From the NCBI GenBank assembly GCA_965648905.1, contig CBFGIT010000012.1, positions 31,209 through 95,208 on the forward strand: DNA of 64,000 nucleotides, given 5' to 3'. This document shows, in pieces, positions 1 to 64,000 of this stretch. Origin of the DNA: a candidate division WOR-3 bacterium (GTDB lineage Bacteria; Hydrothermota; Tepidihabitantia; Tepidihabitantales; Tepidihabitantaceae). Position 1 is the stretch's first letter. Every line of letters starts with the position of its first letter. The notes under the pieces were generated by a model. That model saw nothing but the letters and a program-made list of their open reading frames with translations. It was not told where the DNA came from and did not search any database. The position numbers and the translations under genes were made by a program.

Positions 1-1
1 G

Positions 2-1855
2 ATGCTGTACATGGTGAAAATATCGGATAACGTCGAGGTGGACGAGGACGAGCCTGAAGTACTGCTCGATGCTCTGCATCACTCCCGCGAGTGGGTTGCA
101 CCCCAGGCGGCCCGGCACTTCTGCGATACGCTGCTTTCCAACTACGCAAGCGACCCGACGTTCCGGAACTTTGTTGACAACACCGAAATCTGGGTCATCC
201 CGGTTGTCAACCCTGACGGCTATGCCTACGACTACCCGGGCCAGCGCTCATGGCGGCTCAATCGCCAGCCGTTCAGCACTTCCATCGGGTGCGACGTGAA
301 TCGTGATTACAACGGCTACTGCGCCGGTACTCCGGGCAGCGGCTGGGGCTCACTCTCGTCCGGCTCGCGGTCGACCCATCGGCCTGGAGACGAGACGTTC
401 ATGGGCGGACGAGGGGAATGGGCCTACGAGATCGACGCGATGGCCAGGTTCTTCAGAACCCGCAACTTCGTGGCTGACATCAGCCTGCATTCCTACTCGG
501 AGCTGGTGCTCTGGCCGATGGGTGACGGCACCCTGGCTCCGGACAACACGACGTTCATCTCACTCGGCCAGCGCACCGCGGCCCAGATGTCCAGGCTTTC
601 AGGCGGCACCTACACGCCGGAGCAGACCACGGGTCTTTACCCGGTGGCAGGCGGTTCGATTGACTGGATGTACGGCTGGGCGCACTGGGTCGGCGGATTC
701 CCGTGCCTGAGTTACGTGTTCGAGCTTGGTACCAGCTTCTATCAGAACCTCTCGCAGGTCGACGCCATCGAGCGCGAGTGTTTTGACGGCGCGTTCTATC
801 TGTTCAGCCGCGCCGAGTCGATTCGCACGACGCTCAAGGGCGAGGTGCCGCCGCCGGTGCTTGCCCCGATGGACTCATCGCCGACCGGTGATTACACCGT
901 GCGCTGGACTCCGGTACGGCCAAGCTACAATCAACCCGACCGCTGGGAACTCGAAGAGCTGACCGGGCTTTCGGTCGTTGAGGATGGGATTGAGTCGGGC
1001 ACGGCGCGCTGGGTTCTGACCGGCGCGAGTCAGTCCACGACCCAGAAGCACGACGGGAACTACTCGATGTATCTCGGGACCGGCAACAATGCCTCAAACT
1101 CGATGACCACGGCCGACCCCTATCCGGTGCAGCCGGGCGATTCGCTGCGCTACTGGATATGGTACAACATCGAGAACAACTACGACGTGACCGTGGCCGA
1201 GGTGTCAACCAATGGTCTGGAATGGACCCAGCTCCACGACCGATTGACCGGCAATTCGTCCGGCTGGGTGCGCAAGGCGTTCTCTCTGGAGCGATGGGTC
1301 GGGACATCGGTCTTCATCCGGTTCCGGTACCTGACCGACGACGGCACACTCGGCTCGGGCGTGTACGTCGACGACGTCTGGCCCGTGCCTTCGTTCGCCA
1401 ACCGCACTGTCATTTCCAGCAACATTACTGATACGCTCTGCAGCTTCACGGGCAAAGCGCCGGACCGGTACTGGTACCGTGTGCGCGGCCACAATGCCAC
1501 GTGGGACTGGAACGCCCAGGGGCCGCTCGAGGACGTCGTGGTCGGCTCAACCGCGGTGGCCGGGCCGCCCGCCGAGGTATTTCACACCGGGCTTGCCGCG
1601 GTCAGCCCCAATCCGGCGCGCACGAGTGCGGCGGTACGCTACACACTCGGTCGAGCCGGACCGGTCCGAGTCGCGGTATTCGACGCGGCCGGCCGCGAAG
1701 TGCGCTGTCTGGTGTCGGGCTCGATGCCGGCAGGACGGTACTCAGTGAGCTGGGACGGCGAGGACAATTCCGGACGGTCGGTCTCGGCCGGAGTGTACTA
1801 CCTGCGTCTGGTTGCCGACCAGAACCTGACCACGCGGTTCGCAGTCCTGCGTTAG
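2..1855 (+). CDS. M14 zinc carboxypeptidase (carboxypeptidase T-like) with jelly-roll/FN3-like domains and FlgD-Ig/T9SS-like CTD; 5'-truncated at window edge
   Basis: Zn ligands HHSREW and LHSY, NPDGY, NRDY, catalytic ELG. C-terminal PNP...VFDAAGR...WDGEDNSGRSVSAGVYYLRL. Confidence 0.88.
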   Translation: MLYMVKISDNVEVDEDEPEVLLDALHHSREWVAPQAARHFCDTLLSNYASDPTFRNFVDNTEIWVIPVVNPDGYAYDYPGQRSWRLNRQPFSTSIGCDVNRDYNGYCAGTPGSGWGSLSSGSRSTHRPGDETFMGGRGEWAYEIDAMARFFRTRNFVADISLHSYSELVLWPMGDGTLAPDNTTFISLGQRTAAQMSRLSGGTYTPEQTTGLYPVAGGSIDWMYGWAHWVGGFPCLSYVFELGTSFYQNLSQVDAIERECFDGAFYLFSRAESIRTTLKGEVPPPVLAPMDSSPTGDYTVRWTPVRPSYNQPDRWELEELTGLSVVEDGIESGTARWVLTGASQSTTQKHDGNYSMYLGTGNNASNSMTTADPYPVQPGDSLRYWIWYNIENNYDVTVAEVSTNGLEWTQLHDRLTGNSSGWVRKAFSLERWVGTSVFIRFRYLTDDGTLGSGVYVDDVWPVPSFANRTVISSNITDTLCSFTGKAPDRYWYRVRGHNATWDWNAQGPLEDVVVGSTAVAGPPAEVFHTGLAAVSPNPARTSAAVRYTLGRAGPVRVAVFDAAGREVRCLVSGSMPAGRYSVSWDGEDNSGRSVSAGVYYLRLVADQNLTTRFAVLR

Positions 1856-1873
1856 CCGACAGCAGGCAACTTT

Positions 1874-1904
1874 GCACAGGGCGCGGTTCTTCCGCGCCCT
1901 GTGC
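1874..1904. terminator. Perfect 13-bp GC hairpin between convergent genes
   Basis: gcacagggcgcgg-ttctt-ccgcgccctgtgc followed by ttt. Confidence 0.65.
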
Positions 1905-1930
1905 TTTGCCGCCCCAGGAAAAGAAGGGCG

Positions 1931-4768
1931 CTAGGATAGCTGGCGCAGCAGTTGGGCTGAGGTCGAGTCCTGGGGCGCGCGCTCCAGCCATTGCTTGAGC
2001 AGACTGCGGGCCCGAACCGTGTCGTGGAGTTTGTCCAGATAGATGCGGGTCAGCGCCTGGACCGGGACTGGTCGCTGCGAGCCGGCAGCCAGAGCCGCAA
2101 GATAGGCCTGCTCGGCCTTCTGCCAGTCGCCCTTGGCTTCGAAGATGGCGCCGCGCTGGATATCAAACTCGGGGTTAGTCAGGCCGAGGAGCTTGACCGT
2201 GTCAAGCGCAGCGAGCGCCCGATCCAGGTTGCCGTTTTCGAGTGCAAACACGGAAAGGTGGTAGAAGAGCGTCGCCCGCTTGTCCGGGTCGAGGTCGAAG
2301 CGGGTGGCGCGCCAGGTGACTTCCTCAGCGTCTTTCGAGCGGCCGACCCGCCGCAGCTCGGTCGCCAGTCCGAGATAGCTGGCCGCGTAGGTGATAAACA
2401 GCCCGCGCGTGTTGTCATCCTTGGATACTCTGGGGTCAAGCATCGAGCTCATCTGGTACTGGTTCATCAGCAGGTCGTAGCTGCGTTCGATGTCGACCTG
2501 GTTGTCAGCCGGCTCAGGCACGACCCGGTAGACCAGACCCTCGAGTCGAACATAGGGCTGGACGTCGGCCAGTTTCTCACGGGCGACCGTGGTGGCGAAG
2601 TAGACCGGAGTCCTGGGGTGGTAACCTGAGCCGAACACCTTGGCCTTGAATTCCTCGGATGTCGAGCCGTAGTCGTCAGGCCACTTCAGTTTGATGCCGG
2701 CGCTGGTGGCGACCATGTCCCGAATCATCACGTCCTCGAGCAGGAAGGTCCGGCCGTTTTTGCCGGCAAAGGCCCGGGGCAGCCGGTCGATCTCGGATTC
2801 GGAGAATGAGATGGGTGCGCCCCAGCGCTTGAGCTGCTTGCAGTACCACGAGGTATTGAGCAGGGAGAGAATCCCGACCGCCACGTTCTTCCCGAACATG
2901 GTGTCGTAGCCGGCAACCCGCGACGGCACGGTCTGCATGAACCAGAGCGGGAAAGTGTCGTTGTCGCCATTGGTGAAGACGACCGCTTTGTCACCGGGAC
3001 AGGAGACGAGCATGTTGTAGCCGTACTCGGCCGGTATCCAGTTGTAGCGCCGGGTGACGGTGGCGTAGTTCAGGAGCATCGGCACGAATGAGAAGAGCGC
3101 CAGCACGGTCCCGGCCGCATGGACAACCAGTCGGCGCGAACGGAACGATTCGGCCACGAGGCGCAGGAACGCGTGGGCTCCGATGCCGACGAAGACCGTG
3201 AAGAAGACGAACGAGAAGGCATAGAAGTAGTCACGTTCGCGTACCTCCAGATAGCCGAGTCCTCCCCGGGCCGGGTCGCCGCGCCGCGGGTCCGACGGCG
3301 AGTATTTCAGGTTCAGGTACGTGACGAGCCCGAGCGAAGCCACGAGGAAGGCGATGAAGATGAGCACGAAAGAGCGCTTGTCGTTCTTGAACTGGTGCCA
3401 GATGCCCCAGAGTCCGAGCAGGGGTGGAACCAGGCCAAGGAGTGCCTGCCATTTGATACCGAGGAAGATGTCGAAGAACCGCTCGTTGCCCCACTGCCAG
3501 AAGAAGTAGCGGAGATAGAACTTGATCTGTTCGAAGTACGCTACGAGAACGCTGAAACGCGGGTTCTGGTTCATCCGCCAGTCTTCTTCGGTCAGGAACT
3601 GGGTCTTGCGCGGCAGCAGCCGCATCGGGTCATACTGCTCGCGTCGGAGCACCGACACGAAGTCGCGCCAGTTCGACGGGTTGACCTCGTTGATGCTCGG
3701 CTGCATCCGGGCCCGGATGAGCATGAAGAACTGGACCGTGCCGGCGAGGAAGACGAGGCCGAGCATCAGCCCGACGTAGGTGAGGCTGAGCCGGCCCTGA
3801 CGCCGCAGCCAGTAGAGGTACGCACCGAAGCCGAGGAGAAAGAGCACCACGAGTAGCCGGCTCTGCACCCACATTTCGATCAGTGCCACGGTCGGCGAGG
3901 CAAGGAAGAGCACGCTGTTGTCCATGATGCGGCCGGATGAGGCGACGTAGCCGATCAGGTACATGAGCACCAGCAGGCCGAGCCCCCAGAGTACCGAGGT
4001 GGTCCGTTCGGACTTCTCCATTACCCTGACCGCAAGCCAGGTCGTGGCCAGCATCAGGGCCGCAGCAAGGACCTTCATTACCGGACCGGGCACGTCAGTC
4101 ACGGTCAACACAACAAGATAGCCGGTCAGGAACTCAAACAGCCTCAATTGCAGGATGGTCTGACGGTCGACAACGAGCACGTAGATGAGTACGGCGAAGA
4201 CAACCATCATCGGGGTGAAGTGGATACCGGTTGAGAGAAAGAGCAGAAACACGGCCAGCAGCACCAGGCGGTTGTCGCTGCCGGACCGGACCCGGTCACG
4301 CCAGACCAGCGCCATGTAGAGCACCGACAGCGCGACCACGACGCAGGGGCCGTAGACTTCGGCTTCGACGCAGTTGTCCCAGTAGGAGTAGGCGAAGGCG
4401 CACATCAGTCCGGCGAAGACTCCGGCCAGGTGCGGCATCCAGCGGAACCGCGAGTCGGACGAATACTGCGATATCAGCTTGACGACAAGCAGGTAGATCA
4501 GACCGCACGAGAGCGAGCCGAATAGAACCGGAATCAGCGTGATGCGGAAGGCGATTTCCGGGTTGACCGGCAGCAGGGAGAAGAGCCGGCCGAGCATGAC
4601 GAAGAGCGGCGTACCGGGGGGGTGGGGGATGCCGGCAATGTACGACGCGGCAATCAGTTCGGCGCAGTCCCAGAACGCCGCAGTCGGCGCCATTGAGTAG
4701 CGGTACACAGCGAACACGATTGCGACGACGATGCCGAAGCCGATGAAACGCAGGTTTCGTTCGCTCAC
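1931..4768 (-). CDS. DUF2723 / TMEM260-family GT-C membrane glycosyltransferase with C-terminal TPRs
   Basis: WDCAELIAASY..GIPHPPGTPLF, EAEVY, ERDYFY and FTNGDNDTFPLW motifs. Many TM helices and a TPR-like tail. Confidence 0.85.
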   Translation of the reverse strand: MSERNLRFIGFGIVVAIVFAVYRYSMAPTAAFWDCAELIAASYIAGIPHPPGTPLFVMLGRLFSLLPVNPEIAFRITLIPVLFGSLSCGLIYLLVVKLISQYSSDSRFRWMPHLAGVFAGLMCAFAYSYWDNCVEAEVYGPCVVVALSVLYMALVWRDRVRSGSDNRLVLLAVFLLFLSTGIHFTPMMVVFAVLIYVLVVDRQTILQLRLFEFLTGYLVVLTVTDVPGPVMKVLAAALMLATTWLAVRVMEKSERTTSVLWGLGLLVLMYLIGYVASSGRIMDNSVLFLASPTVALIEMWVQSRLLVVLFLLGFGAYLYWLRRQGRLSLTYVGLMLGLVFLAGTVQFFMLIRARMQPSINEVNPSNWRDFVSVLRREQYDPMRLLPRKTQFLTEEDWRMNQNPRFSVLVAYFEQIKFYLRYFFWQWGNERFFDIFLGIKWQALLGLVPPLLGLWGIWHQFKNDKRSFVLIFIAFLVASLGLVTYLNLKYSPSDPRRGDPARGGLGYLEVRERDYFYAFSFVFFTVFVGIGAHAFLRLVAESFRSRRLVVHAAGTVLALFSFVPMLLNYATVTRRYNWIPAEYGYNMLVSCPGDKAVVFTNGDNDTFPLWFMQTVPSRVAGYDTMFGKNVAVGILSLLNTSWYCKQLKRWGAPISFSESEIDRLPRAFAGKNGRTFLLEDVMIRDMVATSAGIKLKWPDDYGSTSEEFKAKVFGSGYHPRTPVYFATTVAREKLADVQPYVRLEGLVYRVVPEPADNQVDIERSYDLLMNQYQMSSMLDPRVSKDDNTRGLFITYAASYLGLATELRRVGRSKDAEEVTWRATRFDLDPDKRATLFYHLSVFALENGNLDRALAALDTVKLLGLTNPEFDIQRGAIFEAKGDWQKAEQAYLAALAAGSQRPVPVQALTRIYLDKLHDTVRARSLLKQWLERAPQDSTSAQLLRQLS

Positions 4769-4771
4769 AGG

Positions 4772-5530
4772 CTAGACCTCCTTTTGCAGGGCTTGCTGAA
4801 TGTTGTACTTGAGCTGGGACGGGGTCAAATTGAGCAGCAGTCGGCCCCGGCAGGCGAAGCTGATTCGGCCCGAAGTCTCGGAGACGATTACCACGAGCGC
4901 ATCGGTCACCGAGGAAAGTCCCAGGCCGGCCCGGTGCCTCATGCCGAGCGGGCCATCGAGGAATTTGACGTCGCTCAGCGGCAGAGTGCAGCCGGCCGCC
5001 GCGAGCTGGCCGGCGGAGATGATAACCGCACCATCATGGAGCGGCGAAGGCGGGGTGAAAATCGAGACCAGCAGTTCGGCAGTCACCCGCGCTTCGACCC
5101 GTGAGCCGGTCTCGGTGTACTCGCGCAGACCGATGTCGCGCTCGATGGCGATGAGCGCACCCTGACTTCGTTCTCTGAGCTGGGCCGCGGCATCGACGAT
5201 TTCGTCGATTACCGCGGCGTCGGCCGCGCTCTTCAGCAGGAACCGCAGCGGTCGGTAGCGCCCGAAGCGGGACAGGATATTCCGAATTTCGGGCTGGAAG
5301 ATGATGACGAAGGCGACGATCCAGACGGTGGTCAGCGAGCTGACAATCAGGCCCAGAGCCTTAAAGTCGAGCCAGCGGGCGATCAGTGATACCAGACCCA
5401 GGAACGCAAGGGCGTAGAGCATCCGGATGGCGCGAGTGCCGCGCAGGAACCGGAGGAAGTAGTACGCCAGCAGAGCAACAACCAGAATGTCGATTGCATC
5501 GAGCACCCGGAAGCGGATGAAGGACAGCAT
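4772..5530 (-). CDS. cdaA: Diadenylate cyclase CdaA/DacA
   Basis: Three N-terminal TMs, FQPEIR, PLHDGA, GMRHRAG, VSETSG. Confidence 0.95.
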   Translation of the reverse strand: MLSFIRFRVLDAIDILVVALLAYYFLRFLRGTRAIRMLYALAFLGLVSLIARWLDFKALGLIVSSLTTVWIVAFVIIFQPEIRNILSRFGRYRPLRFLLKSAADAAVIDEIVDAAAQLRERSQGALIAIERDIGLREYTETGSRVEARVTAELLVSIFTPPSPLHDGAVIISAGQLAAAGCTLPLSDVKFLDGPLGMRHRAGLGLSSVTDALVVIVSETSGRISFACRGRLLLNLTPSQLKYNIQQALQKEV

Positions 5531-6724
5531 CTAGACCCTGCCCTCGACGGCGTCGGTCAACCGCACCGCTCTTGTTGCAGCCTTGACGTCGTGAACCCGG
5601 ATGATGTTTGCCCCGGCGCGAACCGCCAGGACGCAGGCGGCGAGCGTTCCCTCAAGCCGCTCGGTCACACCCAGTTCCAGCGTCTCGCCAATGAACCGCT
5701 TGCGCGACGGCCCGCAGAGCACCGCGGTGCCGATGGACCGAAGTTCGCTCAGACGGCGCAGGACCTCGAGGTTGTGTTCCGTGGTCTTGCCGAATCCGAG
5801 TCCGGGGTCGACAATCACCTGCGAGCGGCTGACACCGGATTTTTCAGCGCGGGCCACGGCATCGACCAGAAACTGGACGATTTCAGCCATCAGGTCCCGG
5901 TAGCGCGGGTTGCGCTGCATCGTCTTGGGTCGGCCCTGCATGTGCATCAGCACGCACGGCACGCCGCGTCGCGCCACCAGCCGCGCCATCTTCGGGTCGA
6001 ACCGGAGTGCCGAAACATCGTTGACCATGTCGGCGCCTGAATCGAGCGCCGCCTCGGCGACACGTGCGCTCATGGTGTCGACCGACACCGGCACCTTTGA
6101 GCGCTGGCGCAGTTGTCTGAGCACCGGCAGGATGCGCTCAAGCTGTTCACGGGCCGGAACCGGCTCGGAGCCGGGGCGGGTTGACTCGGCACCGATGTCA
6201 ATGAAGTCGGCTCCTTCCGACTCCATCCTGAGGGCGTGCTCGACTGCCGCCGTTGGTGCCAGATACCGCCCGCCGTCCGAGAACGAATCCGGAGTCACGT
6301 TCAGAATGCCCATGACGCGGGTTCGCCGGGCCAGGTCAAGCGTGCGTCGGCCGAGCTTCAGGACGAGCTGCGGAGCGCTGAGCCTGGCGATGGTCTGTTC
6401 AATCTCCGGTGCGAGTCGTGACGCGCATGGCGGCTGAGTCCGGAGACGGCAGGCAATGGCTTCAAGCTGCCGTGGCGTGCCGAAGAGCAGTGCGTTTGAC
6501 CGTCGAACCCGGCCTGAGGCCACGCTTCGATGGACCGCGCAGTCGCCGCCGGCGGCCAGGGCAACCTGTTTCAGGATGTTGGCTCCAGCCGTTGAGATGT
6601 CGTCGGCCTTGAGAACCAGCAGTCGAACCTTGGCCGCGAAGATGGGCCAGCTTGCCGGGTCGGTGCCGACCCGGGCCAGCTCCTGCCAGAGGTCGGACGG
6701 ATGAAAAACTGCCAGCGCGCGCAC
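5531..6724 (-). CDS. folP: Dihydropteroate synthase with ~120-aa N-terminal extension (dihydropteroate-reductase-like)
   Basis: MGILNVTPDSFSDGG, IGAESTRPG, DPGLGFGK, SRKRFI, RVHDV. N-terminal ANILKQ..AAGGD. Confidence 0.95.
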   Translation of the reverse strand: MRALAVFHPSDLWQELARVGTDPASWPIFAAKVRLLVLKADDISTAGANILKQVALAAGGDCAVHRSVASGRVRRSNALLFGTPRQLEAIACRLRTQPPCASRLAPEIEQTIARLSAPQLVLKLGRRTLDLARRTRVMGILNVTPDSFSDGGRYLAPTAAVEHALRMESEGADFIDIGAESTRPGSEPVPAREQLERILPVLRQLRQRSKVPVSVDTMSARVAEAALDSGADMVNDVSALRFDPKMARLVARRGVPCVLMHMQGRPKTMQRNPRYRDLMAEIVQFLVDAVARAEKSGVSRSQVIVDPGLGFGKTTEHNLEVLRRLSELRSIGTAVLCGPSRKRFIGETLELGVTERLEGTLAACVLAVRAGANIIRVHDVKAATRAVRLTDAVEGRV

Positions 6725-6729
6725 GCTCA

Positions 6730-6757
6730 GTTATACCTTCTCGCGGCCCAAAGTCAA
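6730..6757 (-). promoter_or_regulatory. sigma70-like promoter for folP (leaderless)
   Basis: TTGACT-N16-TATAAC-N5-GTG. Confidence 0.6.
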
Positions 6758-6802
6758 GGCAGACTGACCCCGGCCGGCGCAGCACCGTCGAGCGCCGTCT
6801 GC

Positions 6803-6830
6803 TTGACTTGGGCCGGCGTTCGACTATCAT
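6803..6830 (+). promoter_or_regulatory. sigma70-like promoter for the EF-G paralogue
   Basis: TTGACT-N16-TATCAT; SD GGAGGA before the TTG start. Confidence 0.6.
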
Positions 6831-6866
6831 TGCCGCGACAAACCAATCAATTCCCCGGAGGAATCT

Positions 6867-8945
6867 TTGAAAGAATACGGCGCTGAACGCATCCGCAATC
6901 TTGGCTTCTTTGGCCACGGTAGCTCGGGCAAGACCTCGGTCTGTGAGTCGCTGCTTTTCACCATGAAACAGAACACACGGCTCGGCTCGGTGACAGACGG
7001 AACCTCGCTGCTGGACTATGACGAGGATGAGGTCAGCCGCAAGATTACCGTCAACCTCGGGCTGGGCTACGGCGAGTACCGCGGGACCCTTGTCAACCTG
7101 GTGGACTCTCCTGGCTATGCCGATTTCTTCGGCGACGTCGTGTCCGCGGTCCGGGCGGTGGACGTCGCGGTGCTGGTCGTCGATGCGTCGTCCGGGGTCG
7201 AGGTCGGCGCGGAGATGGCCTGGCGCAAGGTGGATGAGCTGAGGCTGCCGAGAGTCGTGTTTGTCAACAAGCTCCGGAAAGAGCACACCGATTTCGGGCG
7301 CACGGTCGAGGAGGTGCGGAAGGTGTTCGGCACACGCGTCACACCGCTCTACCTGCCGATTGGCCGCGAGGCGGGTTTCTCGGGTGTTGTCGACCTGCTG
7401 AACGACAAGGCGTACCAGTATGAGGACGGCGTTCGCCGGGAGGTGCCAGTGCCGGCTGACATGAAGGACGCCGTGGCACAAGGCAAGGAACGACTCGTTG
7501 AGGCAGCAGCCGAGGTCGAGGAGACGCTGATGGAGAAATTCCTTGAGGGAGCCGAGGTTTCGACCGAGGAGATGAGAGCGGCGGTACGACGGGGCATCAA
7601 AGCCGGGACGGTGTATCCGGTGGTCGGTGGTGATGCCTTGTCTCAGGTCGGAGTGGACCTGTTGCTCGACCTGGCAGTGGATGTGCTGCCCAGCCCTGCT
7701 GAGATGCCTTCCCGGTCTGGGACGAAGCCGGGCACGACCGAGATGCTTGAAGTCAAACCGGAACCGGATGGTCCGGTTGCGGCGCTGGTGTTCAAGACGG
7801 TATCGGAAGCGCACGTCGGAGACATGAGCTATGTCCGAGTCTTCCGGGGCAAACTGGAGCCGGGCACGGTCCTCCTCAATGCCCGAACCGAGCGCGACGA
7901 GAAGCTGAACCAGATATATGTGGTCAAGGGCCGAGAGCGGACTGAGGTCAACCGGCTGACGACCGGCATGATTGGCGCCCTGGTGAAGCTGAAGGAGACC
8001 CACACCGGTGATACGCTCTGCGACAAGCGTCAGCCGGTGGCCCTTACCCCGATCCAGTTTCCTAGGCCTTCAATATCAGTTGCCATTGTCCCCAAGAGCA
8101 AAGGCGATGAGGAGCGCGTCTCGAACGGGCTCTCCCGACTGCATCAGGAAGACCCGACTTTTTCCTATGACTACAATGCCGAGATCGGTCAGCAGCTTAT
8201 CAACGGAATGGGCGAGCTGCATCTCGACGTCATCGTGGCGCGGCTCAAGCGGAGGTTTGACGTACACGTTGACCTCGTGAAACCGCGCATCCCGTACCGG
8301 GAGACCGTTACGCGCAAGGCCGAGGCCCAGGGCCGGCACAAGAAGCAGACCGGCGGTCGGGGTCAGTTCGGTGATGTCTGGCTCAGAGTCGAGCCGTTGC
8401 CGCGCGGGTCAGGTTTTGTGTTTGAGGACGAGATATTTGGCGGTGCGATTCCGTCTAAGTTCGTCCCGTCGGTCGAGAAGGGCATTGCTGAGAGCATGCA
8501 GAAAGGCGTGCTGGCCGGCTATCATATGATGGACATCAAGGCCACGGTCTTTGACGGCTCGTATCACGAGGTCGACTCGTCGGACATCGCCTTCAAGCTG
8601 GCCGGGGCGCTGGCTTTCAAGAACTGCTGTGACAAGGCGGGCCTGATTCTCTTGGAGCCGATAATGAATGTCGAGGTGACTGTGCCCGACCGCTATACCG
8701 GTGACGTGATGGGCGACCTGAACGCCCGCCGGGGCAGAATCATGGGCATGGAAGTACAGGGAACCCTGCAGGTGATCAAGGCCCAGGTACCGCAGTCCGA
8801 GATGTACAAGTACTCGAACAGCCTGCGCTCGATGACTCAGGGCCGAGGTTTCTTCCAGATGGAGTTCTCGCACTACGAAGAGGTTCCGCGGGAACTGGCG
8901 AACAAGGTCGTCGAAGAAGCCAAGCGCGCCAGAGAAGAGAAGTAG
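6867..8945 (+). CDS. fusA: Elongation factor G paralogue (EF-G2 type, outside the str operon)
   Basis: GHGSSGKT, RKITV, DSPGY, GMGELHL, KKQTGGRGQFG, DGSYHEVDSS, LRSMTQGRG. Confidence 0.93.
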   Translation: MKEYGAERIRNLGFFGHGSSGKTSVCESLLFTMKQNTRLGSVTDGTSLLDYDEDEVSRKITVNLGLGYGEYRGTLVNLVDSPGYADFFGDVVSAVRAVDVAVLVVDASSGVEVGAEMAWRKVDELRLPRVVFVNKLRKEHTDFGRTVEEVRKVFGTRVTPLYLPIGREAGFSGVVDLLNDKAYQYEDGVRREVPVPADMKDAVAQGKERLVEAAAEVEETLMEKFLEGAEVSTEEMRAAVRRGIKAGTVYPVVGGDALSQVGVDLLLDLAVDVLPSPAEMPSRSGTKPGTTEMLEVKPEPDGPVAALVFKTVSEAHVGDMSYVRVFRGKLEPGTVLLNARTERDEKLNQIYVVKGRERTEVNRLTTGMIGALVKLKETHTGDTLCDKRQPVALTPIQFPRPSISVAIVPKSKGDEERVSNGLSRLHQEDPTFSYDYNAEIGQQLINGMGELHLDVIVARLKRRFDVHVDLVKPRIPYRETVTRKAEAQGRHKKQTGGRGQFGDVWLRVEPLPRGSGFVFEDEIFGGAIPSKFVPSVEKGIAESMQKGVLAGYHMMDIKATVFDGSYHEVDSSDIAFKLAGALAFKNCCDKAGLILLEPIMNVEVTVPDRYTGDVMGDLNARRGRIMGMEVQGTLQVIKAQVPQSEMYKYSNSLRSMTQGRGFFQMEFSHYEEVPRELANKVVEEAKRAREEK

Positions 8946-9042
8946 CGGTTCAGGCCGGGCCGGGCCCGGTCAATGCGCTCGGGCACAGGGTTCGGGAATG
9001 GCCCGGCCGGAGTCCAGGTATATGTGGGTATAGGAGCACACA

Positions 9043-9657
9043 ATGAACGCAAGAACCGTTGCCGCCGATCGCGACCGCGAATACGGCCGCGACCTGAGAA
9101 TTGCCGTATGCCTGACTCTGGTTGGTATGACCGCCTCGTTCCTGTTCCTGAAGCAGCCTCAGGTTAGACCCTACGAACTGAAGCGACCGATAGAGCTTGT
9201 TCCCGTCGTGCTGCCCAAGGGGCTTATTCAGTTGCCCAGGCCGGTCGAGCGGCCTGCCCGGGTCGCAGTTCCTGTTCCGGCCTCGCCGGGCGAGCCAGCC
9301 GTCAATACCATTGACCGGACCACAGGCGACAACATCTTCGTGCCGCCGGCCGATTTCGTGCCTGACTCAGTCCCGTTCTACCGTGTTGAGCACAAGCCGG
9401 TCTTGCTTCAGGCAGCACAGCCTGAGTATCCGGACGTGGCACGGCAGGCCGGTATCGAAGGACGCGCAGCAATATCGATGCTGGTCGATACCACGGGCCT
9501 GGTTGCCCAGGTCCAGGTCTATGCCGGCTCAGGCAGTACCCTGCTCGACGAGGCAGCCCTGGCCGCTGCCCGGGAATGCCGGTTCAAGCCGGCCTACCAA
9601 CGCGACCGACCGGTACCGGTCTGGGTCACGATGACCTTCAACTTCCGGCTACAGTAA
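9043..9657 (+). CDS. tonB: Energy transducer TonB family protein
   Basis: N-terminal TM, Pro-rich linker, YPDVARQAGIEG...LDEAALAAAR..FKPA..PV.VW C-terminal domain. Confidence 0.85.
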   Translation: MNARTVAADRDREYGRDLRIAVCLTLVGMTASFLFLKQPQVRPYELKRPIELVPVVLPKGLIQLPRPVERPARVAVPVPASPGEPAVNTIDRTTGDNIFVPPADFVPDSVPFYRVEHKPVLLQAAQPEYPDVARQAGIEGRAAISMLVDTTGLVAQVQVYAGSGSTLLDEAALAAARECRFKPAYQRDRPVPVWVTMTFNFRLQ

Positions 9658-9662
9658 CGCCG

Positions 9663-9950
9663 CATTCCGCCTGTGCTTCGGCTTCGGCGCTGCTCTGAGG
9701 TCAGCCTTCTGTGTTGGTTCCAGGCCCGGCTTCGAGTGCGAACTCGGGCACGGCGGCCGTATCGCGACTTCATCTGTTTGAGCGCACGCGTGCGAGCCTG
9801 TTGTCTTGCCTGGCCCGCGTCCTGCTTTCAGGTGTATCAGCCGGCCTGCTGATTGATACCTCCGGGCGCCTGGTCGATGGCTTGCTCTTGGGTCTGGCGG
9901 GGGGAGTGGCTCCAGGAGTCGCTGGCAGAACCGAAACCAAGCTGAGGGTC
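9663..9950. repeat. Degenerate 12-bp periodic array (~20-24 units)
   Basis: In 12-mers from 9711: position 5 is pyrimidine in 20/20 units, position 6 is G in 16/20, position 2 is G in 14/20. Confidence 0.55.
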
Positions 9951-10114
9951 CGACGCGCAGGCTCAGCCTAAGTTCTTGTGTTACGCGACGTTGGTCAAGA
10001 GGGATACCGCGTCGAACCCGCCGCGCGATGATGAAGGCAGAGTCAATGAGCTGTGTTGGTCACGGTATCTTGGCTGGTGCGAGCTAGCGGAGGCTGGTCA
10101 AGGTAACGGCAGGC

Positions 10115-10142
10115 TTGAACCGGCTCGGGCGGATGGTAATAT
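10115..10142 (+). promoter_or_regulatory. sigma70-like promoter upstream of tamA
   Basis: TTGAAC-N16-TAATAT. Confidence 0.45.
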
Positions 10143-10205
10143 GAGCGACGTGAAAGTCAGTCATCCGGACGCGTCGAGAGGCTTCAGGTTCGGCGCACCG
10201 CCTCA

Positions 10206-11933
10206 ATGAACCTCGCTCTGCTGCTGGTTATCGTGCAGGCAGCCCCAGACACGCTGGGAGCAGTCCGGTTTGACGGGAATCATGCGTTCTCCGGGCGTCT
10301 GCTCCTTACAGTCGTGTCGACCCGCAGGAACAAGCCCTTCACCGAGTCGGCGCTGGCACTTGACGTTGCGGCGTTGGAGCGGTTCTATCAAGACCAAGGT
10401 TTCTTCGAAGTGCACGTGGAGCGGTCGGTCGGCACGGGCCGGCGCCCGACCGTGACGTTCTCTGTTATTGAGGGACCGCGTACCAGGACCGGCGTCATTG
10501 CCATCACTGGTAACCGGAGCTTCGGTGCCGAGCACTTGCTGAGATTGGTGCCGGTGCGGCCCGGTCAGTTCTCAACCCGGGCGTCGGTTGAACAGGGAAC
10601 GCAAGTCCTGCGCAGCTTCTACCTGAACTCAGGTTTCCCTCAGGTGGCGGTATCGGGTTCGATGGAACACAGCGACTCGGTGGCGACCGTATCATTTGAC
10701 GTGAAGGAAGGGCCACTCTGTCATGTTGCCGAAGTCCGGGTGCGCGGCAACCGTACGGTCAGTACCGCGACAATCGTGCGGGCGACCGAGGTGCGTGTCG
10801 GCGAGCGATTCAGCCAGGGGCGCCTGCACCGGGCTCAGACTCGGCTCTATGCCACCAAGCTGTTCAGCCGAGTGGCGTTCGTGGTCGAGCTGCCGGATAC
10901 GAATCAGGGTGGGGCAATCACGGAGCCGGGTGCTGGGGCGTCACGGGGCGTGGTCATTAGGTTTGACGTTTCCGAGCAGCCGTACCGGTCAGTCTCTTTT
11001 GGCGGCGGTGTGGAGACCCCGCCCAACCGGTTGCTTGGTTCGGTTGAATGGGAGCACAATAACCTGTTCAACCGGGGGCACACCGCGCTGGCGAATGCCG
11101 AGGCGAGTCCGGCCTTCAACCGTGACTTCCGTGCGCGCAGCGCGGCCGCCTATCGAATGCCGTACCTGCTGCTTACCCGAATCGACCTGCAGTTCCGACC
11201 TTACTTCTCGTACGAGCGGATTGGAGGTGCGTCAACCCGCGAGTTCGGGGAGGAGACCGGAATGAGCCGTAGCCTCGCACCCAATCTGGTCATCGGACTG
11301 ACCAACCGGCTTCGCTTCGTCTCGGATACCACGACCGGAGTGACCAACTCGCTCGGGCTGTCCGGGCAGTACGATACGCGTGACGACGTTTTCGACCCGA
11401 GACGCGGTGTCTGGCTGCAGTCGGTGGCCGAGGTTGCCGGTGGCCTGCTCCAGGGGCGAAATGACTTCTACCGTCTTACCGGAGAGGCAAGGGTGTGCTA
11501 TGGCCTTGGATTCGGGTTCGTACTGGCGCTACGTGGTATGGCGGGCCGGGTTGTGCCCTATGGAACTCGGACCAAGGCGATTCCGTACTACGAAGCATTT
11601 ACGCTCGGCGGTCGGAGCAGCCTGCGCGGCTATCCGGAGCGTTCGCTCGGGCCCGATACCTCGATTCAAGGGCGGTTTGGCCCGACGGTCGTGAACGGGA
11701 ATGTCGAACTACGCACGCCGTACCTGGTCGGCTGGGTCGGGCTGGTCGGCTTCATCGACCTCGGAACCGTGAGCCGCGATTTCCGGTTGTTCGCTTACGA
11801 GTACAGCGGGGGCACAGGCGTGAGGGTGCGTACGCCGATTGGGCCAGTGCGGCTCGACTGGGGTCGGCGACTGGCGAATCCGGTGCCTGGTGATAAGGGC
11901 AGGTTCTATCTGGGGTTGCTGCATGCGTTCTAG
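10206..11933 (+). CDS. tamA: Omp85 family (TamA/BamA-like) outer-membrane protein
   Basis: POTRA repeats (GN..F, Y...GF), YDTRD, GGRSSLRGY, TPIGPVRLDWG, terminal Phe. Directly followed by a TamB-like gene. Confidence 0.85.
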   Translation: MNLALLLVIVQAAPDTLGAVRFDGNHAFSGRLLLTVVSTRRNKPFTESALALDVAALERFYQDQGFFEVHVERSVGTGRRPTVTFSVIEGPRTRTGVIAITGNRSFGAEHLLRLVPVRPGQFSTRASVEQGTQVLRSFYLNSGFPQVAVSGSMEHSDSVATVSFDVKEGPLCHVAEVRVRGNRTVSTATIVRATEVRVGERFSQGRLHRAQTRLYATKLFSRVAFVVELPDTNQGGAITEPGAGASRGVVIRFDVSEQPYRSVSFGGGVETPPNRLLGSVEWEHNNLFNRGHTALANAEASPAFNRDFRARSAAAYRMPYLLLTRIDLQFRPYFSYERIGGASTREFGEETGMSRSLAPNLVIGLTNRLRFVSDTTTGVTNSLGLSGQYDTRDDVFDPRRGVWLQSVAEVAGGLLQGRNDFYRLTGEARVCYGLGFGFVLALRGMAGRVVPYGTRTKAIPYYEAFTLGGRSSLRGYPERSLGPDTSIQGRFGPTVVNGNVELRTPYLVGWVGLVGFIDLGTVSRDFRLFAYEYSGGTGVRVRTPIGPVRLDWGRRLANPVPGDKGRFYLGLLHAF

Positions 11934-14900
11934 AAGCCGGCTCATTGGCTGGGTTGTCGTGGTCGTCGTTCTCCTGTTGGTCGTGCTGCTGGCTCAGCAC
12001 ATTGGTCGATTCCTGCTCGGTCGAGGGCTGGTGGTCGTCGGTCGAATACTGCATGCCCGCGTCAGGTACGAGCAGGTTGAGGGCGACCCATTCTCTCGGC
12101 CGGTGGTCCGCGGGCTGTTGGTTGCGCTTGACCGTGACTCGCTCCGGGTGGAGCGCCTGACATTCGGTTTTGACCTTGTCGGACTGTTAAGGCGCAGGTT
12201 CACGCTTTCGAATGTGGAGATTGACAAGCCGACCGTCTATCTCGGAGCGAGGCAGGAAGAACCGGTCTCGGCGTCGAAGCCGGTGCAGTCCGGCACCGGT
12301 GCGTTTCCCCGGGTGTCAGTTGGGCGGCTGGTAGTTGCGAACGGCGCAGTCGTGCTTGATACCGCGGTCATGGCTGATTCAATCAACTTGAACCTGTGGC
12401 TGGTTGCAGGCGGGACGCTCATCCAGGCCGGGCTCGGGGACGCAACCGCGTGCCTGCGTCGCCCGGGAGGAATCCGGATACGCAGCCTTGACGCACGCAT
12501 CAGGTTGACGCACGATTCGCTTTGCGTGGACAGCGTCAACGTGATGACCGGCGAGTCCCGTGCTCAGGGAAACGCGCGATTCATGTTCGAGACGGGCGGG
12601 CTGGCAGTGACTCTTGACAACGTTGTCCTGACGCTGCCTGAGTTCTCCGACCTACCGGGTCGGATTCTAGCCAAGGGCTCGGGCGGGCTGGAACGAGGAG
12701 ACCTGCATGCCAATCTTGTCTATGCGGCCCAAGGCCTGGCGGTGGACACACTGGTCTTGCCGTCCATCTCCGGGCGTGTGGCGCTCGTGGACTCTGTGGT
12801 CACGCTCTCGGCCGCGGGCGCGAGCCCGGGGCTGGGGAGTTTCGCACTCGATGCGACTCTGAGTCTGCGCGATAGTTCATTTGCAGGGCGGGTCGCTGCA
12901 GAGGACGTGGTTGTACGAAGGTTTGAGCCAGCCCTGCCCGACTACCGAATTGGGGTCAGGGTCGAGTGTCGCGGTCGTGGTGTTGATTCAGTTGCCGGAC
13001 GGGTCAGCGTGCGCGTCGTGGAGTTGGGCATTGACAGTCTGTGCTGCCAGGTACAGTTCCGCCACGGCTGCCTGACCGTTGACCAGGCCGACGTGTCCGG
13101 TCCGTTGGGCCGCATGCGCTTGAAAGGCAGCTATTTCGGTCAGGAGCTCTCAGCAGACGTGGAGTTGGAGTCGCTTGACCTGGTCTATCTGTCTAGGCTC
13201 GTCAGGATGCCGCTTGCAGGTCAGTTGTCGGGTGCGGCCAGGGTACGGCGCACCTCGAATCTGCTGACGCTGACCGGGGGCCTGCGTGCCACCAACTTGC
13301 TGGTTGCGACCGTCCACGCTAGACAGGTAGCGGCTGAATTTGACGTCGGGCTTGATCAGGGTTTGAGCGGTCGAGTCGCGGTCGCGGTCGAATCGCTGGC
13401 CGTCCAGCAATACGTCTGTGAAGCGGCGCAACTGCTGTGGGCCGGCCCGGAGTTCGAACTGAGAGTCGACTTGCCGACCAACCGCCTGCGCGCACTGGGC
13501 GCATTGGAATTGAGTCAGGATCGGGTCCGAGCCGAGGTTGAGATGCTTGAGTTTGCCACCGAACAGGAGACACTGGTTACGACGCGGCCGTTTCACGTCA
13601 GTTATGCGCGGGAATCACTGTCCGTGACCGATGTCTCTACCCGGCTGGCCGGAGCAACGGTTGACTTCGGCCTCGCTCTGACTCCAGACCGGTCGCCTGA
13701 GGTGGACCTGCGTGTGCGGCAGCTTGACCTGGCCAAGCTCCGCACTCTGCTCAACCTGGACGTGGAGCTTGCTGGAACAGTGGACATCGATGTCCGAGGC
13801 AGCGATACGCTCGCACTGGTGCTTGCCGGACAGAAGGTCGAGTTTCCCAAGATGGAGATGGCACTGTCGCTTCTGGAGCTTCAGCTTCATGCCAACCGCA
13901 CCAGTACGACGATCGACCATCTGAGATTCTGCCGGGCGGTCGGACCTCCAGCCGTGGCTGAAACCAGTGTCGTTTCCGGCCGGATTGGCTACCGGCTTGA
14001 CCATGGCTCGTTGCTGTCGACGCTGGATTTGGACCTCAAGGCTGACCTGCGTGACCCCGGCGTCTGGGTGTTCTCGTTCCTGAGGCCGAGCATCGAGCTG
14101 CCGGCTGGGACAATCTATGGCCTGGTCGCCTTGCGCGGCTCTTTCGCCGAGCCGACGCTCAACGGTCGGGTGAGGATAGCACGCGCGGCACTGCACGTGC
14201 CGGCGATCAACACCACGGTCGAACGGCTGAACGCCGAGCTGACCTTTGACCGGAACCGAATCAGGTTTGAGAAGTTCTCGGGCCGTTCAAGCCGGGGCGC
14301 GGTAGTCGGTGGCGGTTTTATCGACCTGGGCGCCAACTGGCAGGTCGACACGATGCACTATGACATCCAGTTCACCGGCGCGACGTTCAACCCGCAGCCG
14401 GAAATCTATGCGGTTGCCGGTGGCCAGGTGATGCTCGACTGGGCAAATGCCCGACCACTGGTGCTGACCGGGACGGTGGATGTGGCCGAAGCACTGATTG
14501 CCATCGGGTTCGGCGCCGCGCCCGCGGCCAACGGCGGCGAGCCGGACACGCTGTTTGAGTACGACATCAGGGTGCGTGCCGAGCGCGGCGTCTGGCTGCG
14601 TAACTCGATGGTTGACATCGAGCTGGGCATGGACCTGACCCTGCGCAAGACCAGGGCGGACGAGGTTTATGCCGGAGTGCTCGAATCACGCCAGGGGAAC
14701 GTCTACTACCTTGACAACACGCTGCGTGTTACCCGCGGCCAGATAAGATTTCCGAACATCACCCGGCTCAATCCCGAGCTCGACATCGCGGCCGAACTGC
14801 CGGTGCGGCCGGCGCGCGATTCCTCGTCATCGATGCCTGAGAAAGTCATCCTGACCGTGACCGGGACTCTTGAACAGCCGCTCATCGAGTTCGCGTCTGA

Positions 14901-15300
14901 GCCGCCCGGCTGGGACGAAGCCGACATCGCCTCGTACCTCAACCTGAGCATGACCCCGGACCAGCTCTCGGCCTTGGAGGAACGTGACGCGGTTACTCAA
15001 CTGCTTTCTCAACGTCTCCTGAGTTACTTTCAGACTCAGGCGGCCAAGCGGGCGAGGGGTTTTGTCAATCTTGACTATCTCGAGTTCGAGAGCGGGCTGT
15101 TCAGCGGCCGCGAAGCCCGGGTCACGGTCGGCAAGTACGTCGGCCGTCGGGTCTATGTTTCCTACACCCAGAACTTCACCGGCGACATGCAGCCCTTGTT
15201 CCGAGTTGAGTACTACATCAATCGCAAGAACGAGCTGGTGGCCGAGCGCAATGACCTCGGCCGGTTTGCCCTGCGCTACCGGCTCAAGATCCGCTACTGA
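11923..15300 (+). CDS. tamB: Translocation/assembly module TamB-like protein
   Basis: N-terminal TM, long beta-taco region, DUF490-like end (NPELDI, VTGTLEQP, VTVGKY...YVSY). Start taken at ATG 11923, overlapping tamA. Confidence 0.8.
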   Translation: MRSRSRLIGWVVVVVVLLLVVLLAQHIGRFLLGRGLVVVGRILHARVRYEQVEGDPFSRPVVRGLLVALDRDSLRVERLTFGFDLVGLLRRRFTLSNVEIDKPTVYLGARQEEPVSASKPVQSGTGAFPRVSVGRLVVANGAVVLDTAVMADSINLNLWLVAGGTLIQAGLGDATACLRRPGGIRIRSLDARIRLTHDSLCVDSVNVMTGESRAQGNARFMFETGGLAVTLDNVVLTLPEFSDLPGRILAKGSGGLERGDLHANLVYAAQGLAVDTLVLPSISGRVALVDSVVTLSAAGASPGLGSFALDATLSLRDSSFAGRVAAEDVVVRRFEPALPDYRIGVRVECRGRGVDSVAGRVSVRVVELGIDSLCCQVQFRHGCLTVDQADVSGPLGRMRLKGSYFGQELSADVELESLDLVYLSRLVRMPLAGQLSGAARVRRTSNLLTLTGGLRATNLLVATVHARQVAAEFDVGLDQGLSGRVAVAVESLAVQQYVCEAAQLLWAGPEFELRVDLPTNRLRALGALELSQDRVRAEVEMLEFATEQETLVTTRPFHVSYARESLSVTDVSTRLAGATVDFGLALTPDRSPEVDLRVRQLDLAKLRTLLNLDVELAGTVDIDVRGSDTLALVLAGQKVEFPKMEMALSLLELQLHANRTSTTIDHLRFCRAVGPPAVAETSVVSGRIGYRLDHGSLLSTLDLDLKADLRDPGVWVFSFLRPSIELPAGTIYGLVALRGSFAEPTLNGRVRIARAALHVPAINTTVERLNAELTFDRNRIRFEKFSGRSSRGAVVGGGFIDLGANWQVDTMHYDIQFTGATFNPQPEIYAVAGGQVMLDWANARPLVLTGTVDVAEALIAIGFGAAPAANGGEPDTLFEYDIRVRAERGVWLRNSMVDIELGMDLTLRKTRADEVYAGVLESRQGNVYYLDNTLRVTRGQIRFPNITRLNPELDIAAELPVRPARDSSSSMPEKVILTVTGTLEQPLIEFASEPPGWDEADIASYLNLSMTPDQLSALEERDAVTQLLSQRLLSYFQTQAAKRARGFVNLDYLEFESGLFSGREARVTVGKYVGRRVYVSYTQNFTGDMQPLFRVEYYINRKNELVAERNDLGRFALRYRLKIRY

Positions 15301-17163
15301 TTGCTCTACTGCAACGTCGCAGTTCCGCACACTCATCTTGACGTTTTGACCTACGCCTATGACCCGGTTCGGTTGCCCGGGCTGGCGCCGGGTGACTGCG
15401 TGCGCGTACGACTGCGGGGACGGCGGGTACGGGGACTGGTGATTGAACTGCTGAAGCGGAGTCCGGTCCAGCGCACAATTGCGATTGAGGAAGTTGTCGA
15501 GCCCAAGCTGCTGGATTCGCAACTGCTACACCTATTGGGATGGGTCAACTCGTATTACTTTGGCCGGATGGGGGAGACCCTGAGTTTCGCTCTGCCGCGG
15601 GGTGTGTGTGGCTACGGACTTCGCCGACCCGGTTTGGGCACGCCGGAGGTGCGCGAGACCGCCGAGGCCGCATTGACCGGACCGCCATTGGCCGCGTCCG
15701 GTCTTGGAGTCTGGACGTACCGGCAGGTTGGCGGTCGGGAGCAGGTCATGGTTCGTTTTGTTGGCCAGGTTCTCAAGAACGGTTCGGTGGTGGTGCTCGC
15801 CCCTGAGCAGGGCCTCGACCGCTGGGCCGGACTGTTGGCTGCGCAGCTCGGTGTCGAGCCGATCCTTCTTCACGGCAGACTGAAGCAGAGTGAGCGAAGG
15901 CGATTCTGGCTCGAACTGCGTACCGGCACGCGGCATCTGGTCGTTGGCGTGAGGTCTGCGGTCTTTGCCCCGGTCGGTGACCTTGCCGGCATTGTAGTGC
16001 TGGACGAGCATGACCCGGTGTTCAAAGAAGAACGGCAACCCGCTTTCCACGCCCGAGACGTGGCTGTGTACCGTGGCCGACTGGCTTGCTGCCCGGTGCT
16101 GCTCATTGACCCGACACCCTCAGCCGAGACCTGGCGTAACCTGCAGACCGGGCTCTACCAGGAGCTGAAACTCGATTCCGATACCGTGGGCCGGCAGGAA
16201 TCAGGCGACCGGTGGCAGACAGTGATTGACATGCGTCGGCACCGGAATGATGTCATCGCGCCCCTGCTCAGGCGGGAGGTAGAGCGGGGCCTGGCGCACG
16301 GCGCGGTCATGCTCTACGTGAATCGGCGGGGGCTGGCTCGACACGTCGCCTGCAATGACTGTGGTAGTGCGCTTGTCTGTCCGGGCTGTTCGGTTCCGAT
16401 GGCTCTTGACAAGTCTGGACTGAGATGTCCGTACTGCGGTCGGTCGGGTCCAGCTCCCGAGTCGTGTTCGCGCTGTGGTGGCAGCGACTTCCGGTTTCGA
16501 GCGCCCGGTGTCGAACTGGTCAGCCGTGAGGTCGCACGGCTTCTGCCCGGGGCTGTGGTCGAGAGCGTGGTAAGCGAATCCCAGCGCCGGCTCGAATCAG
16601 GTTCGGGACATGTCTATGTTGGAACCCGGTCCATCCTGAGCGCGAACTGGCCGGACCGGGTATCGCTGGTCGCGGTCGTGTCGGTTGATGGCGACTTGTG
16701 CCGGTGTGACTTTCGCGCCCACGAGCGCGTGTTCCAGACCCTGTCCGGTCTGGTGCGCCGGGCGGCAGAGTACGGTGCTCGTCTCGTGATTCAGACTAGG
16801 AGGCTGGACGAGCCGGCAATTCAGGCAGCACTGTCCGGTAACACCGGTTTGTTCCTTGATGACGAGCTGAAGGGCCGGGCTGCGGCTGTCTTTCCACCGT
16901 TCTGTCGGCTTGCACTGCTTACGTTCAGGAGTCCGGCCTCTGATAAGGCCCGGGTGCGGGCGTTGAGCGTCGCCCGTTCTCTCGAAGTTCACCGGGATGT
17001 TACCGTGCTCGGTCCGGTGCCAATCGCCCAAGCCGGGTTCAGACTGCTGGTCAAACTCCCAAAGGAGATGCGGCTTGACCGGCTGCTAACGCGCGACCAA
17101 ATCGAAACTTCGCGCGTCAGCGTGAGGATTGATGTTGACCCATTCGACCTGCTTCAGGCCTGA
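15301..17163 (+). CDS. priA: Primosomal protein N' (PriA) with degenerate helicase motifs
   Basis: N-terminal 3'-DNA-binding domain, GVRSAVFAP, DEHD..FKEE..P.FHARDVA, NRRG, four CxxC pairs, terminal IDVDP. Confidence 0.88.
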   Translation: MLYCNVAVPHTHLDVLTYAYDPVRLPGLAPGDCVRVRLRGRRVRGLVIELLKRSPVQRTIAIEEVVEPKLLDSQLLHLLGWVNSYYFGRMGETLSFALPRGVCGYGLRRPGLGTPEVRETAEAALTGPPLAASGLGVWTYRQVGGREQVMVRFVGQVLKNGSVVVLAPEQGLDRWAGLLAAQLGVEPILLHGRLKQSERRRFWLELRTGTRHLVVGVRSAVFAPVGDLAGIVVLDEHDPVFKEERQPAFHARDVAVYRGRLACCPVLLIDPTPSAETWRNLQTGLYQELKLDSDTVGRQESGDRWQTVIDMRRHRNDVIAPLLRREVERGLAHGAVMLYVNRRGLARHVACNDCGSALVCPGCSVPMALDKSGLRCPYCGRSGPAPESCSRCGGSDFRFRAPGVELVSREVARLLPGAVVESVVSESQRRLESGSGHVYVGTRSILSANWPDRVSLVAVVSVDGDLCRCDFRAHERVFQTLSGLVRRAAEYGARLVIQTRRLDEPAIQAALSGNTGLFLDDELKGRAAAVFPPFCRLALLTFRSPASDKARVRALSVARSLEVHRDVTVLGPVPIAQAGFRLLVKLPKEMRLDRLLTRDQIETSRVSVRIDVDPFDLLQA

Positions 17164-17956
17164 CGCCAGGCTGCTCTCTGGCCCTGCCTTCGAGCCGGGC
17201 CAGGTTGTCCTTGACCACCCGTGCCGATCTCGGGTCAGCCACCGTGTCGACAAGTGACAAGGCCAGCCGGAATGACTCCAAGGCATGCGTCGAGTCCTTC
17301 AGCACCTGATAGGCAACGCCCAGGTTGTTAGCGAGCAGTGATGACCAGTTTGGCCCGGTGGCCGCCGTACCCGGTTGCGGGAGGGAGTTCAGTGCCTTCT
17401 GGTAGTAAGGGACGCAACTATCGGCGAATCCATGGCTCTGAAACAAGAAGCCGATGCTGAACGCCAGCCATGGGCTCAGCTCGCTGGCACCTGTCACGGC
17501 CGCATCAAAGCCCAGACGGAACTCGCGCAGAGCCCAGTCCGGACTCGCAGCCTGGTTGTAGCAGTATCCGGCGAAACCGTGCAGGGCCGCTGCCTCAGCG
17601 GGCTGGGCGTTCTTGATTAGTCGCCTGGTCTGGGTAACAGCGTCGTGCCAGCGACCTTGAGCGGCGAGCGTCTCAGCGGTTGTGAGCCTGAGTTTGATCT
17701 CGGCCGGGAAGAGTGCAAGCGTGGCTGAGTCGAGCGAGACGTCGCCGAGTAGCCGCGTAACTGCCGCCAGGTCGGTCTCGGTGCGGGACAGCACCGGGAC
17801 CGGACCGGGCTCCGCAGGAGGGCGGCAGAGAGAGCGTGACAGTACGAGCAGTACGCCTACGGCCACCAGTCCGAGCACGCCCCACTGAACGTACGAACTG
17901 GGAATGCGGAACTTCTTCTTTGGTCGTTCCTTGCGAATGCTTCGGTAGCTTGGCAC
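17117..17956 (-). CDS. Membrane-anchored TPR protein
   Basis: Basic N-terminus, one TM, TPR-like helices (NNLGVAY); has its own promoter. Confidence 0.7.
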   Translation of the reverse strand: MPSYRSIRKERPKKKFRIPSSYVQWGVLGLVAVGVLLVLSRSLCRPPAEPGPVPVLSRTETDLAAVTRLLGDVSLDSATLALFPAEIKLRLTTAETLAAQGRWHDAVTQTRRLIKNAQPAEAAALHGFAGYCYNQAASPDWALREFRLGFDAAVTGASELSPWLAFSIGFLFQSHGFADSCVPYYQKALNSLPQPGTAATGPNWSSLLANNLGVAYQVLKDSTHALESFRLALSLVDTVADPRSARVVKDNLARLEGRAREQPGVRPEAGRMGQHQSSR

Positions 17957-17961
17957 AGTGC

Positions 17962-17989
17962 ATCATATCAGTCTGTCCACGACTGTCAA
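17962..17989 (-). promoter_or_regulatory. sigma70-like promoter (leaderless) for the TPR gene
   Basis: TTGACA-N16-TATGAT-N5-GTG. Confidence 0.65.
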
Positions 17990-18110
17990 CGCACGCGGCG
18001 CAGCATCTGGGGATATTCTGCCGAGTTGTGCGGCCAGGAATTCGGGTTGGTTTCATGCCGCATCCTCATGCCGGAACAATGTGCACAGTCATGCCGTTCG
18101 TCGTTTTTTC

Positions 18111-18138
18111 TTGACATCTGGAGAGTGGTCGCTATTCT
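18111..18138 (+). promoter_or_regulatory. sigma70-like promoter for the hydrogenase operon
   Basis: TTGACA-N16-TATTCT, 8 nt before GTG 18147. Confidence 0.6.
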
Positions 18139-18146
18139 TCCTGCGC

Positions 18147-19178
18147 GTGAGCAGATTCACTCTGCCCATAAAGGCGAGAGACCAGTGGCTCGGCAAGCTG
18201 CTGGAGCGGTTCGCGGTCTTCGTCCCTGTGGTCAGTAAGGACCGCGTGCATTGGCATCGCCTGGTGCCAACTGACCTCGGCAAGGCCGAGGATTGTCTGA
18301 CACCGGCTCTTGTCCGCATCCGAGCGGCAGAGCCGGTGAAGTCTTTTCTGTTCCAGCCGCGTCAGTACGTTGCGTCGATGCCAGCCAGTGAGATGCCGGT
18401 TGGTGACAAGCCGCGTCTGCTTATCGGGGCGAAGAGTTGTGACCTGGTACCGCTCAAGGTGCACGACCGGATACTGGGTGAAGGTCAGTTCGCCGACCCG
18501 TTCTACAGCGCCGAGCGTCGCCGGACTATGATTATCGCGGCAGACTGCCCAACACCTGAGGATTCCTGTTTCTGCAATCTGCTCGGTGGGCAACCGTATG
18601 CCCAGGATGGCGTGGATGTGACCCTTGCCGTCGTCGATGGCTGTTATCTGCTGGAGAGCCAGACGCCCGAGGGCGAAGAATTGTTGAATGTCGACTCGTC
18701 CCTGATGCAACCTGCAACTGAAGCACAAATGACAACCAGGACCGATTCCCGCAAGGCCGCAGTTGAGACGCTGGGCCGGCTGAATCCCAAGCCACTGAAT
18801 CCCGACCTGCCCAGAGCTGTGGCTGACCGGCTTGGTGATGAGCAGTTCTGGACCAGGCATGCTGCAGGCTGCGTAGAGTGCTATGGTTGTCTGATGGGGT
18901 GCCCTACCTGTTATTGCTTTCTCCTGTATGACAAGGCAAAGGAAGTCGGGTTGGAGCGGACCCGGGTCTGGGACGCGTGTTACGAGGCTGCCTATGCCCG
19001 AGTCGGCGGCGGTGCGAACCCGCGCGCCGAATTCCTCAAGCGGTTCGCCAACCGGTTCGATTGCAAGTTTAGCCAGTTCAAGAACGACCACGGGTTCTAC
19101 GCCTGTTCTGGTTGCGGCCGTTGTTTCCGGGCCTGCATGGGCAAGATTGACATCAGAAAGGTGCTGGCCGAGTTGTGA
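18147..19178 (+). CDS. AsrA / sulfhydrogenase beta (HydB)-like 4Fe-4S subunit
   Basis: DSCFC, CVECYGCLMGCPTCYC, RVWDAC, CSGCGRCFRAC. Start inferred at GTG 18147. Confidence 0.85.
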   Translation: MSRFTLPIKARDQWLGKLLERFAVFVPVVSKDRVHWHRLVPTDLGKAEDCLTPALVRIRAAEPVKSFLFQPRQYVASMPASEMPVGDKPRLLIGAKSCDLVPLKVHDRILGEGQFADPFYSAERRRTMIIAADCPTPEDSCFCNLLGGQPYAQDGVDVTLAVVDGCYLLESQTPEGEELLNVDSSLMQPATEAQMTTRTDSRKAAVETLGRLNPKPLNPDLPRAVADRLGDEQFWTRHAAGCVECYGCLMGCPTCYCFLLYDKAKEVGLERTRVWDACYEAAYARVGGGANPRAEFLKRFANRFDCKFSQFKNDHGFYACSGCGRCFRACMGKIDIRKVLAEL

Positions 19179-19990
19179 GCAACCCGTACCAGCCGATTCC
19201 GGCCCGGATTCTCGAGACCCATGACGAGACTTCGAACATCAGAACGTTCAAGCTCAAGCCCGAGCAGGAGATACCGTTTCTCGCCGGCCAGTTCGTCGAG
19301 CTGACCGTGCCCGGATTCGGCGAGGCCCCGTTTACGCCCTCTTCCTCGCATTTCGAGCGCGAGACGTTTGACATGACGATCATGAAGGTCGGTCGCGCTA
19401 CCAGTGCATTGTTTGGTCTGAAACCCGGAGACACGGTCGGTGTGCGTGGGCCATATGGGCAGCGCTACCCGTTGGAGAAGTTCGAAGGCAAGGACATCTA
19501 CATTGTCGGCGGCGGCGTAGGGCTTGCTCCGCTGCGGGCGCTGTTTCTCGCGCTGGTCCATGAGATTGGCAAGTACCAGCGCATCTTCCTGCGCTATGGC
19601 GCACGTACTCCTCAGGACATTGTCTACAAGCACCTGCTGCCCGAGTGGCAGAAGATTCCCAAAGTCGACATTGACCTGTCGGTCGACGTCAGTGACGAGA
19701 AGTGGATGAAGAAGGTCGGTGTCGTTACCTGCTTGATGGACGAGATACCATGTGACGAGAAGACGAGCATCGCGGTCGTTTGCGGTCCGCCCATCATGAT
19801 GAAGTTTGTGAACCAGAAGCTGCTCGATGCCGGGTTCCAGCCTGAGAACATCTACTTGTCGATGGAGACCAACATGTCCTGTGGCGTGGGTCAGTGTCGG
19901 CATTGCCGGCTTGGGCCGTACTTGACCTGCAAAGACGGGCCGGTCTTGACCTGGGCACAGATAAAGGACATCGAGGAGCCATTCATCTGA
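19175..19990 (+). CDS. AsrB / sulfhydrogenase gamma (HydG)-like FAD/NAD(P)-binding [2Fe-2S] subunit
   Basis: GQFVEL, GEAPF, RGPYG, GGGVGLAPLR, CGPPIMM, MSCGVGQCRHC...CKDGPV. Confidence 0.9.
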   Translation: MSNPYQPIPARILETHDETSNIRTFKLKPEQEIPFLAGQFVELTVPGFGEAPFTPSSSHFERETFDMTIMKVGRATSALFGLKPGDTVGVRGPYGQRYPLEKFEGKDIYIVGGGVGLAPLRALFLALVHEIGKYQRIFLRYGARTPQDIVYKHLLPEWQKIPKVDIDLSVDVSDEKWMKKVGVVTCLMDEIPCDEKTSIAVVCGPPIMMKFVNQKLLDAGFQPENIYLSMETNMSCGVGQCRHCRLGPYLTCKDGPVLTWAQIKDIEEPFI

Positions 19991-21627
19991 TGCAGGCCAC
20001 GCGTACTACCTGCCCGTTCTGCCTTAACGGCTGTACCGCGGGCGTGGACTGGAACGGCGTCGAACACAAGATGCACTATTTCCCCGACGCCGAGGTCAAT
20101 CGGGGCAGGCTTTGTCCTCGCGGCAACAGTGCCAACATCGTTATTGACCACCGCGAGCGATTGTGTCGGCCACAGTTTGACGGGCGGGATATCACCTGGC
20201 CTGAAGCTGAGGCACTGGTACGTAGCTGGCTTTCGCAGACCAAGCCTGAGGACCTGGCAATCGTCTACAGCCGGGCACGTTCAGTGGGCGAGGTCCGCCG
20301 CATGCACGGCTTGGCGCGGGAGCTGGGTACGCCCAACCTTGTCTGCGGTCACATTGAGCCGGAGAACAGCTTCAACCACCGGCTCGAAGGTGTCGCCGAT
20401 GCCACCCTGGCCCAGGTCGAGGCCAGTCGCGCCATGCTGCTCGTTGGAGACGTGTTCAGCACCTCGCCGGTTGCGAGCTGGCGCATTCTCGACGCGCGCT
20501 ATGCTGACCGCAAGAACCGCCTGGTGGTTATCGACTCTATCCGGACGCGGCAGGCTGGGTTTGCTCACATGTTCGTCCAGGTCAAGCCGGGCACCGAGCC
20601 TCTTGCGCTCGTGGCACTGGCGGCTTTGATTGACCCGAAGGGATTGCCGGGTGTTGACGCGGACCGGTTGGCGAGTGTGGCGGGCACAAGCCGCGATGCA
20701 CTCGGCGCGGCCGCGGCGATGCTCAAACCCGAAGTCCCCGGATTCGTCGGTAGCGCGATGCACCCGGGCAGGGCTTTTCATCCGACGCTGCACAGTCTTG
20801 CAAGTCAGTTGGTTGCCAGAGCCGCGAACAAGCCTTTTATCGGTTTCCGCGAAACCGGTCTGCCGCCTGGGCCGATGCGGTTTGCTGAACTGCGCAAGGC
20901 AATGAGCGAAGGCAGGATCAGGATGCTCTTCTGGACCGGCGGTCTGTTCCCCTATAGCTACTCTGAGTTGCTTCCGGAATTGAGCAAGGTCGAGCATCTT
21001 GTTGCGACGTCGATATTCAGGCCGGACCCGCCGGTGCCGGGTCTAGTCCTGCCCTTGACCGCAGAGCTTGAGCGGGCGTCGGTCGGCAGTTCCTACTGGG
21101 GGCCGGTCGAGCGCTCAGCCCTGGCCTCGCCGCTGAGCGGAACCCGGGAGTTCGGCCAGGTGCTTGACTGGTTCGGCAGAGCGGCGGAGGCGGACGAGAT
21201 TCCAGCTAAGCCGGCATCGGTGAGCGAAGTCGTTGTGCTGGCGCAGAAGGCAGCGGGCTTCTTTCGTGATAATGCTGAATGGTTGCTCGTCGGTGAGAAG
21301 AAAGCCATTGGCCTGCGCGGGTTTCATGACCCGGAAGACACCGTGCTCGTCAACCGGTCCGACGCGGCCAGACTGCATGCCAATGACGCCAGTTTTGTGA
21401 AGGTCAAGAGCCTGAGTGCAGAAGTCGAGTTTCGGGTCCACGTGACCGACGCGGTGCCAGCCGGTGTGCTGGCGGTCGGCGTAAATGTGCACCGTAACCG
21501 CGCCTTGTTCCCACTGGCAGTTGATGAGCTCACCGGCGATGTTACGGTTACGCCGGTTTCGGTGTCGGTTGAGAAGACAGCCCGGGTTCCCACGGCTGGG
21601 AGCGAGAATCTCTCGGTGTGGTCGTGA
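19990..21627 (+). CDS. Molybdopterin-oxidoreductase-fold (NuoG/FdhF-like) subunit, probably without Mo/W cofactor
   Basis: N-terminal CPFCLNGC...NRGRLCPRG Fe4S4 motif; C-terminal molybdopterin-dinucleotide-binding-like domain; only 545 aa. Confidence 0.75.
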   Translation: MQATRTTCPFCLNGCTAGVDWNGVEHKMHYFPDAEVNRGRLCPRGNSANIVIDHRERLCRPQFDGRDITWPEAEALVRSWLSQTKPEDLAIVYSRARSVGEVRRMHGLARELGTPNLVCGHIEPENSFNHRLEGVADATLAQVEASRAMLLVGDVFSTSPVASWRILDARYADRKNRLVVIDSIRTRQAGFAHMFVQVKPGTEPLALVALAALIDPKGLPGVDADRLASVAGTSRDALGAAAAMLKPEVPGFVGSAMHPGRAFHPTLHSLASQLVARAANKPFIGFRETGLPPGPMRFAELRKAMSEGRIRMLFWTGGLFPYSYSELLPELSKVEHLVATSIFRPDPPVPGLVLPLTAELERASVGSSYWGPVERSALASPLSGTREFGQVLDWFGRAAEADEIPAKPASVSEVVVLAQKAAGFFRDNAEWLLVGEKKAIGLRGFHDPEDTVLVNRSDAARLHANDASFVKVKSLSAEVEFRVHVTDAVPAGVLAVGVNVHRNRALFPLAVDELTGDVTVTPVSVSVEKTARVPTAGSENLSVWS

Positions 21628-22088
21628 AGCGCATTGTTCTTCGGCTGGACTACTGTATCGGCTGCCGGTCGTGCGAGGCGGCCTGCCGAAGCCGGTTCAA
21701 GGGCGAGGCGAGGATCGGCGTTGCCGAATTGAATTCCACAACCCTGCTCGCCCAGGGCTGCCGCCATTGCGACGAACCGCTGTGTGCGGCGGCGTGTCCG
21801 TTCCAGGTGATTGTCCGTAACCCGGAGACCGGGATTGTACGCAAATCCGACTTCCATTGCGTCGGCTGCCGGTCGTGCACGCTCGCCTGTCCGTTCGGAG
21901 TTATTGAGCCCGGACTTGTGCGTCACATGTCCCAGAAGTGCACCTTGTGCAGCGACCGCCCTGAAGGGCCGCGCTGCGTCACCTCGTGTCCGACCGGTGC
22001 CCTGCAGTTCGTCGAGGAGCCTGAAAAGCCGGAGAAACGAACCGGAGCCCGCTACTTGTCACGCCATGCCCACTGGAGGAGAACATGA
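21618..22088 (+). CDS. HycB/HydN-like 4x[4Fe-4S] electron-transfer subunit
   Basis: CIGCRSCEAAC, CRHCDEPLCAAACP, CVGCRSCTLACP, KCTLC...CVTSCP. Confidence 0.9.
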   Translation: MVVKRIVLRLDYCIGCRSCEAACRSRFKGEARIGVAELNSTTLLAQGCRHCDEPLCAAACPFQVIVRNPETGIVRKSDFHCVGCRSCTLACPFGVIEPGLVRHMSQKCTLCSDRPEGPRCVTSCPTGALQFVEEPEKPEKRTGARYLSRHAHWRRT

Positions 22089-23014
22089 TTGGCTGGACCG
22101 GGTGGAAGCTCGCATTCGCTTTCCTTGTGTTCCCGGGCTTTCTGTTCAGCGCCGTGGTCGGCATGGTGCTGACCTGGGTTGACCGGTTTGTGTCGGCTCG
22201 GGTCCAGTGGCGCAAAGGGCCGCCGTTCTATCAGCCGTTCGCGGACTTTCTGAAGCTGATGCTCAAGCAGACTGTCGTGCCTGACGGGGCAGCCCGGACC
22301 ACTTTCCTGCTCGCACCGCTGCTCGGCCTGGTGGCGATGTGCCTGACCGCAGTGATGCTGTTCTACGCCAACTTCTTCCCGTACATATCTTTTGCCGGCG
22401 ACCTGATTGTGCTGGTGTACCTGTTCGCGCTGCCGCCGCTGGCGCTGATACTCGGGGCGTCGGCATCGCGGAACCCTCTGTCTGCGGTCGGGGCTTCGCG
22501 TGAGATGACGCTCTACCTCGGATACGAACTACCGTTTCTCTTGGCGCTTGCCGTGCCGGTCATCAGGAGCCATGGAGCGTTTCGCATCGGTGACCTCGTG
22601 CTCGCTCAGCAGGCTTCGGGGCCTTTCCTTAATTCGATATCCGGCGTTATCGCCGCCGTCATCGTCCTGATTTGCATTCAGGCCAAACTTGGGTATCCTC
22701 CGTTCGACATTGCTGAAGCTGAACAGGAAATCATGTCCGGAGTACTGATTGAATACTCGGGCGCGCCGCTGGCCGCGTTCCGGCTGGCGCGGGCGATGAT
22801 GCTTCTACTGCTGCCCTTGTTTCTTGTTACTCTCTTCTGGGGCGGGTTGGTGAGCTGGTGGGCGGTTCTTAAGTTTCTACTCGTTGTCGTCTTGGTTGTG
22901 CTCATCAAGAACACCAATCCGAGGCTCAAGATTGACCACGCGCTGCGGTTCTTCTGGTTGATACTCGCGCCGCTGGGCGTGGCGGCGGTGGTTCTGGCGT
23001 TCGCAGGACTATGA
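22085..23014 (+). CDS. Membrane anchor subunit (NuoH/HycD/MbhM family)
   Basis: ARVQWRKGPP.YQPFADFLKL, GASRE, PFDIAEAEQEI..G..IEYSG, PRLKID. Confidence 0.92.
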   Translation: MIGWTGWKLAFAFLVFPGFLFSAVVGMVLTWVDRFVSARVQWRKGPPFYQPFADFLKLMLKQTVVPDGAARTTFLLAPLLGLVAMCLTAVMLFYANFFPYISFAGDLIVLVYLFALPPLALILGASASRNPLSAVGASREMTLYLGYELPFLLALAVPVIRSHGAFRIGDLVLAQQASGPFLNSISGVIAAVIVLICIQAKLGYPPFDIAEAEQEIMSGVLIEYSGAPLAAFRLARAMMLLLLPLFLVTLFWGGLVSWWAVLKFLLVVVLVVLIKNTNPRLKIDHALRFFWLILAPLGVAAVVLAFAGL

Positions 23015-23427
23015 AAGACGCGCGCATCTGGGGTCTGAAGAAGTCGCCGTGGGTGTATCACCTGGCCGCAGCACCGTGTAACAACTGCGACATCGAGATA
23101 CTGGAGCTTCTGACCCCGCGCTACGACGTCGAGCGGTTTGGAGTTGTACTCGTGGGCTCGCCGCGTCATGCCGATGCGCTGCTCGTGACCGGTGTGCTGA
23201 ATCGCAAGTCCCTGCCTCGGGTGCTCGAAGTCTACGAGCAGACACCGAAGCCCTGTCTCGTGATCGGCATCGGTACGTGCGCCTGCGGCAAGCAGATTTT
23301 CCGCAATTCCTACAATGTCGTTGGTCCATATGACAAGTACATGCCGGTGCACGCGTACATCCCGGGCTGTCCGCCCAAGCCTGAAGCAATGCTGCTCGGG
23401 GTTGTGAAGGCGTTGAGTAAGCTATGA
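23011..23427 (+). CDS. Group 4 [NiFe]-hydrogenase small subunit (MbhJ/HycG/NuoB family)
   Basis: CNNCDIE, RYDVERFG, SPRHAD, GTCA, PGCPPKPEA. Confidence 0.93.
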   Translation: MKDARIWGLKKSPWVYHLAAAPCNNCDIEILELLTPRYDVERFGVVLVGSPRHADALLVTGVLNRKSLPRVLEVYEQTPKPCLVIGIGTCACGKQIFRNSYNVVGPYDKYMPVHAYIPGCPPKPEAMLLGVVKALSKL

Positions 23428-23876
23428 GAGAAGCCGAAGCCAAGCTGAAGCAGCTCGTACCAGTGGCCGACGTGTACGAGCACAATCCGCGGCGGCTGTA
23501 CATTAGGATACCGCGCGAGCGGCTGACCGAAGCAGCCAAGTTGCTGCACCGGGAGTTTGGCATGCGGCTCTCGATCTGCACCGGCATCGACACCCGCGAC
23601 GGGTTCGAGGTGCTGTATCACTTTTCGGACGACAAGGCCGGGACGATGTACACGCTTAAGGTTCTGGCGCCGAAAGATGACCCGCGGATTGAATCGCAGG
23701 CGACCTGGTTTCCGGCCGCAGATTGGATTGAGCGTGAGATGCACGAGCTCCTCGGCATCGAATTCCCGGGACACCCCAATCTGATACCTCTGCTAACATC
23801 CGACGCCGACTGGGAAGGCGGCAAGTACCCGCTGCGACGGGATTACGAGCGCAGGAACGAGGCTCATGAGCGATAG
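23424..23876 (+). CDS. NuoC/MbhK-like subunit
   Basis: EVLYHF, ADWIEREMHELLGIEFPGHPN, YPLRRD. Confidence 0.9.
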   Translation: MREAEAKLKQLVPVADVYEHNPRRLYIRIPRERLTEAAKLLHREFGMRLSICTGIDTRDGFEVLYHFSDDKAGTMYTLKVLAPKDDPRIESQATWFPAADWIEREMHELLGIEFPGHPNLIPLLTSDADWEGGKYPLRRDYERRNEAHER

Positions 23877-25044
23877 GCGCATCGTCCCGATCGGTCCGTA
23901 TCACCCGCTACAGGAGGAACCGGAGTTTTTCAAGCTGATTGTCGAGGGCGAGAAGGTCGTGGACCTGGAGATAAACCTTGGCTACAATCATCGGGGGCAT
24001 GAGTTCATCTCGCCTGAGCTGACCTACGACCAGATCCCGTTCCTGGTCGAGCGGATCTGCGGCATTTGCTCAAACTCCCATCCGCTTGCCTGCGTGCTGG
24101 CGGTCGAGGATTGTGCCGGCATCAAACCGCCACCCCGGGCCGACTACATTCGTTCGATTGTGCATGAGCTGGAGCGGATTCACTCGCACCTGCTCTGGGT
24201 CGGGCTGGCCGGCCACTTCATCGGCTACAACACGGTCTGGATGTGGGCATGGCGGTACCGCGAACACATTCTTGAGGTGTTCGAGATGATTACCGGCAAC
24301 AGGAACCACTACGCGGCGAACAAGCCGGGCGGCGTCAGGCGCGATATCAAGCCCGAGCAGGTTCCGCAGATACTTGCGGCATTGGACTTGGCCGAAAAGA
24401 AGACGATGATGCTGACCAAAGCGGTACTCGACGACCCGGTCATCCGCTCGCGCCTTGAGGGTGTGGGGGTGTTGACCCGTGAGCAGGCGATTGCCTATTC
24501 GGTTACCGGGCCGACGGCTCGTCCGTCGGGCGTCGACATCGACGTGCGGCGCGACGACCCGCACGCCGCCTATGACAAGGTGCCATGGAACGTCATCGTG
24601 CTGACCGAGGGTGACGTGTTCGCCAAGGCCAAGGCGCGGCTTCTGGAGATATTCGAGTCGGTCAAGATCATCAGGGCCTGTCTTAAGGACATGCCGGACG
24701 GGCCAATTGAGACGAGGATTGACGAAGTGCCGCCGGGCGAGGGCATCGGTCGCACTGAAGCGCCAAGGGGTGAGGTGTTCCACTACATTCGATCTGACGG
24801 GACGAACCGGCCCCTGCGACACAAGGTGCGGGCACCAAGCTACATGAACATCGCCTCGAATGTGGTTGCTGTGCGAGGCGGCTCGATTGCCGACGCGGCC
24901 CTGACTCTGGCCGCAGTCGATCCGTGCTACTGCTGCACCGAGCGCATGGCCGCCTTTGAGAATGGACGGCTGAAGTACTCGGGCAAGGACCTACTTCGGC
25001 TGTCGTGGCAGAGAACCGAGTCCCTGAAAGGCAGGTTCAAGTGA
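23866..25044 (+). CDS. Group 4 [NiFe]-hydrogenase large subunit (MbhL/HycE family)
   Basis: PIGPYHP, L1 ERICGICS, ELERIHSH, EAPRGE, L2 DPCYCCTER followed by a C-terminal extension. Confidence 0.95.
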   Translation: MSDRRIVPIGPYHPLQEEPEFFKLIVEGEKVVDLEINLGYNHRGHEFISPELTYDQIPFLVERICGICSNSHPLACVLAVEDCAGIKPPPRADYIRSIVHELERIHSHLLWVGLAGHFIGYNTVWMWAWRYREHILEVFEMITGNRNHYAANKPGGVRRDIKPEQVPQILAALDLAEKKTMMLTKAVLDDPVIRSRLEGVGVLTREQAIAYSVTGPTARPSGVDIDVRRDDPHAAYDKVPWNVIVLTEGDVFAKAKARLLEIFESVKIIRACLKDMPDGPIETRIDEVPPGEGIGRTEAPRGEVFHYIRSDGTNRPLRHKVRAPSYMNIASNVVAVRGGSIADAALTLAAVDPCYCCTERMAAFENGRLKYSGKDLLRLSWQRTESLKGRFK

Positions 25045-26276
25045 GTTTCGGGGGCTGGTTCGAGTTCACCGGTGGGGCAATCCATGGCTATGTCGCAGCC
25101 GTGTTCTGCCTGGTTGGCGCGGCTGCGCTGCTGTATTCCCTGGTACGGCTGCGTGGTCGAGGTGCCGGGCTGGTTGAGTACACCGTCTTCTTGCTCCTGC
25201 TTGTTGTGAGTGCGCTCGGCGTGGTCTACGCGCAGAACCTGGTTGTGGTCTTTGCCCTGTGGGAGATTGCTACCTTCGCGCTTTGGCGTCTGGTCGCCTT
25301 TTTCCGGTCCGACGACGACGTGAACGCCGGTGCCTGGGCCTGGTACGTTAACTTCGGCGCCGCGGCAATGATGCTCGTGGGGCTGGCGCTGATTCTCGTC
25401 GAGAACGGCAGCCTGAACTTCGGCGCGCTGCGTGGTCAGGAAATCACCTGGGCACCGGCCGTGCTCATCTTCATCGGCATTCTCGCTAAGTCCGCCACTC
25501 TGCCGTTGCATGTCTGGCTGCCCAGAGCGTACCGGGCTGCGCCGGCGCCGGTGTGTGCTTTGCTCTCCGGCGTTGCCGAGAACCTTGGTGTCGTGCTGTT
25601 TCTGAAGCTGTTTGTTGCCGCCATGATTCCACCCGTTGGGTTCATGGAAATGGTCGCGGTGCTGGCACTGGTCTCGAGCCTTATGGCCGGCGGCTTGGCG
25701 CTTCAGTCCGGTTCGCTGCGATCAGTGCTTGCTTACTCAACAATCGGGCAGCTTGGATTCATATTCCTGGGGCTGGCGCTGACCGGCTACTACGGCCTGC
25801 TTGGTGCACTCACCTACCTTGCAGCCCATGCGGTCGCCAAGTCGGGACTCTTCTTCGCCGTGGGCGCGGTTGAAGACGCGACCGGGAAAGTGGAGCTTCA
25901 GGATCTTGGCGGGATGTACCGTAGGGCCCCGGTCCTGGCCGGAGCCACGGGGATGCTGGTGCTTTCGATTGTCGGGCTGCCACCCTTCCTGGGTTTCTTT
26001 GCCAAGCTCGGGGTACTGATTGCCGCGGTCCGGCACAGCCTGGTGCTCGGCCTTGTGGCGGTAGCCGCGGCGCTGTTCACCGTGCTCTACCTGGCGCGGT
26101 TCTATTCTCGCGTCTTCCTCGGCTCGGCGCCCGAACACGAGCTGCAGCCGGTCGGTCTGACTCCCACCGCCATCGCGGTTGTAATGGCGGCGGTCTCGCT
26201 GGCAGCGGGCATTTTCTACTACTTGTCGGTTGGCGTTCTTGAGAAGGGTGTGACTTCTCTCGCCGGGGTAATCTGA
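25041..26276 (+). CDS. Antiporter-like membrane subunit (NuoL/M/N-MrpA/D family), short form
   Basis: LWEIAT, AKSATLPLHVWLP.AY..APAPV.ALLSG, LAYSTIGQLG, AHAVAKSGLF, PPFLGFFAK. Start GTG overlaps the upstream stop. Confidence 0.88.
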   Translation: MSFGGWFEFTGGAIHGYVAAVFCLVGAAALLYSLVRLRGRGAGLVEYTVFLLLLVVSALGVVYAQNLVVVFALWEIATFALWRLVAFFRSDDDVNAGAWAWYVNFGAAAMMLVGLALILVENGSLNFGALRGQEITWAPAVLIFIGILAKSATLPLHVWLPRAYRAAPAPVCALLSGVAENLGVVLFLKLFVAAMIPPVGFMEMVAVLALVSSLMAGGLALQSGSLRSVLAYSTIGQLGFIFLGLALTGYYGLLGALTYLAAHAVAKSGLFFAVGAVEDATGKVELQDLGGMYRRAPVLAGATGMLVLSIVGLPPFLGFFAKLGVLIAAVRHSLVLGLVAVAAALFTVLYLARFYSRVFLGSAPEHELQPVGLTPTAIAVVMAAVSLAAGIFYYLSVGVLEKGVTSLAGVI

Positions 26277-28177
26277 TGCATCCCTTTCTGCTGATCATAC
26301 TCATTCCGGTTGCCGCGGGGCTGCTCGGATATCTCGCCGGCCGTTTGCGCAATGAGTTCAGCTTCATCGGTGCGGTCATCACGCTCTACTACGCGGTGCG
26401 GCTGTTCTTCCAGTCACGCCACAGCGTGCTGATGCTTGAACCCGCGGCCACGGCCGGGATACCGATTGCCTTCCGGCTCGACGCGCTCTCGGGGTTCCTG
26501 TTGCTGTTCATTGCGGTTTTTGCCGTCCTGGTGATGGTGTTCTCCTTCCGCTACATGAAGGGCCGTGACGGTCTGCGCGGCTACTATCTGTACATGCTCT
26601 TGGCCCTGGCATGCGCGAACGGCGTGGTCCTGGCTGCGAACCTGGTCGTGTTGTTGTTCTTCTGGGGTGCGATGCTCGCGGTTGTCTACGGGCTGCTCCT
26701 TGTCGGCCGGCAGGGTTCGGAGGCGGTCGCCACCAAGGCTCTGGTGTTGGTCGGCCTGTCGGATTTCCTAATGCTTGCCGGCATTGCCTTGCTGGTGCGA
26801 AGCAACTGGATCGATCTTGTGCCGGCCGTGCCCATGGCTTTGCACCAGCCGATGAATGTTGCCGCGTTCCTGCTCATTGTGGCTGGCGCTCTTGCCAAGG
26901 CCGGCTCGATGCCGTTCCACTCCTGGATTCCGGCAGCAGCAGAAACTGCTCCGGCCACGGTAATGGCCTATGTCCCGGCCTCGCTCGACAAGCTGCTTGG
27001 TATCTACCTGCTGACGCGACTGGCGACCTACATGTTCGACATCGGAGGCAACATCGCGGTCAAGAACAGTTTGATGGCGATCGGGTCGGTCACGATTCTC
27101 GGCGCGGTGATGATGGCCTTGGTGCAGAAGCGGGTGATGAAGCTGCTTTCGTTTCACGCCGTCTCGCAGGTCGGCTACATGGTTCTGGGAATTGGGACCG
27201 GCATTCCGGTCGGGATTGCCGGGGGGCTGTTTCACATGCTGAACCACGCCATTTACAAGGCCGGCCTCTTCTTGTCTGCGGGTTCGGTGGAGCACTGGGC
27301 CAGGACCGATGAGATTGACAGGCTCGGTGGCGTGGCTGGCCAGATGCCCGTCACTTTCCTATCCTTCCTGGTGTGCGCCATGGCCATCTCAGGGGTACCG
27401 CCGCTCAATGGATTTGCCTCAAAATGGATGGTGTATCAGGGAGTGATTGGAGCCGGACGCGACGGCAATGGGCTGGCCGTAGTTTTTCTGGTCTGCGCCA
27501 TGCTTGGCAGCGTGCTGACCCTGGCTTCCTTCCTAAAATTGCTGCACTCGATGTTTTTCGGCCAGCGGCCCGACGGGCTGGCCAAGGTTCGCGAGGTCGG
27601 GTTCGCCATGTGGCTGCCGCCGGCGGTGCTGGCGGCATTGTGCGTTGTGTTCGGAATTGGTGCCTGGCAGTTGCCCCTGCGTGGGTTCATCTATCCGAGC
27701 CTGCCGATGTTGATTGAAGTGCCGGGAGTCTGGCAGCCGCTGCTCGTCACTCTGCTGATGCTCGTGGCGCTGGCGCTGGGCGTGATTGTGTACCTGCTGG
27801 GCACGGGCACGAAGCCGGTGGCAGCTCGGACGTTCGTTGGCGGAGAGAGGATTGCCGACAACGAAGAGAGTCGCGTGACCGGCACGGCATTCTATTCACC
27901 GGTCAAGCACCTGCCGATTCTGGACGACCTGCTCAGGTTCGGTGGCTCCGGTTCTTTCGACCTGTACAACTGGCTGGTCGGTGCCGCACACGGTCTGGCC
28001 GCGGTGTTCCAGGGCCTGGTTGAAGACGTGCTGCAGTTGCTTTACCGCGCACTTGGTCTGCTTACTGCGGCAGCCGGGCGGTTGCTCTCCAGTCTGTCAA
28101 CCGGCAGCCTGCCCCTCTACGTCGCCTGGGTTTTCATTGGCGGAATGGTGTTCTTTCTGGTGTTGATGCTGAGGTAG
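26276..28177 (+). CDS. Antiporter-like membrane subunit (HyfB/NuoL-like)
   Basis: KAGSMPFHSWIP, DKLLG, FHAVSQVGY, NHAIYK, PPLNGFASKW. Confidence 0.88.
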   Translation: MHPFLLIILIPVAAGLLGYLAGRLRNEFSFIGAVITLYYAVRLFFQSRHSVLMLEPAATAGIPIAFRLDALSGFLLLFIAVFAVLVMVFSFRYMKGRDGLRGYYLYMLLALACANGVVLAANLVVLLFFWGAMLAVVYGLLLVGRQGSEAVATKALVLVGLSDFLMLAGIALLVRSNWIDLVPAVPMALHQPMNVAAFLLIVAGALAKAGSMPFHSWIPAAAETAPATVMAYVPASLDKLLGIYLLTRLATYMFDIGGNIAVKNSLMAIGSVTILGAVMMALVQKRVMKLLSFHAVSQVGYMVLGIGTGIPVGIAGGLFHMLNHAIYKAGLFLSAGSVEHWARTDEIDRLGGVAGQMPVTFLSFLVCAMAISGVPPLNGFASKWMVYQGVIGAGRDGNGLAVVFLVCAMLGSVLTLASFLKLLHSMFFGQRPDGLAKVREVGFAMWLPPAVLAALCVVFGIGAWQLPLRGFIYPSLPMLIEVPGVWQPLLVTLLMLVALALGVIVYLLGTGTKPVAARTFVGGERIADNEESRVTGTAFYSPVKHLPILDDLLRFGGSGSFDLYNWLVGAAHGLAAVFQGLVEDVLQLLYRALGLLTAAAGRLLSSLSTGSLPLYVAWVFIGGMVFFLVLMLR

Positions 28178-28180
28178 TGA

Positions 28181-28729
28181 ATGACTGAGTCTTACGTCCT
28201 GCTGGCCGCGATGCTTGCCGCCGCCATTGTGGCAATCGAGATCAATGACCTGCTGGCTGCGGCCGTGGCACTGGGCATCGTCGGGTTCAGCGTGGCGATC
28301 ATGTTCATCCTGCTGCAGGCTCCGGACCTGGCAATCGTCCAGATTGCGGTTGAGGTGCTTACCGTGGTTTTCTTTGCCGCGGTCATTCTGCGGACGACCA
28401 ACATTGATACGACAATTGCTGAGCCTTTCAAGCGCGAGCTTGTGCTACCGACCGTCGTTTTCGCCGCGTTTGGGACATTTCTGCTCGTGCTGGCCGGTAT
28501 GGTGCTGCGTGAGTTGCCGCCACTTGGCAGTCCGACCATGATGGTGGCAAGTCAGTACATTCTACACGGTCTGGAGCGCACCGGAGCGGCAAATGTCGTT
28601 GCTGCGATTATCCTGGACTTCCGTGGTTACGATACCCTCGGTGAGGCGACCGTGCTCTTCACTGCCGTTGTCGGCGTGCTGACCGTCATGAGGCGTTCGG
28701 GTCGGAAGTCGGCAGGAGAGGGAGCATAG
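28181..28729 (+). CDS. DUF4040 + MbhE (MrpA C-terminal part) subunit
   Basis: LQAPDLAIVQIAVE, NVVAAIILDFRGYDTLGE. Confidence 0.88.
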   Translation: MTESYVLLAAMLAAAIVAIEINDLLAAAVALGIVGFSVAIMFILLQAPDLAIVQIAVEVLTVVFFAAVILRTTNIDTTIAEPFKRELVLPTVVFAAFGTFLLVLAGMVLRELPPLGSPTMMVASQYILHGLERTGAANVVAAIILDFRGYDTLGEATVLFTAVVGVLTVMRRSGRKSAGEGA

Positions 28730-28731
28730 CG

Positions 28732-29172
28732 ATGCGTGGCATGTCGACGATTGTCCAGGTAGTTGCCCACCTGCTTGCCGGCCTGCTGTTTCTGTATGGT
28801 GTCTACATCGTTCTCCACGGCCACCTCACGCCGGGCGGCGGTTTTGCCGGTGGTGTGCTGATTGCCGCGGCTTTCATACTTATGTCGCTGGCCTTTGGTT
28901 CGGTCGAGCAAGCCGAGAAGAGCTCCTACACATTCTCCTCGATCTTCGAGAGCCTGGGCGGGGTAGCATTTGTCGTTCTGGCCCTGACCGGGCTGATTGC
29001 CTGCGGCTATTTCTTCAAGAATGAGCTCGTATACTACACCGGGGTACCATTGCATCTGGTTTCCGGTGGTATCATCCTGCCAGCCAATGTCGCTATCGGC
29101 ATCAAGGTCGGGGCCGGACTGGTGGCGATATTCCTGGCCCTCGGCGCATCCCGGTTCGTGATGAAGGACTAG
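28732..29172 (+). CDS. mnhB: Mrp antiporter subunit B (MbhF-like)
   Basis: HGHLTPGGGFAGG, IGIKV. Confidence 0.9.
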   Translation: MRGMSTIVQVVAHLLAGLLFLYGVYIVLHGHLTPGGGFAGGVLIAAAFILMSLAFGSVEQAEKSSYTFSSIFESLGGVAFVVLALTGLIACGYFFKNELVYYTGVPLHLVSGGIILPANVAIGIKVGAGLVAIFLALGASRFVMKD

Positions 29173-29174
29173 GC

Positions 29175-29513
29175 ATGATAGCACTGATGGCCTGCGTTCT
29201 GCTTCTGCTCATCGGTCTGTACGCGGTCGTGGCCAAGCGTAACCTCATTAGGATCATCATCGGCTTCAGCCTGATTGAGTATGCCGTCAACCTGCTGTTT
29301 GCGTTGATTGGGTTCAAGAAGGGAGCACTGCCGCCGATTATCACGGACCTGACCCAGACGCGAAACTTCGTCGACCCGGTACCTCAGGCGCTGGTGCTGA
29401 CTGCCATTGTCATCGGCCTGTCGACGACCGCATTGATGCTCGCCTTGGCGATGCGTGTCTATGAGAAGTACAGGACATTCGACATCACCGAAATCCGGAG
29501 GCTCAAAGGCTGA
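29175..29513 (+). CDS. mnhC: Mrp antiporter subunit C (MbhG-like)
   Basis: NLIRIIIG, DPVPQALVLTAIVIG. Confidence 0.92.
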   Translation: MIALMACVLLLLIGLYAVVAKRNLIRIIIGFSLIEYAVNLLFALIGFKKGALPPIITDLTQTRNFVDPVPQALVLTAIVIGLSTTALMLALAMRVYEKYRTFDITEIRRLKG

Positions 29514-31018
29514 TGAACTCACGCCTGTTACCGCTGTTCGTCGTTACGCCGATGCTGGCCGCGTTCCTCACGCCACTGCTTTCGAAGGTCTGGTCGAGAT
29601 TCGGGGACCTGCTGGCCAATCTTGCCGGGGCGGTACTGCTCGGCCTCTCAACCATGGGCGTAGCCACGCTGCTTGGCAGCTCACAGCCACTGATTCATCG
29701 CGTGGGAGGCTGGTTGCCGGCAGTCGGCATAACGCTGGTCTACGACCCACTGACCGCGCTTGTGGCACTTGCCCTGAATGCAGTCGGGTTTGCTGCCCTG
29801 CTCTACTCGGTTCGTTACCTCGACCACTATACCGGCCGCTGGAAGTTCTACACGCTGTTCATGCTGATCCTTGCTGGTCTGAACGGCGTGGTTATGACCG
29901 GCGACATGTTCAACCTGTTTGTGTTCATGGAAGTCGCGGCGGTGGCGTCGTATGCTCTGGTTGCGTTCGGGACTGACTTTGACGAACTCGAGGCCGGGTT
30001 CAAGTACATGGTCATCGGCGAGGTCGGCGGCTTCTCGATACTGCTGGCCATCGCGCTGCTCTATGCCAAGGTTTCGAGCCTGAACATGGCGGTCGTGTCC
30101 CAGGTGCTGGTAGCGCAGGGACAATCGCCTTTGTTCTGGTTCATTGTCGTCCTGTTCCTTATCGGGTTCGCGGTGAAGATGGCGATGGTGCCGTTCCATG
30201 CTTGGCTGCCCGATGCCCACCCTTCTGCTCCGGCGCCGGTGTCAGCCGTACTCTCGGGCGTGTTCATCAAGGTACTGGGGGTGTATGCGATGTCGCGCCT
30301 GATGTTCAACGTTTTCGGGCTCTCTCGTGCCAGCTCGCCCGAGTTTTTCAACCTGCTGCTCGGGTTCGGCCTGCTCTCGATTACTGTTGGCGGGCTGTTG
30401 GCCTACAACCAGAGAGACTACAAGCGGCTGCTTGCCTATTCGTCCATCAGTCAGATCGGCTACGTCCTCATTGGCTTCGGTATCGGCAACTATTGGGGAA
30501 TTGTCGGGGCGCTATTTCATATTGTTGCTCATGCGCTGGGCAAAGGGGTGCTGTTCCTGGCTGCGGGCGCGGTTGAGCGTCAGACCGGCACGCGCGACCT
30601 GAGCAAGCTCGCCGGCCTGGAAAAGTCGATGCCGGCCACAACCTGGTCTCACATTCTCGGCTCGCTTTCGCTTTCCGGCGTGCCGCCGTTTGCCGGGTTT
30701 TTCTCCAAGCTGTTCATTGTCATTGGCGCAGTCTCGGCCCAAATGCACTGGCTGGCGGTCGTTGCTGCGCTGTTCTCAGTCGTGACGCTCGGGTACCTGA
30801 CCAAAGTCGTGAACCGTTCGTTCTTTGCCCGACCGGGTGCGACTTTGACCCCGGCGCGCGAGGCGCCGGCAACGATGGTGGCGGCGATGCTGCTGCTCGT
30901 CGTCCTGTCCCTGCTATTCGGTCTGGGTTTCAAGCCGACGCTCGACTGGTTCGTCGGTCCGGCAGCACAGGTTCTGACCAACGGGCTTGAGTATGCCCGG
31001 TTTGTACTGGGAGGGTAG
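29513..31018 (+). CDS. mnhD: Mrp antiporter subunit D (MbhH-like)
   Basis: GDMFNLFVFMEV, EAGFKY, KMAMVPFHAWLPDAH, KRLLAYSSISQIGY, GFFSK. Confidence 0.92.
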   Translation: MNSRLLPLFVVTPMLAAFLTPLLSKVWSRFGDLLANLAGAVLLGLSTMGVATLLGSSQPLIHRVGGWLPAVGITLVYDPLTALVALALNAVGFAALLYSVRYLDHYTGRWKFYTLFMLILAGLNGVVMTGDMFNLFVFMEVAAVASYALVAFGTDFDELEAGFKYMVIGEVGGFSILLAIALLYAKVSSLNMAVVSQVLVAQGQSPLFWFIVVLFLIGFAVKMAMVPFHAWLPDAHPSAPAPVSAVLSGVFIKVLGVYAMSRLMFNVFGLSRASSPEFFNLLLGFGLLSITVGGLLAYNQRDYKRLLAYSSISQIGYVLIGFGIGNYWGIVGALFHIVAHALGKGVLFLAAGAVERQTGTRDLSKLAGLEKSMPATTWSHILGSLSLSGVPPFAGFFSKLFIVIGAVSAQMHWLAVVAALFSVVTLGYLTKVVNRSFFARPGATLTPAREAPATMVAAMLLLVVLSLLFGLGFKPTLDWFVGPAAQVLTNGLEYARFVLGG

Positions 31019-31507
31019 GTGGCGCGGCGTCTGGCGTACTTCCTGCTTGGTCTGGTGTTCTACATAGTGCTGGTATGGTCATTCCAGGTTGAGGAATTGA
31101 TTGCTGCCGGCGCGGCAGCACTGCTCACTGCGTTGGTGTTTGGCAAACACCTGCCGATTGAGCCGGCCCGACTGCTTTCTCCCCGGCGTTGGCTCTGGCT
31201 GCTGATGTACGTCCCGGTCTTCGCGTATCAGTGCCTGAAGTCGAACATCGACGTCGCGCTGCGCGTGCTTTCGCCCGGTCTGCAAATCAAGCCCGGAATC
31301 GTTCGAATACGCACAACACTCAAGAGCGACGTGGCGCGGGTGTTTCTGGCGAACTCGATTACGTTGACGCCCGGAACGATGACAGTGGAGATACGGGACG
31401 ACCTGCTCTACATCCACTGGATCGAGGTCGGCTCGGACGACCCGGTTGCTGCGGCAAAGAGGATCATCGGGCCGTTTGAGTTCTTCCTGTCGAGGATATT
31501 CGACTGA
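31019..31507 (+). CDS. mnhE: Mrp antiporter subunit E (MbhA-like)
   Basis: SNIDVA, IKPGIV, LANSITLTPGT, LYIHWI. Confidence 0.92.
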   Translation: MARRLAYFLLGLVFYIVLVWSFQVEELIAAGAAALLTALVFGKHLPIEPARLLSPRRWLWLLMYVPVFAYQCLKSNIDVALRVLSPGLQIKPGIVRIRTTLKSDVARVFLANSITLTPGTMTVEIRDDLLYIHWIEVGSDDPVAAAKRIIGPFEFFLSRIFD

Positions 31508-31761
31508 TGACGATACTGATTGTCTTTCTTTCCTTCGGAGCGTTTTTCTGTCTGTACCGGGCACTCAAGGGGCCTTCGATACCGGACCGTGCGATTGCTG
31601 TCGACATCATGTCGGTCATTTTCACCAGCATCACAGCGCTGATGGCGCTGCAGTACAAGCTCGCGTTTCTCATCGACCTGTCGATCGCGCTGGCAATAAT
31701 CTCTTTCATCGGCAGTCTGGCGCTGGCCAAGTATCTTGAAGGAAGGAGCCTAGATGATTAG
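31507..31761 (+). CDS. mnhF: Mrp antiporter subunit F (MbhB-like)
   Basis: GPSIPDRAIAVD, FIGSLALAKYLE. Confidence 0.9.
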   Translation: MTILIVFLSFGAFFCLYRALKGPSIPDRAIAVDIMSVIFTSITALMALQYKLAFLIDLSIALAIISFIGSLALAKYLEGRSLDD

Positions 31762-32107
31762 CGTTGTCGGCTGGCTGTTCCTTGGTACTGGTGTCGGATT
31801 TACCCTGCTCGGCTGCCTGGGACTGGTTCGGTTCCCGGACCTTTACAACCGCATGCAGGCCGCGACGAAGTGCGTCACTCTCGGCACATGTGGCATCCTT
31901 TTCGGCGTCTTTCTGATGTCCGGATTCACCGCGCTCGGCGTCAAGGCGCTGGTCTGCGCGCTGTTCGTGCTCATTACCGTGCCGGTGGCAGCCCATGCCT
32001 TGGCGCGCGGCTCACTCATTTTCGGCGTCAGGCTCTGGAAAGACACGGTCAAGGACGAGTTCACCGACGACCGGGGTGGTGAGTCGATCATTGAGGGGAG
32101 AAAATGA
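31754..32107 (+). CDS. mnhG: Mrp antiporter subunit G (MbhC-like)
   Basis: GLVRFPDLYNRMQAATK..TLG, PVAAHALAR. Confidence 0.92.
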   Translation: MISVVGWLFLGTGVGFTLLGCLGLVRFPDLYNRMQAATKCVTLGTCGILFGVFLMSGFTALGVKALVCALFVLITVPVAAHALARGSLIFGVRLWKDTVKDEFTDDRGGESIIEGRK

Positions 32108-32721
32108 GAATACCCCTGCCTAAGCTGCGTGAGCTGGTTGAAGCGGTCCGGGCAGTGGTCAAGGGGCCGTACACGACCAGGTTCCCGGCCAGGGTTGACT
32201 CGGTTCACCCCAACTTCCGTGGTCTGCTCAAGTTCGATTCCGACAAATGTATCTGCTGCGGTGCCTGCACCCGGGTCTGTCCGCCCCGTGCCCGCGAAAT
32301 CGTATTCGACCGGGACAAAGGCGTCATTCGCAACGTTCACCACGCGGAGCGGTGCATCTACTGCGGTCAGTGCGTGCTCTACTGCACAACTCGTGAGGGC
32401 ATCTACCACTCGACCGAGTTCGACGCGGCCCGGACCGAACGCAGTCCGGACTGGGAGACATCGGTCGAGAAGGAAGCCGCAATCTGCGAAATCTGTGGTG
32501 AGGCATTTGCTTCCAAGGCGCACCTGCTTTGGATTGCGCACAGGGTCGGCGACCTTGCCAATTCAAACCCGACGTTGTTTCTCTCGTTGTACCAGGAACT
32601 CGGCACTGCTGAGCCGCGTCCGCCGCGCGGCGACCCGGTTCCTTATCGGTCAGATACCGTGCGTATCCTGTGTCCTGAATGTCGACGCAAGACGTACCTG
32701 ACCGAGCAGTGGGGCTACTGA
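32104..32721 (+). CDS. 2x[4Fe-4S] subunit (NuoI/MbhN/HycF-like) with extra CxxC pairs
   Basis: PYTTRFP..FRG, CICCGACTRVCP, CIYCGQCVLYC, plus CEIC and CPEC. Confidence 0.88.
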   Translation: MRIPLPKLRELVEAVRAVVKGPYTTRFPARVDSVHPNFRGLLKFDSDKCICCGACTRVCPPRAREIVFDRDKGVIRNVHHAERCIYCGQCVLYCTTREGIYHSTEFDAARTERSPDWETSVEKEAAICEICGEAFASKAHLLWIAHRVGDLANSNPTLFLSLYQELGTAEPRPPRGDPVPYRSDTVRILCPECRRKTYLTEQWGY

Positions 32722-32809
32722 GCCCCGAGCAAGAGCCCGATCATAATCAGCCAGCACTCGTCCGCTGACCGGACACCCGCAGTCCGTCGTTGATTGAGAC
32801 CGGGCGTTC

Positions 32810-32839
32810 TTGACCGCTGTGGTCGCACCGAGCTATACT
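32810..32839 (+). promoter_or_regulatory. sigma70-like promoter for the SBBP-repeat gene
   Basis: TTGACC-N18-TATACT; SD GGAGG before GTG 32918. Confidence 0.45.
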
Positions 32840-32917
32840 TATGTGCGCCCCAGGAGTTGAGTGCTCGGTCCTCAGACCCTGGGCTTCTGACTTGGAACAC
32901 TAGATTCGGAGGCAAGT

Positions 32918-35812
32918 GTGAGATGCTTGCGTGTTGTCCTTCTGTCGGTTCTTGCGGGCCTGCTGGTCCCGAGTTACGCCTGGGTTGCGCGTTTCAACGG
33001 GCCGGCTAATGGCCCGGACCAGGCCGCAGCGATTGCCGCTGATTCGGCCGGCAACTTATATGTTACCGGCTCGAGTACAGGCAGCGGCAGCGGAATCGAC
33101 TTCCTTACTATCAAGTACAACCCGGCGGGTGAGACGCTCTGGGTGAGTCGGCTATCAAGCCTGGGCAACGCCGCCGACCGAGCCAGGGCCGTGAGCCACG
33201 CGTCATATCCGGCAGTGTACGTGACCGGGTACGCGACCTTTGGTGGAGAGACTGACTTCTGGACGGCACGCTACAATGCAGTAACCGGCGAGACGTCGTG
33301 GACGAGGCGCTATGGCGGCTCCGGTAATGACCGAGCTGTAGCCATTGCCGCGGATGGGTATGGCAACGTCTTTGTGGCTGGCACTGCTCAATACGGTACA
33401 AGACAGAGCGCGACGGTGGTGCTGTATGATAGCCTTGGTGTTCAGCAATGGGCGGCGCGGATTCCATCCCGTATCGGGGACTCAGCCTCGGCCGCGACCG
33501 GTATCGCCCTCGGCCCTGACCGCGGAGTCTACGTCTGCGGTTGGCTCAGGGCCGCGGCGTCGATGACTGATTACTTCGTTGCCCGGGTGCGAGCAGACGG
33601 AGATACAGCCTGGCTGAGAACATATTCAGGCCCGACCACCGGGTACGATACGGCCCTGGCGCTGGCAGTTGAACCCAACGGCGGCGTGATAGTCACAGGT
33701 GGGAGCATGGGCCAGGAAAACGACTATGACTATCTGACCATCAAGTACGACAGCTCGGGCAGCATCGAATGGACCGCACGCTACGACGGGCCTGATGGGT
33801 CAGATGACGTTGCTACCGCGGTTGCGCTCGACCAGTCGGGTAATGTCTATGTCACCGGCTGGAGTACCGGAACCGGCAGCCGCTACAGCGACTACGCGAC
33901 CCTGCGCTATAGCCCTTCCGGCAATCAGCTCTGGGTTGCGCGCTATCACGGCGGCAGCGGCGATGACGAGGCATGGGCAATCGGTCTTGACCCGGCGGGC
34001 GGCGTCTACGTGACCGGCTCAGTCGAGACGAACAACAACGGCACTGACATCTATACCATCAAATACGATACAGCCGGTATCCAGCAATGGGCCGCTCGAT
34101 ACAATTACACTCCTCCCAACCGCGACGACCGAGCCGCGGCTCTGGTTGTTCCCGGCACGGGCGTGGTCTGCGTTACCGGCTCAAGCTACAGCCCGAATAC
34201 TGATACCGACTTCGTGACCATCCGTTATGTCGGACGCGACGTTGGCATCATGGCGATTCTCGCCCCGGTCGACACCGTACCGCCGTTGCCGATCGCGCCC
34301 CAGGTCAGGATTCGGAATGATGGCCTTGCGACCGAAACCGTGACCGTCTCCGTTGAGATTCACGACGGCGCGCGGCGAGCATACTCGGCGTCGGTCGTGG
34401 TGCCGGGCCTTGTCCCGAACGAGAGTCGAGACGTTGCGTTCCCGGCATTCTCCGACCGAGATGGCAGATACGTCATCAGTTGCCGTGTGGCGCTGACCGG
34501 CGACCTGAACCCGGCCAACGACACGCTCAGCGGCTGGTTCTACGTCAAGTGGCGTGAGTTCCCGTTCTGGAGCCAGAAAGCCAGCGTGCCGGCCGGACCC
34601 GCGCTCAAGGCGGTCAAAGACGGAGGCGCGCTCTGTCACGGTCGTTATGACGCGACGCGTTTCGCGGTCTTCGCACTGAAAGGGAACAACACCAGCGAGT
34701 TCTACCGCTACCACGTGGCCGCCGATTCGTGGTACGCGCTTGAGTCAATTCCATTTGCGGCCGAGAAGCGGAAGAGGGTGAAGAAGGGTGCGGCGCTCTG
34801 CTATGACCGGTACGACACTCTGGTCTTCGCGCTCAAAGGCAACGGTACCAGCGAGTTCTGGCGCTACGACGTCATCCATGACTCGTGGTCGCGGCGGGCT
34901 GATGTGCCGTTCGGCACCGGGCCTAAGCCGAAACCGGTCAAAGGCGGTTCAGGCCTTGCGTTCTGGCATCAGGGTTCGACCGGAAACGACTATGTCTATG
35001 CTCTTAAAGGGAACAAGACGAATGAGTTTTGGCGCTACCTGGTTCAAGCCGATACCTGGGAGAGCCGGCGCGACGTGCCGCTGGGTACAAGCGGCAAGGG
35101 CATGGGCGACGGCAGTTGCCTCGTGAATGCAGGCGGCACGCTCTATGCGCTCAAAGGCTCATACAACGAGTTCTACGCCTACGACATCGGCACAGACTCA
35201 TGGTACTCAAGAGCTCCGCTGCCGTTTGAAAGTCGCTCGGGCCGGAAGAAGAAAGCCAAGCTCGGAACCAGCATGGCGCATCTTGGCGGCACGCTCTACG
35301 CGCTCAAAGGCGGGACCTGCGAGTTCTGGTGTTACAATCCGCTGGCTGATGTCTGGTTTGAGTTGGAATCGCTTCCTCGACTGCCGAGCGGCAAACCAGT
35401 TAAGGGCGGCGGTGCTCTGGCTGCGGGCAGCGGTTTGGTCTGGGCGCTCAAAGGCAACAAGACATTCGAGTTCTTCTCGTACGATCCGGGCACGGACGAT
35501 GGCGCGTCAGGAATGGCTGCGGACAGGTCGTCGTTGCCAGCGGCCGCGATGCCGCGACTTGAGGTTGTGCCTAACCCGCTGCGTGCCGGCTTCGCCACAC
35601 TGACGCTGAGTAAACAAGCGACCAGGTGGTCCGGTGGCCCGGTGAGGGTGAGTATCTTCGACGTCTCTGGTCGCTGCGTCTGGCACTCGCTGTTTGACAT
35701 TCGGGCTTCGTCACTGCCGCTTGACCTGCGTGGTCTGAGTGCCGGGATCTACACGGTGCATCTGACCGCAGGTGGCCAGTCGGTCGGTCAGAAACTCGTG
35801 CTTCACCGTTAG
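32918..35812 (+). CDS. Secreted SBBP-repeat beta-propeller protein with CARDB-like domain, ALKGN propeller and T9SS-like CTD
   Basis: Signal peptide, repeated A.D.SGNVYVTG...D..TIKY..G..LW, D.NPAND, multiple ALKGN.T.EF..Y repeats, PNPL..GFATL...LDLR CTD. Confidence 0.85.
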   Translation: MRCLRVVLLSVLAGLLVPSYAWVARFNGPANGPDQAAAIAADSAGNLYVTGSSTGSGSGIDFLTIKYNPAGETLWVSRLSSLGNAADRARAVSHASYPAVYVTGYATFGGETDFWTARYNAVTGETSWTRRYGGSGNDRAVAIAADGYGNVFVAGTAQYGTRQSATVVLYDSLGVQQWAARIPSRIGDSASAATGIALGPDRGVYVCGWLRAAASMTDYFVARVRADGDTAWLRTYSGPTTGYDTALALAVEPNGGVIVTGGSMGQENDYDYLTIKYDSSGSIEWTARYDGPDGSDDVATAVALDQSGNVYVTGWSTGTGSRYSDYATLRYSPSGNQLWVARYHGGSGDDEAWAIGLDPAGGVYVTGSVETNNNGTDIYTIKYDTAGIQQWAARYNYTPPNRDDRAAALVVPGTGVVCVTGSSYSPNTDTDFVTIRYVGRDVGIMAILAPVDTVPPLPIAPQVRIRNDGLATETVTVSVEIHDGARRAYSASVVVPGLVPNESRDVAFPAFSDRDGRYVISCRVALTGDLNPANDTLSGWFYVKWREFPFWSQKASVPAGPALKAVKDGGALCHGRYDATRFAVFALKGNNTSEFYRYHVAADSWYALESIPFAAEKRKRVKKGAALCYDRYDTLVFALKGNGTSEFWRYDVIHDSWSRRADVPFGTGPKPKPVKGGSGLAFWHQGSTGNDYVYALKGNKTNEFWRYLVQADTWESRRDVPLGTSGKGMGDGSCLVNAGGTLYALKGSYNEFYAYDIGTDSWYSRAPLPFESRSGRKKKAKLGTSMAHLGGTLYALKGGTCEFWCYNPLADVWFELESLPRLPSGKPVKGGGALAAGSGLVWALKGNKTFEFFSYDPGTDDGASGMAADRSSLPAAAMPRLEVVPNPLRAGFATLTLSKQATRWSGGPVRVSIFDVSGRCVWHSLFDIRASSLPLDLRGLSAGIYTVHLTAGGQSVGQKLVLHR

Positions 35813-36443
35813 CTCGTGTGAGACTGCGGACAGTCCCAGCTTCTCGGCGTGACCATTCCCTGCATGGTTCCCTAGACGGTTAGGGTTGCCCTAATGCGCT
35901 GGCCGGAGCCCTTGGCGCTGCCGCGCTGGCCGGAGAAGGGGTTGGGGCCGGCAGTTCCGCCTGGACTTCGCTTGCGGCTGCGGCCGGCGCCGCGCAGGCC
36001 AGTGCAGCCGCCGAGTGCGCAGGGGGGGTGAGTAGACGGGTGCGAATGGCAGGCGCAATGGGCCTGGGTTCCTGGTTCCGCTCCGGGCGGGGAACCGACC
36101 GCGGATAGGCAAATGGAAGAGAGCGTCGTGAAGCAATTCAAAGGTCAAAGTGCGAGCATCAAGATGCAAGATGACGGCGTGCGGGAGGCGAGGGTGAAGT
36201 CTGGGACAAGAAGCCGGGGGTGAGACTGTGAAGCAGGCGATTTCCGAGGCACCCCAATCCCGATATTGAGCTTCGGACTTGATGGGGTCACGCGGTTGGT
36301 AGTCCGATTGACTAAGTAGACCGTCGTCTGGTGGGTTTCGGAGTGCGGCACACTTGCGGCATCGGCCGTTATCAGACGCTTGCGGGCAAACCGGATGGTC
36401 TCTGGTGTCGTCTTCCCTGCCGGGCTGAGGGGTGCTGCGGTGG

Positions 36444-36705
36444 TTTGGGCAAGGGGAGGCGCGGGCGGATGGGCAGGGGGGTCGGCACCGGTCTGGGTCT
36501 GGGTTGGGGACCCGCGAACGCATCGGGCCTGGGCGCGGGCCGCCGAACCCCCCGGGGCGGCGACAGGCGCAGGGATTGCCGAAAGGACTGGGGCAGGGGA
36601 AGGCGTAGCCGCTTCGCCTGGGGCTGCCCAACGGGTTTCGGCCGGGGTCGGGGCAGGGGGTTCCGAAAGGGGAACCGTCCCCCTTACCAGCCAGGGGATG
36701 GTCAT
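36444..36705. repeat. G-rich degenerate 12-bp periodic array (~22 units)
   Basis: Units such as gatgggcagggg, ctggggcagggg, tcggggcagggg, gttccgaaaggg in a constant 12-nt phase. Confidence 0.6.
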
Positions 36706-36719
36706 ATGGTAGGACGAAG

Positions 36720-36777
36720 GCAGAATGCAGAAGGCAGAATACAGATTGCAGAGTGCAGAATGGCAGAGGTGCAGAAA
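36720..36777 (+). repeat. GCAGAAT heptamer tandem array (~8 degenerate units)
   Basis: gcagaat gcagaag gcagaat acagatt gcagagt gcagaat (g)gcagagg (t)gcagaaa. Confidence 0.8.
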
Positions 36778-37128
36778 AGTCCAAAGGAGGCAGGAGTGCG
36801 GACAAAGGCCGAAGGCAGAGTGAGAATCGACTGCCAAGATGGCTCCTACGGACATCCAGTGCCAGCGCGGCTTCCTGAAAACAGGGCCAGACCTGCCCGC
36901 CTGCCTGGGCGCGGGCAGGCCCGACTGGTGATAGTATCGGAGGTTGGCGCAAGCTGGAAACCGAGCCGTTCCTGGGTTACACTGCGTCTAAATACCTGGC
37001 TGCCTTTCATGTCACCTGACGGGTGAAGTAATCGCATACTCACTAGACGCCGGTGACTGAAGCAAGGCAGCCTCTTTTCTTCACCCCAATTCACACCGCA
37101 ATATCGGAACTAGGGAGGCAGCGTCTGC

Positions 37129-37156
37129 TTGACTCAGGCCGAGTCAGGCCTAGACT
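37129..37156 (+). promoter_or_regulatory. sigma70-like promoter (leaderless) for the nitroreductase-fold gene
   Basis: TTGACT-N16-TAGACT-N6-ATG, no SD. Confidence 0.6.
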
Positions 37157-37162
37157 GAAGCC

Positions 37163-38626
37163 ATGACACGGACGATGCTGGTCGCTCTGATGGGCGTTGC
37201 GCTGGCAGTGTCGGCGCAGGCGCGGGTCGAGAGTCTGCCTGCGCCGGTCGTGAATGCCAGCTCGTTTGAGATTGTCAGCAACAGCCGTTACTCGTCGCAC
37301 TCGGGATTCACAAGCTCACTGCCGACCCAGGTGCTGGCGAATGTACTCTGGGCGATGAATCTGGTTCCATCGTTCGGCAGCGCGTACCGGGAGTTGTACG
37401 TGGCAACGTCGAGCAACGTGTATTTCTACGACCCGGTTGAGCACGTGTTGAGCGTGCATCTGACCGGGAATCACCGGTACAGCGCAAACTCGGCGTTCGA
37501 GGTCGGTATCGCGGTCGAACGGTATGAGGAAGCCGGGCTGGCAATCCAGGCCGGGCTTTTGGCCGGCGACGCCTTCTGGGCCCGGGGCAGTGGAACGGTG
37601 ATTTCGTGTCCGATGCAATTCGCTGCGAACCACGCGAACAGCAACTGGAGCCCGCGGCATCCGGTCAGAATGGTGAACGTCTACGGCCGCATGAGCGTGA
37701 CCGGATTGACCGATTCATGCGTTGCCCGTTCGTCAGACTCGACCCTGCCCCTGCCCCGGACCGACGGGCCGGATACGTTTGAGGTCGTGCTTGCCGACCT
37801 GACGCAGGACACGGTCTTTGACCCGGTCGGGTTGACACCTGACCAGGTCTCGCAATTGCTCTGGGCCGGTTACGGGGTGACGCCGCACATGCCCATCGGT
37901 CGGAGAGGTACGACGATACCGTCGGCAGTGGCGAACTACTACCTGACCGGGCACATCTATCTGGTCAGAGACACCGCGGTGTCGAGATACCACAATCGGC
38001 TGCCGCCGGGAACGAATCTGGCAACCAGCGACCACCGGCTTGAGACCATTACTCTGGGCGACCGGCGGGACGCGCTGCGTGCGGCGTGTCCGAGGATTCC
38101 GGCAAGCGCGCCAGTGTACATTGTGTTGAGTGTGGCCGACACGGTCAACAGCGGCTGGGGCCTGATTGAGGCCGGGTTTGCCGCATTTCAGTATCTTGCC
38201 CAGGCGCGGATTCTCGGGCTAGGTGGGCACTTGACCGCACCGTTGACGGTTGAAGAGCGGGTGGCAATTCGGGCCGCGCTCGGTCTGCCCGGTTCGGAGC
38301 ATCCGGCAATAGTCTTCTCGACCGGGTCGGTCTTGACCGGGATAGAGGAGCGCGGGCAGACCGGGGTCGCCCGACTGAGGACCATGACCGGGCTGCCGGT
38401 GCGCATTGAGTACTCGCTAGAGCGCTCCGATGTCGTGCGGTTCACGGTGTCGGACCTTGTCGGTCGTACGGTCTGTGAGTGGCAGGAGGCGGGCAGGGTC
38501 GGGATTCAATCAAGCTCGTGGTCGGGGCAGGACCGGAATGGCAGGACGGTTCCGGCTGGAGTCTATTTTGTCTGCTTGGCTGCAGGAAAGGAGACCGAAA
38601 GATGCAGGGTCGTTCTCATTCGATAG
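37163..38626 (+). CDS. Secreted nitroreductase-fold (SagB/ThcOx-like) protein with FlgD-Ig/T9SS-like CTD
   Basis: Signal peptide (AQA), VSQLLWAGYG...TTIPSAVANY, EAG; degenerate N-terminal copy (LANVLWAMN); CTD WSGQDRNGRTVPAGVYF. Confidence 0.7.
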   Translation: MTRTMLVALMGVALAVSAQARVESLPAPVVNASSFEIVSNSRYSSHSGFTSSLPTQVLANVLWAMNLVPSFGSAYRELYVATSSNVYFYDPVEHVLSVHLTGNHRYSANSAFEVGIAVERYEEAGLAIQAGLLAGDAFWARGSGTVISCPMQFAANHANSNWSPRHPVRMVNVYGRMSVTGLTDSCVARSSDSTLPLPRTDGPDTFEVVLADLTQDTVFDPVGLTPDQVSQLLWAGYGVTPHMPIGRRGTTIPSAVANYYLTGHIYLVRDTAVSRYHNRLPPGTNLATSDHRLETITLGDRRDALRAACPRIPASAPVYIVLSVADTVNSGWGLIEAGFAAFQYLAQARILGLGGHLTAPLTVEERVAIRAALGLPGSEHPAIVFSTGSVLTGIEERGQTGVARLRTMTGLPVRIEYSLERSDVVRFTVSDLVGRTVCEWQEAGRVGIQSSSWSGQDRNGRTVPAGVYFVCLAAGKETERCRVVLIR

Positions 38627-38875
38627 GAGCAAGGCCGGGTCAGGACACAACGCTTCCGGAAAGGCCTGCTGCTGCTCGGGTTCTGCCCGTTGACTGGCCC
38701 GCGAGGCGCGACGTGATGTTCTGGCCGTACGTCAGACCGATGAACCGTCCTTCAGGGGCTAACCGCCCGACCTCGCGGCTAAGATTGACAAGGCGTGGCC
38801 CAAAGGTGCTCCTGAGCCGGCGTCTGGTCTGTCTGCCTCGCGGCAGCAGGACGTAGTCAGGCCGGTCGGTCTGGC

Positions 38876-38903
38876 TTGACCGGCCATGGTTGTGCAATAG
38901 AAT
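38876..38903 (+). promoter_or_regulatory. sigma70-like promoter for the barrel/nucleotidase operon
   Basis: TTGACC-N16-TAGAAT; SD GGAGGA before TTG 38940. Confidence 0.6.
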
Positions 38904-38939
38904 CAGAGACACCGTCCTTTTGTAACCCGGAGGACAATT

Positions 38940-39758
38940 TTGGCCAGAAGTACTGCTGTGTGCTGGCTGGTGCTGTGCGCAGTAGCATCGGCTCCAGCCA
39001 TGTTCGAGGACAATGAATCCGGCGTCCGGCCCGAAGGCATGGCCGGTGCGTTCACTGCGGTCGCTGACGACGTCAGTGCTGCGGATTACAACCCTGCCGG
39101 CCTGTTTCAGGTCGGCATGGTTCAGTTTGCCGGATTCGGCAGGCTGCTCTACGGCGGTGTCGGTGTCGGACTTCACACCGCGCACCTGGCCGCGGCCGTG
39201 CCGATTCAGTCGGTCGGGACCGTGGCTTTGCGGCTGCAGGAGACCGGGTTTGACCTTCAGTCTCAGTTGTCGGTCAAGCTCGCGCACGGGTTCAGGCTGG
39301 CAGACGGGCTTGCGGTCGGGTATGGCCTGAATGGGTATCGCCTGAACCAGAAGGAGCTTGGTTCAGGCGCTGCCTACGGGGTCGACGCCGGCATGTTCGG
39401 ACGCCTCTATCGGGCGTGGACCGTGGGGTTCTACGCGCACAACCTGAACATGCCGCGCATCGGCGCCAGTGACCTGCCGCGCCTCCTGGTGGTTGGTCTT
39501 GGTTTCTCGCCTCAGCCGGGGATTCAGTCCGCAGTTGACGTGTCCAAGGAACCGGGGAAGCCGACGCGAGTGAGCGTGGGACAGGAACTTCGAGTCGTCC
39601 AGGACCATCTGACCGTGCGGGCCGGGGTTCAGACCGAGCCGGTGAGGCTGGCATTCGGGCTGCGCGCGGGGACCGAGCGGATCCATGTGGACTATGCGCT
39701 GCAGACTCATCCGATTTTGCCCATGACCCACAACCTGGGCATGACAGTGGAGTTCTAG
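38940..39758 (+). CDS. PorV/PorQ/FadL-like outer-membrane beta-barrel
   Basis: Signal peptide, GVRPEGMAGAFTAVADDVSA.DYNPAGL, alternating strands, terminal F. Confidence 0.75.
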   Translation: MARSTAVCWLVLCAVASAPAMFEDNESGVRPEGMAGAFTAVADDVSAADYNPAGLFQVGMVQFAGFGRLLYGGVGVGLHTAHLAAAVPIQSVGTVALRLQETGFDLQSQLSVKLAHGFRLADGLAVGYGLNGYRLNQKELGSGAAYGVDAGMFGRLYRAWTVGFYAHNLNMPRIGASDLPRLLVVGLGFSPQPGIQSAVDVSKEPGKPTRVSVGQELRVVQDHLTVRAGVQTEPVRLAFGLRAGTERIHVDYALQTHPILPMTHNLGMTVEF

Positions 39759-39764
39759 GCAGCA

Positions 39765-42215
39765 ATGACCGGGGCTGGACTGCTGGCAGGTCTGTGTCTG
39801 TTGTGTCTGACATGGGCCGCAGGGCCATATTCAAACTCTAATCAGATTGATATCAACAAGGCGACGCTGGAAGAGGTCCGGGCTTTGCCGGTCGATTCCG
39901 GTCTGGCTCAGCGGATATTCGACCATGTCCAGGAGTACGGTCGGCTGACAAGTATCTACGAACTACTGAGGATTGAGGGGATGACCGCCGAGCGGCTGGC
40001 CGTGCTGAAGCCGCTGGTATATGTGTCGCAGTTGGACTGGCAGGAGCGGGTTCGGCTCAACATCCAGCGAATTCAGCGCCGACTTGCTTCTGAGGAGGGA
40101 CCGACCGCGGCTGCAGTCGAGGAATGGCAGGACCTGTTAGTGACGCCAATCAACGTCAACAAGGCAACGATTGATGACCTTCTGGTACTTGACAACGTTT
40201 CGCTGGTCGACGCGGTGGCGGTTGCGAAGTTCCGGCAGGCAGGCAGCAAGCTCTCGGGCCGGCGCGACCTTGCCAACCAGGTGCCCGGGCTGTCGTCGTA
40301 CGGGTATCGGAACTTAAGGAACTTCGTTGCCTACGAGGACGTCAAAGGAATGGCGTTCGGAGGCAACGTCCGGACCGCATACGAGGCTGAGCCGAGCTGG
40401 TTTGTACAGAATTCGGTTGCCGAGTATGACCAGGCGATAGCTACCTTGGCCGACACGTCGGTCCCTTGGGGCGACACAACGCGCTATTCGGCCCGGGATA
40501 CCGCGTTCTTCCGTGAGCAGCTTGCTGCCAACCGGGCGTTTCTGGCCCAAATGGGCAACCGGGCGAGCGTTCGACACCGGGTCCGCGTGCGGACCGGCGA
40601 CCGCGTCCGGGCTGGAGTCTGGGCGGTGCAGAAGCTCTATGACCGCCGCGCGTTCGATGCGGTCAAGGGCTTTGTCAGCGTCCAGAACTTGCCGTTGGTA
40701 CGACGTCTCATGGTCGGTGACTACCGGCTGACAATCGGCCAGAGCCTGCTGCTTGACAATACGGCCGAGCTTCGGGCGCGAGTACACGAGCGGCCCCAAG
40801 GGTTGTTCAACGACCTGAGCGAGAATGCCGGGTTCGGCTTTCGCGGTGTGGCGACCGAATTGGTTGCGGGTCGACTGGGAGCAGTCGGCTTCTTCTCATC
40901 TGCTCATCGAGACGCGATTCTGAACCCGGACAGCACAGTCAACTACCTTATTGTCTCAACCCCACGTCTGCCGGCGTTCCGCAACAACCTGACCGAGACG
41001 AGCGGCGGGGCAGGCCTGAGACTTGATCTTTCAAACCTGGGGCCGGTGCCGACCGGAACCAGGCTGTCGTTAGGCGGGTTTGATGCGGCCTATGACCGGA
41101 GCTTCCGGCCTGATGCCCGGTATCTTGAGCTGCCCGGTGACGCCGATACGCTCGACGACCCAAACTACACCCGGCTTGATACGGGCCGCACCCGACGGTA
41201 CCTCGGTGCGGACTTCCGTACCGTTGTGGAGAACGTATCACTTGAGGCAGAGTATGCGACCCGACCAGGACGCGATTCACTTGGTCGGCATCGAGTTCTG
41301 CCCGGCAGCGACGCACCTGCCGCATACCTGGTCAAGACCCGGGTCCAGTACGACTATCTGTATGTTACTGCTCTCTATCGCCACTACGACGTGGGTTACG
41401 ACAATCCGTTCAACCGTGGTTTCTGCGAGCAGCTCCGGTTCGAAGACACGCCGCTGGAGAAGTCGTACCGCGTGATTGACCCGGCCTATGTTGCGCTGCA
41501 GGAGTTTCCGAGTCCGAAGGCTGAACAAGGGTTCTTTGTTGATACCCGCTATCAGATTGGCCGGCAGGTTACGTTCACCAGGGTCTATCTTGACGTCTGG
41601 CGTAACCTCGCGTGGGGAGCGGACAACTGGCGACTGCAGGGCGAGGTCGAGTATCAGCCGGTGTATCCGCTGCGCCTGCGGTTCAAGCAGAAGCTGCAGT
41701 CCAAGGAGTTGCCCAAAATCGTACAGTCCACGCGCTCGTTCACGATGGAGTCAAGCATCAGAACAATGGCCAGCCTGTCCAACTGGGACTACCTGACCCT
41801 GGAGTTGCGACACGGGCAGGTGCTCTTGACTCCGACCATGAGGTACGCAGACCAGACCAGCATGGCCGGCGACTTCGTCGCGGTGCAATGGGAGCACAAC
41901 TTCTCAGACAACTTCAACGCCGAGCTGGGCGTGGCTGGTTGGTACACACGCGGCATGTCCCAGTGGATATTTGAGGATAACGGCATCGACTTTCTCGACG
42001 GTCAGGGCATGAAGTGGTACCTGGCTCTGACCGACAGGTTGTCTGATAACCTGCTGGCTTATCTAAAGTTACGGCAGAAAGTGAGTGATTACTTCCACAC
42101 CGGTCTGGCCGGCGGGGAAGGTCTGCATTTCCGGGGAGTGAACGAGCCGGTGCGTGATTTCGTTACGCGGGGCAATTTGCTGAACATCGCCTTGCAGGTT
42201 GACCTTCTGTGGTAA
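39765..42215 (+). CDS. Outer-membrane protein with two ComEA-like helix-hairpin-helix domains and a C-terminal beta-barrel
   Basis: IDINKATLEEVRALP...IYELLRIEGM and INVNKATIDDLLVL; GDYRLTIGQSL; terminal LQVDLLW. Confidence 0.8.
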   Translation: MTGAGLLAGLCLLCLTWAAGPYSNSNQIDINKATLEEVRALPVDSGLAQRIFDHVQEYGRLTSIYELLRIEGMTAERLAVLKPLVYVSQLDWQERVRLNIQRIQRRLASEEGPTAAAVEEWQDLLVTPINVNKATIDDLLVLDNVSLVDAVAVAKFRQAGSKLSGRRDLANQVPGLSSYGYRNLRNFVAYEDVKGMAFGGNVRTAYEAEPSWFVQNSVAEYDQAIATLADTSVPWGDTTRYSARDTAFFREQLAANRAFLAQMGNRASVRHRVRVRTGDRVRAGVWAVQKLYDRRAFDAVKGFVSVQNLPLVRRLMVGDYRLTIGQSLLLDNTAELRARVHERPQGLFNDLSENAGFGFRGVATELVAGRLGAVGFFSSAHRDAILNPDSTVNYLIVSTPRLPAFRNNLTETSGGAGLRLDLSNLGPVPTGTRLSLGGFDAAYDRSFRPDARYLELPGDADTLDDPNYTRLDTGRTRRYLGADFRTVVENVSLEAEYATRPGRDSLGRHRVLPGSDAPAAYLVKTRVQYDYLYVTALYRHYDVGYDNPFNRGFCEQLRFEDTPLEKSYRVIDPAYVALQEFPSPKAEQGFFVDTRYQIGRQVTFTRVYLDVWRNLAWGADNWRLQGEVEYQPVYPLRLRFKQKLQSKELPKIVQSTRSFTMESSIRTMASLSNWDYLTLELRHGQVLLTPTMRYADQTSMAGDFVAVQWEHNFSDNFNAELGVAGWYTRGMSQWIFEDNGIDFLDGQGMKWYLALTDRLSDNLLAYLKLRQKVSDYFHTGLAGGEGLHFRGVNEPVRDFVTRGNLLNIALQVDLLW

Positions 42216-42226
42216 GAGGAGGACGA

Positions 42227-43444
42227 GTGAAAGCAGAATGCAGAGTGCAGACGGCAGAATGCAGAATGCGGAGTGCAGAATGGAAGAAGATGGGGGCTGT
42301 GCTGCTGCTCGTGGCCGCGGCGGTCGGAGAGATACCGGTAAGCGACTGGAGGGGCGAGGAGGTGACCTGGTACGACGCGCGTGCGCTGGCCCGGTGTGGC
42401 GCAGCCGGGATTGATATCGGGCCAGCCGCGGTCTTCTCTAATCCGGCCGGGCTTGCGTTCCTGCGTCGGCCGGTCGTACAGGTAAGCTACGGGATGAGGC
42501 TTGCTGCGGAGCAGCGCACGAGGGTCGTCTACGACCAGTTTGAGAACAGCCTGGGCGAGCTGGCGTACGCGGACAACGTCTACTCCAATGGCATTCCCGG
42601 GCCCATGGCTGCGGCGTACCCGCGCGGCATATTCTCTGCGGGAGCCGCGCTCGGGGCGATGCGCGACTTCAACTACACCTACCTGAGGGCGTACCGCGAT
42701 GATTTCTACGTCAAGGTGGGTGAGGACCGGGTAAGTCAGACCGGCATGTTGTACATGGTCGGGTTGGGTGCGGCGGTCCGGCCACTTGACTGGCTTGCAA
42801 CCGGATTGCGCGGCGCGTACATGTTCGGCAGCCGCAGACTCGAGTCGTGGCACGCGATGGGCGCGGATACGGCATACCTGGCAGACGAAGGCAGGCCGAC
42901 CGGCGTCCTGCTCGGTGCTGGGCTGGTCACTAATCTTCTGTCCCGGCTGCTGGTAGGCGTCGACCTTCAGAGCGGGTACCGATTGAAGAACTGGCGCGAC
43001 TCGGCCGGGACCCTGACTCTTGTTCCTTCTGTTTGTGAAGGCCGTTATCCCTGGAGCGCAAGGCTGGGGGTCTCGTACCGCGTGGCCGGACCACTGCCGG
43101 GCACGGTCTCTGCCGAAGCACGCTACAGTACATGGCATGACCTGGACTCGAACCTGAGCAACGTACTCGCGGCGCGGGCCGGGGTCGAGCACCGGATGTT
43201 GACCAAGGTGCGATTGCGTTACGGTTTCGGCGTCGAACCGATGCCCGACGACCCGGCGATTCAGGTGGCGAGCTTCGGGCTGGGCACCGGCATCGACGCC
43301 GGGCAGTTCCGTATCGACCTGGGCCTACGTTTAAGCCGCAGGGTGTTTGGTCCGACCGGATTCTGGCCTGAGTTGAGCGAAACCGATGTCCGAGTCTACG
43401 AGAGCAGGAACCACTTTGCCTTCACTTTGTCGCGTGAGTTCTAG
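42227..43444 (+). CDS. FadL-like outer-membrane beta-barrel
   Basis: DARALA..G...AVFSNPAGL, amphipathic strands, terminal F. SD GAGGAGG before GTG 42227. Confidence 0.7.
   Translation: MKAECRVQTAECRMRSAEWKKMGAVLLLVAAAVGEIPVSDWRGEEVTWYDARALARCGAAGIDIGPAAVFSNPAGLAFLRRPVVQVSYGMRLAAEQRTRVVYDQFENSLGELAYADNVYSNGIPGPMAAAYPRGIFSAGAALGAMRDFNYTYLRAYRDDFYVKVGEDRVSQTGMLYMVGLGAAVRPLDWLATGLRGAYMFGSRRLESWHAMGADTAYLADEGRPTGVLLGAGLVTNLLSRLLVGVDLQSGYRLKNWRDSAGTLTLVPSVCEGRYPWSARLGVSYRVAGPLPGTVSAEARYSTWHDLDSNLSNVLAARAGVEHRMLTKVRLRYGFGVEPMPDDPAIQVASFGLGTGIDAGQFRIDLGLRLSRRVFGPTGFWPELSETDVRVYESRNHFAFTLSREF
42233..42281 (+). repeat. GCAGAAT heptamer tandem array (7 units) in the 5' end of the barrel gene
   Basis: gcagaat gcagagt gcagacg gcagaat gcagaat gcggagt gcagaat. 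Confidence 0.85.
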
Positions 43445-44957
43445 AGTCGGCGCGGCTCTGCTTGGCTTGTGGCTTGCAGTCGTGCCGGCGCGTGCCGGGA
43501 TTCAGCATCTGTACATCGTGCACACCAACGACATTCATGGCGCACTGCTTCCGGCCGAGGCGTACTGGCTGAACCGCGACTTCCCGCCGCCGCTGGCCAA
43601 TGCTCCGGGCGTGCTCAATGTTATCCAGGAGCTCCGGCGCGAGGCAGAGTCCAAGGGGTATGGATTCCTGTTGCTCGATGGGGGAGACGTGTTCAAGGGA
43701 ACACCGCTCGGCGACTTTACGCGCGGTCAGGTCACGGTTGACTTCTTCCGGCGGGCGGGCTACGACGCGGTTGCAGCCGGCAATCACGATTTCGACTTTG
43801 GCTGGCAGGTGCTCAAGGCTATGGCTGACAGCTCAGGTCTGCCCTGGCTTGCGACAAACGTCCGCGTTGCCGGGGCCGATACCGCGCCCGCTTTTCTGAG
43901 GACGAGCATCATGTTCGAGCGCGGCGGCATCAAGGTCGGCGTGGTGGGACTCATCACCAGGTACCTGCGGGGCATGGTCACTGACAGCCAGATTGGCAAC
44001 CTTGATATTCTGCCTTACCATGACTGTGTGACCGAAGAGGCAGCCCGTCTCCGCGCGCAGGGCGCAGATGTCATCGTTGCCCTGAACCACATCGGGCACA
44101 GCCACGACATCCGTTTGGCAGATTCAGTGTCCGGCATTGATGCAATCATCGGCGCACACAGCCACACCGGCGTCAAACCGCCCTACGAAAGCCCGCACAA
44201 CCACACTATCATTCAGCAGGCTTACAGCAAGCTGAGTACGGTCGGGCTTCTCGACCTTGCCTATGACACCGAAGCGCGGACTGTGGTCGGGTACCGCGGC
44301 AGGTTGATTGACCTGATGGGTGAAGAGGTGCCGATGGACCAGGAGTACCTTGCCTGGCTTGATTCGACCCGGGCCGTGGCCGAGCGCGGCTTTGACGAGG
44401 TCTTGGGCCGAAGCGTGCGCGAGCTGACCCGGGGTGGATTCATGGAGACCCCGGCCGGCAATTTGATTACCGATGCGATGAGAGAGTACGCCCGGGCCGA
44501 CATCGCGCTCCACAACTCGGCCGGCATCCGCGCCAACATTCCCGAGGGTGAGGTCACGTTCCGGCATGTCTACGCGGTTGACATATTCGGCAACACACTG
44601 GTGACCGGAACCTACACTGGCCAGCAGGTGCGCGAGATGCTGGAGGTATCGGTGAATGGTCATCACGCGATATTCCAAGTCTCGGGTTTGAAGATGACGT
44701 ACACGAAGAAGAAGCCGATCGGCCAGCGCGTCCTCTCGGTAACAGTGAATAGTGAGCCGCTCCGACCAGAGCAGCGGTACCGAGTGGCGACCAATTCCTT
44801 CCTCGCGGCCGGCGGAGGTGAGTACGGCGTGTTTCTCGACGGCGAAGAGATCGAAGACAGCTACATGCCGTTGCGCGACCTGATTGCTCAATACATTCGT
44901 CAACACTCGCCGGTTGACGCCCGGGTTGAAGGCAGAATCGTGCTCGTTGACCACTAG
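43434..44957 (+). CDS. Periplasmic 5'-nucleotidase / UDP-sugar hydrolase (UshA family)
   Basis: Signal peptide, HTNDIHG, DGGDVFKGT, GNHDFD, GAHSH, C-terminal NSAGIR..FGN..ATNSFLAAGG. Confidence 0.92.
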   Translation: MSSRVGAALLGLWLAVVPARAGIQHLYIVHTNDIHGALLPAEAYWLNRDFPPPLANAPGVLNVIQELRREAESKGYGFLLLDGGDVFKGTPLGDFTRGQVTVDFFRRAGYDAVAAGNHDFDFGWQVLKAMADSSGLPWLATNVRVAGADTAPAFLRTSIMFERGGIKVGVVGLITRYLRGMVTDSQIGNLDILPYHDCVTEEAARLRAQGADVIVALNHIGHSHDIRLADSVSGIDAIIGAHSHTGVKPPYESPHNHTIIQQAYSKLSTVGLLDLAYDTEARTVVGYRGRLIDLMGEEVPMDQEYLAWLDSTRAVAERGFDEVLGRSVRELTRGGFMETPAGNLITDAMREYARADIALHNSAGIRANIPEGEVTFRHVYAVDIFGNTLVTGTYTGQQVREMLEVSVNGHHAIFQVSGLKMTYTKKKPIGQRVLSVTVNSEPLRPEQRYRVATNSFLAAGGGEYGVFLDGEEIEDSYMPLRDLIAQYIRQHSPVDARVEGRIVLVDH

Positions 44958-44976
44958 GCCGGACGGGCATCGAAAG

Positions 44977-46599
44977 ATGTGGCCCAGGCGCGAGGTTGAC
45001 GAAGCCGCAGTTGCGGTGCTGGCCGAGCAGGCCCATGTTACGCCGGTCATGGCGCGACTGCTCTGGCTGCGTGGAGTCCGAAGCGGCCCTGAGGTCGAGC
45101 GCTGGCTGCATCCCTCGGTTGAGCACTTCCATCCGCCTGAGCTGTTGCCGGATTTTGACCGAGCGGTTGCCCGCATCGAACAGGCGGTCGCCCGACAGGA
45201 GGAGATTCTGCTCTGGGGGCACGACGACCTGGACGGCATCACCTCGATTGTCATCCTGTATCGGCTGCTCACCGACCTGCGAGCACGGGTTGGTTACCAT
45301 GTTCCGGCGCGCGGCCGCGAGAAGCACGGCCTGACCGCGGCAGTTGTGCTAGCTCGGAAGAGTGCTGGGATTCGGCTGGTTGTGACCGTGGACTGCGGCA
45401 TCACCAACCGTGACCAGATTGAGGTGCTCCACCACCAGGGAATCGACGTCGTGGTTACCGACCATCACGAAGTGCCGGACCCGATGCCCGGGGCAGTGGC
45501 AAACGTGGACGCAAAACGGCGGGACTCGGTCTATCCGTATCGTGGTCTGGCCAGTGCCGGCGTGGCTCTGAAGCTGGGCATGGGGCTGGTGCGCAGGCGG
45601 TTGGGCTTGACGTTTGCTGAGTTCCTTTCGGTTCAGCCGGAGCTGTTGGCTCTGGCAGTGCTCGGCACGATCGCCGACCGGGTGCCGTTGACCGGCGAGA
45701 ATCGAACTCTTGTCAGGGTAGGGTTGAAACGGCTTGAGAACACGCGGCTGCCCGCGGTTCGGGCCGTGCTTGACCGGTTGACGCGGCGGGAGCCGCTCTC
45801 GGTCAGCCGGTTTCTGGCCGACCTGCTGCCGCTCTTTGCGGCCGCGGTCGGAAACGACGCAGTCGCCAAGTTCATCAGTGCGACCCGGGAAGAGGCTGAA
45901 GCCTGGGTTGACGGGCTGGAGGCGGAGAGCCGGGCCTGGCGTGCCGAGGCCGAGCGGACGCTGGAGCAGGCAGCGCGTCAGGTGATCCTCGGTGACGGCA
46001 TTCTCTTTGTTCGCAGTCGGGAGCTGTCCTTGCGGGCGCTCGGGTTTTGCGCGGCCAAGCTGAAAGACCGGTATCAGGTGCCCGCGGTGGTCATGGGTTG
46101 GCGCGGTGATGCCTGGGTCGGCGAGTGCCGAGGCATTGAGGGCGTCAGCCTGCTCGACCTGCTAAACGCGTTGGCCGGGTGCTTCATTGACTTCGGCGGA
46201 CACAAGAAGGCTGCCGGGTTCTCGATTGCTGATGACCGGACTGATGAGTTCATCCGCATGGCTGAGGAGTATGCTCATCGCAACTTCGCCGGCAGGATTC
46301 AGCCTGAGAACAGGGTGATGGTTGATGCGGTGCTGCCATTCGCCGAGTTTGACCCCGGGCTGGCTGCGCTCGGGCCGTTCGGCGACGGTAATCCCCAGCC
46401 GGTGTTTGAGTCCGGTCCGGTGAGACTGGTCGCCGACGGTGACGCCCTGCGACCAGCGGTCCGGCGCGATTTGGCTCTGAAGGCGGTGCGCGGTGCGCTC
46501 GCGGTTGAGCCGGAGAGTGACTGGAACCTGCTCTACACCGTGGATGAGACCGGCGGGCTGACTGCGCTTGATGCCCGTTCTGTGTCGGTCAATCAGTAG
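44977..46599 (+). CDS. recJ: RecJ-like DHH single-stranded DNA exonuclease
   Basis: DDLDG, TVDCG, TDHH, ASAGVA, GTIAD, GGHKKAAG, PFG.GNP.P. Alternative start at TTG 44947. Confidence 0.8.
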   Translation: MWPRREVDEAAVAVLAEQAHVTPVMARLLWLRGVRSGPEVERWLHPSVEHFHPPELLPDFDRAVARIEQAVARQEEILLWGHDDLDGITSIVILYRLLTDLRARVGYHVPARGREKHGLTAAVVLARKSAGIRLVVTVDCGITNRDQIEVLHHQGIDVVVTDHHEVPDPMPGAVANVDAKRRDSVYPYRGLASAGVALKLGMGLVRRRLGLTFAEFLSVQPELLALAVLGTIADRVPLTGENRTLVRVGLKRLENTRLPAVRAVLDRLTRREPLSVSRFLADLLPLFAAAVGNDAVAKFISATREEAEAWVDGLEAESRAWRAEAERTLEQAARQVILGDGILFVRSRELSLRALGFCAAKLKDRYQVPAVVMGWRGDAWVGECRGIEGVSLLDLLNALAGCFIDFGGHKKAAGFSIADDRTDEFIRMAEEYAHRNFAGRIQPENRVMVDAVLPFAEFDPGLAALGPFGDGNPQPVFESGPVRLVADGDALRPAVRRDLALKAVRGALAVEPESDWNLLYTVDETGGLTALDARSVSVNQ

Positions 46600-46606
46600 T
46601 CGACAC

Positions 46607-47773
46607 GTGCCGGAGAAGCGCATTCACATCTCGCGCAAACGCAGCCGGGCCCAGCACGCCTGGGTTTTCTCGAATGAAGTCCAACGTACTGAGGGTAACC
46701 CTGGGCCCGGTGATCTGGTGCTGATCATGGAACGGAACCGGCTGGTCGGCTCGGCGGTCTACAATCCGCATTCGTTGATTCGTGCCCGGTTGTACTCGGA
46801 CCGAGACGAAGAGATGGACAAGGCGTTCATCGTACGCCGTATCAGGACCGCATGGGAGTATCGGCAGGAGCGGCTGCCGGGTGAGCGCGACTGCCGGCTG
46901 GTTTATGGTGAGAGCGACCACATGCCCGGTCTGGTCATTGACAAGTACGGTGACCACTTCGTGGTGCAGACATACTGCCTTGCCTTGGACTTGAGGCTTG
47001 AACTCGTGGTTGAGGCGCTGAGAGAGCTGTTCGACACCGCCTGCGTGTTCGAGAAGAATGACTTCCGGCTGCGCGAGCCGGAGAGTCTGCCGCGACGTGA
47101 AGGAGTGCTCTACGGTGTGCCGCGAGCTGACGTTGTCATATCCGAATCGGGCGTGCGGTTCCGGGTGGACATTGCAGCCGGGCAGAAGACCGGGTACTAC
47201 TTTGACCACCGGCTGACCCGGCGCAAGGTCAGAGAGATGGCACGCGACAAGTCGGTATTCGACGTGTTCTGCTACACCGGTTCATTCGCGATTAACGCAG
47301 CTCTCGGTGGTGCGACACGCGTGGTGGCGCTCGACGCTTCGCTCGCGGCTTGTCAGATGGCCCGGGTCAATGCCGGGCTCAACGGCGTCGAAGACCGATG
47401 TGAGTTCGTTGTCGCCGATGCGTTCCGGGCGCTCGTGCAGATGGTTCGGAGTGGAACCCGGTTCGACCTGGTCTGCCTTGATCCGCCCGCCTTCATCAAG
47501 CGTCGGCACGAGAAGGATGCCGGTCTGCGTGGCTACCGCACGGTCAACGCGCTGGGCATGAAGCTGCTGACCGAGGGCGGGACGCTGGTTACGTCGTCCT
47601 GCTCGCATTACCTGTTCTGGCAGGACATGCTCGACATGCTGGTCGGCGCGGCTCAGGATGCAGGGCGGAGCTTCACGATTCTCGACCGTTCTACCCAGGG
47701 GCCGGACCATCCGGTGCTGCTTTCCATGCCGGAGTCAGAGTACCTGCGCTGTTTCGCACTCAAGGTGCACTAG
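46607..47773 (+). CDS. rlmI: RlmI-family 23S rRNA m5C methyltransferase
   Basis: PUA domain (AWVFSNEV), ESDHMPGLVIDKY, GQKTGYY.D, DVFCYTGSF, LDPPAF, TSSCS, DHP..PESEYL. Confidence 0.9.
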   Translation: MPEKRIHISRKRSRAQHAWVFSNEVQRTEGNPGPGDLVLIMERNRLVGSAVYNPHSLIRARLYSDRDEEMDKAFIVRRIRTAWEYRQERLPGERDCRLVYGESDHMPGLVIDKYGDHFVVQTYCLALDLRLELVVEALRELFDTACVFEKNDFRLREPESLPRREGVLYGVPRADVVISESGVRFRVDIAAGQKTGYYFDHRLTRRKVREMARDKSVFDVFCYTGSFAINAALGGATRVVALDASLAACQMARVNAGLNGVEDRCEFVVADAFRALVQMVRSGTRFDLVCLDPPAFIKRRHEKDAGLRGYRTVNALGMKLLTEGGTLVTSSCSHYLFWQDMLDMLVGAAQDAGRSFTILDRSTQGPDHPVLLSMPESEYLRCFALKVH

Positions 47774-47793
47774 TCCCGCGAACCGGCGGGCGT

Positions 47794-49137
47794 CTAGCGG
47801 GTGAGGCGGGGTGACCAGGCGGGCGAGAACGCACCGCCGGTCTGAGTGATGCGGGTCTGGCGGGCGCCGGTCCAGTCCATGGTGTAGACTTCGAAGACGC
47901 CGGTCCGGTCCGAAGCGAACGCGATGTGCAGGCCGTCCGGAGACCAGCACGGGTCTTCGTTGTTTCGGCCGGAAGTGAGACGCATGTAGGTATCGCCGGC
48001 GATATTCGTGACGCAGATCTGATTGGTCCCGCCGGGCTGACGTTGGACAAAGGCAACCAGGTCGCCGCGCGGGGACCAGGCTGGAGATGTGTTGTAGCTG
48101 CCCTCAAAGGTGAGTCGGCGCAGGTCGGTTCCGTCAGCGTTAATGACGTAGACCTGGGGCGTGCCGGTGCGGTCCGAGACAAATGCCAGTTGTCGGCCGT
48201 TCGGTGACCAGCAGGGTGAGATGTCGATGCCCGGGCTGAACGTCAACCGGCGGAGGTTTCGGCCGTCACCGTCCATCAGGTAGATTTCGGACTGGCCCTC
48301 AAAGCTGAGCGAGACCGCGAGTGTCCGGCCGTCGGGTGACCAAGCCGGGGTCGTATTCAGTCCTTTGCGGTCGCTGAGCACGGTTGTGCGGCGGGTCACA
48401 AGGTCGAGCGCATAGATGTTGAGCGTGCTTGTGCCGAACGAGCAGTAGGCAAGCCGGGCTGACTGCTGGTTCCAGTCCGGGAAGAGCTTCAGTCCGCCCG
48501 AGCTGGTTAGCTGGGTCAGTCCGGCACCGTCGTAGTCAACCCAGGCGAGTTCCTTGGTCTCGCGGCTGAGTACCTGAGAGAACACAATCCTGGTTCGGGA
48601 AATCCCGTCCTCGCCGGTGAGGATCTTGATGACCTCGTCGGCCATCTGGTGTGCGGTCCAGCGCCAGGGGGCGGTCAGAGGATACGTCTTGGTGGCGATG
48701 AGCCGCTGTGCCTCAAGGTCATAAAGCCGCAACTGAACCTGTTCGGTCCCTTTGCGCGGGACCAGCTCGCCGCAGACGAGAATCTGAGCGCCGGTTGTGC
48801 TCCAGCCTTTCAGGTCCGGTTTCTTGGCATCGGTCGAGAAGTTGAAGGTCTTGCCTGATTCCGGTTCCTCGAAGGTGAAGTAAAGAGAGTATCTGAGGTC
48901 GGCCTCAAACACGTTTCTTATGTCGCGAATCTGGACTGCGAGCTTGGCATCAGTGCCGGCTGGAGTCGTGAACCGGGCGATAACCAGGCTGAACTTCCGG
49001 CGGCCGCCGCCCGAGGTCAGCTTGGCCCAGACTTCTTCGGCTGGAATCCCGGCGTCCGGAGCCGGAGTGAGCGGCGGCTGCTCAGTCTGCGCCTGAGCGT
49101 GCAGGGCAAGGAAACCAATCAGCACGACCGGGGTCAA
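47794..49137 (-). CDS. tolB: TolB beta-propeller protein
   Basis: TolB_N-like region (AHQMADEV..LTGEDG..TRIVF) and PD40 repeats (P.WSPDG, FVSDRTG.PQVY). Start inferred at TTG 49137, which gives a signal peptide. Confidence 0.85.
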   Translation of the reverse strand: MTPVVLIGFLALHAQAQTEQPPLTPAPDAGIPAEEVWAKLTSGGGRRKFSLVIARFTTPAGTDAKLAVQIRDIRNVFEADLRYSLYFTFEEPESGKTFNFSTDAKKPDLKGWSTTGAQILVCGELVPRKGTEQVQLRLYDLEAQRLIATKTYPLTAPWRWTAHQMADEVIKILTGEDGISRTRIVFSQVLSRETKELAWVDYDGAGLTQLTSSGGLKLFPDWNQQSARLAYCSFGTSTLNIYALDLVTRRTTVLSDRKGLNTTPAWSPDGRTLAVSLSFEGQSEIYLMDGDGRNLRRLTFSPGIDISPCWSPNGRQLAFVSDRTGTPQVYVINADGTDLRRLTFEGSYNTSPAWSPRGDLVAFVQRQPGGTNQICVTNIAGDTYMRLTSGRNNEDPCWSPDGLHIAFASDRTGVFEVYTMDWTGARQTRITQTGGAFSPAWSPRLTR

Positions 49138-49149
49138 TCTCAGCAGGAT

Positions 49150-49178
49150 TTGACGCAGAATGTCGGCTGGGGTATAAT
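49150..49178 (+). promoter_or_regulatory. Near-consensus sigma70 promoter (leaderless) for the zinc-ribbon gene
   Basis: TTGACG-N17-TATAAT-N7-GTG. Confidence 0.7.
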
Positions 49179-49185
49179 TATCCCA

Positions 49186-49467
49186 GTGCCGGTAAGGGAA
49201 GGAAGCGCGACAGACTGCCCGCATTGCGGCTTGGAGCTGCGCAGGGAAGGCTGCTACTGCACGAACTGCGGTGCCCGCCTTGCTCAGCGGGTCGCCGCGG
49301 ACGGGCCGAACCTGCCCCGCTACCAGCGGCGGGCTCGCCGCGTGGTTACTCCGGCCCGCTGCAGTGCTTTTCACCACGAACTGCTCGTTACAGTCTTCAA
49401 GGCGACATTCTGTCCGGAGTGCGGCCGTCGGCTGATTGTCGGGCTGCTCAGGCCCGAAGTCAGCTAG
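49186..49467 (+). CDS. Small double zinc-ribbon protein
   Basis: CPHC, CTNC, CSAFHH and CPEC in 93 aa; has its own promoter. Confidence 0.65.
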   Translation: MPVREGSATDCPHCGLELRREGCYCTNCGARLAQRVAADGPNLPRYQRRARRVVTPARCSAFHHELLVTVFKATFCPECGRRLIVGLLRPEVS

Positions 49468-49496
49468 CGCGGTTCGCATTCGTCAACTCGGTTGTC

Positions 49497-50243
49497 CTAG
49501 CGGATGACCGGGAGCCAGTCGTGCAGCAGGAAGTAGAACCGGCCAATGAGCAGAGAGATGCGGGCCATGATCGTGTAGCCGAACGACGCGCCGAAAGCAA
49601 CCATGATGAAGACAATACCGACCCGCGAGACCAGTCCTAGCGCACCCTTGTGTTCGCGCGAGAAGTAGAAGTAGAAAAGAGTCGTGATGACTCCGACGAA
49701 GATAACGATGTTATTGGCATTCACCAAGGGACGGAGCGTGTCCGAGACCTGGGGCAGCAGGTAGCCCTGGACAGCGGCAACGAGCGCAAGGCCAGAGCCA
49801 ATTCCGACCGTGAACGAGATCGGCCAGCGTGATAACCACTCGATGCGCGGGTTGATCAGCGTTGGCACGAACACGACCAGGCACATGACGGCAAGTACCA
49901 CCAGTATCCAACTGAAATGGTGGAACACGAGCATCAGCACGCTCAACGCGGCCAGGGCGGGCAGAGTCAGGTTCGAACGCGTGAGCATGATGACTCCGAG
50001 CAGGGCGGGCAGGAGCAGAATCCAGGCTTCGACGCGGCTACCGGAGGCGATGTGGCTGTCGAAACGCTCGACCAGCATGGGGTAGACGTCGAATGACCAG
50101 GCGTAGATGACTGTGAACCCGGCCGAGATGCCGACATAGATGTGCTCGGCCGCCTTGTAGAGCGGATTGTCACGATAGAGGAACGAGAGAATCGCAATCG
50201 TCAGGGTCGCGGCAACCCAGGTGCCGATGAGGTTGAGAATCAT
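49497..50243 (-). CDS. Polytopic membrane protein of the DUF6754 cluster
   Basis: About 6-7 TMs; SFLYRDNPLYKAAEHIYVG, MVAFGASFGYTIMARISLL. Confidence 0.8.
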   Translation of the reverse strand: MILNLIGTWVAATLTIAILSFLYRDNPLYKAAEHIYVGISAGFTVIYAWSFDVYPMLVERFDSHIASGSRVEAWILLLPALLGVIMLTRSNLTLPALAALSVLMLVFHHFSWILVVLAVMCLVVFVPTLINPRIEWLSRWPISFTVGIGSGLALVAAVQGYLLPQVSDTLRPLVNANNIVIFVGVITTLFYFYFSREHKGALGLVSRVGIVFIMVAFGASFGYTIMARISLLIGRFYFLLHDWLPVIR

Positions 50244-51064
50244 GGCTTGCTCTTGCGGCGGGACAGGATGAAGCCCAGATTGCCGAGCAGAAGCAGGAAG
50301 ATAATCAGCGCATGGGCCCAGGACTGGGCCGGCATTCCGAGCGAGGCCGAACCACGCTGCTCGACCAGTTGCTCGTAGGCGGCCGCGGCCTGGAGTCCGC
50401 CAATCAGGCCCTTGATTTGTCCGGAAAGGAGATACTGATACAGATTTGGGGCGTTGACGCCGGTGCAGCCGACGATAATCGGTACGTTGAACCGGCCGCC
50501 GGCATACTGAATCCAGACGTCGGCGACCGCGCCATGGGCCAGCGAGACCAGAAGTCCGATGTCGCGGTAGTTGTGGACACGGTGCATGAACTCGAACGAG
50601 TCGACCGGCACGCCCCGGTAGTCGACATTGAAGTAGTCGCGGATCTCGCGGCCGATGCCGACCATCATCGCGGTGTAGCCGGGCCGGTACCCGAGGTTGA
50701 CGTAGTCCTGACCGTAGACCTTGCCCATCGCGGGCGCGACCTGATTGAGCGCGATGCCGCCCAGGGGCAGGCCGAGCGGCAGTTGTCCCATGAGCATTAC
50801 CTTCAGGTCCTTCTGGAACGAGTGGCGGAGCAGGGCGAGCAGCATCGGATTGACCTCGGGCGCAGATGATGGGTCGAAGTCAATCGAAATCATCACGACC
50901 GAGCCCGCCGGAAGCCGGTCAACCGCATCGTAGGCCCCGCGCACGGCGTCAGAGACCGGCACGGTCGTACGCGGCCGGATGATGAGCGGCAGAGCGACCG
51001 ACAGGGCAAGCAGGGTGTACAGAATCCGGCGGTCAACGCTGGCCAGGCGGTTCCAGATGTTCAT
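50240..51064 (-). CDS. Membrane-anchored alpha/beta protein of the DUF6754 cluster
   Basis: N- and C-terminal TMs; YGQDYVNLGYRPG, YLLSGQIKGLIGGL..AA.YE, QSWAH. Confidence 0.8.
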   Translation of the reverse strand: MNIWNRLASVDRRILYTLLALSVALPLIIRPRTTVPVSDAVRGAYDAVDRLPAGSVVMISIDFDPSSAPEVNPMLLALLRHSFQKDLKVMLMGQLPLGLPLGGIALNQVAPAMGKVYGQDYVNLGYRPGYTAMMVGIGREIRDYFNVDYRGVPVDSFEFMHRVHNYRDIGLLVSLAHGAVADVWIQYAGGRFNVPIIVGCTGVNAPNLYQYLLSGQIKGLIGGLQAAAAYEQLVEQRGSASLGMPAQSWAHALIIFLLLLGNLGFILSRRKSKP

Positions 51065-51066
51065 GG

Positions 51067-51768
51067 CTAGGACATGTAAGTGCGTTCGATGCCGAGGATG
51101 ATGCGCAGCGACATCGCCATGCCGCCCAAGGCCAGGCCGATGCCGATACCACGACCGGCCGCGGCCTGGGGGGTAGCCATGAGCCAGTCTTTGATTCGGG
51201 CAAACGGCTCAAGGCCAGCAAGATGACTCAGGTCCAGAGAGGGGAGGACCAGTTGGATTAGTCGGACAATGCCGTGCCAGATGTCGGTGCCCAGAGGTAC
51301 GTTGCCGAGCATGACGAAGCAGGCGGCAAGGAGCAGCAGGGTGGCAGCGAAGTTGCGGACGCGGAACGCACGGTAAGCTGCCGAGACGATGAAGAACGCA
51401 AGACTGGCAAACATCGTTGACTGGAGCGGGATTATCATGTAGGTGTAGAGCCACATGAACGGCGCCTGCAGCGCAAACGGGCTCTGGAACCGAAACCAGG
51501 AATAGAGGCCGAGCACAACCGTCGAGGTCAGCGAGAGCAGAAGCAGCAGGCTGTAGGGCCAGCCCGGACTGCGTCGAAAGACCCGGACCAGGTGATGACG
51601 GGTGAGCGAGTCGAGCCCTAAGAGCATCGTGAACCCGGCGACGATTGTGTACCAGTTGAGGAAGCGCGATTCCAGGTCGCCGAACGGCCGGTGCGGGATG
51701 AAGAACGCAACGATGAGCAGGACTGAGGTAAGGAAGACGATGACCAGCGGAACTGTGCGCTTGAGCAT
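51067..51768 (-). CDS. Polytopic membrane protein of the DUF6754 cluster
   Basis: About 6 TMs; PLQSTMFASLAFFIVSAAYRAFR, GIGIG..LG..LRIILGIER. Confidence 0.8.
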   Translation of the reverse strand: MLKRTVPLVIVFLTSVLLIVAFFIPHRPFGDLESRFLNWYTIVAGFTMLLGLDSLTRHHLVRVFRRSPGWPYSLLLLLSLTSTVVLGLYSWFRFQSPFALQAPFMWLYTYMIIPLQSTMFASLAFFIVSAAYRAFRVRNFAATLLLLAACFVMLGNVPLGTDIWHGIVRLIQLVLPSLDLSHLAGLEPFARIKDWLMATPQAAAGRGIGIGLALGGMAMSLRIILGIERTYMS

Positions 51769-51771
51769 CGG

Positions 51772-52908
51772 CTAGTAGGTGGGCGTGGCCCAGCGCACAA
51801 CGGTCTCGAACGCCGCAACCAGGGCTGGAGCACGGGCGACCGTTGCTGCAGTGCCGAAGAGCACGAGCGCAGTCGTCAGCAGTATCAGCCAGAAACGGAT
51901 GAAATCTTCGCCTTTGATTGTGCCGAGCATCACCGGCTCGGGCCGCAGGTAGCAGGAGGCGGCGAAGATCTCTTCGCCGATCATCGTGTAGTCGCAGGCC
52001 GCGACAAAGAAGGGCAACTGAGTTGTCTCGGTCGTACCGGCGAGTTGAATCGCGCCGACCGAGTGGCCGGTCTCAGCCATAATCAGCGACTCAGCATAGA
52101 AGTAGCCCAGCCAGAAGATCGCGCCGGGCCGTTCGCGCAGAATGATGCCGTCAACGCCCGCGGCATAGCCGAACTGGTCTGAGGTGAGGAAGTTGACGTT
52201 GTCGGCGTTGTAGAGGTCAGGTCGGCCGGCTTCAGTGTAGGCCTCCTTGACCGTTTCCTGTGCCGCGGTCATGACGATCGGGTCGGAATTGGGCACAAGC
52301 AGCCGGGATGAGTACTCGGCAGTGCGGCGGGCGATCCGACGCAGCAGGGGCAGGGCAGCGATGACGACCATGTCGGTGATATAGCCGAGTCCGAAGCTGA
52401 ACAGTATCGGCTTGCCCATCTCGGTCGCGCGGCCGAGCGCGTCGTCGATCGCGTCGAGCCCGGCAATCTTGCGGATGAACATCTTCTCACCCCGGCGGGC
52501 CCGGGCAATATAGACGAAGAATATGAGACAGATGGCAACGATGGCAACGAGGATGTTGGTGCGGGCGGTGTTGAACCACTGGGCCCGAGACCGAACCGGG
52601 CCAAAGACCAGGCTGCGGGCCGAATCGGCGCCGACATATCCGACAATCAGATAGTAGTAGTTGATACCATCGCGCAGCCCGGAATCCTGATACTCGGTTG
52701 AGCTGGCCGGCTCGGTTGCCACGACAGTGAAGCCCGAGTCGGCGTTGACTGAGCGGTACAGGCGGATGCTGTCAAGGAGCGGAGGTTGGTCTTCGGTCCA
52801 GCGCCAGGACACGAGGAGTTGTCCGCCTTCGTCATTCGGAACGTCGGCGACCGTGACGTTCGGGGGCGGAACCGGCGCAACGAGAAGGAGCAGGAGGGCG
52901 AAGGTCAT
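51772..52908 (-). CDS. FN3-domain + DUF6754 membrane protein
   Basis: Signal-like start, FN3 domain (DVPND.G, Y.D..L..G..YYY), TM, IRKIAGLDAIDDALGRATEMGKP, AESLIMAETG, QLPFFVAACDY..IGEE. Start inferred at ATG 52908. Confidence 0.82.
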   Translation of the reverse strand: MTFALLLLLVAPVPPPNVTVADVPNDEGGQLLVSWRWTEDQPPLLDSIRLYRSVNADSGFTVVATEPASSTEYQDSGLRDGINYYYLIVGYVGADSARSLVFGPVRSRAQWFNTARTNILVAIVAICLIFFVYIARARRGEKMFIRKIAGLDAIDDALGRATEMGKPILFSFGLGYITDMVVIAALPLLRRIARRTAEYSSRLLVPNSDPIVMTAAQETVKEAYTEAGRPDLYNADNVNFLTSDQFGYAAGVDGIILRERPGAIFWLGYFYAESLIMAETGHSVGAIQLAGTTETTQLPFFVAACDYTMIGEEIFAASCYLRPEPVMLGTIKGEDFIRFWLILLTTALVLFGTAATVARAPALVAAFETVVRWATPTY

Positions 52909-52933
52909 AGTCGTCAGCAGGCTTGAAACAAAC

Positions 52934-52961
52934 AGCTTAGCGGGCCTGACGGGCAAGTCAA
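52934..52961 (-). promoter_or_regulatory. sigma70-like promoter for the DUF6754 operon
   Basis: TTGACT-N16-TAAGCT. Confidence 0.5.
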
Positions 52962-54214
52962 TTCTGCCCGCGCCGGGGTTCGGTTCCGAGCACTGGTACA
53001 ACCGCACCGGCGTCCGGTATGACATAGACCGTGGCCGAGGGACCGAGTCGTCTGAGTGCGGCGTCAAGCGCATCCTGGACTGTCCGGAACGGAATCATGA
53101 ACGCCGCGCGGACGGCAGAGTCGTCAATCGACGCGACCACGAACAGCTCGGTTGCAGCCATGATTTGAGCGAGGCGCGCTGACTTGTGCCAGCCGAGCAC
53201 GGCGCTTTCGTCCGGTTTGTGCATGAGGACATCTGACGGAGCAGTGCAGCCGGCGAAGACACGGATGAAGCCGTCGTTGCCGATGCCGTCGCGGCAGGCA
53301 GTGACAGTGATGTGGACCGACGGGTGCCTGAGAGCGGAACGGGCAAACTCGACTGCCCGCTGAGCCTGGTAGAAGTTGATGTCGTAAGGTGCCTGGAGCA
53401 CGCTGACGATGATATCGGCCGGTTGTGATACCGGCACGGCATACACCTGGTAGGCATGGCGGGTCGCGGCGGCGAATGATTCGAAAAGGTCGCCGAAATG
53501 AACCGCAAGCAGTTGATGGTCCTGGGCCTGGACAAGCTGAATCGAGAAGACCGGCTTCATCACCATCCTTGCTGCCTCGGTCATGTCTTCGTGAACCGGG
53601 TTGCCGTCAAGTGCGAATACTGCCGAGCCGGCAGCGGTCACCATGTTATGGTTGTGGGTGATGGTGTCATGTCCGGCAATTCCGGGCAGGAAACCTTTGC
53701 GGCCGCCGGTGAACCCGGCAAAGTAGTGGGGTTCTATTGAATTGATGGTGATGATCCGCTCGGCCCAGAGCAGCTCGCGGTTGAACCAGACGTCGGTGCC
53801 GAATCGGGTCTTGCCCAGAAAGAAGAGCTGGGAAGGGTCAAGGCAGTCGTGGTTGACGACCCGGTCGCGGTTCCTCTCGACAAAGCCGGAGCCAAACATC
53901 TGCTTGTACTCGTGCTCACGCGGCGGTCGATGTGTGCCCAGACAGACAAGGTAGCGTACGTCGCGGCCGGCAAGGGCTGGCTCGAGCGCGGCAAGCACAG
54001 TGTGGTTCGGTGTGGGGCGGGTGTAGTCGTTGACGAGCACGAGTACACGCTGGGCCGGACCAAGGAAGCTGGCGCAGGCCTGAGCGGCTCTGTTCAGCTC
54101 CGCTTTGGCATCGTGGAAAGGGTGATGCTCGGGTGGCCGTAGTATCCCGAGCAGATGTCGGTCGGGTACGTCAAGCGGTTGCGTGGAGCTTCCGTAGGCT
54201 AGTTCGAAGTGCAC
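52958..54214 (-). CDS. larA: Nickel-pincer-dependent lactate racemase family protein (LarA)
   Basis: NDYTRPTP, LGTHR, VNHD, EPHYFAGFTGGRK..PG, NH, GNPVHEDM, DINFYQA. Start inferred at GTG 54214. Confidence 0.88.
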   Translation of the reverse strand: MHFELAYGSSTQPLDVPDRHLLGILRPPEHHPFHDAKAELNRAAQACASFLGPAQRVLVLVNDYTRPTPNHTVLAALEPALAGRDVRYLVCLGTHRPPREHEYKQMFGSGFVERNRDRVVNHDCLDPSQLFFLGKTRFGTDVWFNRELLWAERIITINSIEPHYFAGFTGGRKGFLPGIAGHDTITHNHNMVTAAGSAVFALDGNPVHEDMTEAARMVMKPVFSIQLVQAQDHQLLAVHFGDLFESFAAATRHAYQVYAVPVSQPADIIVSVLQAPYDINFYQAQRAVEFARSALRHPSVHITVTACRDGIGNDGFIRVFAGCTAPSDVLMHKPDESAVLGWHKSARLAQIMAATELFVVASIDDSAVRAAFMIPFRTVQDALDAALRRLGPSATVYVIPDAGAVVPVLGTEPRRGQN

Positions 54215-54219
54215 GAGCA

Positions 54220-54247
54220 AGTATAGAAGGGACAGGCCGGCAGTCAA
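54220..54247 (-). promoter_or_regulatory. sigma70-like promoter (leaderless) for larA
   Basis: TTGACT-N16-TATACT-N5-GTG. Confidence 0.65.
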
Positions 54248-54267
54248 CCATCGGGCCGGACTGAAAG

Positions 54268-54295
54268 CCCGGGGCGGCCCTGCGGCCGCCCCGGG
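54268..54295 (-). terminator. 12-bp GC hairpin downstream of the 1329-aa gene
   Basis: cccggggcggcc-N4-ggccgccccggg followed by cttt on the minus strand. Confidence 0.6.
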
Positions 54296-54317
54296 AGAGG
54301 TTGCGAAGGTCGTGAGG

Positions 54318-57300
54318 TTAGTGCTGTACCACGAGCTTCTGCTGGGTCGAGTACCCGTCGGCCTCAAGCCGGACAAGGTACACGCCGGCAGCAAGCTGGC
54401 GCAGGTCCAGACCAACCGCACCGGTGCGGGTCGCAGCCAGGGTCCGTGCGATTACCGTCCGTCCGGTGACGTCGGTTACACGCACGTGTGCCTCGCCTGC
54501 CCGCGGCAGACTGAACTGCACGGTCGCAAAGCCGTTGGCCAGCGGGTTCGGCGCAATGGTCATCGTTGCCTTGCCCGGCACGATTTCCTGCGTCGTCACG
54601 CCGTACTGACCGGCCTTGCTGGCAAGCATCACAACTGGCGGTGCGCCAATCGTCAGGTCGCCACCGGCCTTGACCTTCTTCTTCTTGCCGGTCGAGCCGA
54701 TGAGCGGCACGTCGTCAAGCTGAGTCCACTTGCCGCTGTCCGCCGCATAGACCCAGAGCTCTTCGGTGTTGCCACCCTTGAGTGCGTAGAGCTTGCCCTC
54801 AAGGAATGCACCGGCGCTGCCGTCCTTCGGCTTCTTCGACTTGCCGGAACGGCCGGTGAGCGGGATGCCGCCGCCCGGCGCGGCAGACCAGGCACCGGTC
54901 TTGGTGTTGAAGATGTTCATCGCGCCGACCTTACCCTGATGGCAGTAGACCAGGCTGTCGCCGTCAAAGGCAAGCCACGAGCCGGCCGGATACTTGTCGC
55001 CCGGCGCGTTGGCAAGCTGGGCCCAGGAGTCGCCATCCGGACGGTAAGCCATGAAGTCGTTCTTGCCGCCCTTCAGGAAGTACAGACGTCCCGGTTCGCC
55101 CGGCGCCCACGCCAGGTTGCTGCCGGCCTTGACTTTCTTGCCCGAAGCACCGCCCGGCACGTCGTTCAGCTTCTTCCAAGAGTCGGCATCGGCGTTGTAC
55201 CGGTAGAACTCGAAGGTGTTGTTGCCGAGCACGACGTAGACATTGCCTTCACCGTCCGCGCGGCCAACCGTGCCCTTATTGGCAGGCTTGGTGCCCGGGA
55301 TCGGCTTGAGCAGTGCCCAGGAGTCGCCCATGATGCTGTAGCGCAGAAAGTCGTTGGTCTTGTTGCCCTTGCCGGCGTAGATGCGCTGGTCACCGGCGTT
55401 GTAGGTGAGGAAGCCACCGGCGGCAATCGGCTTGGAGCCGACCGTAGCCGAGGCCTTCTCAGTCCAGCTCGGGACATCCTGGTTGTACAGCCAGAACTCG
55501 TTGGTCTTGTTGCCCTTGAAGGCATAGACTACGCCCGGGCCCTGGCCGACAAAGAAGACGCCGGTCTTCTTGTCGTTGGCCGCGAACGTATCCGGTGCGC
55601 AGTAGAGCGAGCAGAGCACGCTCCAGCGTCCGGCAATGTTCGGAACGGGTCCGAAGTCCGGGAACGTGAAGACCGAGTCTTCTCCGACCGTCGCGCCGGT
55701 CCAGTTGATCAACTCGTTGTACCGGACCGTGTCATCCGGTGACTTGATGATGAAGTAGATAGCAGCATTGACCGCGCCCTGAGCGTAGTTGACCTTGATG
55801 CGCGCCTGGGGCGGAATCACAGCCATCGTCTCAACCACACCGGTCGGAGCGATAATCGACACCACCGCCATATCGGCAGCGAGGCCAACGGCAAACGCGC
55901 CCTCACGCCAGTCGTTGGCCGGGTTCTGGTCGCCAGCCGCTGCGGTCGAGCACTTGACCGTGTAGCCGCCCTCGGTTGTCAACGCACCTGAGGTCGGGAA
56001 CGTGAGCTGAACCGTCTGGCCGCCATTGAGCTGCGAAGCTTGGCTCTGAGTGTAGATGCGGGTGCCGGACGGGTCGTTGATGAAGCAGTAGGCGGTGAAG
56101 TTCATCGGTGTCGTGCCGTAGTTCCGCCAGGTTGCCCGTGGAGTCACGGTGCCGCCCGGAGGTACGCGGCCGACCGGAGCTTCAATGCTCGCAACACCGA
56201 CATCACCCGACTGCAGGGTCTTAAGAATCATCTTGCCGTACAGTGACGGGTCCTGCCAGCCGAGCGTGTCGTCGAGCCATACCGGCCACCAGCCTGGGAA
56301 CGTGTTCGGTGCATCGAGCGCGAAGAGGAACATGCCGCAGGTATCGGTCGCGGGGTCAACGGTCAGTTGATAGGGCAAATCACCAACCGGGATTCGACCC
56401 TCGAACACGAGATAGCCGTTGAACACGCTCGACGCACAGATGGCACCCGGCACCGTAGCCGGCTGACCGGGCCCGGACGTTGTCCACGGCCGGTACTGCA
56501 CTTCGTCAGCGTTCGAAGCGTTGACCACGAACCAGTAGTTGCCTTCAACCGGTGTGGTTTCCCAAGAACCGTCATTGTCTTCGTCGATGTAGAAGCCGCA
56601 CTGGTCGCCAACGTTGCGCTGGGGTGCATTGGGCATGGCGCAAGCGATGTACATGTAGTAGGCGTTGTGCATGAAGTAGAAGTACGACGGTCCGGCCGGG
56701 GAGCCCGAACCTCTGCCGCCGGCATTGGTGGCATCCATCCGGAAGGCATGATCCCATTCGTTCGGGGCTAGGTAGCCGTCGATGTTCGGAGTCGGAGCGC
56801 CGTTGTGAGAGAAGATGGTATCGGTCGTGGTCAGGCAGATGATGGTCTTTCGGTCGTTGGCTGTGCGTTGGTCGCCCGACAGCATAGTGTAGCCCCACAT
56901 CGTGAAGCTCAAGAACAGCGAGTCGGGTACGTTCCAGTCGGAAAAGACGACGTCAACCGAATCACCGGCCAAGAGCGAAACCAGAGTCGTCTCCGCAAAT
57001 ACCGTGTCGGTTCCGCTGACAATGTGGAACCCGACCGGGAAGTCGACCTGGGCGTTCGTGCCAAAGTTCTTGACCGTGATTGTCGGCTGGATCGTGCTGC
57101 CCGGCACAAGCATCGGTGAGGCCGGGACAACGAAGCGGGCTACGCCGACGTCATTCGGGTAGATAAGGCCGGGCCAACTGTCAAACACGACGGTGTTGGT
57201 GTAAGCAAAGCCTGAACTCGCACCACCGGTCATCAGGCACTGCTGGAACCAGTTGCCGATGGTGGCACCGCGGTAGCGGGTAATCGGCAGGGTCGTGTTG

Positions 57301-58307
57301 GGAGTGGACCAGGTCCCGGTTTCATGATTGTAGATGTGGTCGCGGGTGACGATGGCGAACGAGGCATTGGCGCCGGAGTAGATGACGCCGATGCCAGTGT
57401 TATAGGGCGTGGATCCCTGGCCGCCGGCCCAGACACCGTTGTCGACACCAGCCGGAATGTCCGGGAACGCAGCATCAGACCAGGTGTTGTTGGCGACAGA
57501 GTACGCTTCGCAGACGCGCGTCACGACCTGGTTGCCGTTGCCGAAACCGGTGGCAACCCAGATAGTGTCGCGGAAGAACCAGACGTGCGAGAAGACGCGG
57601 CCATGCGACGGACTGGCGCGCTGGGTCCAGCCAGAGCCGGGTATGTAGCGCCAGAAGTTTGCCGTCGGGTTGGTCGCGCCCGGAGCCTGACAGCCGCCGA
57701 TTCGGTAGATATGGCCGTTGGTCAGGTCGGTGACCGTGCTGGGTTGCCAGCCGAAACCGTTGCCTGAGCCACCACCCGGTTCTGGCCCAGGAGCATAGAC
57801 CCAGTTGTTACCGGTGATGGAGTACTTGGCCACTGTGTCCATGCACTGGGAGTTGGAATAGGAGTAACCACCGAAAACGTAGATTGTGTCACCCCACCAG
57901 TCAGCGTCTGAGTTGCACAAGCCGAACGGCATGGCGGTCAGTGTCGTCCACGTGCGGGAAACCATGTCGTTGCGGTATATGCCGGTGAGCTGGGTGCCGC
58001 CGTAGCCGCCCATCACATACTGATGGGTCGGAGTAGCAGCAACCATGTGGTCCATCATCGCGGTCGGGAGCGTGCCCCAAGTGGACCAGGCGTCGGTTTC
58101 CATGTCTTCCCTGGCCCAACCCCACTTGTAGTCCTCAGAGCCGTACACGCCGAAGTAGAACTTGGCGCGATACCAGACACCCGGCTCATTGGCCGGATAG
58201 TCGTTCGGAACCGGGGCGGTCAGCGAAGGCTTGTTCGACGCACCTAGAACCGCGGCCGCGAACAATAGGAGCAGTATGACTACCGCCCCTTTTTGGCTGG
58301 TTAGCAT
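54318..58307 (-). CDS. Large secreted modular protein: Kelch propeller, CARDB-like repeats, CBM9/DOMON-like domain, ALKGN propeller, T9SS-like CTD
   Basis: Signal peptide, YVMGG/YVFGG Kelch repeats, DVGV...VKNFG...ND repeats, IDG.L..EW, YAFKGNKTNEF repeats, PNPL..GFAT CTD; SD AGGAGG. Confidence 0.82.
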   Translation of the reverse strand: MLTSQKGAVVILLLLFAAAVLGASNKPSLTAPVPNDYPANEPGVWYRAKFYFGVYGSEDYKWGWAREDMETDAWSTWGTLPTAMMDHMVAATPTHQYVMGGYGGTQLTGIYRNDMVSRTWTTLTAMPFGLCNSDADWWGDTIYVFGGYSYSNSQCMDTVAKYSITGNNWVYAPGPEPGGGSGNGFGWQPSTVTDLTNGHIYRIGGCQAPGATNPTANFWRYIPGSGWTQRASPSHGRVFSHVWFFRDTIWVATGFGNGNQVVTRVCEAYSVANNTWSDAAFPDIPAGVDNGVWAGGQGSTPYNTGIGVIYSGANASFAIVTRDHIYNHETGTWSTPNTTLPITRYRGATIGNWFQQCLMTGGASSGFAYTNTVVFDSWPGLIYPNDVGVARFVVPASPMLVPGSTIQPTITVKNFGTNAQVDFPVGFHIVSGTDTVFAETTLVSLLAGDSVDVVFSDWNVPDSLFLSFTMWGYTMLSGDQRTANDRKTIICLTTTDTIFSHNGAPTPNIDGYLAPNEWDHAFRMDATNAGGRGSGSPAGPSYFYFMHNAYYMYIACAMPNAPQRNVGDQCGFYIDEDNDGSWETTPVEGNYWFVVNASNADEVQYRPWTTSGPGQPATVPGAICASSVFNGYLVFEGRIPVGDLPYQLTVDPATDTCGMFLFALDAPNTFPGWWPVWLDDTLGWQDPSLYGKMILKTLQSGDVGVASIEAPVGRVPPGGTVTPRATWRNYGTTPMNFTAYCFINDPSGTRIYTQSQASQLNGGQTVQLTFPTSGALTTEGGYTVKCSTAAAGDQNPANDWREGAFAVGLAADMAVVSIIAPTGVVETMAVIPPQARIKVNYAQGAVNAAIYFIIKSPDDTVRYNELINWTGATVGEDSVFTFPDFGPVPNIAGRWSVLCSLYCAPDTFAANDKKTGVFFVGQGPGVVYAFKGNKTNEFWLYNQDVPSWTEKASATVGSKPIAAGGFLTYNAGDQRIYAGKGNKTNDFLRYSIMGDSWALLKPIPGTKPANKGTVGRADGEGNVYVVLGNNTFEFYRYNADADSWKKLNDVPGGASGKKVKAGSNLAWAPGEPGRLYFLKGGKNDFMAYRPDGDSWAQLANAPGDKYPAGSWLAFDGDSLVYCHQGKVGAMNIFNTKTGAWSAAPGGGIPLTGRSGKSKKPKDGSAGAFLEGKLYALKGGNTEELWVYAADSGKWTQLDDVPLIGSTGKKKKVKAGGDLTIGAPPVVMLASKAGQYGVTTQEIVPGKATMTIAPNPLANGFATVQFSLPRAGEAHVRVTDVTGRTVIARTLAATRTGAVGLDLRQLAAGVYLVRLEADGYSTQQKLVVQH

Positions 58308-58504
58308 CTTTAGCCTCCTGATGCGTTTGGTTTACCTAACCCGCAAGCCCCTGCCTCCTTGCAGGTGTTCTGTTTGGTTATGCGGCATTCGCACGGGCCC
58401 GAGAGCGACCAAGCCCCACCGCATGGGGCACAGCAGTCGGTGCCGCTTGAGATGCCATGACAGGGGTGTCGGTTAGCTGTAACCCGGGCTTTACCGACTG
58501 GAAC

Positions 58505-58532
58505 ATTATATCCCCCGACCTGTTGCTGTCAA
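58505..58532 (-). promoter_or_regulatory. Consensus sigma70 promoter with a ~190-nt structured leader
   Basis: TTGACA-N16-TATAAT. Confidence 0.7.
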
Positions 58533-58578
58533 GCAATCCGAGGGGGGTACTGCTTTGGCCAGTGCGGGCCGTGCGCAG

Positions 58579-59964
58579 CTAGTCTGGCCTGGGAACAGTC
58601 GCACGGACGAGGAGGATGCTGTCACCGGCCACGGCGATGTACTCAACCTCGGAGTCAGAACGGAAGCGCAGGCGCGACCCACCGCGCGGAGGTTCGCGAT
58701 ACGGGCGACTGGGGTGACCGTCAAGGACGACGTACCAGTCGATGCCTCGCCAGCCGCAATAGGCATAGTGCTGGCTCGTTGGGCTGAACACAAGAGTGTG
58801 CGGCTCGACGCCGTTGAGCAGGAATGTGTCGGCAATTCCATCTATTACGACGTGGCAAAACGGCCGAGACCGTGTCACATAAGCCAGGCGTCTGCTATCC
58901 GGACTGAAGACCGGTGGGTACCGGACAAAGCAGTCGGTACCGGCCGGTTCGCCGTCGAGGAGTAGACCGGTGGTGTCACCACTGCGGAAGAAATGAGCGA
59001 GGTGACGTGAGTCCGGGCTGAAGACAATGGTCGAGTCATCACCGATGTCGCGGACGATTCTTATCGGCTTGTGGTCGAGGAGTACGGCCCACAAGGTGTC
59101 GAAGCAGGCGCCATAGGCGAGGCGGCGAGAGTCCGGACTGAAGACAATGTCATTGCCGATGCCGTCGGTTTCGGGGCCGGGGTCGTTGTCGCAGTAAACG
59201 CGCCATTTTGTGTCATTGGTTGCGGCGTAGGCGAATCGGCGTGAATCCGGGCTGAATCTGAACCAGGAAACGGCCCGGTACCAGCCAAGCGGATGGCCGT
59301 CAAGCACGACCGCGGTTCGGCCTTGAGCATTGGCGATGAATGCGAAGCGTGAGCCGTCCGGGCTGAACTGAAGCGAGCCAGAAGTAACCGCGTCGAACGG
59401 CCCGGTCATCGTACTGTCGAGGACAACATACCAGTTCTTTCCGCGGCGGCCCGGATAGGCAATGTGCCGGCTGTCCGGGCTGTGGATGACGGTTCCGATT
59501 CCTTCAAATACCGGACCTTCAATGCCGTTGTTCACAACCAATGCCTGCGTCTCTTTACGCACGGCGTACGCGACCCGGGTCCCGTCCGGACTCAGCAGTC
59601 GGCCAACGCCGACGTCGTCGTAGCGCGGCCCCTCTTTGCCGTTGACAACAGCGAAGATGCGTCCGCCGGCTTTGGCGACGTACCCGATGGCCCGGCCATC
59701 ATCGCTGAACACCGGGTCGCCGCTCCGCACGGCGTCATATCCAGGCCCCGGACGGCCGTCAACCACTACGTACCAGATTGAGTCACCGATACGGGCCAGC
59801 CAGGCAGAACGTGAGAGATCCTTGCTCGATACAAAGTTCTCCAGGGTCCACGCCGCCGGCTCGAGTCTGACCAGGAGTCTGGTTTGCGTCGGCCGCCGGC
59901 ATGCAGTCAGAGTGACCAGCGAGAGCAAGCAGAGCCCTAGGATTGGACGAATGCGGTTCATCAT
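58579..59964 (-). CDS. Lipoprotein with WD40/PD40-like FSPD repeats (beta-propeller)
   Basis: Lipobox LTAC; about eight FSPDSRRxAY...VVxDG repeats. Start inferred at ATG 59964 with a purine-rich SD. Confidence 0.78.
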   Translation of the reverse strand: MMNRIRPILGLCLLSLVTLTACRRPTQTRLLVRLEPAAWTLENFVSSKDLSRSAWLARIGDSIWYVVVDGRPGPGYDAVRSGDPVFSDDGRAIGYVAKAGGRIFAVVNGKEGPRYDDVGVGRLLSPDGTRVAYAVRKETQALVVNNGIEGPVFEGIGTVIHSPDSRHIAYPGRRGKNWYVVLDSTMTGPFDAVTSGSLQFSPDGSRFAFIANAQGRTAVVLDGHPLGWYRAVSWFRFSPDSRRFAYAATNDTKWRVYCDNDPGPETDGIGNDIVFSPDSRRLAYGACFDTLWAVLLDHKPIRIVRDIGDDSTIVFSPDSRHLAHFFRSGDTTGLLLDGEPAGTDCFVRYPPVFSPDSRRLAYVTRSRPFCHVVIDGIADTFLLNGVEPHTLVFSPTSQHYAYCGWRGIDWYVVLDGHPSRPYREPPRGGSRLRFRSDSEVEYIAVAGDSILLVRATVPRPD

Positions 59965-60033
59965 CGTAGTCTTTCCTTTCGATTGCACGACGGCAGTGAC
60001 CGAGACGCGGTCGATGCGCCCCAGCGGGGACTA

Positions 60034-60061
60034 ATCCTAGCCCCAACTCCGTGCGGGTCAA
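60034..60061 (-). promoter_or_regulatory. sigma70-like promoter for the lipoprotein gene
   Basis: TTGACC-N16-TAGGAT. Confidence 0.5.
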
Positions 60062-60090
60062 GCCGGGTCGATTTCCGGGCGGTGGTTCGG

Positions 60091-60118
60091 TTGACAGACT
60101 GGAGCACTACGCTATACT
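60091..60118 (+). promoter_or_regulatory. sigma70-like promoter
   Basis: TTGACA-N16-TATACT. Confidence 0.65.
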
Positions 60119-60163
60119 GTCATCGTGCAGTTACTCAGTTACAGCATTTCCCAGGAGAGAATC

Positions 60164-60814
60164 ATGTGCAGATTCTTGGTTCTTCTGCTTCTTGTGTTGT
60201 CTCCCTGTCTTGCAACTCCGGTTCCCGACCAAGTGCGGATTGTCGGTATCCTCAGGACCAATGACTATACGGTCAGGATGGACGCGGTCCGGTGGGAGTT
60301 CATGGTCGGCGTACCGATTGAACAGATGACCCTGGGCTGGGGTGGTGAGCCTGGTCAAGAGGACACGTTTCAGTTCCCGGAGCTCGAGCAGCAGCCGACA
60401 TCGTGCGTAATCACGTATCAAGTGGTGATGCCAGCCACGTTGCCCATTGACCCTTTGGTCTTCGATACATGGTATACCATCTTGCCCCAGGCTGAAGATA
60501 GCATCGCACCCGAAGTGCTTTTCGCCCTGGAGATCGCCGGCGTCCAGGAGTCTAGACAAACTCCTGAGAACCGGCCTACGGTGATGCCTAACCCTAGTGG
60601 CGGACCGGTCAAGATGATTCTCACCGAGCCGGTCTCCAAGCGTGTCTCGATTGTCGGCAGCGATGGACGGCTTGTACGGGAGCTCGATGCTATCGGCAAC
60701 GAGGTGGTCTGGGACGGCCGTGACCATTCGGGTAGACCGGTTCGGTCCGGCGTCTACTACTGCCGCGTGGGTGGCGCCGGTCCAACTGTGAGATTCATAC
60801 TCTCAGTTCGCTAG
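60164..60814 (+). CDS. Small secreted protein, unknown ~120-aa domain + FlgD-Ig/T9SS-like CTD
   Basis: SD AGGAG, signal peptide, PNP...DGRLVREL...WDGRDHSGRPVRSGVYY. Confidence 0.78.
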   Translation: MCRFLVLLLLVLSPCLATPVPDQVRIVGILRTNDYTVRMDAVRWEFMVGVPIEQMTLGWGGEPGQEDTFQFPELEQQPTSCVITYQVVMPATLPIDPLVFDTWYTILPQAEDSIAPEVLFALEIAGVQESRQTPENRPTVMPNPSGGPVKMILTEPVSKRVSIVGSDGRLVRELDAIGNEVVWDGRDHSGRPVRSGVYYCRVGGAGPTVRFILSVR

Positions 60815-60829
60815 GGCAGGTGCCGTAGC

Positions 60830-60858
60830 TTGACCTCTGACCTGTTGTCGGTTAACAT
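60830..60858 (+). promoter_or_regulatory. sigma70-like promoter
   Basis: TTGACC-N17-TAACAT. Confidence 0.45.
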
Positions 60859-61029
60859 GAACAGAGAAGGCAACGCTGAGCGATTGCCGGCTTCAGCCTT
60901 CTCCAGTCAGAGTATTCCCGGCCGCTCCGGGTCTTACATCGAATCACAAGCTGCCCGGGGTTGCAGTTACAGGACGCTGCAACCCGTTCTCGGCAAACCG
61001 GTCCTGCAAACATCATCGGAGGAAAGTGA

Positions 61030-61698
61030 ATGAAGTACGTCGTTGTCCTCGCTCTGGCAGCAGGGGTCTGTGCGACCGCGCTGGCTCAGGTCGAGGTGAG
61101 AGGAATGGTGTACACGGGCAGGTATTCTGTCCGGATAGACTCGGTCAAGTTCGCAACCACGGCAGGGATCGTGACTTTTGTGGTCTCGGATTGGGGGGGG
61201 GGGGCGTATGTGCGTGATACTGCGACGTTCCATACGGTCAGCGAACCGACGTTCTTCGGAGTCTATTACAGCGTCAACAACCAGACACCCGACCCGGTCC
61301 AGGCTCCGTTCGTGCGGGATTCGGTTTACGCTCTCCCCATCGGGAATCTGCCACCTCAAGCGCCTTTCCCGGACCTCACCTGGCTGCCGGCCGGTGGACT
61401 CGAGGAAGAGCATTCGAGCGGCTTGAGCTTGGGGCTGTTGACTCAACCGAACCCATTTGTTGGCTCAACCACGGTACGCTATGCGCTGGCGCAAAGTTCG
61501 CCGGTTCAAGTTGAAGTCTGCGATCGGTCAGGCCGAGTCGTTCATACTCTGCACAGTGGTTGTCTCGCTGCTGGTCAGCAGATTGCGGTTTGGGACGGAC
61601 GTGACGCCTCGGGCGAGCGTGTCCAGGCCGGCGTCTATCTGGTGCGTGTGAGTGCGGGCGCCTGGTCTGAATCGAGGCGACTGGTCAAAGTGGATTAG
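61030..61698 (+). CDS. Small secreted protein, paralogue of the upstream gene, with FlgD-Ig/T9SS-like CTD
   Basis: SD GGAGG, signal peptide, PNPF..TT.RY.L...WDGRDASGERVQAGVYL. Confidence 0.82.
   Translation: MKYVVVLALAAGVCATALAQVEVRGMVYTGRYSVRIDSVKFATTAGIVTFVVSDWGGGAYVRDTATFHTVSEPTFFGVYYSVNNQTPDPVQAPFVRDSVYALPIGNLPPQAPFPDLTWLPAGGLEEEHSSGLSLGLLTQPNPFVGSTTVRYALAQSSPVQVEVCDRSGRVVHTLHSGCLAAGQQIAVWDGRDASGERVQAGVYLVRVSAGAWSESRRLVKVD
61193..61204 (+). repeat. G12 homopolymer inside a CDS
   Basis: tgg ggg ggg ggg gcg (W-G-G-G-A). Confidence 0.85.
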
Positions 61699-61806
61699 CG
61701 TTTCTGTCCGTTTCTGATGCACAGCACCCTGGGTGTACCAGGGTGCTGTTGGTCTACGGACGCGTCAAGGGCCAAGCGGATGTTCCTATTCCCTGCTGCA
61801 GGTCGT

Positions 61807-62094
61807 GAGATCGGGGTCTGCGTCATGCTCTATGCAACGAGCGCCAGCGTGGCATGTGCCATACTGTTGCCAATGCTGGTGCGAGCAGCACTGCCGGTGC
61901 AGAGACAGGTACTGACGTCAGGACACCGCAGGGCGCGGTACGATGTGCTGCGCAGAACGGCACGCATTGTCATTGGCACGATGCCGGACAACGTCGGTCT
62001 TGGGATGTCCGAAGACGTCGTGCTGGAAGTCACGCGTAGTACGAATTGGACAGGGATGTGACCAATGACGTGGCAGACAGCCTGGGGAAGGCAG
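61807..62094. repeat. Degenerate 12-bp periodic array (~24 units) upstream of the HTH gene
   Basis: In 12-mers from 61807: position 7 is purine in 24/24 units and position 8 is pyrimidine in 20/24. Confidence 0.45.
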
Positions 62095-62196
62095 GAGGGT
62101 TGGACACACCGCTCTGGGTATCTTCTTGCCGGCAAATAGGTTAGGCACGATTCCAGGCTTGTGTCTCCGTATAAGACCTGCTACAATTCACCTGTC

Positions 62197-63312
62197 TTGC
62201 CCGTCACCAAGTCGGATTTCACGCTGGTCCAAGAGCTGGGCCTGAGACTCCGGGAGCTGAGGCAGCGAGCCGGGCTCAGTCTGGCACAGGTTGCGCGCCG
62301 GATGAGCCGCAGCCGAGGGTTTGCGGCTTATCTTTCTTTGCTGGAACGGGGCAGGCTGAAGGCTCCAGGCGTGACGCTCGTAGCGGAGTATCTGCGTGCC
62401 TGCCGGGCGAGCATGACCGACATCGTCTCCGTGTTCGACCGCTACACATCGCAGCCGACTCTGATTGAAGAAGCCGGGGCTAAGGCCGTGCGCCAGGTGA
62501 CAACGCAACTGCCGGTTCATGTCGCAGGTGCGCTGGAGCGGTACGATGTGAAGACCACGCACGCACGGATTCTGGCCGGGGAGGAGCCGTCTGACCCAAA
62601 GGAGCGCGAGTTGCGCATCCGCAAGCAGGCTCAGGCCTGGGTTGAGCGGGGCCGACTTGACCGGATAGTGCATCGGGAGATGGACAATCTGGGCGTGCTG
62701 CCGGTGCTCGCCGTGCGCAAGGTCGCGTTCGACTATGCTCACCGGGTCTGGCGTATTCTCAGGACCACGCGCGCTGTGCCGGGCCAGGGGCTCAGCCGAC
62801 GGCGCAAGCCGCGTGACCTCAGGCTGGCTCAGGCGGAAGAACAGGCGCTCAAACTCGAGGTGATTCCGCTTGAGGGTCTGAGACTGATTGCGCGGGTGAC
62901 GACCGCGCTCTTCGAGCAGATGGAGCGGCTCGGTGAGCTTGATATCCTGCCCGGGCTCGCGGCAGTTCCCTACATCCAGAAGCCGCTTTCGTCGTTCTGC
63001 CGGGTGCGGCGTTCAGAAGTGGCTGCGGTCGTACCCGGTCTGCCGTATCGGGCCGAATACCTGTCCGCAGTCAAACTCGACGCAGTCCGGCAGCTTGAGG
63101 CTGCGGGCATTGTCGGTGACCGGTTGCGGCGTTACCTGCAATGGCTCGGACAGATCGAAGCAGTCGCGCTCTCGACCGGGCCGGATTCAGATGAGCGAGC
63201 CCGACGCATCGACGAACTGGTCAATGGTGCACATGATCCGGCTCAGGCCCGCGCGGTCGCCGAAGTCTATCTCGCAACGTTTGAGCGCTGGCGTCCCAGG
63301 CTTTACAAGTAG
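62197..63312 (+). CDS. XRE-family helix-turn-helix protein with long helical C-terminal region
   Basis: LGLRLRELRQRAGLSLAQVARRM...YLSLLERG..APG. Start inferred at TTG 62197, downstream of a TACAAT box. Confidence 0.75.
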   Translation: MPVTKSDFTLVQELGLRLRELRQRAGLSLAQVARRMSRSRGFAAYLSLLERGRLKAPGVTLVAEYLRACRASMTDIVSVFDRYTSQPTLIEEAGAKAVRQVTTQLPVHVAGALERYDVKTTHARILAGEEPSDPKERELRIRKQAQAWVERGRLDRIVHREMDNLGVLPVLAVRKVAFDYAHRVWRILRTTRAVPGQGLSRRRKPRDLRLAQAEEQALKLEVIPLEGLRLIARVTTALFEQMERLGELDILPGLAAVPYIQKPLSSFCRVRRSEVAAVVPGLPYRAEYLSAVKLDAVRQLEAAGIVGDRLRRYLQWLGQIEAVALSTGPDSDERARRIDELVNGAHDPAQARAVAEVYLATFERWRPRLYK

Positions 63313-63314
63313 AG

Positions 63315-63340
63315 CTGGGGCGGCCCGAAGGCCGCCCCAG
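63315..63340. terminator. 11-bp GC hairpin between convergent genes
   Basis: ctggggcggcc-cgaa-ggccgccccag. Confidence 0.6.
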
Positions 63341-63359
63341 TGATGTCACGAGAGCCGGA

Positions 63360-64000
63360 CTAGCGCTCGACGACGAGCTTGTGCGTGACGCTGGTGTTCT
63401 CAGTGGTGAGTTTCACCAGGTACACACCGGTCGCAAGCCTTCGCAGGTCAAGCCCGACACTGCCCGTGCGACTCAACGCCAGTCCCCGCACCAGCACCGC
63501 CCGGCCGGTCGCGTCGTACACGCGCACCACGGCCACAGACGGCTGGGTCAGGTTGTACGAAAGGGTCGCAAAGCCGGTGGCCAGCGGATTGGGCGTAACC
63601 GAGAGTGACGCACGCCGACCATCAGCGGTCAGCGCCATAACGCCCTTCTGCTCAGCCCGCGGCAGGGCCAGCGTCGTGACTTCCCCGGTGTTGTAGAAGT
63701 AGAAGTCGTTCACGCCGTTGCCCTTCATCGCCGGCAGGTCCACCGGTACCGCAAGTCCAGGTGCAGGCAGCGCAGCACGGGTGATGTCGCCGCCACCCTT
63801 CACCTTCTTGTTCTTGCCCGACCGGCCGGCCAGCGGCATGTCTTCAAGCTGAGTCCAGGAGTCGCCGTTGATCGCGTACTTCCAGAACTCCTGCGTGTTG
63901 CCGCCCTTCAAGGCGAAGATGTAGCCGGCATAGAAGGCGGCTGACCCGCCGTCTTTCGACTTCTTCTTCTTGCCCAGGCTGTTCACCGTCGGCATGCCTT
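63360..64000 (-). CDS. 3' end of a secreted protein with ALKGN propeller and T9SS-like CTD (truncated by window edge)
   Basis: GKKKKSKDGG, FALKGGNTQEFWKY, KGNGVNDF, PNPLATGFATL...LDLR.L.TGVY. Confidence 0.8.
   Translation of the reverse strand, partial: GMPTVNSLGKKKKSKDGGSAAFYAGYIFALKGGNTQEFWKYAINGDSWTQLEDMPLAGRSGKNKKVKGGGDITRAALPAPGLAVPVDLPAMKGNGVNDFYFYNTGEVTTLALPRAEQKGVMALTADGRRASLSVTPNPLATGFATLSYNLTQPSVAVVRVYDATGRAVLVRGLALSRTGSVGLDLRRLATGVYLVKLTTENTSVTHKLVVER

Follow-up and report, generated by a model that had tools for sequence, protein, structure and literature searches.

The question raised by this locus is whether a flavoprotein-containing input module, a [NiFe] hydrogenase and an Mrp-type antiporter set work as one membrane complex, and in which direction electrons and ions would then move. 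In the window (the whole stretch of 64,000 nucleotides that was analysed, from a candidate division WOR-3 bacterium) 18 ORFs, all on the + strand, occupy positions 18147-32721 with intergenic gaps of -40 to +3 nt, the abutting or overlapping arrangement that the earlier note had described. The value of -40 applies if the gene that follows the large subunit is read from its longest start; from an in-frame GTG at 25041 the overlap shrinks to 4 nt. A sigma-70-type promoter (TTGACA-16-TATTCT, 18111..18138, + strand) precedes the cluster. It is not significant by itself (6 sites vs 3.9 +/- 2.1 in shuffles), though the promoter proposed ahead of the cluster is conserved in WOR-3, a matching one ending 7-14 nt before the hunA start in 34 of 49 loci (a count without shuffle control). 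The end of its -10 box lies 8 nt ahead of the GTG start codon, which makes a leaderless transcript likely.

The cluster is a Hun-family membrane-bound [NiFe] hydrogenase, a family already named from genome surveys, and all 16 HunA-P subunits are found in Hun order among the 18 genes, the two others being the Fdh-fold gene and a third antiporter-like gene (letters HunH-HunP mapped here from the available text of Glass et al., bioRxiv 10.1101/536078). The novelty implied earlier is thus lost: the architecture is in print as Hun, in that preprint, and as an "enigmatic" group 4 cluster (PMC6349859), and an NAD(P)-linked reading has been published for sister group 4b clusters (PMC13582414). Family matches run from AsrA/SHI-beta-like to NuoI/HycF and include the protein families first named and the full Mrp set; AsrC is absent among the 18 genes.

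Four input genes lead the cluster. HunA (18147..19178) is an AsrA/SHI-beta-like Fe-S protein (PF17179; sole PDB sequence match 9nez_B, E 2e-31), and HunB (19175..19990) is by family match and alignment an AsrB/SHI-gamma/PyrK-like FAD, NAD(H) and [2Fe-2S] protein. They are followed by a 545 aa Fdh/NuoG-fold protein (19990..21627) with one [4Fe-4S] motif (C8, C11, C15, C42) and by HunC (21618..22088), a HycB-like ferredoxin with 16 Cys for four clusters. The fold originally assigned to the third protein stands (Foldseek TM 0.77 to M. extorquens Fdh1, 16% identity), with a refinement: the Sec/Cys-His pair of Mo enzymes corresponds to Glu123-Pro124, and MoaC, MoeA and PF00384 have no match in the 99.6% complete genome, while 3 of the 131 other genomes from families f1-f14 have MoaC. 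Judged from sequence, the protein cannot be a Mo enzyme here. The genome contains a tRNA-Sec. The Fdh-fold (molybdopterin-domain) gene lies between hunB and hunC in 47 of 52 WOR-3 loci and in 2 of 65 other loci.

The hydrogenase core consists of HunD (22085..23014), a NuoH/MbhM-like membrane anchor (PF00146), HunE (23011..23427), the NuoB-like small subunit (PF01058; four Cys in 129/129 rows), the NuoC-like HunF (23424..23876, PF00329), and HunG (23866..25044), the group 4 [NiFe] large subunit. The Ni ligands of HunG are intact, as had been claimed, in the motifs ERICGIC (62-68) and DPCYCC (352-357), the latter followed by a C-terminal tail after Arg360; the best PDB match is MbhL (6cfw_L, E 2.5e-80). 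All 58 WOR-3 rows keep the four Ni ligands and the Tyr, and 56 of 58 an extra Cys; for other phyla the corresponding counts are circular, the CGIC/CYCC motifs having been part of the patterns used in the scan. The hallmarks of group 4 [NiFe] enzymes are present, namely two CxxC Ni ligands, small-subunit cluster, NuoH anchor and maturation genes (HypD and HycI in the genome). The last gene encodes HunP (32104..32721), a NuoI/HycF-like 2[4Fe-4S] protein with an extra Cys quartet.

The antiporter arm comprises an extra antiporter-like subunit (25005..26276, start possibly 25041; PF00361), the long MrpA-N/MbsH'-like HunH (26276..28177; family match and alignment), HunI (28181..28729; MbhD+E, the MrpA C-terminus, PF13244 and PF20501), HunJ (28732..29172; MnhB, PF04039), HunK (29175..29513; MnhC, family match), HunL (29513..31018; MnhD), HunM (31019..31507; MnhE, PF01899), HunN (31507..31761; MnhF, PF04066) and HunO (31754..32107; MnhG, PF03334, TIGR01300). 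All parts of the Mrp set, MrpA(N+C) and B to G, are present. HunL has all five axis residues (E140, K222, K253, H340, K399), and the extra subunit retains the TM5 Glu, TM7 Lys and TM12 Lys with a variable TM8 site. HunH has Gly131 in place of the TM5 Glu, with Asp238-Lys239 conserved; the Glu occurs in 0/32 three-subunit WOR-3 rows, 5/13 two-subunit WOR-3 rows and 1/62 two-subunit rows of other phyla. The TM5 Glu couples neighbouring subunits in Mrp, and its loss in HunH means that not all antiporter-like subunits need be coupled. The number of antiporter-like subunits varies from 1 to 3 across loci, seven having a single one, and the NAD head is more constant.

A large-subunit relative is present in 179 of 272 WOR-3 genomes (E 1e-60 or better), the weaker matches being probably other group 4 or Mbx-type enzymes. 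Loci outside WOR-3 come from a scan of all genomes with motif patterns, which gave at least 593 stretches. The HunA-P order is matched in 42 of 47 complete non-WOR-3 loci, and the 16-gene form with matching order occurs in the fetched loci of Omnitrophota, Elusimicrobiota and Bacteroidota, phyla named as Hun-bearing in the available text of Glass et al. (bioRxiv 10.1101/536078). Among the matches listed, and counting loci with at least 6 kb upstream, hunA, hunB and hunC precede the large subunit in 49 of 53 WOR-3 and 54 of 54 other loci, so the first genes are syntenic with the hydrogenase elsewhere. In the remaining 4 of 53 WOR-3 loci hunAB are not upstream; genomes G255-G258, to which three of these loci belong, have close HunB and HunD genes elsewhere. 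A membrane-free version in L056, L057 and L067 is ruled out by a close HunD elsewhere in those genomes.

An interface between input module and hydrogenase, which had been left to modelling, is predicted: HunA docks on HunC and HunP in a three-chain model with a score of 0.93 (best of 3 controls 0.24), where the mark for such scores is reached by 116/157 solved and 2/215 mismatched pairs, counts that apply only approximately to a three-chain job with its own alignments. Runs agree in at least 93% of contacts, with partner pLDDT of at least 89. The predicted contacts join HunA 241-251 and 325-333 to HunC 49-55 and 92-93, and HunP 143-205 forms the other part of the dock. The eight Cys of the middle HunC clusters, at the HunA contact site, are kept in 118/118 rows. 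The outer eight are complete in 49/49 rows with the Fdh-fold gene and 33/69 without it, as scored on an alignment read by eye (an alignment-free count was too strict, dropping 14 rows and missing spacing variants). Co-evolution of this Cys loss with absence of the Fdh-fold gene was rejected: the independent-pairs test fails (1 pair, p = 1), and the 8 vs 4 changes on a FastTree tree of rows of at least 370 aa, built without reference sequences and without L047, L062 and L068, are not significant. Electrons would pass from FAD and [2Fe-2S] of HunB through the HunA clusters, the two middle HunC clusters and the two HunP clusters to HunE and the NiFe site. The other two HunC clusters would form a side branch leading to the Mo-less Fdh-fold subunit, which would serve as scaffold or carrier dock.

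The donor at the head of this wire looks like NAD(H). An acidic residue at the ribose site is a sign of NAD over NADP, and of 119 rows 116 have Asp at HunB position 171, 2 have Glu and 1 has a gap; the position aligns with the Asp of NAD-dependent PyrK and with Thr-Arg of NADPH-dependent SHI-gamma. HunB otherwise fits an FNR-type NAD(H) diaphorase (PyrK/AsrB/FlxA), with GxGxxP, CGP and the [2Fe-2S] Cys; G112 is kept in 113/119 rows, G114 in 115/119, and C203-G204-P205 and the four Cys in 118/119. Of the NAD(P)(H) module first suggested, the intact NAD-binding domain is confirmed and the NADP(H) half seems to fall away. Of 58 non-WOR-3 loci among the matches listed, 27 have a putative Rex-like box (at most 2 mismatches) ahead of hunA, where 0.2 would be expected. 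NADH releases Rex (PMC8836258), and the boxes in relatives thus point to NADH. Rex control in this organism is rejected: boxes at that threshold occur in 0/50 WOR-3 rows, the best before this operon has 6 mismatches, and a Rex gene was not found in the genome.

NADH-dependent H2 formation has a computed cost of +7 to +26 kJ/mol at 1 kPa to 1 bar and is uphill above a few Pa, so that a group 4 hydrogenase wired to NAD must have a driving force, a second electron donor or the reverse direction of work. With about even confidence, we suggest that Hun passes NADH electrons to the NiFe site and probably forms H2, a net influx of ions covering the energy deficit; direction, NAD specificity and ion stoichiometry are what we infer from the hunABC synteny, HunB Asp171, the HunA dock model, the Rex-like boxes in relatives and the energetics. 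Under the proposal of Steiner and Sazanov for Mrp and MBH, one H+ would enter per antiporter-like subunit and one Na+ would leave, and three subunits would bring in about two net charges for each H2 formed, worth close to 29 kJ/mol at 150 mV. A single subunit, as in seven loci, gives zero net charge under such influx, which counts against it, as does the loss of the TM5 Glu in HunH. The proton direction in MBH is disputed (PMC8165549 vs PMC7419157). In the Yu/Adams model (PMC8165549) antiporter-like subunits pump outward, their number scaling with the energy released; NADH-dependent H2 formation could not then power 2-3 pumps, which also argues against influx. On the supporting side, the genome encodes Rnf together with a V-ATPase that has a K subunit similar to a Na+ ring. 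NADH has further outlets in this genome, however: Rnf, a Flx-like cluster and an A-type [FeFe] hydrogenase accompanied by NuoE/F-like partners speak against a role in turning NADH into H2. Hun as an Rnf substitute is ruled out, rnfC, D, G, A and B being present.

Glass et al. read the complex as ferredoxin-fed and outward-pumping like MBH, in the available text of the preprint, with 2-3 antiporter-like subunits harvesting the larger energy drop at low H2. The entry point for ferredoxin would be HunC, HunP or the Fdh-fold branch, the NAD head being a second entry (confurcation) or an overflow valve. At 1-10 Pa H2, ferredoxin (-480 mV assumed) would yield 36-41 kJ/mol, which could pay for 2-3 ions at 150 mV, in agreement with pump number scaling with energy (PMC8165549); moreover, the closest solved large subunit to HunG is the ferredoxin-fed MbhL, and a three-branch wire with bifurcation has been proposed for group 4b clusters in the accessible part of PMC13582414. 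Nevertheless we consider this reading somewhat unlikely, for the NAD head varies less than the pumps do, Asp/Glu171 in 118/119 rows argues against ferredoxin as the only donor, and the Rex-like boxes in relatives point to NADH. To our knowledge the HunB family has one FNR-type FAD site and no bifurcating cofactor, so that with a plain wire ferredoxin electrons would drain to NAD+, short-circuiting the Rnf of the same genome.

The same NAD-wired enzyme might instead take up H2 and reduce NAD+, with an ion gradient built when H2 is high or spent when H2 is very low. The reversed values give a release of 18-26 kJ/mol at 1 bar, and Mvh-Hdr and Rnf have led to a description of WOR-3 as hydrogenotrophic (PMC12542636); however, at 1-10 Pa H2 the reaction lies within about 10 kJ of equilibrium, and Rex control in relatives would turn the operon on at high NADH, making uptake distinctly improbable. 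Scarcely credible is a division in which the first four genes specify a soluble enzyme of their own, or an active formate dehydrogenase by which the complex becomes a formate hydrogenlyase. The Fdh fold, the tRNA-Sec and the four WOR-3 loci without hunAB upstream would suit it, but Glu123-Pro124, the lack of matches to the cofactor genes, the HunB and HunD genes kept in G255-G258 and the modelled dock of HunA on HunP speak against it.

Beyond NADH-driven H2 formation as such, we tentatively propose, while leaning somewhat against it, that Hun works as a reverse-geared member of the complex I family. As an NADH:H+ oxidoreductase it would spend membrane potential to dispose of NADH as H2 without ferredoxin, and the presence of one, two or three antiporter-like subunits would fix its gear ratio. 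If so, fermenters would have a third way to shed NADH, in addition to confurcating hydrogenases and the pairing of Rnf with a hydrogenase, and the complex would be a natural test case for proton direction in MBH-type arms. The known architecture leaves little to discover, and the interest lies in the mechanism, which the interface model and the variants with one, two and three subunits make testable; the answer bears on the redox balance of uncultured sediment and digester bacteria and on the MBH dispute. In the literature searched (most subscription journals outside its coverage) no biochemical study of Hun and no paper on a WOR-3 group 4 hydrogenase with Mrp was found, and the Glass preprint was the sole match for Hun hydrogenase, antiporter and Atribacteria; PMC11227167 does not mention "Hun", and the available parts of PMC9585477 and PMC7382037 add nothing further on it.

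Among known systems, Hun as given in the available text of Glass et al. (bioRxiv 10.1101/536078) has four modules (AsrAB plus ferredoxin, hydrogenase, proton module and Na+ module) and shares with the WOR-3 cluster the AsrA/AsrB-like HunAB, ferredoxin HunC, hydrogenase core, Mrp module, CGIC-CYCC motifs and an optional molybdopterin-domain gene between hunB and hunC, also noted in PMC6349859. The third antiporter-like gene and the WOR-3 host set the cluster apart, as does a HunB that looks NAD-binding where the preprint takes HunABC as ferredoxin input. The "enigmatic" cluster of Saganbacteria RX5A, put forward as an oxidoreductase module, likewise combines hydrogenase, Mrp-like subunits, an unclassifiable molybdopterin-family protein, a cooF-like ferredoxin, asrA and asrB; NAD link, Mo loss and interface, outside the available part of that account (PMC6349859), are added here for WOR-3. 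Group 4b clusters, in the accessible part of PMC13582414, also have a Mo-ligand-less Fdh with SHI-gamma/beta as input module and an AlphaFold wire with three branches, one each to the NiFe site, to SHI-gamma and to the Fdh-like protein, but differ in an FHL-like arm with HyfE/HyfC-like subunits and in the NADP(H) and bifurcation proposed.

Pyrococcus MBH (6CFW) and MBS (6U8Y) join a group 4 core to an Mrp Na+ module, with the same Ni ligands in MbhL; they are ferredoxin-fed, without flavoprotein head, with one (MBH) or two (MBS) antiporter-like subunits, and MBS is not a hydrogenase. The Pyrococcus-type MBH (group 4d) has 14 subunits, one of them antiporter-like, and no input module, in contrast to 18 genes, three such subunits and four input genes in the present cluster. 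E. coli formate hydrogenlyase (7Z0S/7Z0T) has a similar chain of FdhF-fold, HycB, HycF (with the Cys quartet), HycG and HycE, whereas the Fdh-fold protein here has no Mo ligand and its cluster a full Mrp set; between the Cys pairs HunP has 58 residues vs 34 in HycF, this stretch being the predicted HunA dock. The beta and gamma subunits of Pyrococcus soluble hydrogenase I (9NEZ) and FlxAB, all soluble, represent the source family of HunA and HunB, with Thr-Arg in SHI-gamma where HunB has Asp171.

The Hun cluster comprises 18 ORFs on the + strand (18147-32721) with intergenic gaps of -40 to +3 nt, which bears out the 18 abutting or overlapping genes of the earlier note; every gene label proposed there is confirmed by Pfam, NCBIfam and PDB matches. 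The membrane arm consists of three antiporter-like subunits, MbhD/E and MnhB, C, E, F and G. The flanks are unrelated, with a divergent ORF and priA upstream and a T9SS-tailed protein downstream. Homolog labels place the host in candidate phylum WOR-3, and the source assembly is 99.6% complete. The cluster is almost certainly a genuine Hun-family member from WOR-3, intact and in an 18-gene form. The divergent ORF (279 aa, 17117-17956, - strand) combines a membrane anchor with TPR-like helices and has its own near-consensus promoter (17989-17962), ending a few nucleotides before the ORF start. The Hun promoter at 18111-18138 does not exceed chance when taken alone; TTGACA-like and -10 boxes end 7-14 nt before the hunA start in 34 of 49 WOR-3 loci, a count made without shuffle control. 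With the -10 box this close to the start (window 18111-18149 and WOR-3 loci L008-L066), the hunA mRNA is likely leaderless with a non-ATG start. GTG or TTG often starts hunA in family f1.

The large subunit finds matches at E 1e-60 or better in 179 of 272 WOR-3 genomes. Synteny was compared in 60 WOR-3 regions picked by hand, about one per genus, less L062 (a 45% paralog), and in the best 80 of at least 592 loci from all genomes, ranked by likeness to one query. L068 duplicates L058 and was omitted from synteny counts, though kept in motif and Rex counts; the synteny rows are kin. The earlier note's linkage of the first four genes to the hydrogenase holds: hunA, hunB and hunC are present in 49/53 WOR-3 and 54/54 other loci (the latter from the best 80 of at least 592) with at least 6 kb upstream, the exceptions being L044 and three split operons. 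The operon lies in pieces in L056 (G255), L057 (G258) and L067 (G257), with close HunB and HunD genes elsewhere in the genome.

The gene of the Fdh-fold subunit, between hunB and hunC, occurs in 47/52 WOR-3 loci versus 2/65 others (best 80 of at least 592). Antiporter-like genes number 0, 1, 2 and 3 in 3, 7, 9 and 29 of 48 WOR-3 loci reaching hunP, and 1, 2 and 3 in 1, 55 and 3 of 59 others (best 80 of at least 592). Of 43 complete WOR-3 loci, 29 share the window's exact layout, Fdh-fold gene plus three antiporter-like genes; L040 is a rearranged case among these 29. None of 47 complete non-WOR-3 loci (best 80 of at least 592) has this layout. Reduced forms with one antiporter-like subunit occur in L021-L025, L027, L063 and L146; L021 also lacks adjoining small Mrp subunits, leaving an FHL-like arm with NAD head. 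L038, L039 and L040 carry an antiporter-like ORF of ~830 aa, probably a HunH-HunI fusion (full MrpA-like), without adjoining small Mrp genes. L047 (G145) has an in-frame TAG within hunG, possibly an assembly error; the rest of its operon is intact.

In HunB the nucleotide-binding glycines are conserved, as are the CGP motif and all four [2Fe-2S] cysteines. Its position 171 is Asp or Glu in 118 of 119 rows; PyrK likewise has Asp there, whereas SHI-gamma has Thr-Arg. In the FNR family an acidic residue at this position selects NAD over NADP. The HunA-HunB head would bind NAD, and a wire linking NAD(H) with the NiFe site is judged quite probable. In a three-chain model of HunC and HunP with HunA as partner, the HunA interface scores 0.93 versus 0.24 for the best control (HunP replaced), at least 93% of contacts are shared between runs, and the partner has a pLDDT of at least 89; the score mark is reached by 116/157 solved versus 2/215 mismatched pairs, a calibration only rough for three chains. 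Predicted contacts join HunA 241-251 and 325-333 with HunC 49-55 and 92-93 and HunP 143-205. That this docking is the memory of a solved complex appears less likely, because SHI-beta is HunA's only PDB sequence relative and the HunP stretch at the predicted dock is longer than in HycF, judging by the accessible text of bioRxiv 2022.03.21.484881.

The middle eight cysteines of HunC are kept in 118/118 rows, and the outer eight are complete in 49/49 rows with the Fdh-fold gene versus 33/69 without, a pairing not significant on the tree. This pattern fits a main electron wire that would follow the middle clusters, with a branch that would lead from the outer ones to the Fdh-fold protein. Among L073-L127 (Bacteroidota and Cloacimonadota), most Bacteroidales loci have a HunC lacking most or all outer-cluster cysteines, and many of these possess a Rex-like box ~205 nt upstream.

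The AlphaFold2 model of the Fdh-fold subunit (pLDDT 92) resembles formate dehydrogenases and Nap (TM 0.77-0.78, 14-16% identity). Three cluster cysteines are kept in 48/48 WOR-3 rows, the fourth in 43, with Asp in 5, and Glu123-Pro124 align with the Sec-His pair. PF00384, MoaC and MoeA have no match in the source genome, each being present in 11/14 control genomes; MoaC occurs in 3/131 other genomes of families f1-f14. On sequence grounds, the subunit is judged not to be a Mo enzyme. The source genome (G000) has a tRNA-Sec at 7817-7911 of one contig, though no molybdopterin enzyme was found.

Rex-like boxes with two or fewer mismatches, no more than 250 nt from hunA, occur in 27/58 non-WOR-3 loci (best 80 of at least 592) versus 0.2 in base-shuffled controls, in 0/50 WOR-3 rows and, at three mismatches, in 4 of 50 WOR-3 rows versus 1.0 expected; no Rex match was found in the source genome. 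The Rex box consensus used for the upstream scan resembles the T. maritima operator in the accessible part of PMC8836258. Besides Rnf and a V-ATPase whose K subunit is NtpK-like, the source genome carries MvhAG, an [FeFe] hydrogenase, an MvhD/Flx-like cluster and NfnAB-like genes. Near the latter, a second AsrA/AsrB pair (L003:6565-10174, G000 C8) shows the order MvhD, FlxC-like, FlxB, FlxA, interrupted by a four-helix-bundle-type ORF.

With assumed potentials (NADH -320 to -280 mV), NADH to H2 is calculated at +18 to +26 kJ/mol (1 bar), +7 to +14 (1 kPa) and -5 to +3 (10 Pa), ferredoxin to H2 yields 36-41 kJ at 1-10 Pa, and one ion across 150 mV equals 14.5 kJ. In the model outlined in PMC7419157, as far as its text is accessible, antiporter-like subunits of Mrp and MBH move H+ inward while one Na+ goes outward; with two or three such subunits the net inward flow would be one or two charges, enough to pay for NADH to H2. 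If they pump outward, as modelled in the accessible part of PMC8165549, only ferredoxin could drive two or three pumps. The TM5 Glu of HunH is absent in nearly all rows but Asp238-Lys239 is conserved, and MnhD keeps its whole axis, so ion coupling in the arm is read as altered, in a manner beyond sequence evidence. Ion-driven H2 formation from NADH is given about an even chance as the working mode.

The main text of the WOR-3 survey PMC12542636 does not mention 'group 4', 'Mrp' or 'antiporter'. In their accessible text, Glass et al. (bioRxiv 10.1101/536078) name a 16-subunit Hun complex of AsrAB-like HunAB, ferredoxin HunC, group 4g HunG with CGIC-CYCC and an Mrp module, note that in some genomes hunB and hunC flank a molybdopterin-domain gene, and interpret HunABC as ferredoxin input; the form with three antiporter-like genes may already be in their figure and Table S5. 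In the portions available, PMC8542988 regards group 4g plus Mrp as ferredoxin-fed, PMC13582414 proposes NADP(H)-linked bifurcation for group 4b clusters with a Mo-ligand-less Fdh and SHI-gamma/beta, and PMC6349859 describes the same parts in Saganbacteria RX5A. The Hun family is already known, and the window's cluster adds a WOR-3 member in 18-gene form.

Follow-up and report, generated by a model that had tools for sequence, protein, structure and literature searches.

What would a bacterium gain from an outer-membrane barrel that carries HhH domains and is encoded between two smaller barrels, next to a 5'-nucleotidase? This question is raised by a window of 64,000 nucleotides from a candidate division WOR-3 genome, in which five ORFs on the same strand, here named A, B, C, D and the RecJ-like gene, occupy positions 38940 to 46599. 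An earlier note had described these five genes as separated by at most 20 nt or overlapping, with an aromatic residue at the end of all three barrels. Both points are confirmed: the intergenic gaps are 6 (A–B), 11 (B–C), −11 (C–D) and 19 nt (D–recJ), and the last residues of A, B and C are F, W and F, respectively. A sigma-70-type promoter-like site (38876–38903, plus strand, TTGACC-16-TAGAAT) lies upstream of A, matches the consensus at 10 of 12 positions and is the top-scoring one among 6 sites in 36800–48500, where shuffles expect 2.2 ± 1.6; one promoter may serve the whole gene run. The Rfam search of the window gave 0 matches. The run also contains a sixth gene, omitted from the earlier note, which encodes an RlmI-like 23S rRNA methyltransferase (46607–47773, plus strand) and starts 7 nt past recJ.

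Only four of these genes form the module. The RecJ-like protein (44977–46599, plus strand, 540 aa) is cytoplasmic and a second RecJ paralogue, which shares 33% identity with the housekeeping copy encoded on contig C5, keeps intact DHH and DHHA1 motifs and scores 306 bits against a cut-off of 397. Across 272 WOR-3 genomes its presence is hardly associated with that of B (phi 0.09), none of 26 distant loci holds recJ, and the recJ–rlmI pair persists in genomes without A–D. In one such genome (G197, 97% complete) gidA directly adjoins recJ–rlmI, which indicates that A–D were lost as one block; the gene of the OB-fold protein described below is absent there as well. RecJ, which the earlier note had counted as a locus member, was therefore rejected as part of the module. 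The module consists of A–D, and recJ–rlmI is a separate neighbouring pair, a bystander to it.

The B family occurs in 145/272 WOR-3 genomes at E≤1e-40, and the commonest phyla in the clusters of its relatives are Fidelibacterota, Cloacimonadota and Bacteroidota. Distant relatives, at about 30% identity to B, show the gene order cargo–A–B–C–D. A scan of named genome contigs gave 2 B loci, one of them duplicating a locus already in the set (G184), and a tblastn search of B against plasmids gave zero matches.

B (39765–42215, plus strand, 816 aa) has a signal peptide, two non-canonical (HhH)2 domains and a predicted 24-strand barrel. Its model is a large barrel with a mean pLDDT of 84, the 24 strands having been counted manually from the DSSP list, and on this prediction B is a candidate channel. 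Foldseek and VIA searches with the model returned generic barrel matches alone (TM ≤0.32), the best VIA match being AlgE (Z 15.7, rmsd 6.3), with 24-strand ushers at Z 13–14; they gave no close solved relative, which is no proof of a new fold. The TonB-receptor profiles of Pfam and NCBIfam do not match B, nor is it one of the 9 proteins in this genome with a PF00593 match, and sequence and fold searches indicate that it is neither SprA nor BamA. The predicted lumen-facing positions hold on average 32.9 K/R against 19.3 D/E, a heuristic figure obtained without a control barrel, and the conserved lumen columns comprise 26 basic and 11 acidic ones.

Profile searches detect two HHH_3 stretches in B (E 2.6e-14) and PF12836 at 53.5 bits, with weak matches of the HhH domains to GspK models also. 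The first domain (aa 24–87, 39834–40025, plus strand) adopts the ComEA fold with an altered first hairpin and matches ComEA structures in VIA with Z 11.6 (8dss) and Z 10.1, rmsd 2.3 (2duy). The second (aa 128–190, 40146–40334, plus strand) carries Asp149 at the position of ComEA Lys63 and a conserved basic and aromatic second hairpin helix: in an alignment of 63 rows, D149 is kept in 62, Y179 in 61, R182 in 44 and R185 in 53, and the median net charge is +4. At the positions of ComEA Gly60 and Lys63, domain 1 has Asp and Leu and domain 2 has Ser and Asp, respectively; the G-h-G hairpin with Lys63/Lys164 in HhH1 is missing from the HhH domains of B, and a canonical first hairpin was found in 0/57 distant B proteins. 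According to two reports (PMC3879209, PMC9747964), the hairpin residues are important for the DNA contact of ComEA. As both domains lack the needed hairpin Gly and Lys, DNA binding of the ComEA style by B appears doubtful on sequence grounds. The (HhH)2 fold claimed by the earlier note is thus present, while the key residues for the binding attributed to it are lost, which also makes the database label 'ComE-like DNA uptake protein' misleading for these barrels.

A (38940–39758, plus strand, 272 aa) is a PorV/PorQ-like small outer-membrane barrel. In a profile search it matches NF033709 below the family cut-off (E 7.8e-7, 29 bits, cut-off 90), and like C (17 bits) it misses the PorV/FadL family cut-offs. 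A-type barrels form a separate clade in the tree (support 98/93) and are encoded directly 5' of B in 53/62 WOR-3 loci and in 47/47 distant loci with enough flank. A is hence regarded as a dedicated partner of the HhH-barrels and a predicted anchor for their cognate T9SS cargo. Related A–B pairs that have no nucleic-acid genes beside them also occur, one of them in this genome, on contig C34. SprA, encoded on contig C10 in this genome, is present in 142/145 genomes and B in 82/145; counting this B clade and leaving out the more distant C34-type paralogue, B is absent from 62/142 SprA-positive genomes. Since SprA is near-universal while B is patchy, a role of this clade as a core T9SS part was rejected, in agreement with the earlier note.

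C (42227–43444, plus strand) has 405 aa from a GTG behind a GAGGAGG site, the longest ORF starting at 42209. Its model is a 14-strand FadL-fold barrel with an N-terminal hatch (pLDDT 93), and its closest folds in Foldseek are FadL and BamG (E 2e-15, TM about 0.7). C directly follows B in 33/62 WOR-3 loci and in 64/64 distant loci with enough flank. D (about 43434–44957, plus strand, 507 aa; longest ORF from 43386) is a secreted 5'-nucleotidase of the UshA family, with PF02872 (E 2e-40) and PF00149, a signal peptide and no T9SS tail. Its metal-binding and catalytic motifs are intact, its C-terminal substrate domain is present, and it scores 187 against the UshA equivalog cut-off of 600; UshA-family enzymes accept broad substrates, including UDP-sugars and NAD. 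A family-specific proline-rich loop is kept even in dead forms. D is found in 30 WOR-3 loci, every one of which has C, and in 36/36 distant loci with enough flank, so that this half of the nucleotidase/RecJ linkage proposed earlier is conserved. A loose pattern for motif I is matched by 39/40 distant D proteins, while 11/31 WOR-3 D rows have a short N-domain that has lost the metal ligands. C and D are both missing from about half of the WOR-3 loci.

The missing fifth part of the system is a T9SS-tailed OB-fold/DUF5689 protein, encoded in this genome (G000) at positions 14407–16029 of contig C6, unlinked to A–D. It exceeds both the OB-fold and the DUF5689 cut-offs (34.8 bits for the latter, cut-off 28.6), and its match to ExeM/NucH lies in the OB part; 12/16 members of its family match DUF5689 at E≤0.01. 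DUF5689 is also the domain of DdbD (PMC12478041) and of RA0C_RS04920 (PMC8459023), each of which has been linked to the uptake or use of DNA. The OB gene is adjacent to the B locus in 21/62 WOR-3 loci and lies directly 5' of A in relatives. A tailed cargo gene is found in 41/41 distant loci with enough flank, and the cargos upstream of A have a shared C-terminal tail signature; the cargo of one large clade among the distant relatives carries LTD repeats, with the OB fold undetectable. Counted over related genomes, and with an OB profile built mostly from neighbours of B, 135 of the 272 WOR-3 genomes have both genes, 10 only B, 6 only OB and 121 neither; the numbers are 81, 1, 0 and 63 when the set is limited to the 145 genomes with a completeness of 93% or more. 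This joint presence or absence varies within genera (g8, g14, g50 and g52), and the co-occurrence holds in families in which the genes are unlinked (f1, f2, f21–23, f28 and f30–32). The earlier note had omitted this protein, which provides the best evidence for its scavenging idea.

Other genes that would fit nucleic-acid use accompany the system. NucT-like PLD genes occur at 13/62 WOR-3 loci, UgpB-like ABC genes at 3/62 and beside the OB gene of this genome, and deoC and a nucleoside phosphorylase are encoded in it. A secreted nuclease is absent from the A–D locus of this genome, and a PLD-profile search of 26 distant loci with a long downstream flank found none.

Taken together, A–D and the unlinked OB/DUF5689 protein probably constitute an accessory outer-membrane system for scavenging extracellular nucleic acid, similar to ddbABCDEF, with an unrelated, non-TonB channel. 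The scavenging function and the analogy to a polysaccharide utilisation locus put forward earlier gain support from the linkage to the 5'-nucleotidase, to OB-fold/DUF5689 or LTD surface cargo, and, in some families, to NucT-like nucleases and UgpB-like ABC proteins. The proposed model starts with secretion of the cargo by the T9SS, after which barrel A would hold its C-terminal tail at the surface, as gene order, co-occurrence and the roles of PorV-type proteins suggest. The OB or LTD repeats of the cargo, non-catalytic modules of ExeM-type nucleases, may then bind DNA or RNA, whose fragments would cross the wide, net-basic barrel B, a transport role proposed from its predicted fold. On the periplasmic side, the HhH domains could act as a gate or as a docking or single-strand-binding platform, rather than as a ComEA ratchet. 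Finally D, paired with C, would strip phosphate, and nucleosides and phosphate would be taken up, a coupling suggested by the linkage of the genes. Such a system would more probably serve nutrition than transformation. Several observations speak against this reading: the loss of the ComEA contacts from the HhH domains, the lack of a secreted nuclease at the locus of this genome, the LTD cargo of one clade, the dead forms of D, the WOR-3 loci that have neither C nor D, the broad substrates of UshA-family enzymes and the related A–B pairs with no nucleic-acid genes nearby.

An unlikely alternative is that the locus is a display scaffold and not an importer: A–B would be a SprA–PorV-like export or attachment pair for one cargo, C would hold or export D, the complex would display a protein that binds nucleic acid together with an ecto-nucleotidase, and the products would enter via ordinary porins. 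Bacteroidota barrels of the FadL/BamG fold do hold partner proteins, and C is closest to precisely these folds. The PorV-like A is always preceded by a cargo with the shared tail signature, the special loop of D is retained even when the enzyme is dead, the HhH domains lack DNA contacts and weakly resemble GspK, and a generic A–B pair without enzymes exists. However, a second translocon is unneeded in genomes that encode SprA, the predicted lumen of B is net basic in its conserved columns, and D has no T9SS tail.

It is very unlikely that the system is the outer-membrane step of natural transformation, as with RA0C_RS04915/04920 of Riemerella, in which the OB protein would catch DNA and B would hand it to ComEA and ComEC. 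R. anatipestifer is reported to need its DUF5689 protein for transformation (PMC8459023), this genome encodes ComEC, DprA and, separately from B, a canonical ComEA, and lineages with dead D would fit uptake without degradation. Yet ComEC is kept in 107/108 genomes, including those without B, neither comEC nor dprA is among the recurrent neighbour clusters identified at B loci, and the linked enzymes are degradative. PilT is present in 98/108, and only 1 of the 10 genomes without it has B. Since nearly all genomes encode ComEC and PilT and B occurs in only some of them, B was rejected as a stand-in for type IV pili; the earlier note's term 'pilus-independent', if taken to mean a replacement of pili, is not supported for a genome that has PilT and secretins besides ComEC, DprA and ComEA.

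Highly improbable, too, is that the locus serves the envelope or adhesion and has a different anionic ligand, such as polyphosphate, a nucleotide sugar or a phosphorylated glycan, its resemblance to nucleic-acid systems being due to reused folds: the LTD-only cargo of one clade, the broad specificity of the UshA and PLD families and the best barrel matches of B, to AlgE and other anion or glycan channels at generic scores, would suit it, but several unrelated nucleic-acid modules (OB/DUF5689, HhH, 5'-nucleotidase and NucT-like PLD) recur at the locus.

In sediments and sludge, extracellular DNA forms a large reservoir of P, N and C, and the way in which bacteria that use neither pili nor TonB bring it across the outer membrane is an open question, as stated for P. 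gingivalis (PMC11532111). To this question the proposed system offers a candidate channel, a putative receptor that co-occurs with it almost without exception, and a well-delimited unit of four genes. More tentatively, with chances somewhat short of even, B might be the first example of a novel transporter class that carries nucleic acid across the outer membrane: a 24-strand channel that works without TonB or pili and has remodelled HhH domains as its gate, with a T9SS-displayed OB/LTD receptor on its own PorV-like barrel and a FadL-fold-coupled nucleotidase able to become a dead binding lid. If so, several uncultured FCB phyla would gain a dedicated route to environmental DNA and RNA, and a function would be hinted for the PorV-plus-HhH-barrel family of Bacteroidota, which is large and unstudied. 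Literature searches, mostly excluding subscription journals, found no account of the B barrel family or of the A–D operon.

Several known systems share parts with this one. ComEA of V. cholerae and B. subtilis has the (HhH)2 fold in common with B (VIA Z 10–11.6), whereas in B it is fused to a barrel with Gly60/Lys63 replaced, canonical ComEA being encoded separately. SprA–PorV of the T9SS and BamA–BamG of Bacteroidota likewise combine a large barrel with a 14-strand FadL-fold barrel and have cargo with a C-terminal sorting domain, but B is distinct from SprA and BamA in sequence and fold searches and is missing from 62/142 SprA-positive genomes. Shewanella and Vibrio have, in their ExeM/UshA pathway (PMC6085458), the LTD and OB modules as well as a 5'-nucleotidase in the periplasm; the cargo here lacks the EEP catalytic domain, and ExeM systems lack dedicated barrels. 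In Riemerella anatipestifer, which is reported to take up DNA with no type IV pilus, this uptake depends on RA0C_RS04915/04920/02645, a set that comprises a surface protein with DUF5689, a barrel and a protein with HhH (PMC8459023). Judged by family profiles, DdbC of the ddbABCDEF system of Bacteroides thetaiotaomicron (PMC12478041) differs from B in being a TonB-dependent transporter, the plug domain being replaced by HhH in B. The DUF5689 protein is T9SS-tailed here, two extra FadL-fold barrels are present, and the enzyme is a 5'-nucleotidase; no secreted nuclease is encoded in the locus of this genome, while NucT-like PLD genes occur at 13/62 related loci and Pv2-type ddb loci lack such a nuclease too. 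Both systems belong to FCB lineages, are patchily distributed and join, in a cluster resembling a polysaccharide utilisation locus, an outer-membrane transporter to hydrolases of nucleic acids and to an OB-fold partner with DUF5689.

The window's source genome (3.0 Mb, 99.6% complete) carries an operon that is real and conserved and, apparently, undescribed; literature searches returned no account of a B-type barrel or of the A–D operon. Its genes encode a PorV-like barrel (A), a barrel with two HhH domains (B), a FadL-fold barrel (C) and a 5'-nucleotidase (D); a gene for a RecJ-like protein comes next. By name, the homologues of B come from candidate division WOR-3. All five genes reported by the earlier note are found, with intergenic distances of 6, 11, -11 and 19 nt, and so are the aromatic C-termini of the three barrels. 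What is seen of the promoter said to drive them is a promoter-like site at 38876-38903. An RlmI-like sixth gene lies 7 nt downstream of recJ. In GC content the six genes (0.60-0.65) are like the genome as a whole (0.62), and therefore give no sign of recent import. The operon probably serves as an importer of extracellular nucleic acid. Just 5' of it, at 37163-38626, is encoded a nitroreductase-family protein with a T9SS-like tail, which is not a recurrent neighbour. A convergent run on the minus strand (47794-54421) encodes TolB, three membrane proteins without Pfam match, a DUF6754 protein and a LarA-like racemase. A 7-bp tandem repeat occurs at 42229-42282 and 36716-36776, among nine arrays genome-wide with at least two exact units; a copy within the 5' end of gene C gives a longer signal region.

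The predicted fold of B leads from a pair of HhH domains through a helical linker to a 24-strand barrel (our own strand count; pLDDT 84), and fold searches with this model retrieved generic barrels only. C is modelled as a 14-strand barrel of the FadL/BamG fold, and A is PorV/PorQ-like, scoring under the family cut-off. In a 36-row tree of the window A, 22 loci proteins chosen for spread and 13 PorV-like paralogues of the genome, the proteins encoded upstream of HhH-barrels form a single clade (support 98/93), with 12 of the 13 paralogues outside it. The sole paralogue that falls within the clade has a long branch and is the partner of another HhH-barrel, the second of this genome (G000), encoded on contig C34. 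This divergent pair (locus L093, C34:1704-4249; 267 and 583 aa) has no neighbours of nucleic-acid type, and its HhH hairpins are altered as well. Protein P0098 (1251 aa) consists of TPR repeats fused to a complete HhH-barrel.

Gene neighbourhoods were compared in 62 WOR-3 loci, some truncated at contig ends: 60 from 59 of the 145 B-positive genomes (one genome having two loci), picked for family spread and contig extent, plus two from a scan and the window, minus one duplicate. A lies 5' of B in 53 of them and C 3' of B in 33, while D is present in 30, each time with C. In 21 loci the gene before A encodes an OB-fold protein that ends in a T9SS-type tail, hereafter the cargo; RecJ is found in 15 and NucT-like PLD genes in 13. 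Further loci were collected by scanning metagenomes with a profile made from distant relatives of B; among the best 80 of 416 matching stretches, many of them close kin, B was found in 78, and the cargo-A-B-C-D order is constant wherever the flank is sufficient (A 47/47, tailed cargo 41/41, C 64/64, D 36/36), with RecJ and PLD each in 0/26. Of the nucleotidase/RecJ linkage proposed earlier, the nucleotidase half stands and the RecJ half falls. Some distant loci (L170-L173, L176) have a 360-470 aa gene (cluster m15) between C and D.

The window-type RecJ is a second paralogue, which outside a single order occurs in a few relatives only. It accompanies B in 39 genomes, with B only in 106, RecJ only in 24 and neither in 103. 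In a survey of 20 upstream regions, one being a B locus without RecJ, recJ sits beside rlmI in 16/19, with A–D-type genes upstream in one. In the WOR-3 genome G197, gidA adjoins recJ-rlmI, whereas its congeners have A–D in between. RecJ was rejected as a module member on these counts, on the distant loci and on the persistence of recJ-rlmI without A–D. The window copy has an altered motif I; together with rlmI, to which it is coupled across one WOR-3 order, it occupies 44977-47773.

B and the OB cargo are gained and lost together. In sets compiled by hand from tables, with 3-4 candidates scored per genome and kin non-independent, both are present in 135 of 272 WOR-3 genomes, both absent from 121 and discordant in 16 (B at E<=1e-40; cargo at E<=1e-60, with a profile from 15 neighbours of B and the contig C6 protein). 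By family, 23 have both, 20 neither and 0 just one; in genomes at least 93% complete (n=145), the counts are 81, 63 and 1 discordant. Agreement extends to mixed-content genera and to genomes where the genes are unlinked, the window genome included. SprA (142/145 genomes), ComEC (107/108) and PilT (98/108) are near-universal and B is patchy (82/145, and 1/10 genomes without PilT), which makes the module accessory, neither core secretion machinery, as the barrels might have been, nor a replacement for pili, as "pilus-independent" might be read.

The cargo body is variable, with OB repeats in 27/59 profile-matching ORFs, and LTD repeats without OB in 3/3 tail-only cargoes examined; according to PMC6085458, LTD and OB are the two modules of ExeM, a nuclease, that have no catalytic function. 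Among the 39 tail-like domains of the genome, the C6 protein scores best, narrowly (32.3 vs 31.8 bits), with a profile built solely on tail-only cargoes from distant loci (24 of them). This protein is the only near-full-length match in the top 12 and alone of the 39 bears the terminal signature. Judged by sequence, the tail is of a common type across distant and C6 cargoes. The C6 gene, which encodes the OB/DUF5689 cargo of this genome, shares 4 nt with the gene of a UgpB-like ABC binding protein (L094, C6:13151-16029) and lies downstream of a Tad-like pilus cluster.

D belongs to the UshA family and has two domains, a signal peptide, every metal motif intact and no T9SS tail. In 11 of 31 WOR-3 rows all that is left of it is a dead N-domain, with the family loop retained, and the loci of these rows are the ones where a PLD gene separates C from D; two additional rows have altered motifs. 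The dead forms speak for D having a structural or binding function as well as a catalytic one, and they weaken a purely catabolic reading. That the operon is a display scaffold is a lesser possibility, to which the loop kept in dead forms lends itself. One D homologue (L040:11945-13939) has its phosphoesterase domain interrupted by an OmpA peptidoglycan-binding domain, which fits a periplasmic D. At L042-L045 and L110, which belong to families f2 and f4, the gene behind D encodes a PHP/CehA-type metallohydrolase; that of f2 has a T9SS tail and precedes a second PorV/PorQ-like gene.

Domain 1 of B superimposes on ComEA (Z 11.6). In Vibrio cholerae ComEA, uptake is reported to be abolished by K63E, K62/63A and G60E/V (PMC3879209), and K164/K166 are described as central in Bacillus/Geobacillus (PMC9747964). 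After alignment to 8dss, 63 rows show D/P/S at the Gly60 position of domain 1, with Lys at the Lys63 position in only 12 (Leu in window B); domain 2 has S/T/N and, in 62/63, Asp. A canonical first hairpin is found in 0/57 distant full-length B proteins. The HhH domains are thus, by their residues, un-ComEA-like at functionally important positions, and the ComEA-type DNA binding attributed to them is not upheld. Competence is an improbable reading of the operon. Domain 2 is strongly conserved, its second hairpin helix aromatic and basic (median net charge +4), so that it keeps a job different from that of ComEA. The stand-alone ComEA of the genome retains canonical hairpins; directly behind sprA, in the same orientation and 11 nt from it, comes a canonical comEA (L095, C10:5906-11847). 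The protein encoded at C16:32567-34477 (L096) joins a 5'-nucleotidase-like part, whose metal motifs are altered, to a ComEA HhH domain of canonical type that scores above the TIGR00426 cut-off.

For nucleic acid import, we propose that the cargo would be displayed on A and bind nucleic acid, which may then pass through B. The predicted lumen of B is net basic, no control barrel being compared. That the ligand is another anion is an unlikely reading. D would dephosphorylate the products beside C, and uptake could proceed via the UgpB-like ABC system, whose gene adjoins the OB gene in the window genome and follows D in three loci. Catabolism may run through DeoC and a nucleoside phosphorylase, whose genes, both common, are present in the genome.

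Among known systems, the account of P. gingivalis in PMC11532111 leaves the outer-membrane step open, and the Riemerella transformation genes described in PMC8459023 have DUF5689 in common with the window system. The ddbABCDEF loci, as outlined in PMC12478041, work in a similar way and also share DUF5689, but the window system falls outside them on the anchor transporter. What is new here is that B and a cargo encoded elsewhere are lost together across the phylum, that RecJ is excluded, and that SprA, ComEC and PilT serve as controls; the operon would be a new build of the DNA-utilisation locus, itself an established type of system, and B may represent a new class of channel.

Follow-up and report, generated by a model that had tools for sequence, protein, structure and literature searches.

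Four adjacent genes of a candidate division WOR-3 bacterium, here called A, B, C and D, form a conserved unit, and we propose that they encode the membrane part of a larger system, so far undescribed, whose shared ATPase powers membrane transport modules that can be interchanged, a proposal that we regard as evenly balanced between right and wrong. The module is widespread, no earlier study of it was found in the literature, and it may represent a new type of ATP-driven transporter. Annotation hides the system under the names 'hypothetical protein' and 'fibronectin type III' and under a MutL-family match. A literature search covering mostly open journals found no paper on the family of A, DUF6754, or on its link to B, C, D or the further subunits N, s and t described below. 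It likewise found none on PF13941, on WOR-3 peptide transporters or on glutamate mutase in Nitrospira proteomes, and among the titles listed for GlmL, ASKHA transporters and Kuenenia complexomes none was relevant.

The four-gene locus and its neighbourhood

Within the window, i.e. the whole 64,000-nt stretch of DNA analysed, the four open reading frames follow one another in the order A-B-C-D with spacings of 3, 2 and -4 nt, as the original prediction had stated (Table 1). That prediction also gave the cassette a promoter of its own, and a plausible candidate site is indeed found, with its first base exactly at 52961 and overlapping the stop codon of larA. A generic promoter scan scored this site below threshold, and no Shine-Dalgarno site is evident; the genome contains 679 sites of the motif class, against 44-59 in 5 shuffles (about 14-fold enrichment), 228 of the 679 sites lie at most 150 nt upstream of a long ORF (background 4%), and the motif is also present at one of the two orthologous loci checked (L064).

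Table 1. Features of the four-gene locus, in window coordinates
Feature	Position	Strand	Description	Remark
Subunit A	51772..52908	-	378 aa from the ATG giving P0002; signal peptide, FN3-like outer domain, TM1, predicted cytoplasmic Rossmann-like DUF6754 domain, TM2	PF20539 match
Subunit B	51067..51768	-	233 aa, ~6 TM, N-terminus predicted inside	directly after A in conserved order
Subunit C	50240..51064	-	274 aa; Rossmann-like domain, predicted to lie outside the membrane, between TM1 and TM2	
Subunit D	49497..50243	-	248 aa; 6-TM core of the family and a local hydrophobic insert; N-terminus predicted to lie outside	
Candidate promoter	52934..52961	-	sigma70-type, TTGACT-16 nt-TAAGCT	enriched motif class

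In other genomes, the order ABCD is kept at 79 of the 83 A sites with enough downstream DNA, and a coupling analysis was dropped at 107 paired cassettes (effective number 87). Two A copies stand alone, and A lies far from D in at least five genomes of the phylum of genome G162; among the 201 genomes of this phylum, D is found in 55 of the 56 A-positive ones and in none of the remaining 145. The host genome carries three full ABCD copies, the two outside the window lying in unrelated gene contexts, and a fixed three-cassette stoichiometry was rejected, since the number of copies varies between 1 and 6. Neither plasmids nor phages gave a match for A, and the four proteins match no characterised complex in the searches that were run (PDB profiles, Foldseek and structural neighbours).

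It had also been suggested that the module could provide the inner-membrane step for the nucleotide-scavenging operon nearby or for the substrate of LarA, and the adjacency in the window and the presence of larA in 29 of 31 related genomes speak for this. However, larA adjoins the cassette at 1/20 (same genus) and the nucleotidase operon at 3/20 orthologous loci, the host's other two copies lie elsewhere, larA has a promoter-like site of its own, and profiling of 77 cross-phylum loci detected larA and the HhH-barrel gene at none and the nucleotidase at one, on the opposite strand; this link is thus close to negligible in our estimate. A convergent zinc-ribbon ORF was likewise rejected as a member of the system, with no tblastn match in the cross-genome loci and matches in 5/20 close-relative loci. 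Across lineages, the neighbouring genes suggest no consistent cargo, and ABC ATPases are not among the widely recurrent neighbours, with scattered cases only.

Predicted architecture of the membrane module

By sequence, A is a clear member of DUF6754 (PF20539; E 3e-106, 354.7 bits versus a gathering cut-off of 27, model positions 2-244 of 257), a family with no assigned function. The FN3 domain originally ascribed to it is echoed in the name of an 86%-identical relative ('fibronectin type III domain-containing protein'), but Pfam gave no match and the pairwise support is weak. The outer domain is only 26-32% identical among the three paralogues compared with 55-72% for the core, and relatives of A range from 282 to 1276 aa, with outer parts of FN3 or PQQ-propeller type. 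A carries invariant acidic, Arg and Gln residues, and C has conserved Arg pairs at both termini.

The AlphaFold models of A (AF2, C-terminal 282 aa, pLDDT 93.8) and C (pLDDT 95.9) both present a Rossmann-like domain between two membrane helices, wherein 15 elements correspond one to one and in order, and they have top structural neighbours in common in matching register, e.g. 1kjn. The two short segments whose likeness had been noted at first both fall on strand beta3 of these models. A permutation test of A/C strand matching ranked the observed arrangement 8 of 720, HHalign gave a probability of at most 3% for A against C, and an alternative HHalign alignment was colinear over 221 columns (E 0.17), which leaves A/C sequence homology marginal. 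The predicted internal duplication is supported as far as the shared fold and element order of A and C are concerned, but profile comparison fails to establish homology for them, as it does for B against D (probability <1%, with no signal above reversed controls). Charge bias, the single line of evidence on orientation, places the Rossmann-like domain of A inside and that of C outside, so that the pseudo-symmetry looks inverted.

As for the proposed membrane-spanning partners of about six helices, the description holds for B and for the family core of D, but the D of the window probably has eight helices because of an extra hydrophobic insert at about residues 91-130, which most relatives lack. 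The module has at least 12 conserved membrane helices, which are rich in small and charged residues; threefold hairpin repeats can be seen in B and D by eye, of which only D1/D2 scored above controls (probability 23%).

Neither Pfam nor NCBIfam contains a family that B, C or D matches, and Pfam has no model for N, s or t; PDB sequence searches returned nothing for the profiles of A, B, D and the companion ATPase M and only matches of E > 0.1 for C and N; for an EcfT or S-component fold in B or D, neither Pfam nor the PDB sequence searches gave a match, and for a pore-loop subunit Pfam gave none; and PHROGs gave nothing for 7 of 8 proteins. Foldseek found no match at E <= 0.001 for the A model and low-TM generic ones only for the C model (eIF2B, shikimate dehydrogenase; TMq ~0.3), while in the ESM Atlas C matched unnamed clusters only and a D relative had no named match that could be used. 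In agreement with the early remark that redox motifs are missing, A-D contain no Walker A, GxGxxG, CxxC or CxxCH motif and no TrkA_N Pfam match, and none of B, C and D has a Cys conserved above 50%.

The companion ATPase M and its partners

The original prediction held that no ATPase was present, which is correct for A-D themselves, but other parts of the genome encode an actin-fold ATPase, M, and further subunits, all of which track the cassette: a small protein, s, lies with M on contig C5, and N together with t, a small membrane protein that is often present, on contig C11. M is a GlmL-like ASKHA protein of ~600 aa (PF13941, E 5e-123) that is 59-84% identical across most lineages sampled, and its ASKHA motifs, the phosphate-1, phosphate-2 and adenosine motifs of the actin fold, are invariant across 72 M sequences. 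N, of ~375 aa, is made up of barrel-sandwich hybrids together with parts that are probably of the swivelling and KOW types, with weak matches to KOW-like (E 0.56), RraA-like (E 0.12) and RnfC_N/NQRA_N barrel-sandwich domains. Many loci have a single operon, s-M-N-ABCD or ABCD-s-M-N; M and N are naturally fused at one locus (L158), and in the two genomes with a split operon (L256, L261) A stays beside M-N. One M accompanies several cassettes.

The distribution of M follows that of A. Among 151 WOR-3 genomes, 133 have both, 2 only A, 1 only M and 15 neither, all 15 belonging to one genus; the co-occurrence counts given here and below come from phylogenetically non-independent genomes, and the co-loss in WOR-3 represents one event. 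N, s, D and t were also not found in 3/3 genomes of this genus and were present in 2/2 sister genomes. In the 201 genomes of the G162 phylum, the corresponding numbers are 54, 2, 3 (M over the cut-off only, one full-length) and 142. In a further phylum (that of G165, 264 genomes), M accompanies A in all 40 A genomes, and the five full-length M-only cases there are canonical GlmS-GlmL-GlmE. Only three carrier genomes at least 90% complete lack M (G081, G216 and G219), and this near-absence of M-less carriers suggests an obligatory role of M; its level of identity and the near-universal presence of the system in WOR-3 point to an important function.

M is homologous to the GlmL/MutL and Or-4 accessory ATPases (PF13941; NF040745, NF040744, TIGR01319), with the ATP motifs intact. 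However, it is longer than GlmL/MutL (~470 aa), has N and ABCD rather than a B12 mutase as its partners, and scores below all NCBIfam cut-offs (222.7 vs 475, 207.5 vs 600 and 159.3 vs 204.05), whereas a canonical GlmL control reached 582 vs 475. M is not encoded with glutamate mutase S and E, GlmE has no match in the host genome at E 0.01, and in genome G050 M and the canonical GlmL form coexist.

These relationships raise the possibility of a membrane enzyme or group translocation system, wherein the paired Rossmann-like domains would bind a substrate or cofactor and M would phosphorylate the substrate or free a tightly bound cofactor, in analogy with GlmL-type reactivases acting on B12 enzymes. 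The scores of M against GlmL, hydantoinase and BadF-type profiles would fit, as would the many invariant polar residues near strand ends in the cytoplasmic domain of A, the glycine-cleavage genes preceding s-M in 20/120 loci, many of them non-planctomycete (gcv genes and s are also the neighbours of M in the host genome), and a lipoyl ligase after D, which accounts for 6 of the 53 downstream genes that were scanned. Yet A-D have no metal-cluster motif in addition to no GxGxxG or Walker motif, the host has no glutamate mutase E subunit, the structural matches are generic, and we rejected glycine cleavage as an obligatory partner because the pathway is kept in 2/3 genomes that lost the system, so that an enzyme appears distinctly unlikely.

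Proposed transport mechanism and its alternatives

We favour import of a small solute by the system. A+B and C+D would form two pseudo-symmetric halves, inverted relative to each other, that surround a membrane pathway; the C domain, helped by the variable outer domain of A, would receive the cargo outside, and M-N would dock on the cytoplasmic domain of A, with ATP switching the module between states. One ATPase could serve several interchangeable modules, by analogy with group II ECF transporters. The acidic residues that are conserved in A and C suggest that the cargo could be a cation or an amine; amino acids, short peptides, ions and cofactors are candidates too. More tentatively, and with somewhat less than an even chance, the system might be a primary active transporter of a new class, an inverted pseudo-symmetric four-protein module that carries a homologous Rossmann-like domain on either face and is driven by a shared actin-fold ATPase. 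To our knowledge, primary transporters use few energising designs, and against transport we know of no solute transporter powered by an ASKHA, or actin-fold, ATPase.

In group II ECF transporters, EcfAA'T is common to many S components, and the system described here resembles them in having one energising module and several scattered membrane modules. However, A-D have neither an ABC ATPase or Walker A motif nor a Pfam match to ECF parts, the co-occurring ATPase is of the actin fold, and the variable unit comprises four proteins with soluble domains predicted on both sides. RnfA/RnfE and NqrD/NqrE are inverted 6-TM pairs that work with RnfC/NqrA; B and D are likewise two 6-TM proteins of similar size and opposite predicted orientation, and N gives the weak RnfC_N/NQRA_N match, but B and D have no conserved Cys, Fe-S and flavin motifs are missing, and B/D homology went undetected.

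Secondary carriers and channels typically show inverted pseudo-symmetry, and ABCD may itself be a channel or ion-driven carrier that M-N only assembles or gates, in the manner in which RCK/KTN rings gate potassium transporters. RCK/KTN domains, and transhydrogenase domain III as well, place a Rossmann-like domain beside membrane helices and resemble A and C at Z 8-9. However, dozens of unrelated Rossmann folds reach equal scores, no Pfam match supports the resemblance, a second domain copy is predicted outside the membrane here, and M is near-always present in the more complete carrier genomes, which makes a channel decidedly improbable. A transmembrane sensor, wherein the variable outer domain of A would bind a ligand and ABCD would relay this to a cytoplasmic M-N ATPase switch, could account for outer domains that vary while the core stays constant, for many modules per single ATPase and for the KOW-like and RraA-like matches of N. 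No DNA-binding, kinase or cyclase partner recurs across lineages, however, and the number of conserved membrane helices exceeds signalling needs; we consider a sensor improbable.

The system spans anaerobic candidate phyla to anammox bacteria and Nitrospira. In Nitrospira moscoviensis, NITMOv2_3303-3297 are likely the s-M-N-A-B-C-D orthologues in a single seven-gene operon, as matched by order and mass. During growth on nitrite, the M-sized and N-sized proteins had near-equal normalised counts of 3560 and 3592, and the A-sized and C-sized proteins were in the membrane proteome (PMC8407350 Table S1). The system appears to be made even in a cultured nitrite-oxidising bacterium.

Such expression in an autotroph is also consistent with a system that uses ATP to export or translocate a macromolecule or lipid, in envelope biogenesis or protein handling, in which M would act as a ratchet or remodeller by analogy with Hsp70 import motors. 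In Nitrospira-type loci the system follows kdsA-kdsD-pgsA-plsY, tolB follows the window-type copy in 9/20 loci, TolQ/ExbB-like and TonB-receptor-like genes each occur in 6/77 loci (plug domain confirmed for two of the latter), and the known relatives of M, which PMC4682846 describes as enzyme-reactivating chaperones, remodel proteins, a point that also speaks against the solute-transport reading. However, such neighbours are lineage-specific and common housekeeping genes, and a set of several paralogous modules with exchanged outer domains agrees better with recognition of cargo from outside, so that we judge an exporter unlikely and retain import as the favoured direction. Expression in an autotroph on nitrite weakens a peptide-only role, and with a pure culture, public proteomes and a seven-gene operon, N. 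moscoviensis makes the question testable at the bench.

Conservation and surroundings of the cassette

The four cassette genes (A to D, A encoding a DUF6754 protein) had been described as separated by 3, 2 and -4 nt behind a promoter of their own, and this spacing was reproduced from the minus-strand ORF coordinates. A generic promoter scan upstream of A was empty; the candidate promoter listed in the table belongs to a motif class with 679 occurrences in the genome, where five shuffles gave 44-59. Of its matches, 34%, against 4% expected, lie just 5′ of long ORFs, so that an own promoter for A is plausible. Close A relatives carry database names of WOR-3 proteins. A 93-aa double zinc-ribbon ORF, convergent with D, has a near-consensus promoter at 49150, is nested in an over-long tolB ORF call, and has homologues at the same position in 5/20 close-relative loci.

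Features of the cassette, its surroundings and related loci (candidates in N. moscoviensis assigned by gene order, mass and helix count, not sequence; masses in brackets from three loci; PMC8407350)
Feature	Position or locus	Strand	Evidence or description
A	52908-51772	-	ORF; DUF6754, E 3e-106
B	51768-51067	-	ORF; Pfam/NCBIfam: no match
C	51064-50240	-	ORF; Pfam/NCBIfam: no match
D	50243-49497	-	ORF; Pfam/NCBIfam: no match
Candidate promoter TTGACT-16-TAAGCT	begins 52961	-	motif-class enrichment in genome
LarA-family gene	52958-about 54208	-	
HhH-barrel/nucleotidase operon	39765-47773	+	
tolB	47794-about 49150	-	
Zinc-ribbon ORF	49186-49467	+	
M	contig C5		sole PF13941 gene of genome, 603 aa
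M + N-like fusion	L158:8763-11612		950 aa
Extended M	L288:7705-11490		1262 aa
Extended M	L289:8429-10939		837 aa
Candidate s	NITMOv2_3303		12.8 kDa (13.1-13.6), 0 predicted helices
Candidate M	NITMOv2_3302		66.0 kDa (65.8-68.0), 0 predicted helices
Candidate N	NITMOv2_3301		39.5 kDa (39.8-39.9), 0 predicted helices
Candidate A	NITMOv2_3300		44.3 kDa (45.3-46.9), 2 predicted helices
Candidate B	NITMOv2_3299		23.6 kDa (23.5-23.7), 6 predicted helices
Candidate C	NITMOv2_3298		30.2 kDa (29.7-30.2), 1 predicted helix
Candidate D	NITMOv2_3297		27.2 kDa (27.3-27.5), 7 predicted helices
Candidate Memo	NITMOv2_3296		47.2 kDa (46.3-47.1), 0 predicted helices

The genome of the window has ABCD in three full sets that lie in mutually unrelated settings, and DUF6754 is present in 135/151 sampled WOR-3 genomes (1-6 copies each) and in 0/14 control genomes. 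The 77 cross-phylum loci from GTDB genomes, drawn from the best 80 of 595 and hence tilted to close relatives, hold 108 A copies, 25 of them with insufficient downstream DNA; B-C-D directly follows A in 79 of the 83 testable copies, two others being disrupted or duplicated variants and two solitary. The expectation that the four genes recur together elsewhere was thus borne out. Counting against strict linkage, A lies distant from D in five or more genomes from the phylum of G162 (one of two phyla sampled besides WOR-3). Depositor labels among the 77 loci include Zixiibacteriota, Eisenbacteria, Fermentibacteria, Poribacteria, Planctomycetota, Brocadiaceae, Gemmatimonadota and Cloacimonadota, and are imperfect, 'Ignavibacteria' rows being interleaved with Zixibacteria in the tree. 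The window-type copy belongs to a 21-row clade (support 98) with members from across the order, and the genome's other two copies lie outside it. Tandem A-A-B-C-D arrangements, with an extra A before a single B-C-D set, occur in L012, L030, L151 and other WOR-3 loci, and suggest that A subunits are swappable on one core. In some G162-phylum genomes (G300, G327 and G338; L258-L260) subunit B is enlarged to about 613 aa, without a Pfam match.

The proposed links to the LarA substrate and to the nearby nucleotide-scavenging operon did not hold: larA occurs at 0/77 cross-phylum loci and adjoins the cassette in 1/20 window-type loci, the HhH-barrel gene occurs at 0/77 and the nucleotidase at 1/77, and the operon is adjacent in 3/20 window-type loci and intact in 3/20 relative loci. 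Single-copy larA itself is present in 29/31 relatives, mostly away from the cassette. A functional tie to either is therefore extremely improbable. Of the models, LarAH6 malate racemase gives the LarA-family protein its best score, but no NCBIfam cut-off is reached; the operon encodes an HhH-barrel protein, a putative outer-membrane barrel and 5′-nucleotidase, RecJ-like and RlmI-like proteins. Downstream, tolB shares the cassette's strand here and in 9/20 orthologous loci, in some cases no more than about 60 nt from D.

Folds, topology and pseudo-symmetry

AlphaFold2 models of the C-terminal 282 residues of A (pLDDT 93.8) and of C (pLDDT 95.9) have an identical series of elements, namely a membrane helix and a linker helix, then six strand-helix pairs, then another membrane helix, with strand 6 passing straight into its helix in both and a single insert after helix 3 in C. 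Strand 3 carries both of the segments quoted in the original prediction as similar. The models of A (Z 9.5, rmsd 3.3, 132 aligned) and of C (Z 10.4, rmsd 3.0, 137 aligned) align to 1kjn in one shared register, a match that is tied with many Rossmann-like folds and hence identifies no specific structural relative. The shared element order of A and C is consistent with the suggested internal duplication, but HHalign between them reached a probability of at most 3% (an alternative colinear alignment of 221 columns gave E 0.17), the strand-matching test ranked 8 of 720, and profile comparison detected no similarity between B and D; sequence support for an A/C duplication is thin.

Conserved Lys/Arg positions are predicted to place the domain of A in the cytoplasm together with the two termini of C, and thereby the domain of C outside; by the same positions, the N-terminus of B would be inside and that of D outside, and A-B and C-D would be arranged inversely. 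The outer part of A shares 26-32% identity among the genome's three paralogues versus 55-72% for the core. Relatives of A (n=150) range from 282 to 1276 aa; a scan of 67 of the longer ones gave fn3 matches in 2 and PQQ-type propeller matches in 13. That such a complex acts as a sensor is improbable.

A co-occurring ATPase and its partner

M, a GlmL-like actin-fold ATPase, is encoded after gcvT-H-PA-PB and the 105-aa gene s. Since the genomes are related rather than independent, the following counts are tallies, not tests: among the same 151 WOR-3 genomes, 133 have A and M, 2 only A, 1 only M and 15 neither; among 201 of the G162 phylum (G162 labelled Phycisphaerae), the numbers are 54, 2, 3 and 142; and among 264 of the G165 phylum, M is in 40/40 A genomes, five full-length M-only cases each lie between GlmS and GlmE, and 218 genomes, including G529 (marked unpublished and used for this count alone), have neither. 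Neighbour clustering over the 77 loci found M in 19, its partner N in 19, s in 12 and the small membrane protein t in 8; s-M-N-ABCD or ABCD-s-M-N order recurs in many of 120 further loci, and t is present in 47/220 loci, every time with M.

M retains the actin-fold ATP motifs and scores below all GlmL cut-offs, and GlmE has no match in the window's genome. MutL/GlmL is described as a chaperone for glutamate mutase reactivation (PMC4682846); M is related to it but has a different partner. N (contig C11) gives weak barrel-sandwich, RraA-like and KOW-like matches. A channel or carrier independent of ATP is less probable still than a sensor. A natural fusion joins a divergent M to an N-like part in a genome (G113) that also has a standard M, and two M open frames bear apparent long N-terminal extensions without a Pfam match.

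All 15 WOR-3 genomes without A and M belong to one genus, g41 (G039, G070, G123 and 12 more). N, s, D and t are absent in 3/3 g41 genomes searched and present in 2/2 sister genomes, and glycine cleavage is retained in 2/3 g41 genomes examined; g41 and its sister genera, which retain the system, offer a natural comparison set toward the pathway served.

In metagenomic full-operon loci, N relatives bear the name Nitrospira, and the Nitrospira-type order is kdsD-pgsA-plsY-s-M-N-A-B-C-D-Memo. In Nitrospira moscoviensis, NITMOv2_3308-3306 are kdsD, pgsA and plsY, followed by two small genes and by 3303-3296, all 'Uncharacterized' in Table S1 (PMC8407350). Nitrite-grown cells yielded 43 peptides for 3302 and 21 for 3301, with near-equal normalised counts (ranks 638 and 635), 17 for 3300 and 7 for 3298, both in 5/5 membrane digests, one each for 3303 and 3297 and none for 3299; transcripts of 6/7 of the candidate s-M-N-A-B-C-D genes were above the median (PMC8407350). 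This expression, together with anammox-family carriers (L121 and L136), argues against a role limited to peptide uptake in fermenters.

A possible mechanism and its novelty

We propose that ABCD could form a membrane pathway of inverted pseudo-symmetry, with a binding domain on either face, and that M-N would dock on the highly conserved cytoplasmic domain of A and cycle ABCD with ATP, a joint reading to which we give an even chance. Docking on A is suggested by its position beside M-N in two split operons, and by the way B12-enzyme reactivases hold on to partner subunits with a Rossmann-like fold. By gene counts, a single M accompanies several cassettes. That the system is an exporter or translocase is unlikely, and that it is a membrane enzyme or performs group translocation slightly more so.

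A belongs to the DUF6754 family and M is homologous to the GlmL/MutL family, whose defining features M does not show. The system as a whole matches no known class tested, and no published description was found in the literature searched, whose coverage excludes most subscription journals.

As to cargo, flanking genes are mixed in kind (90/150 candidates scanned): gcvP-family genes occur in 20/120 loci, and a lipoyl ligase follows D in 6/53 downstream genes scanned. The ligase gene lies immediately 3′ of D in L073, L074, L084, L150, L151 and L152, and with gcv genes 5′ of s-M in L074, L084, L150 and L151, the system is there sandwiched between gcv and ligase.
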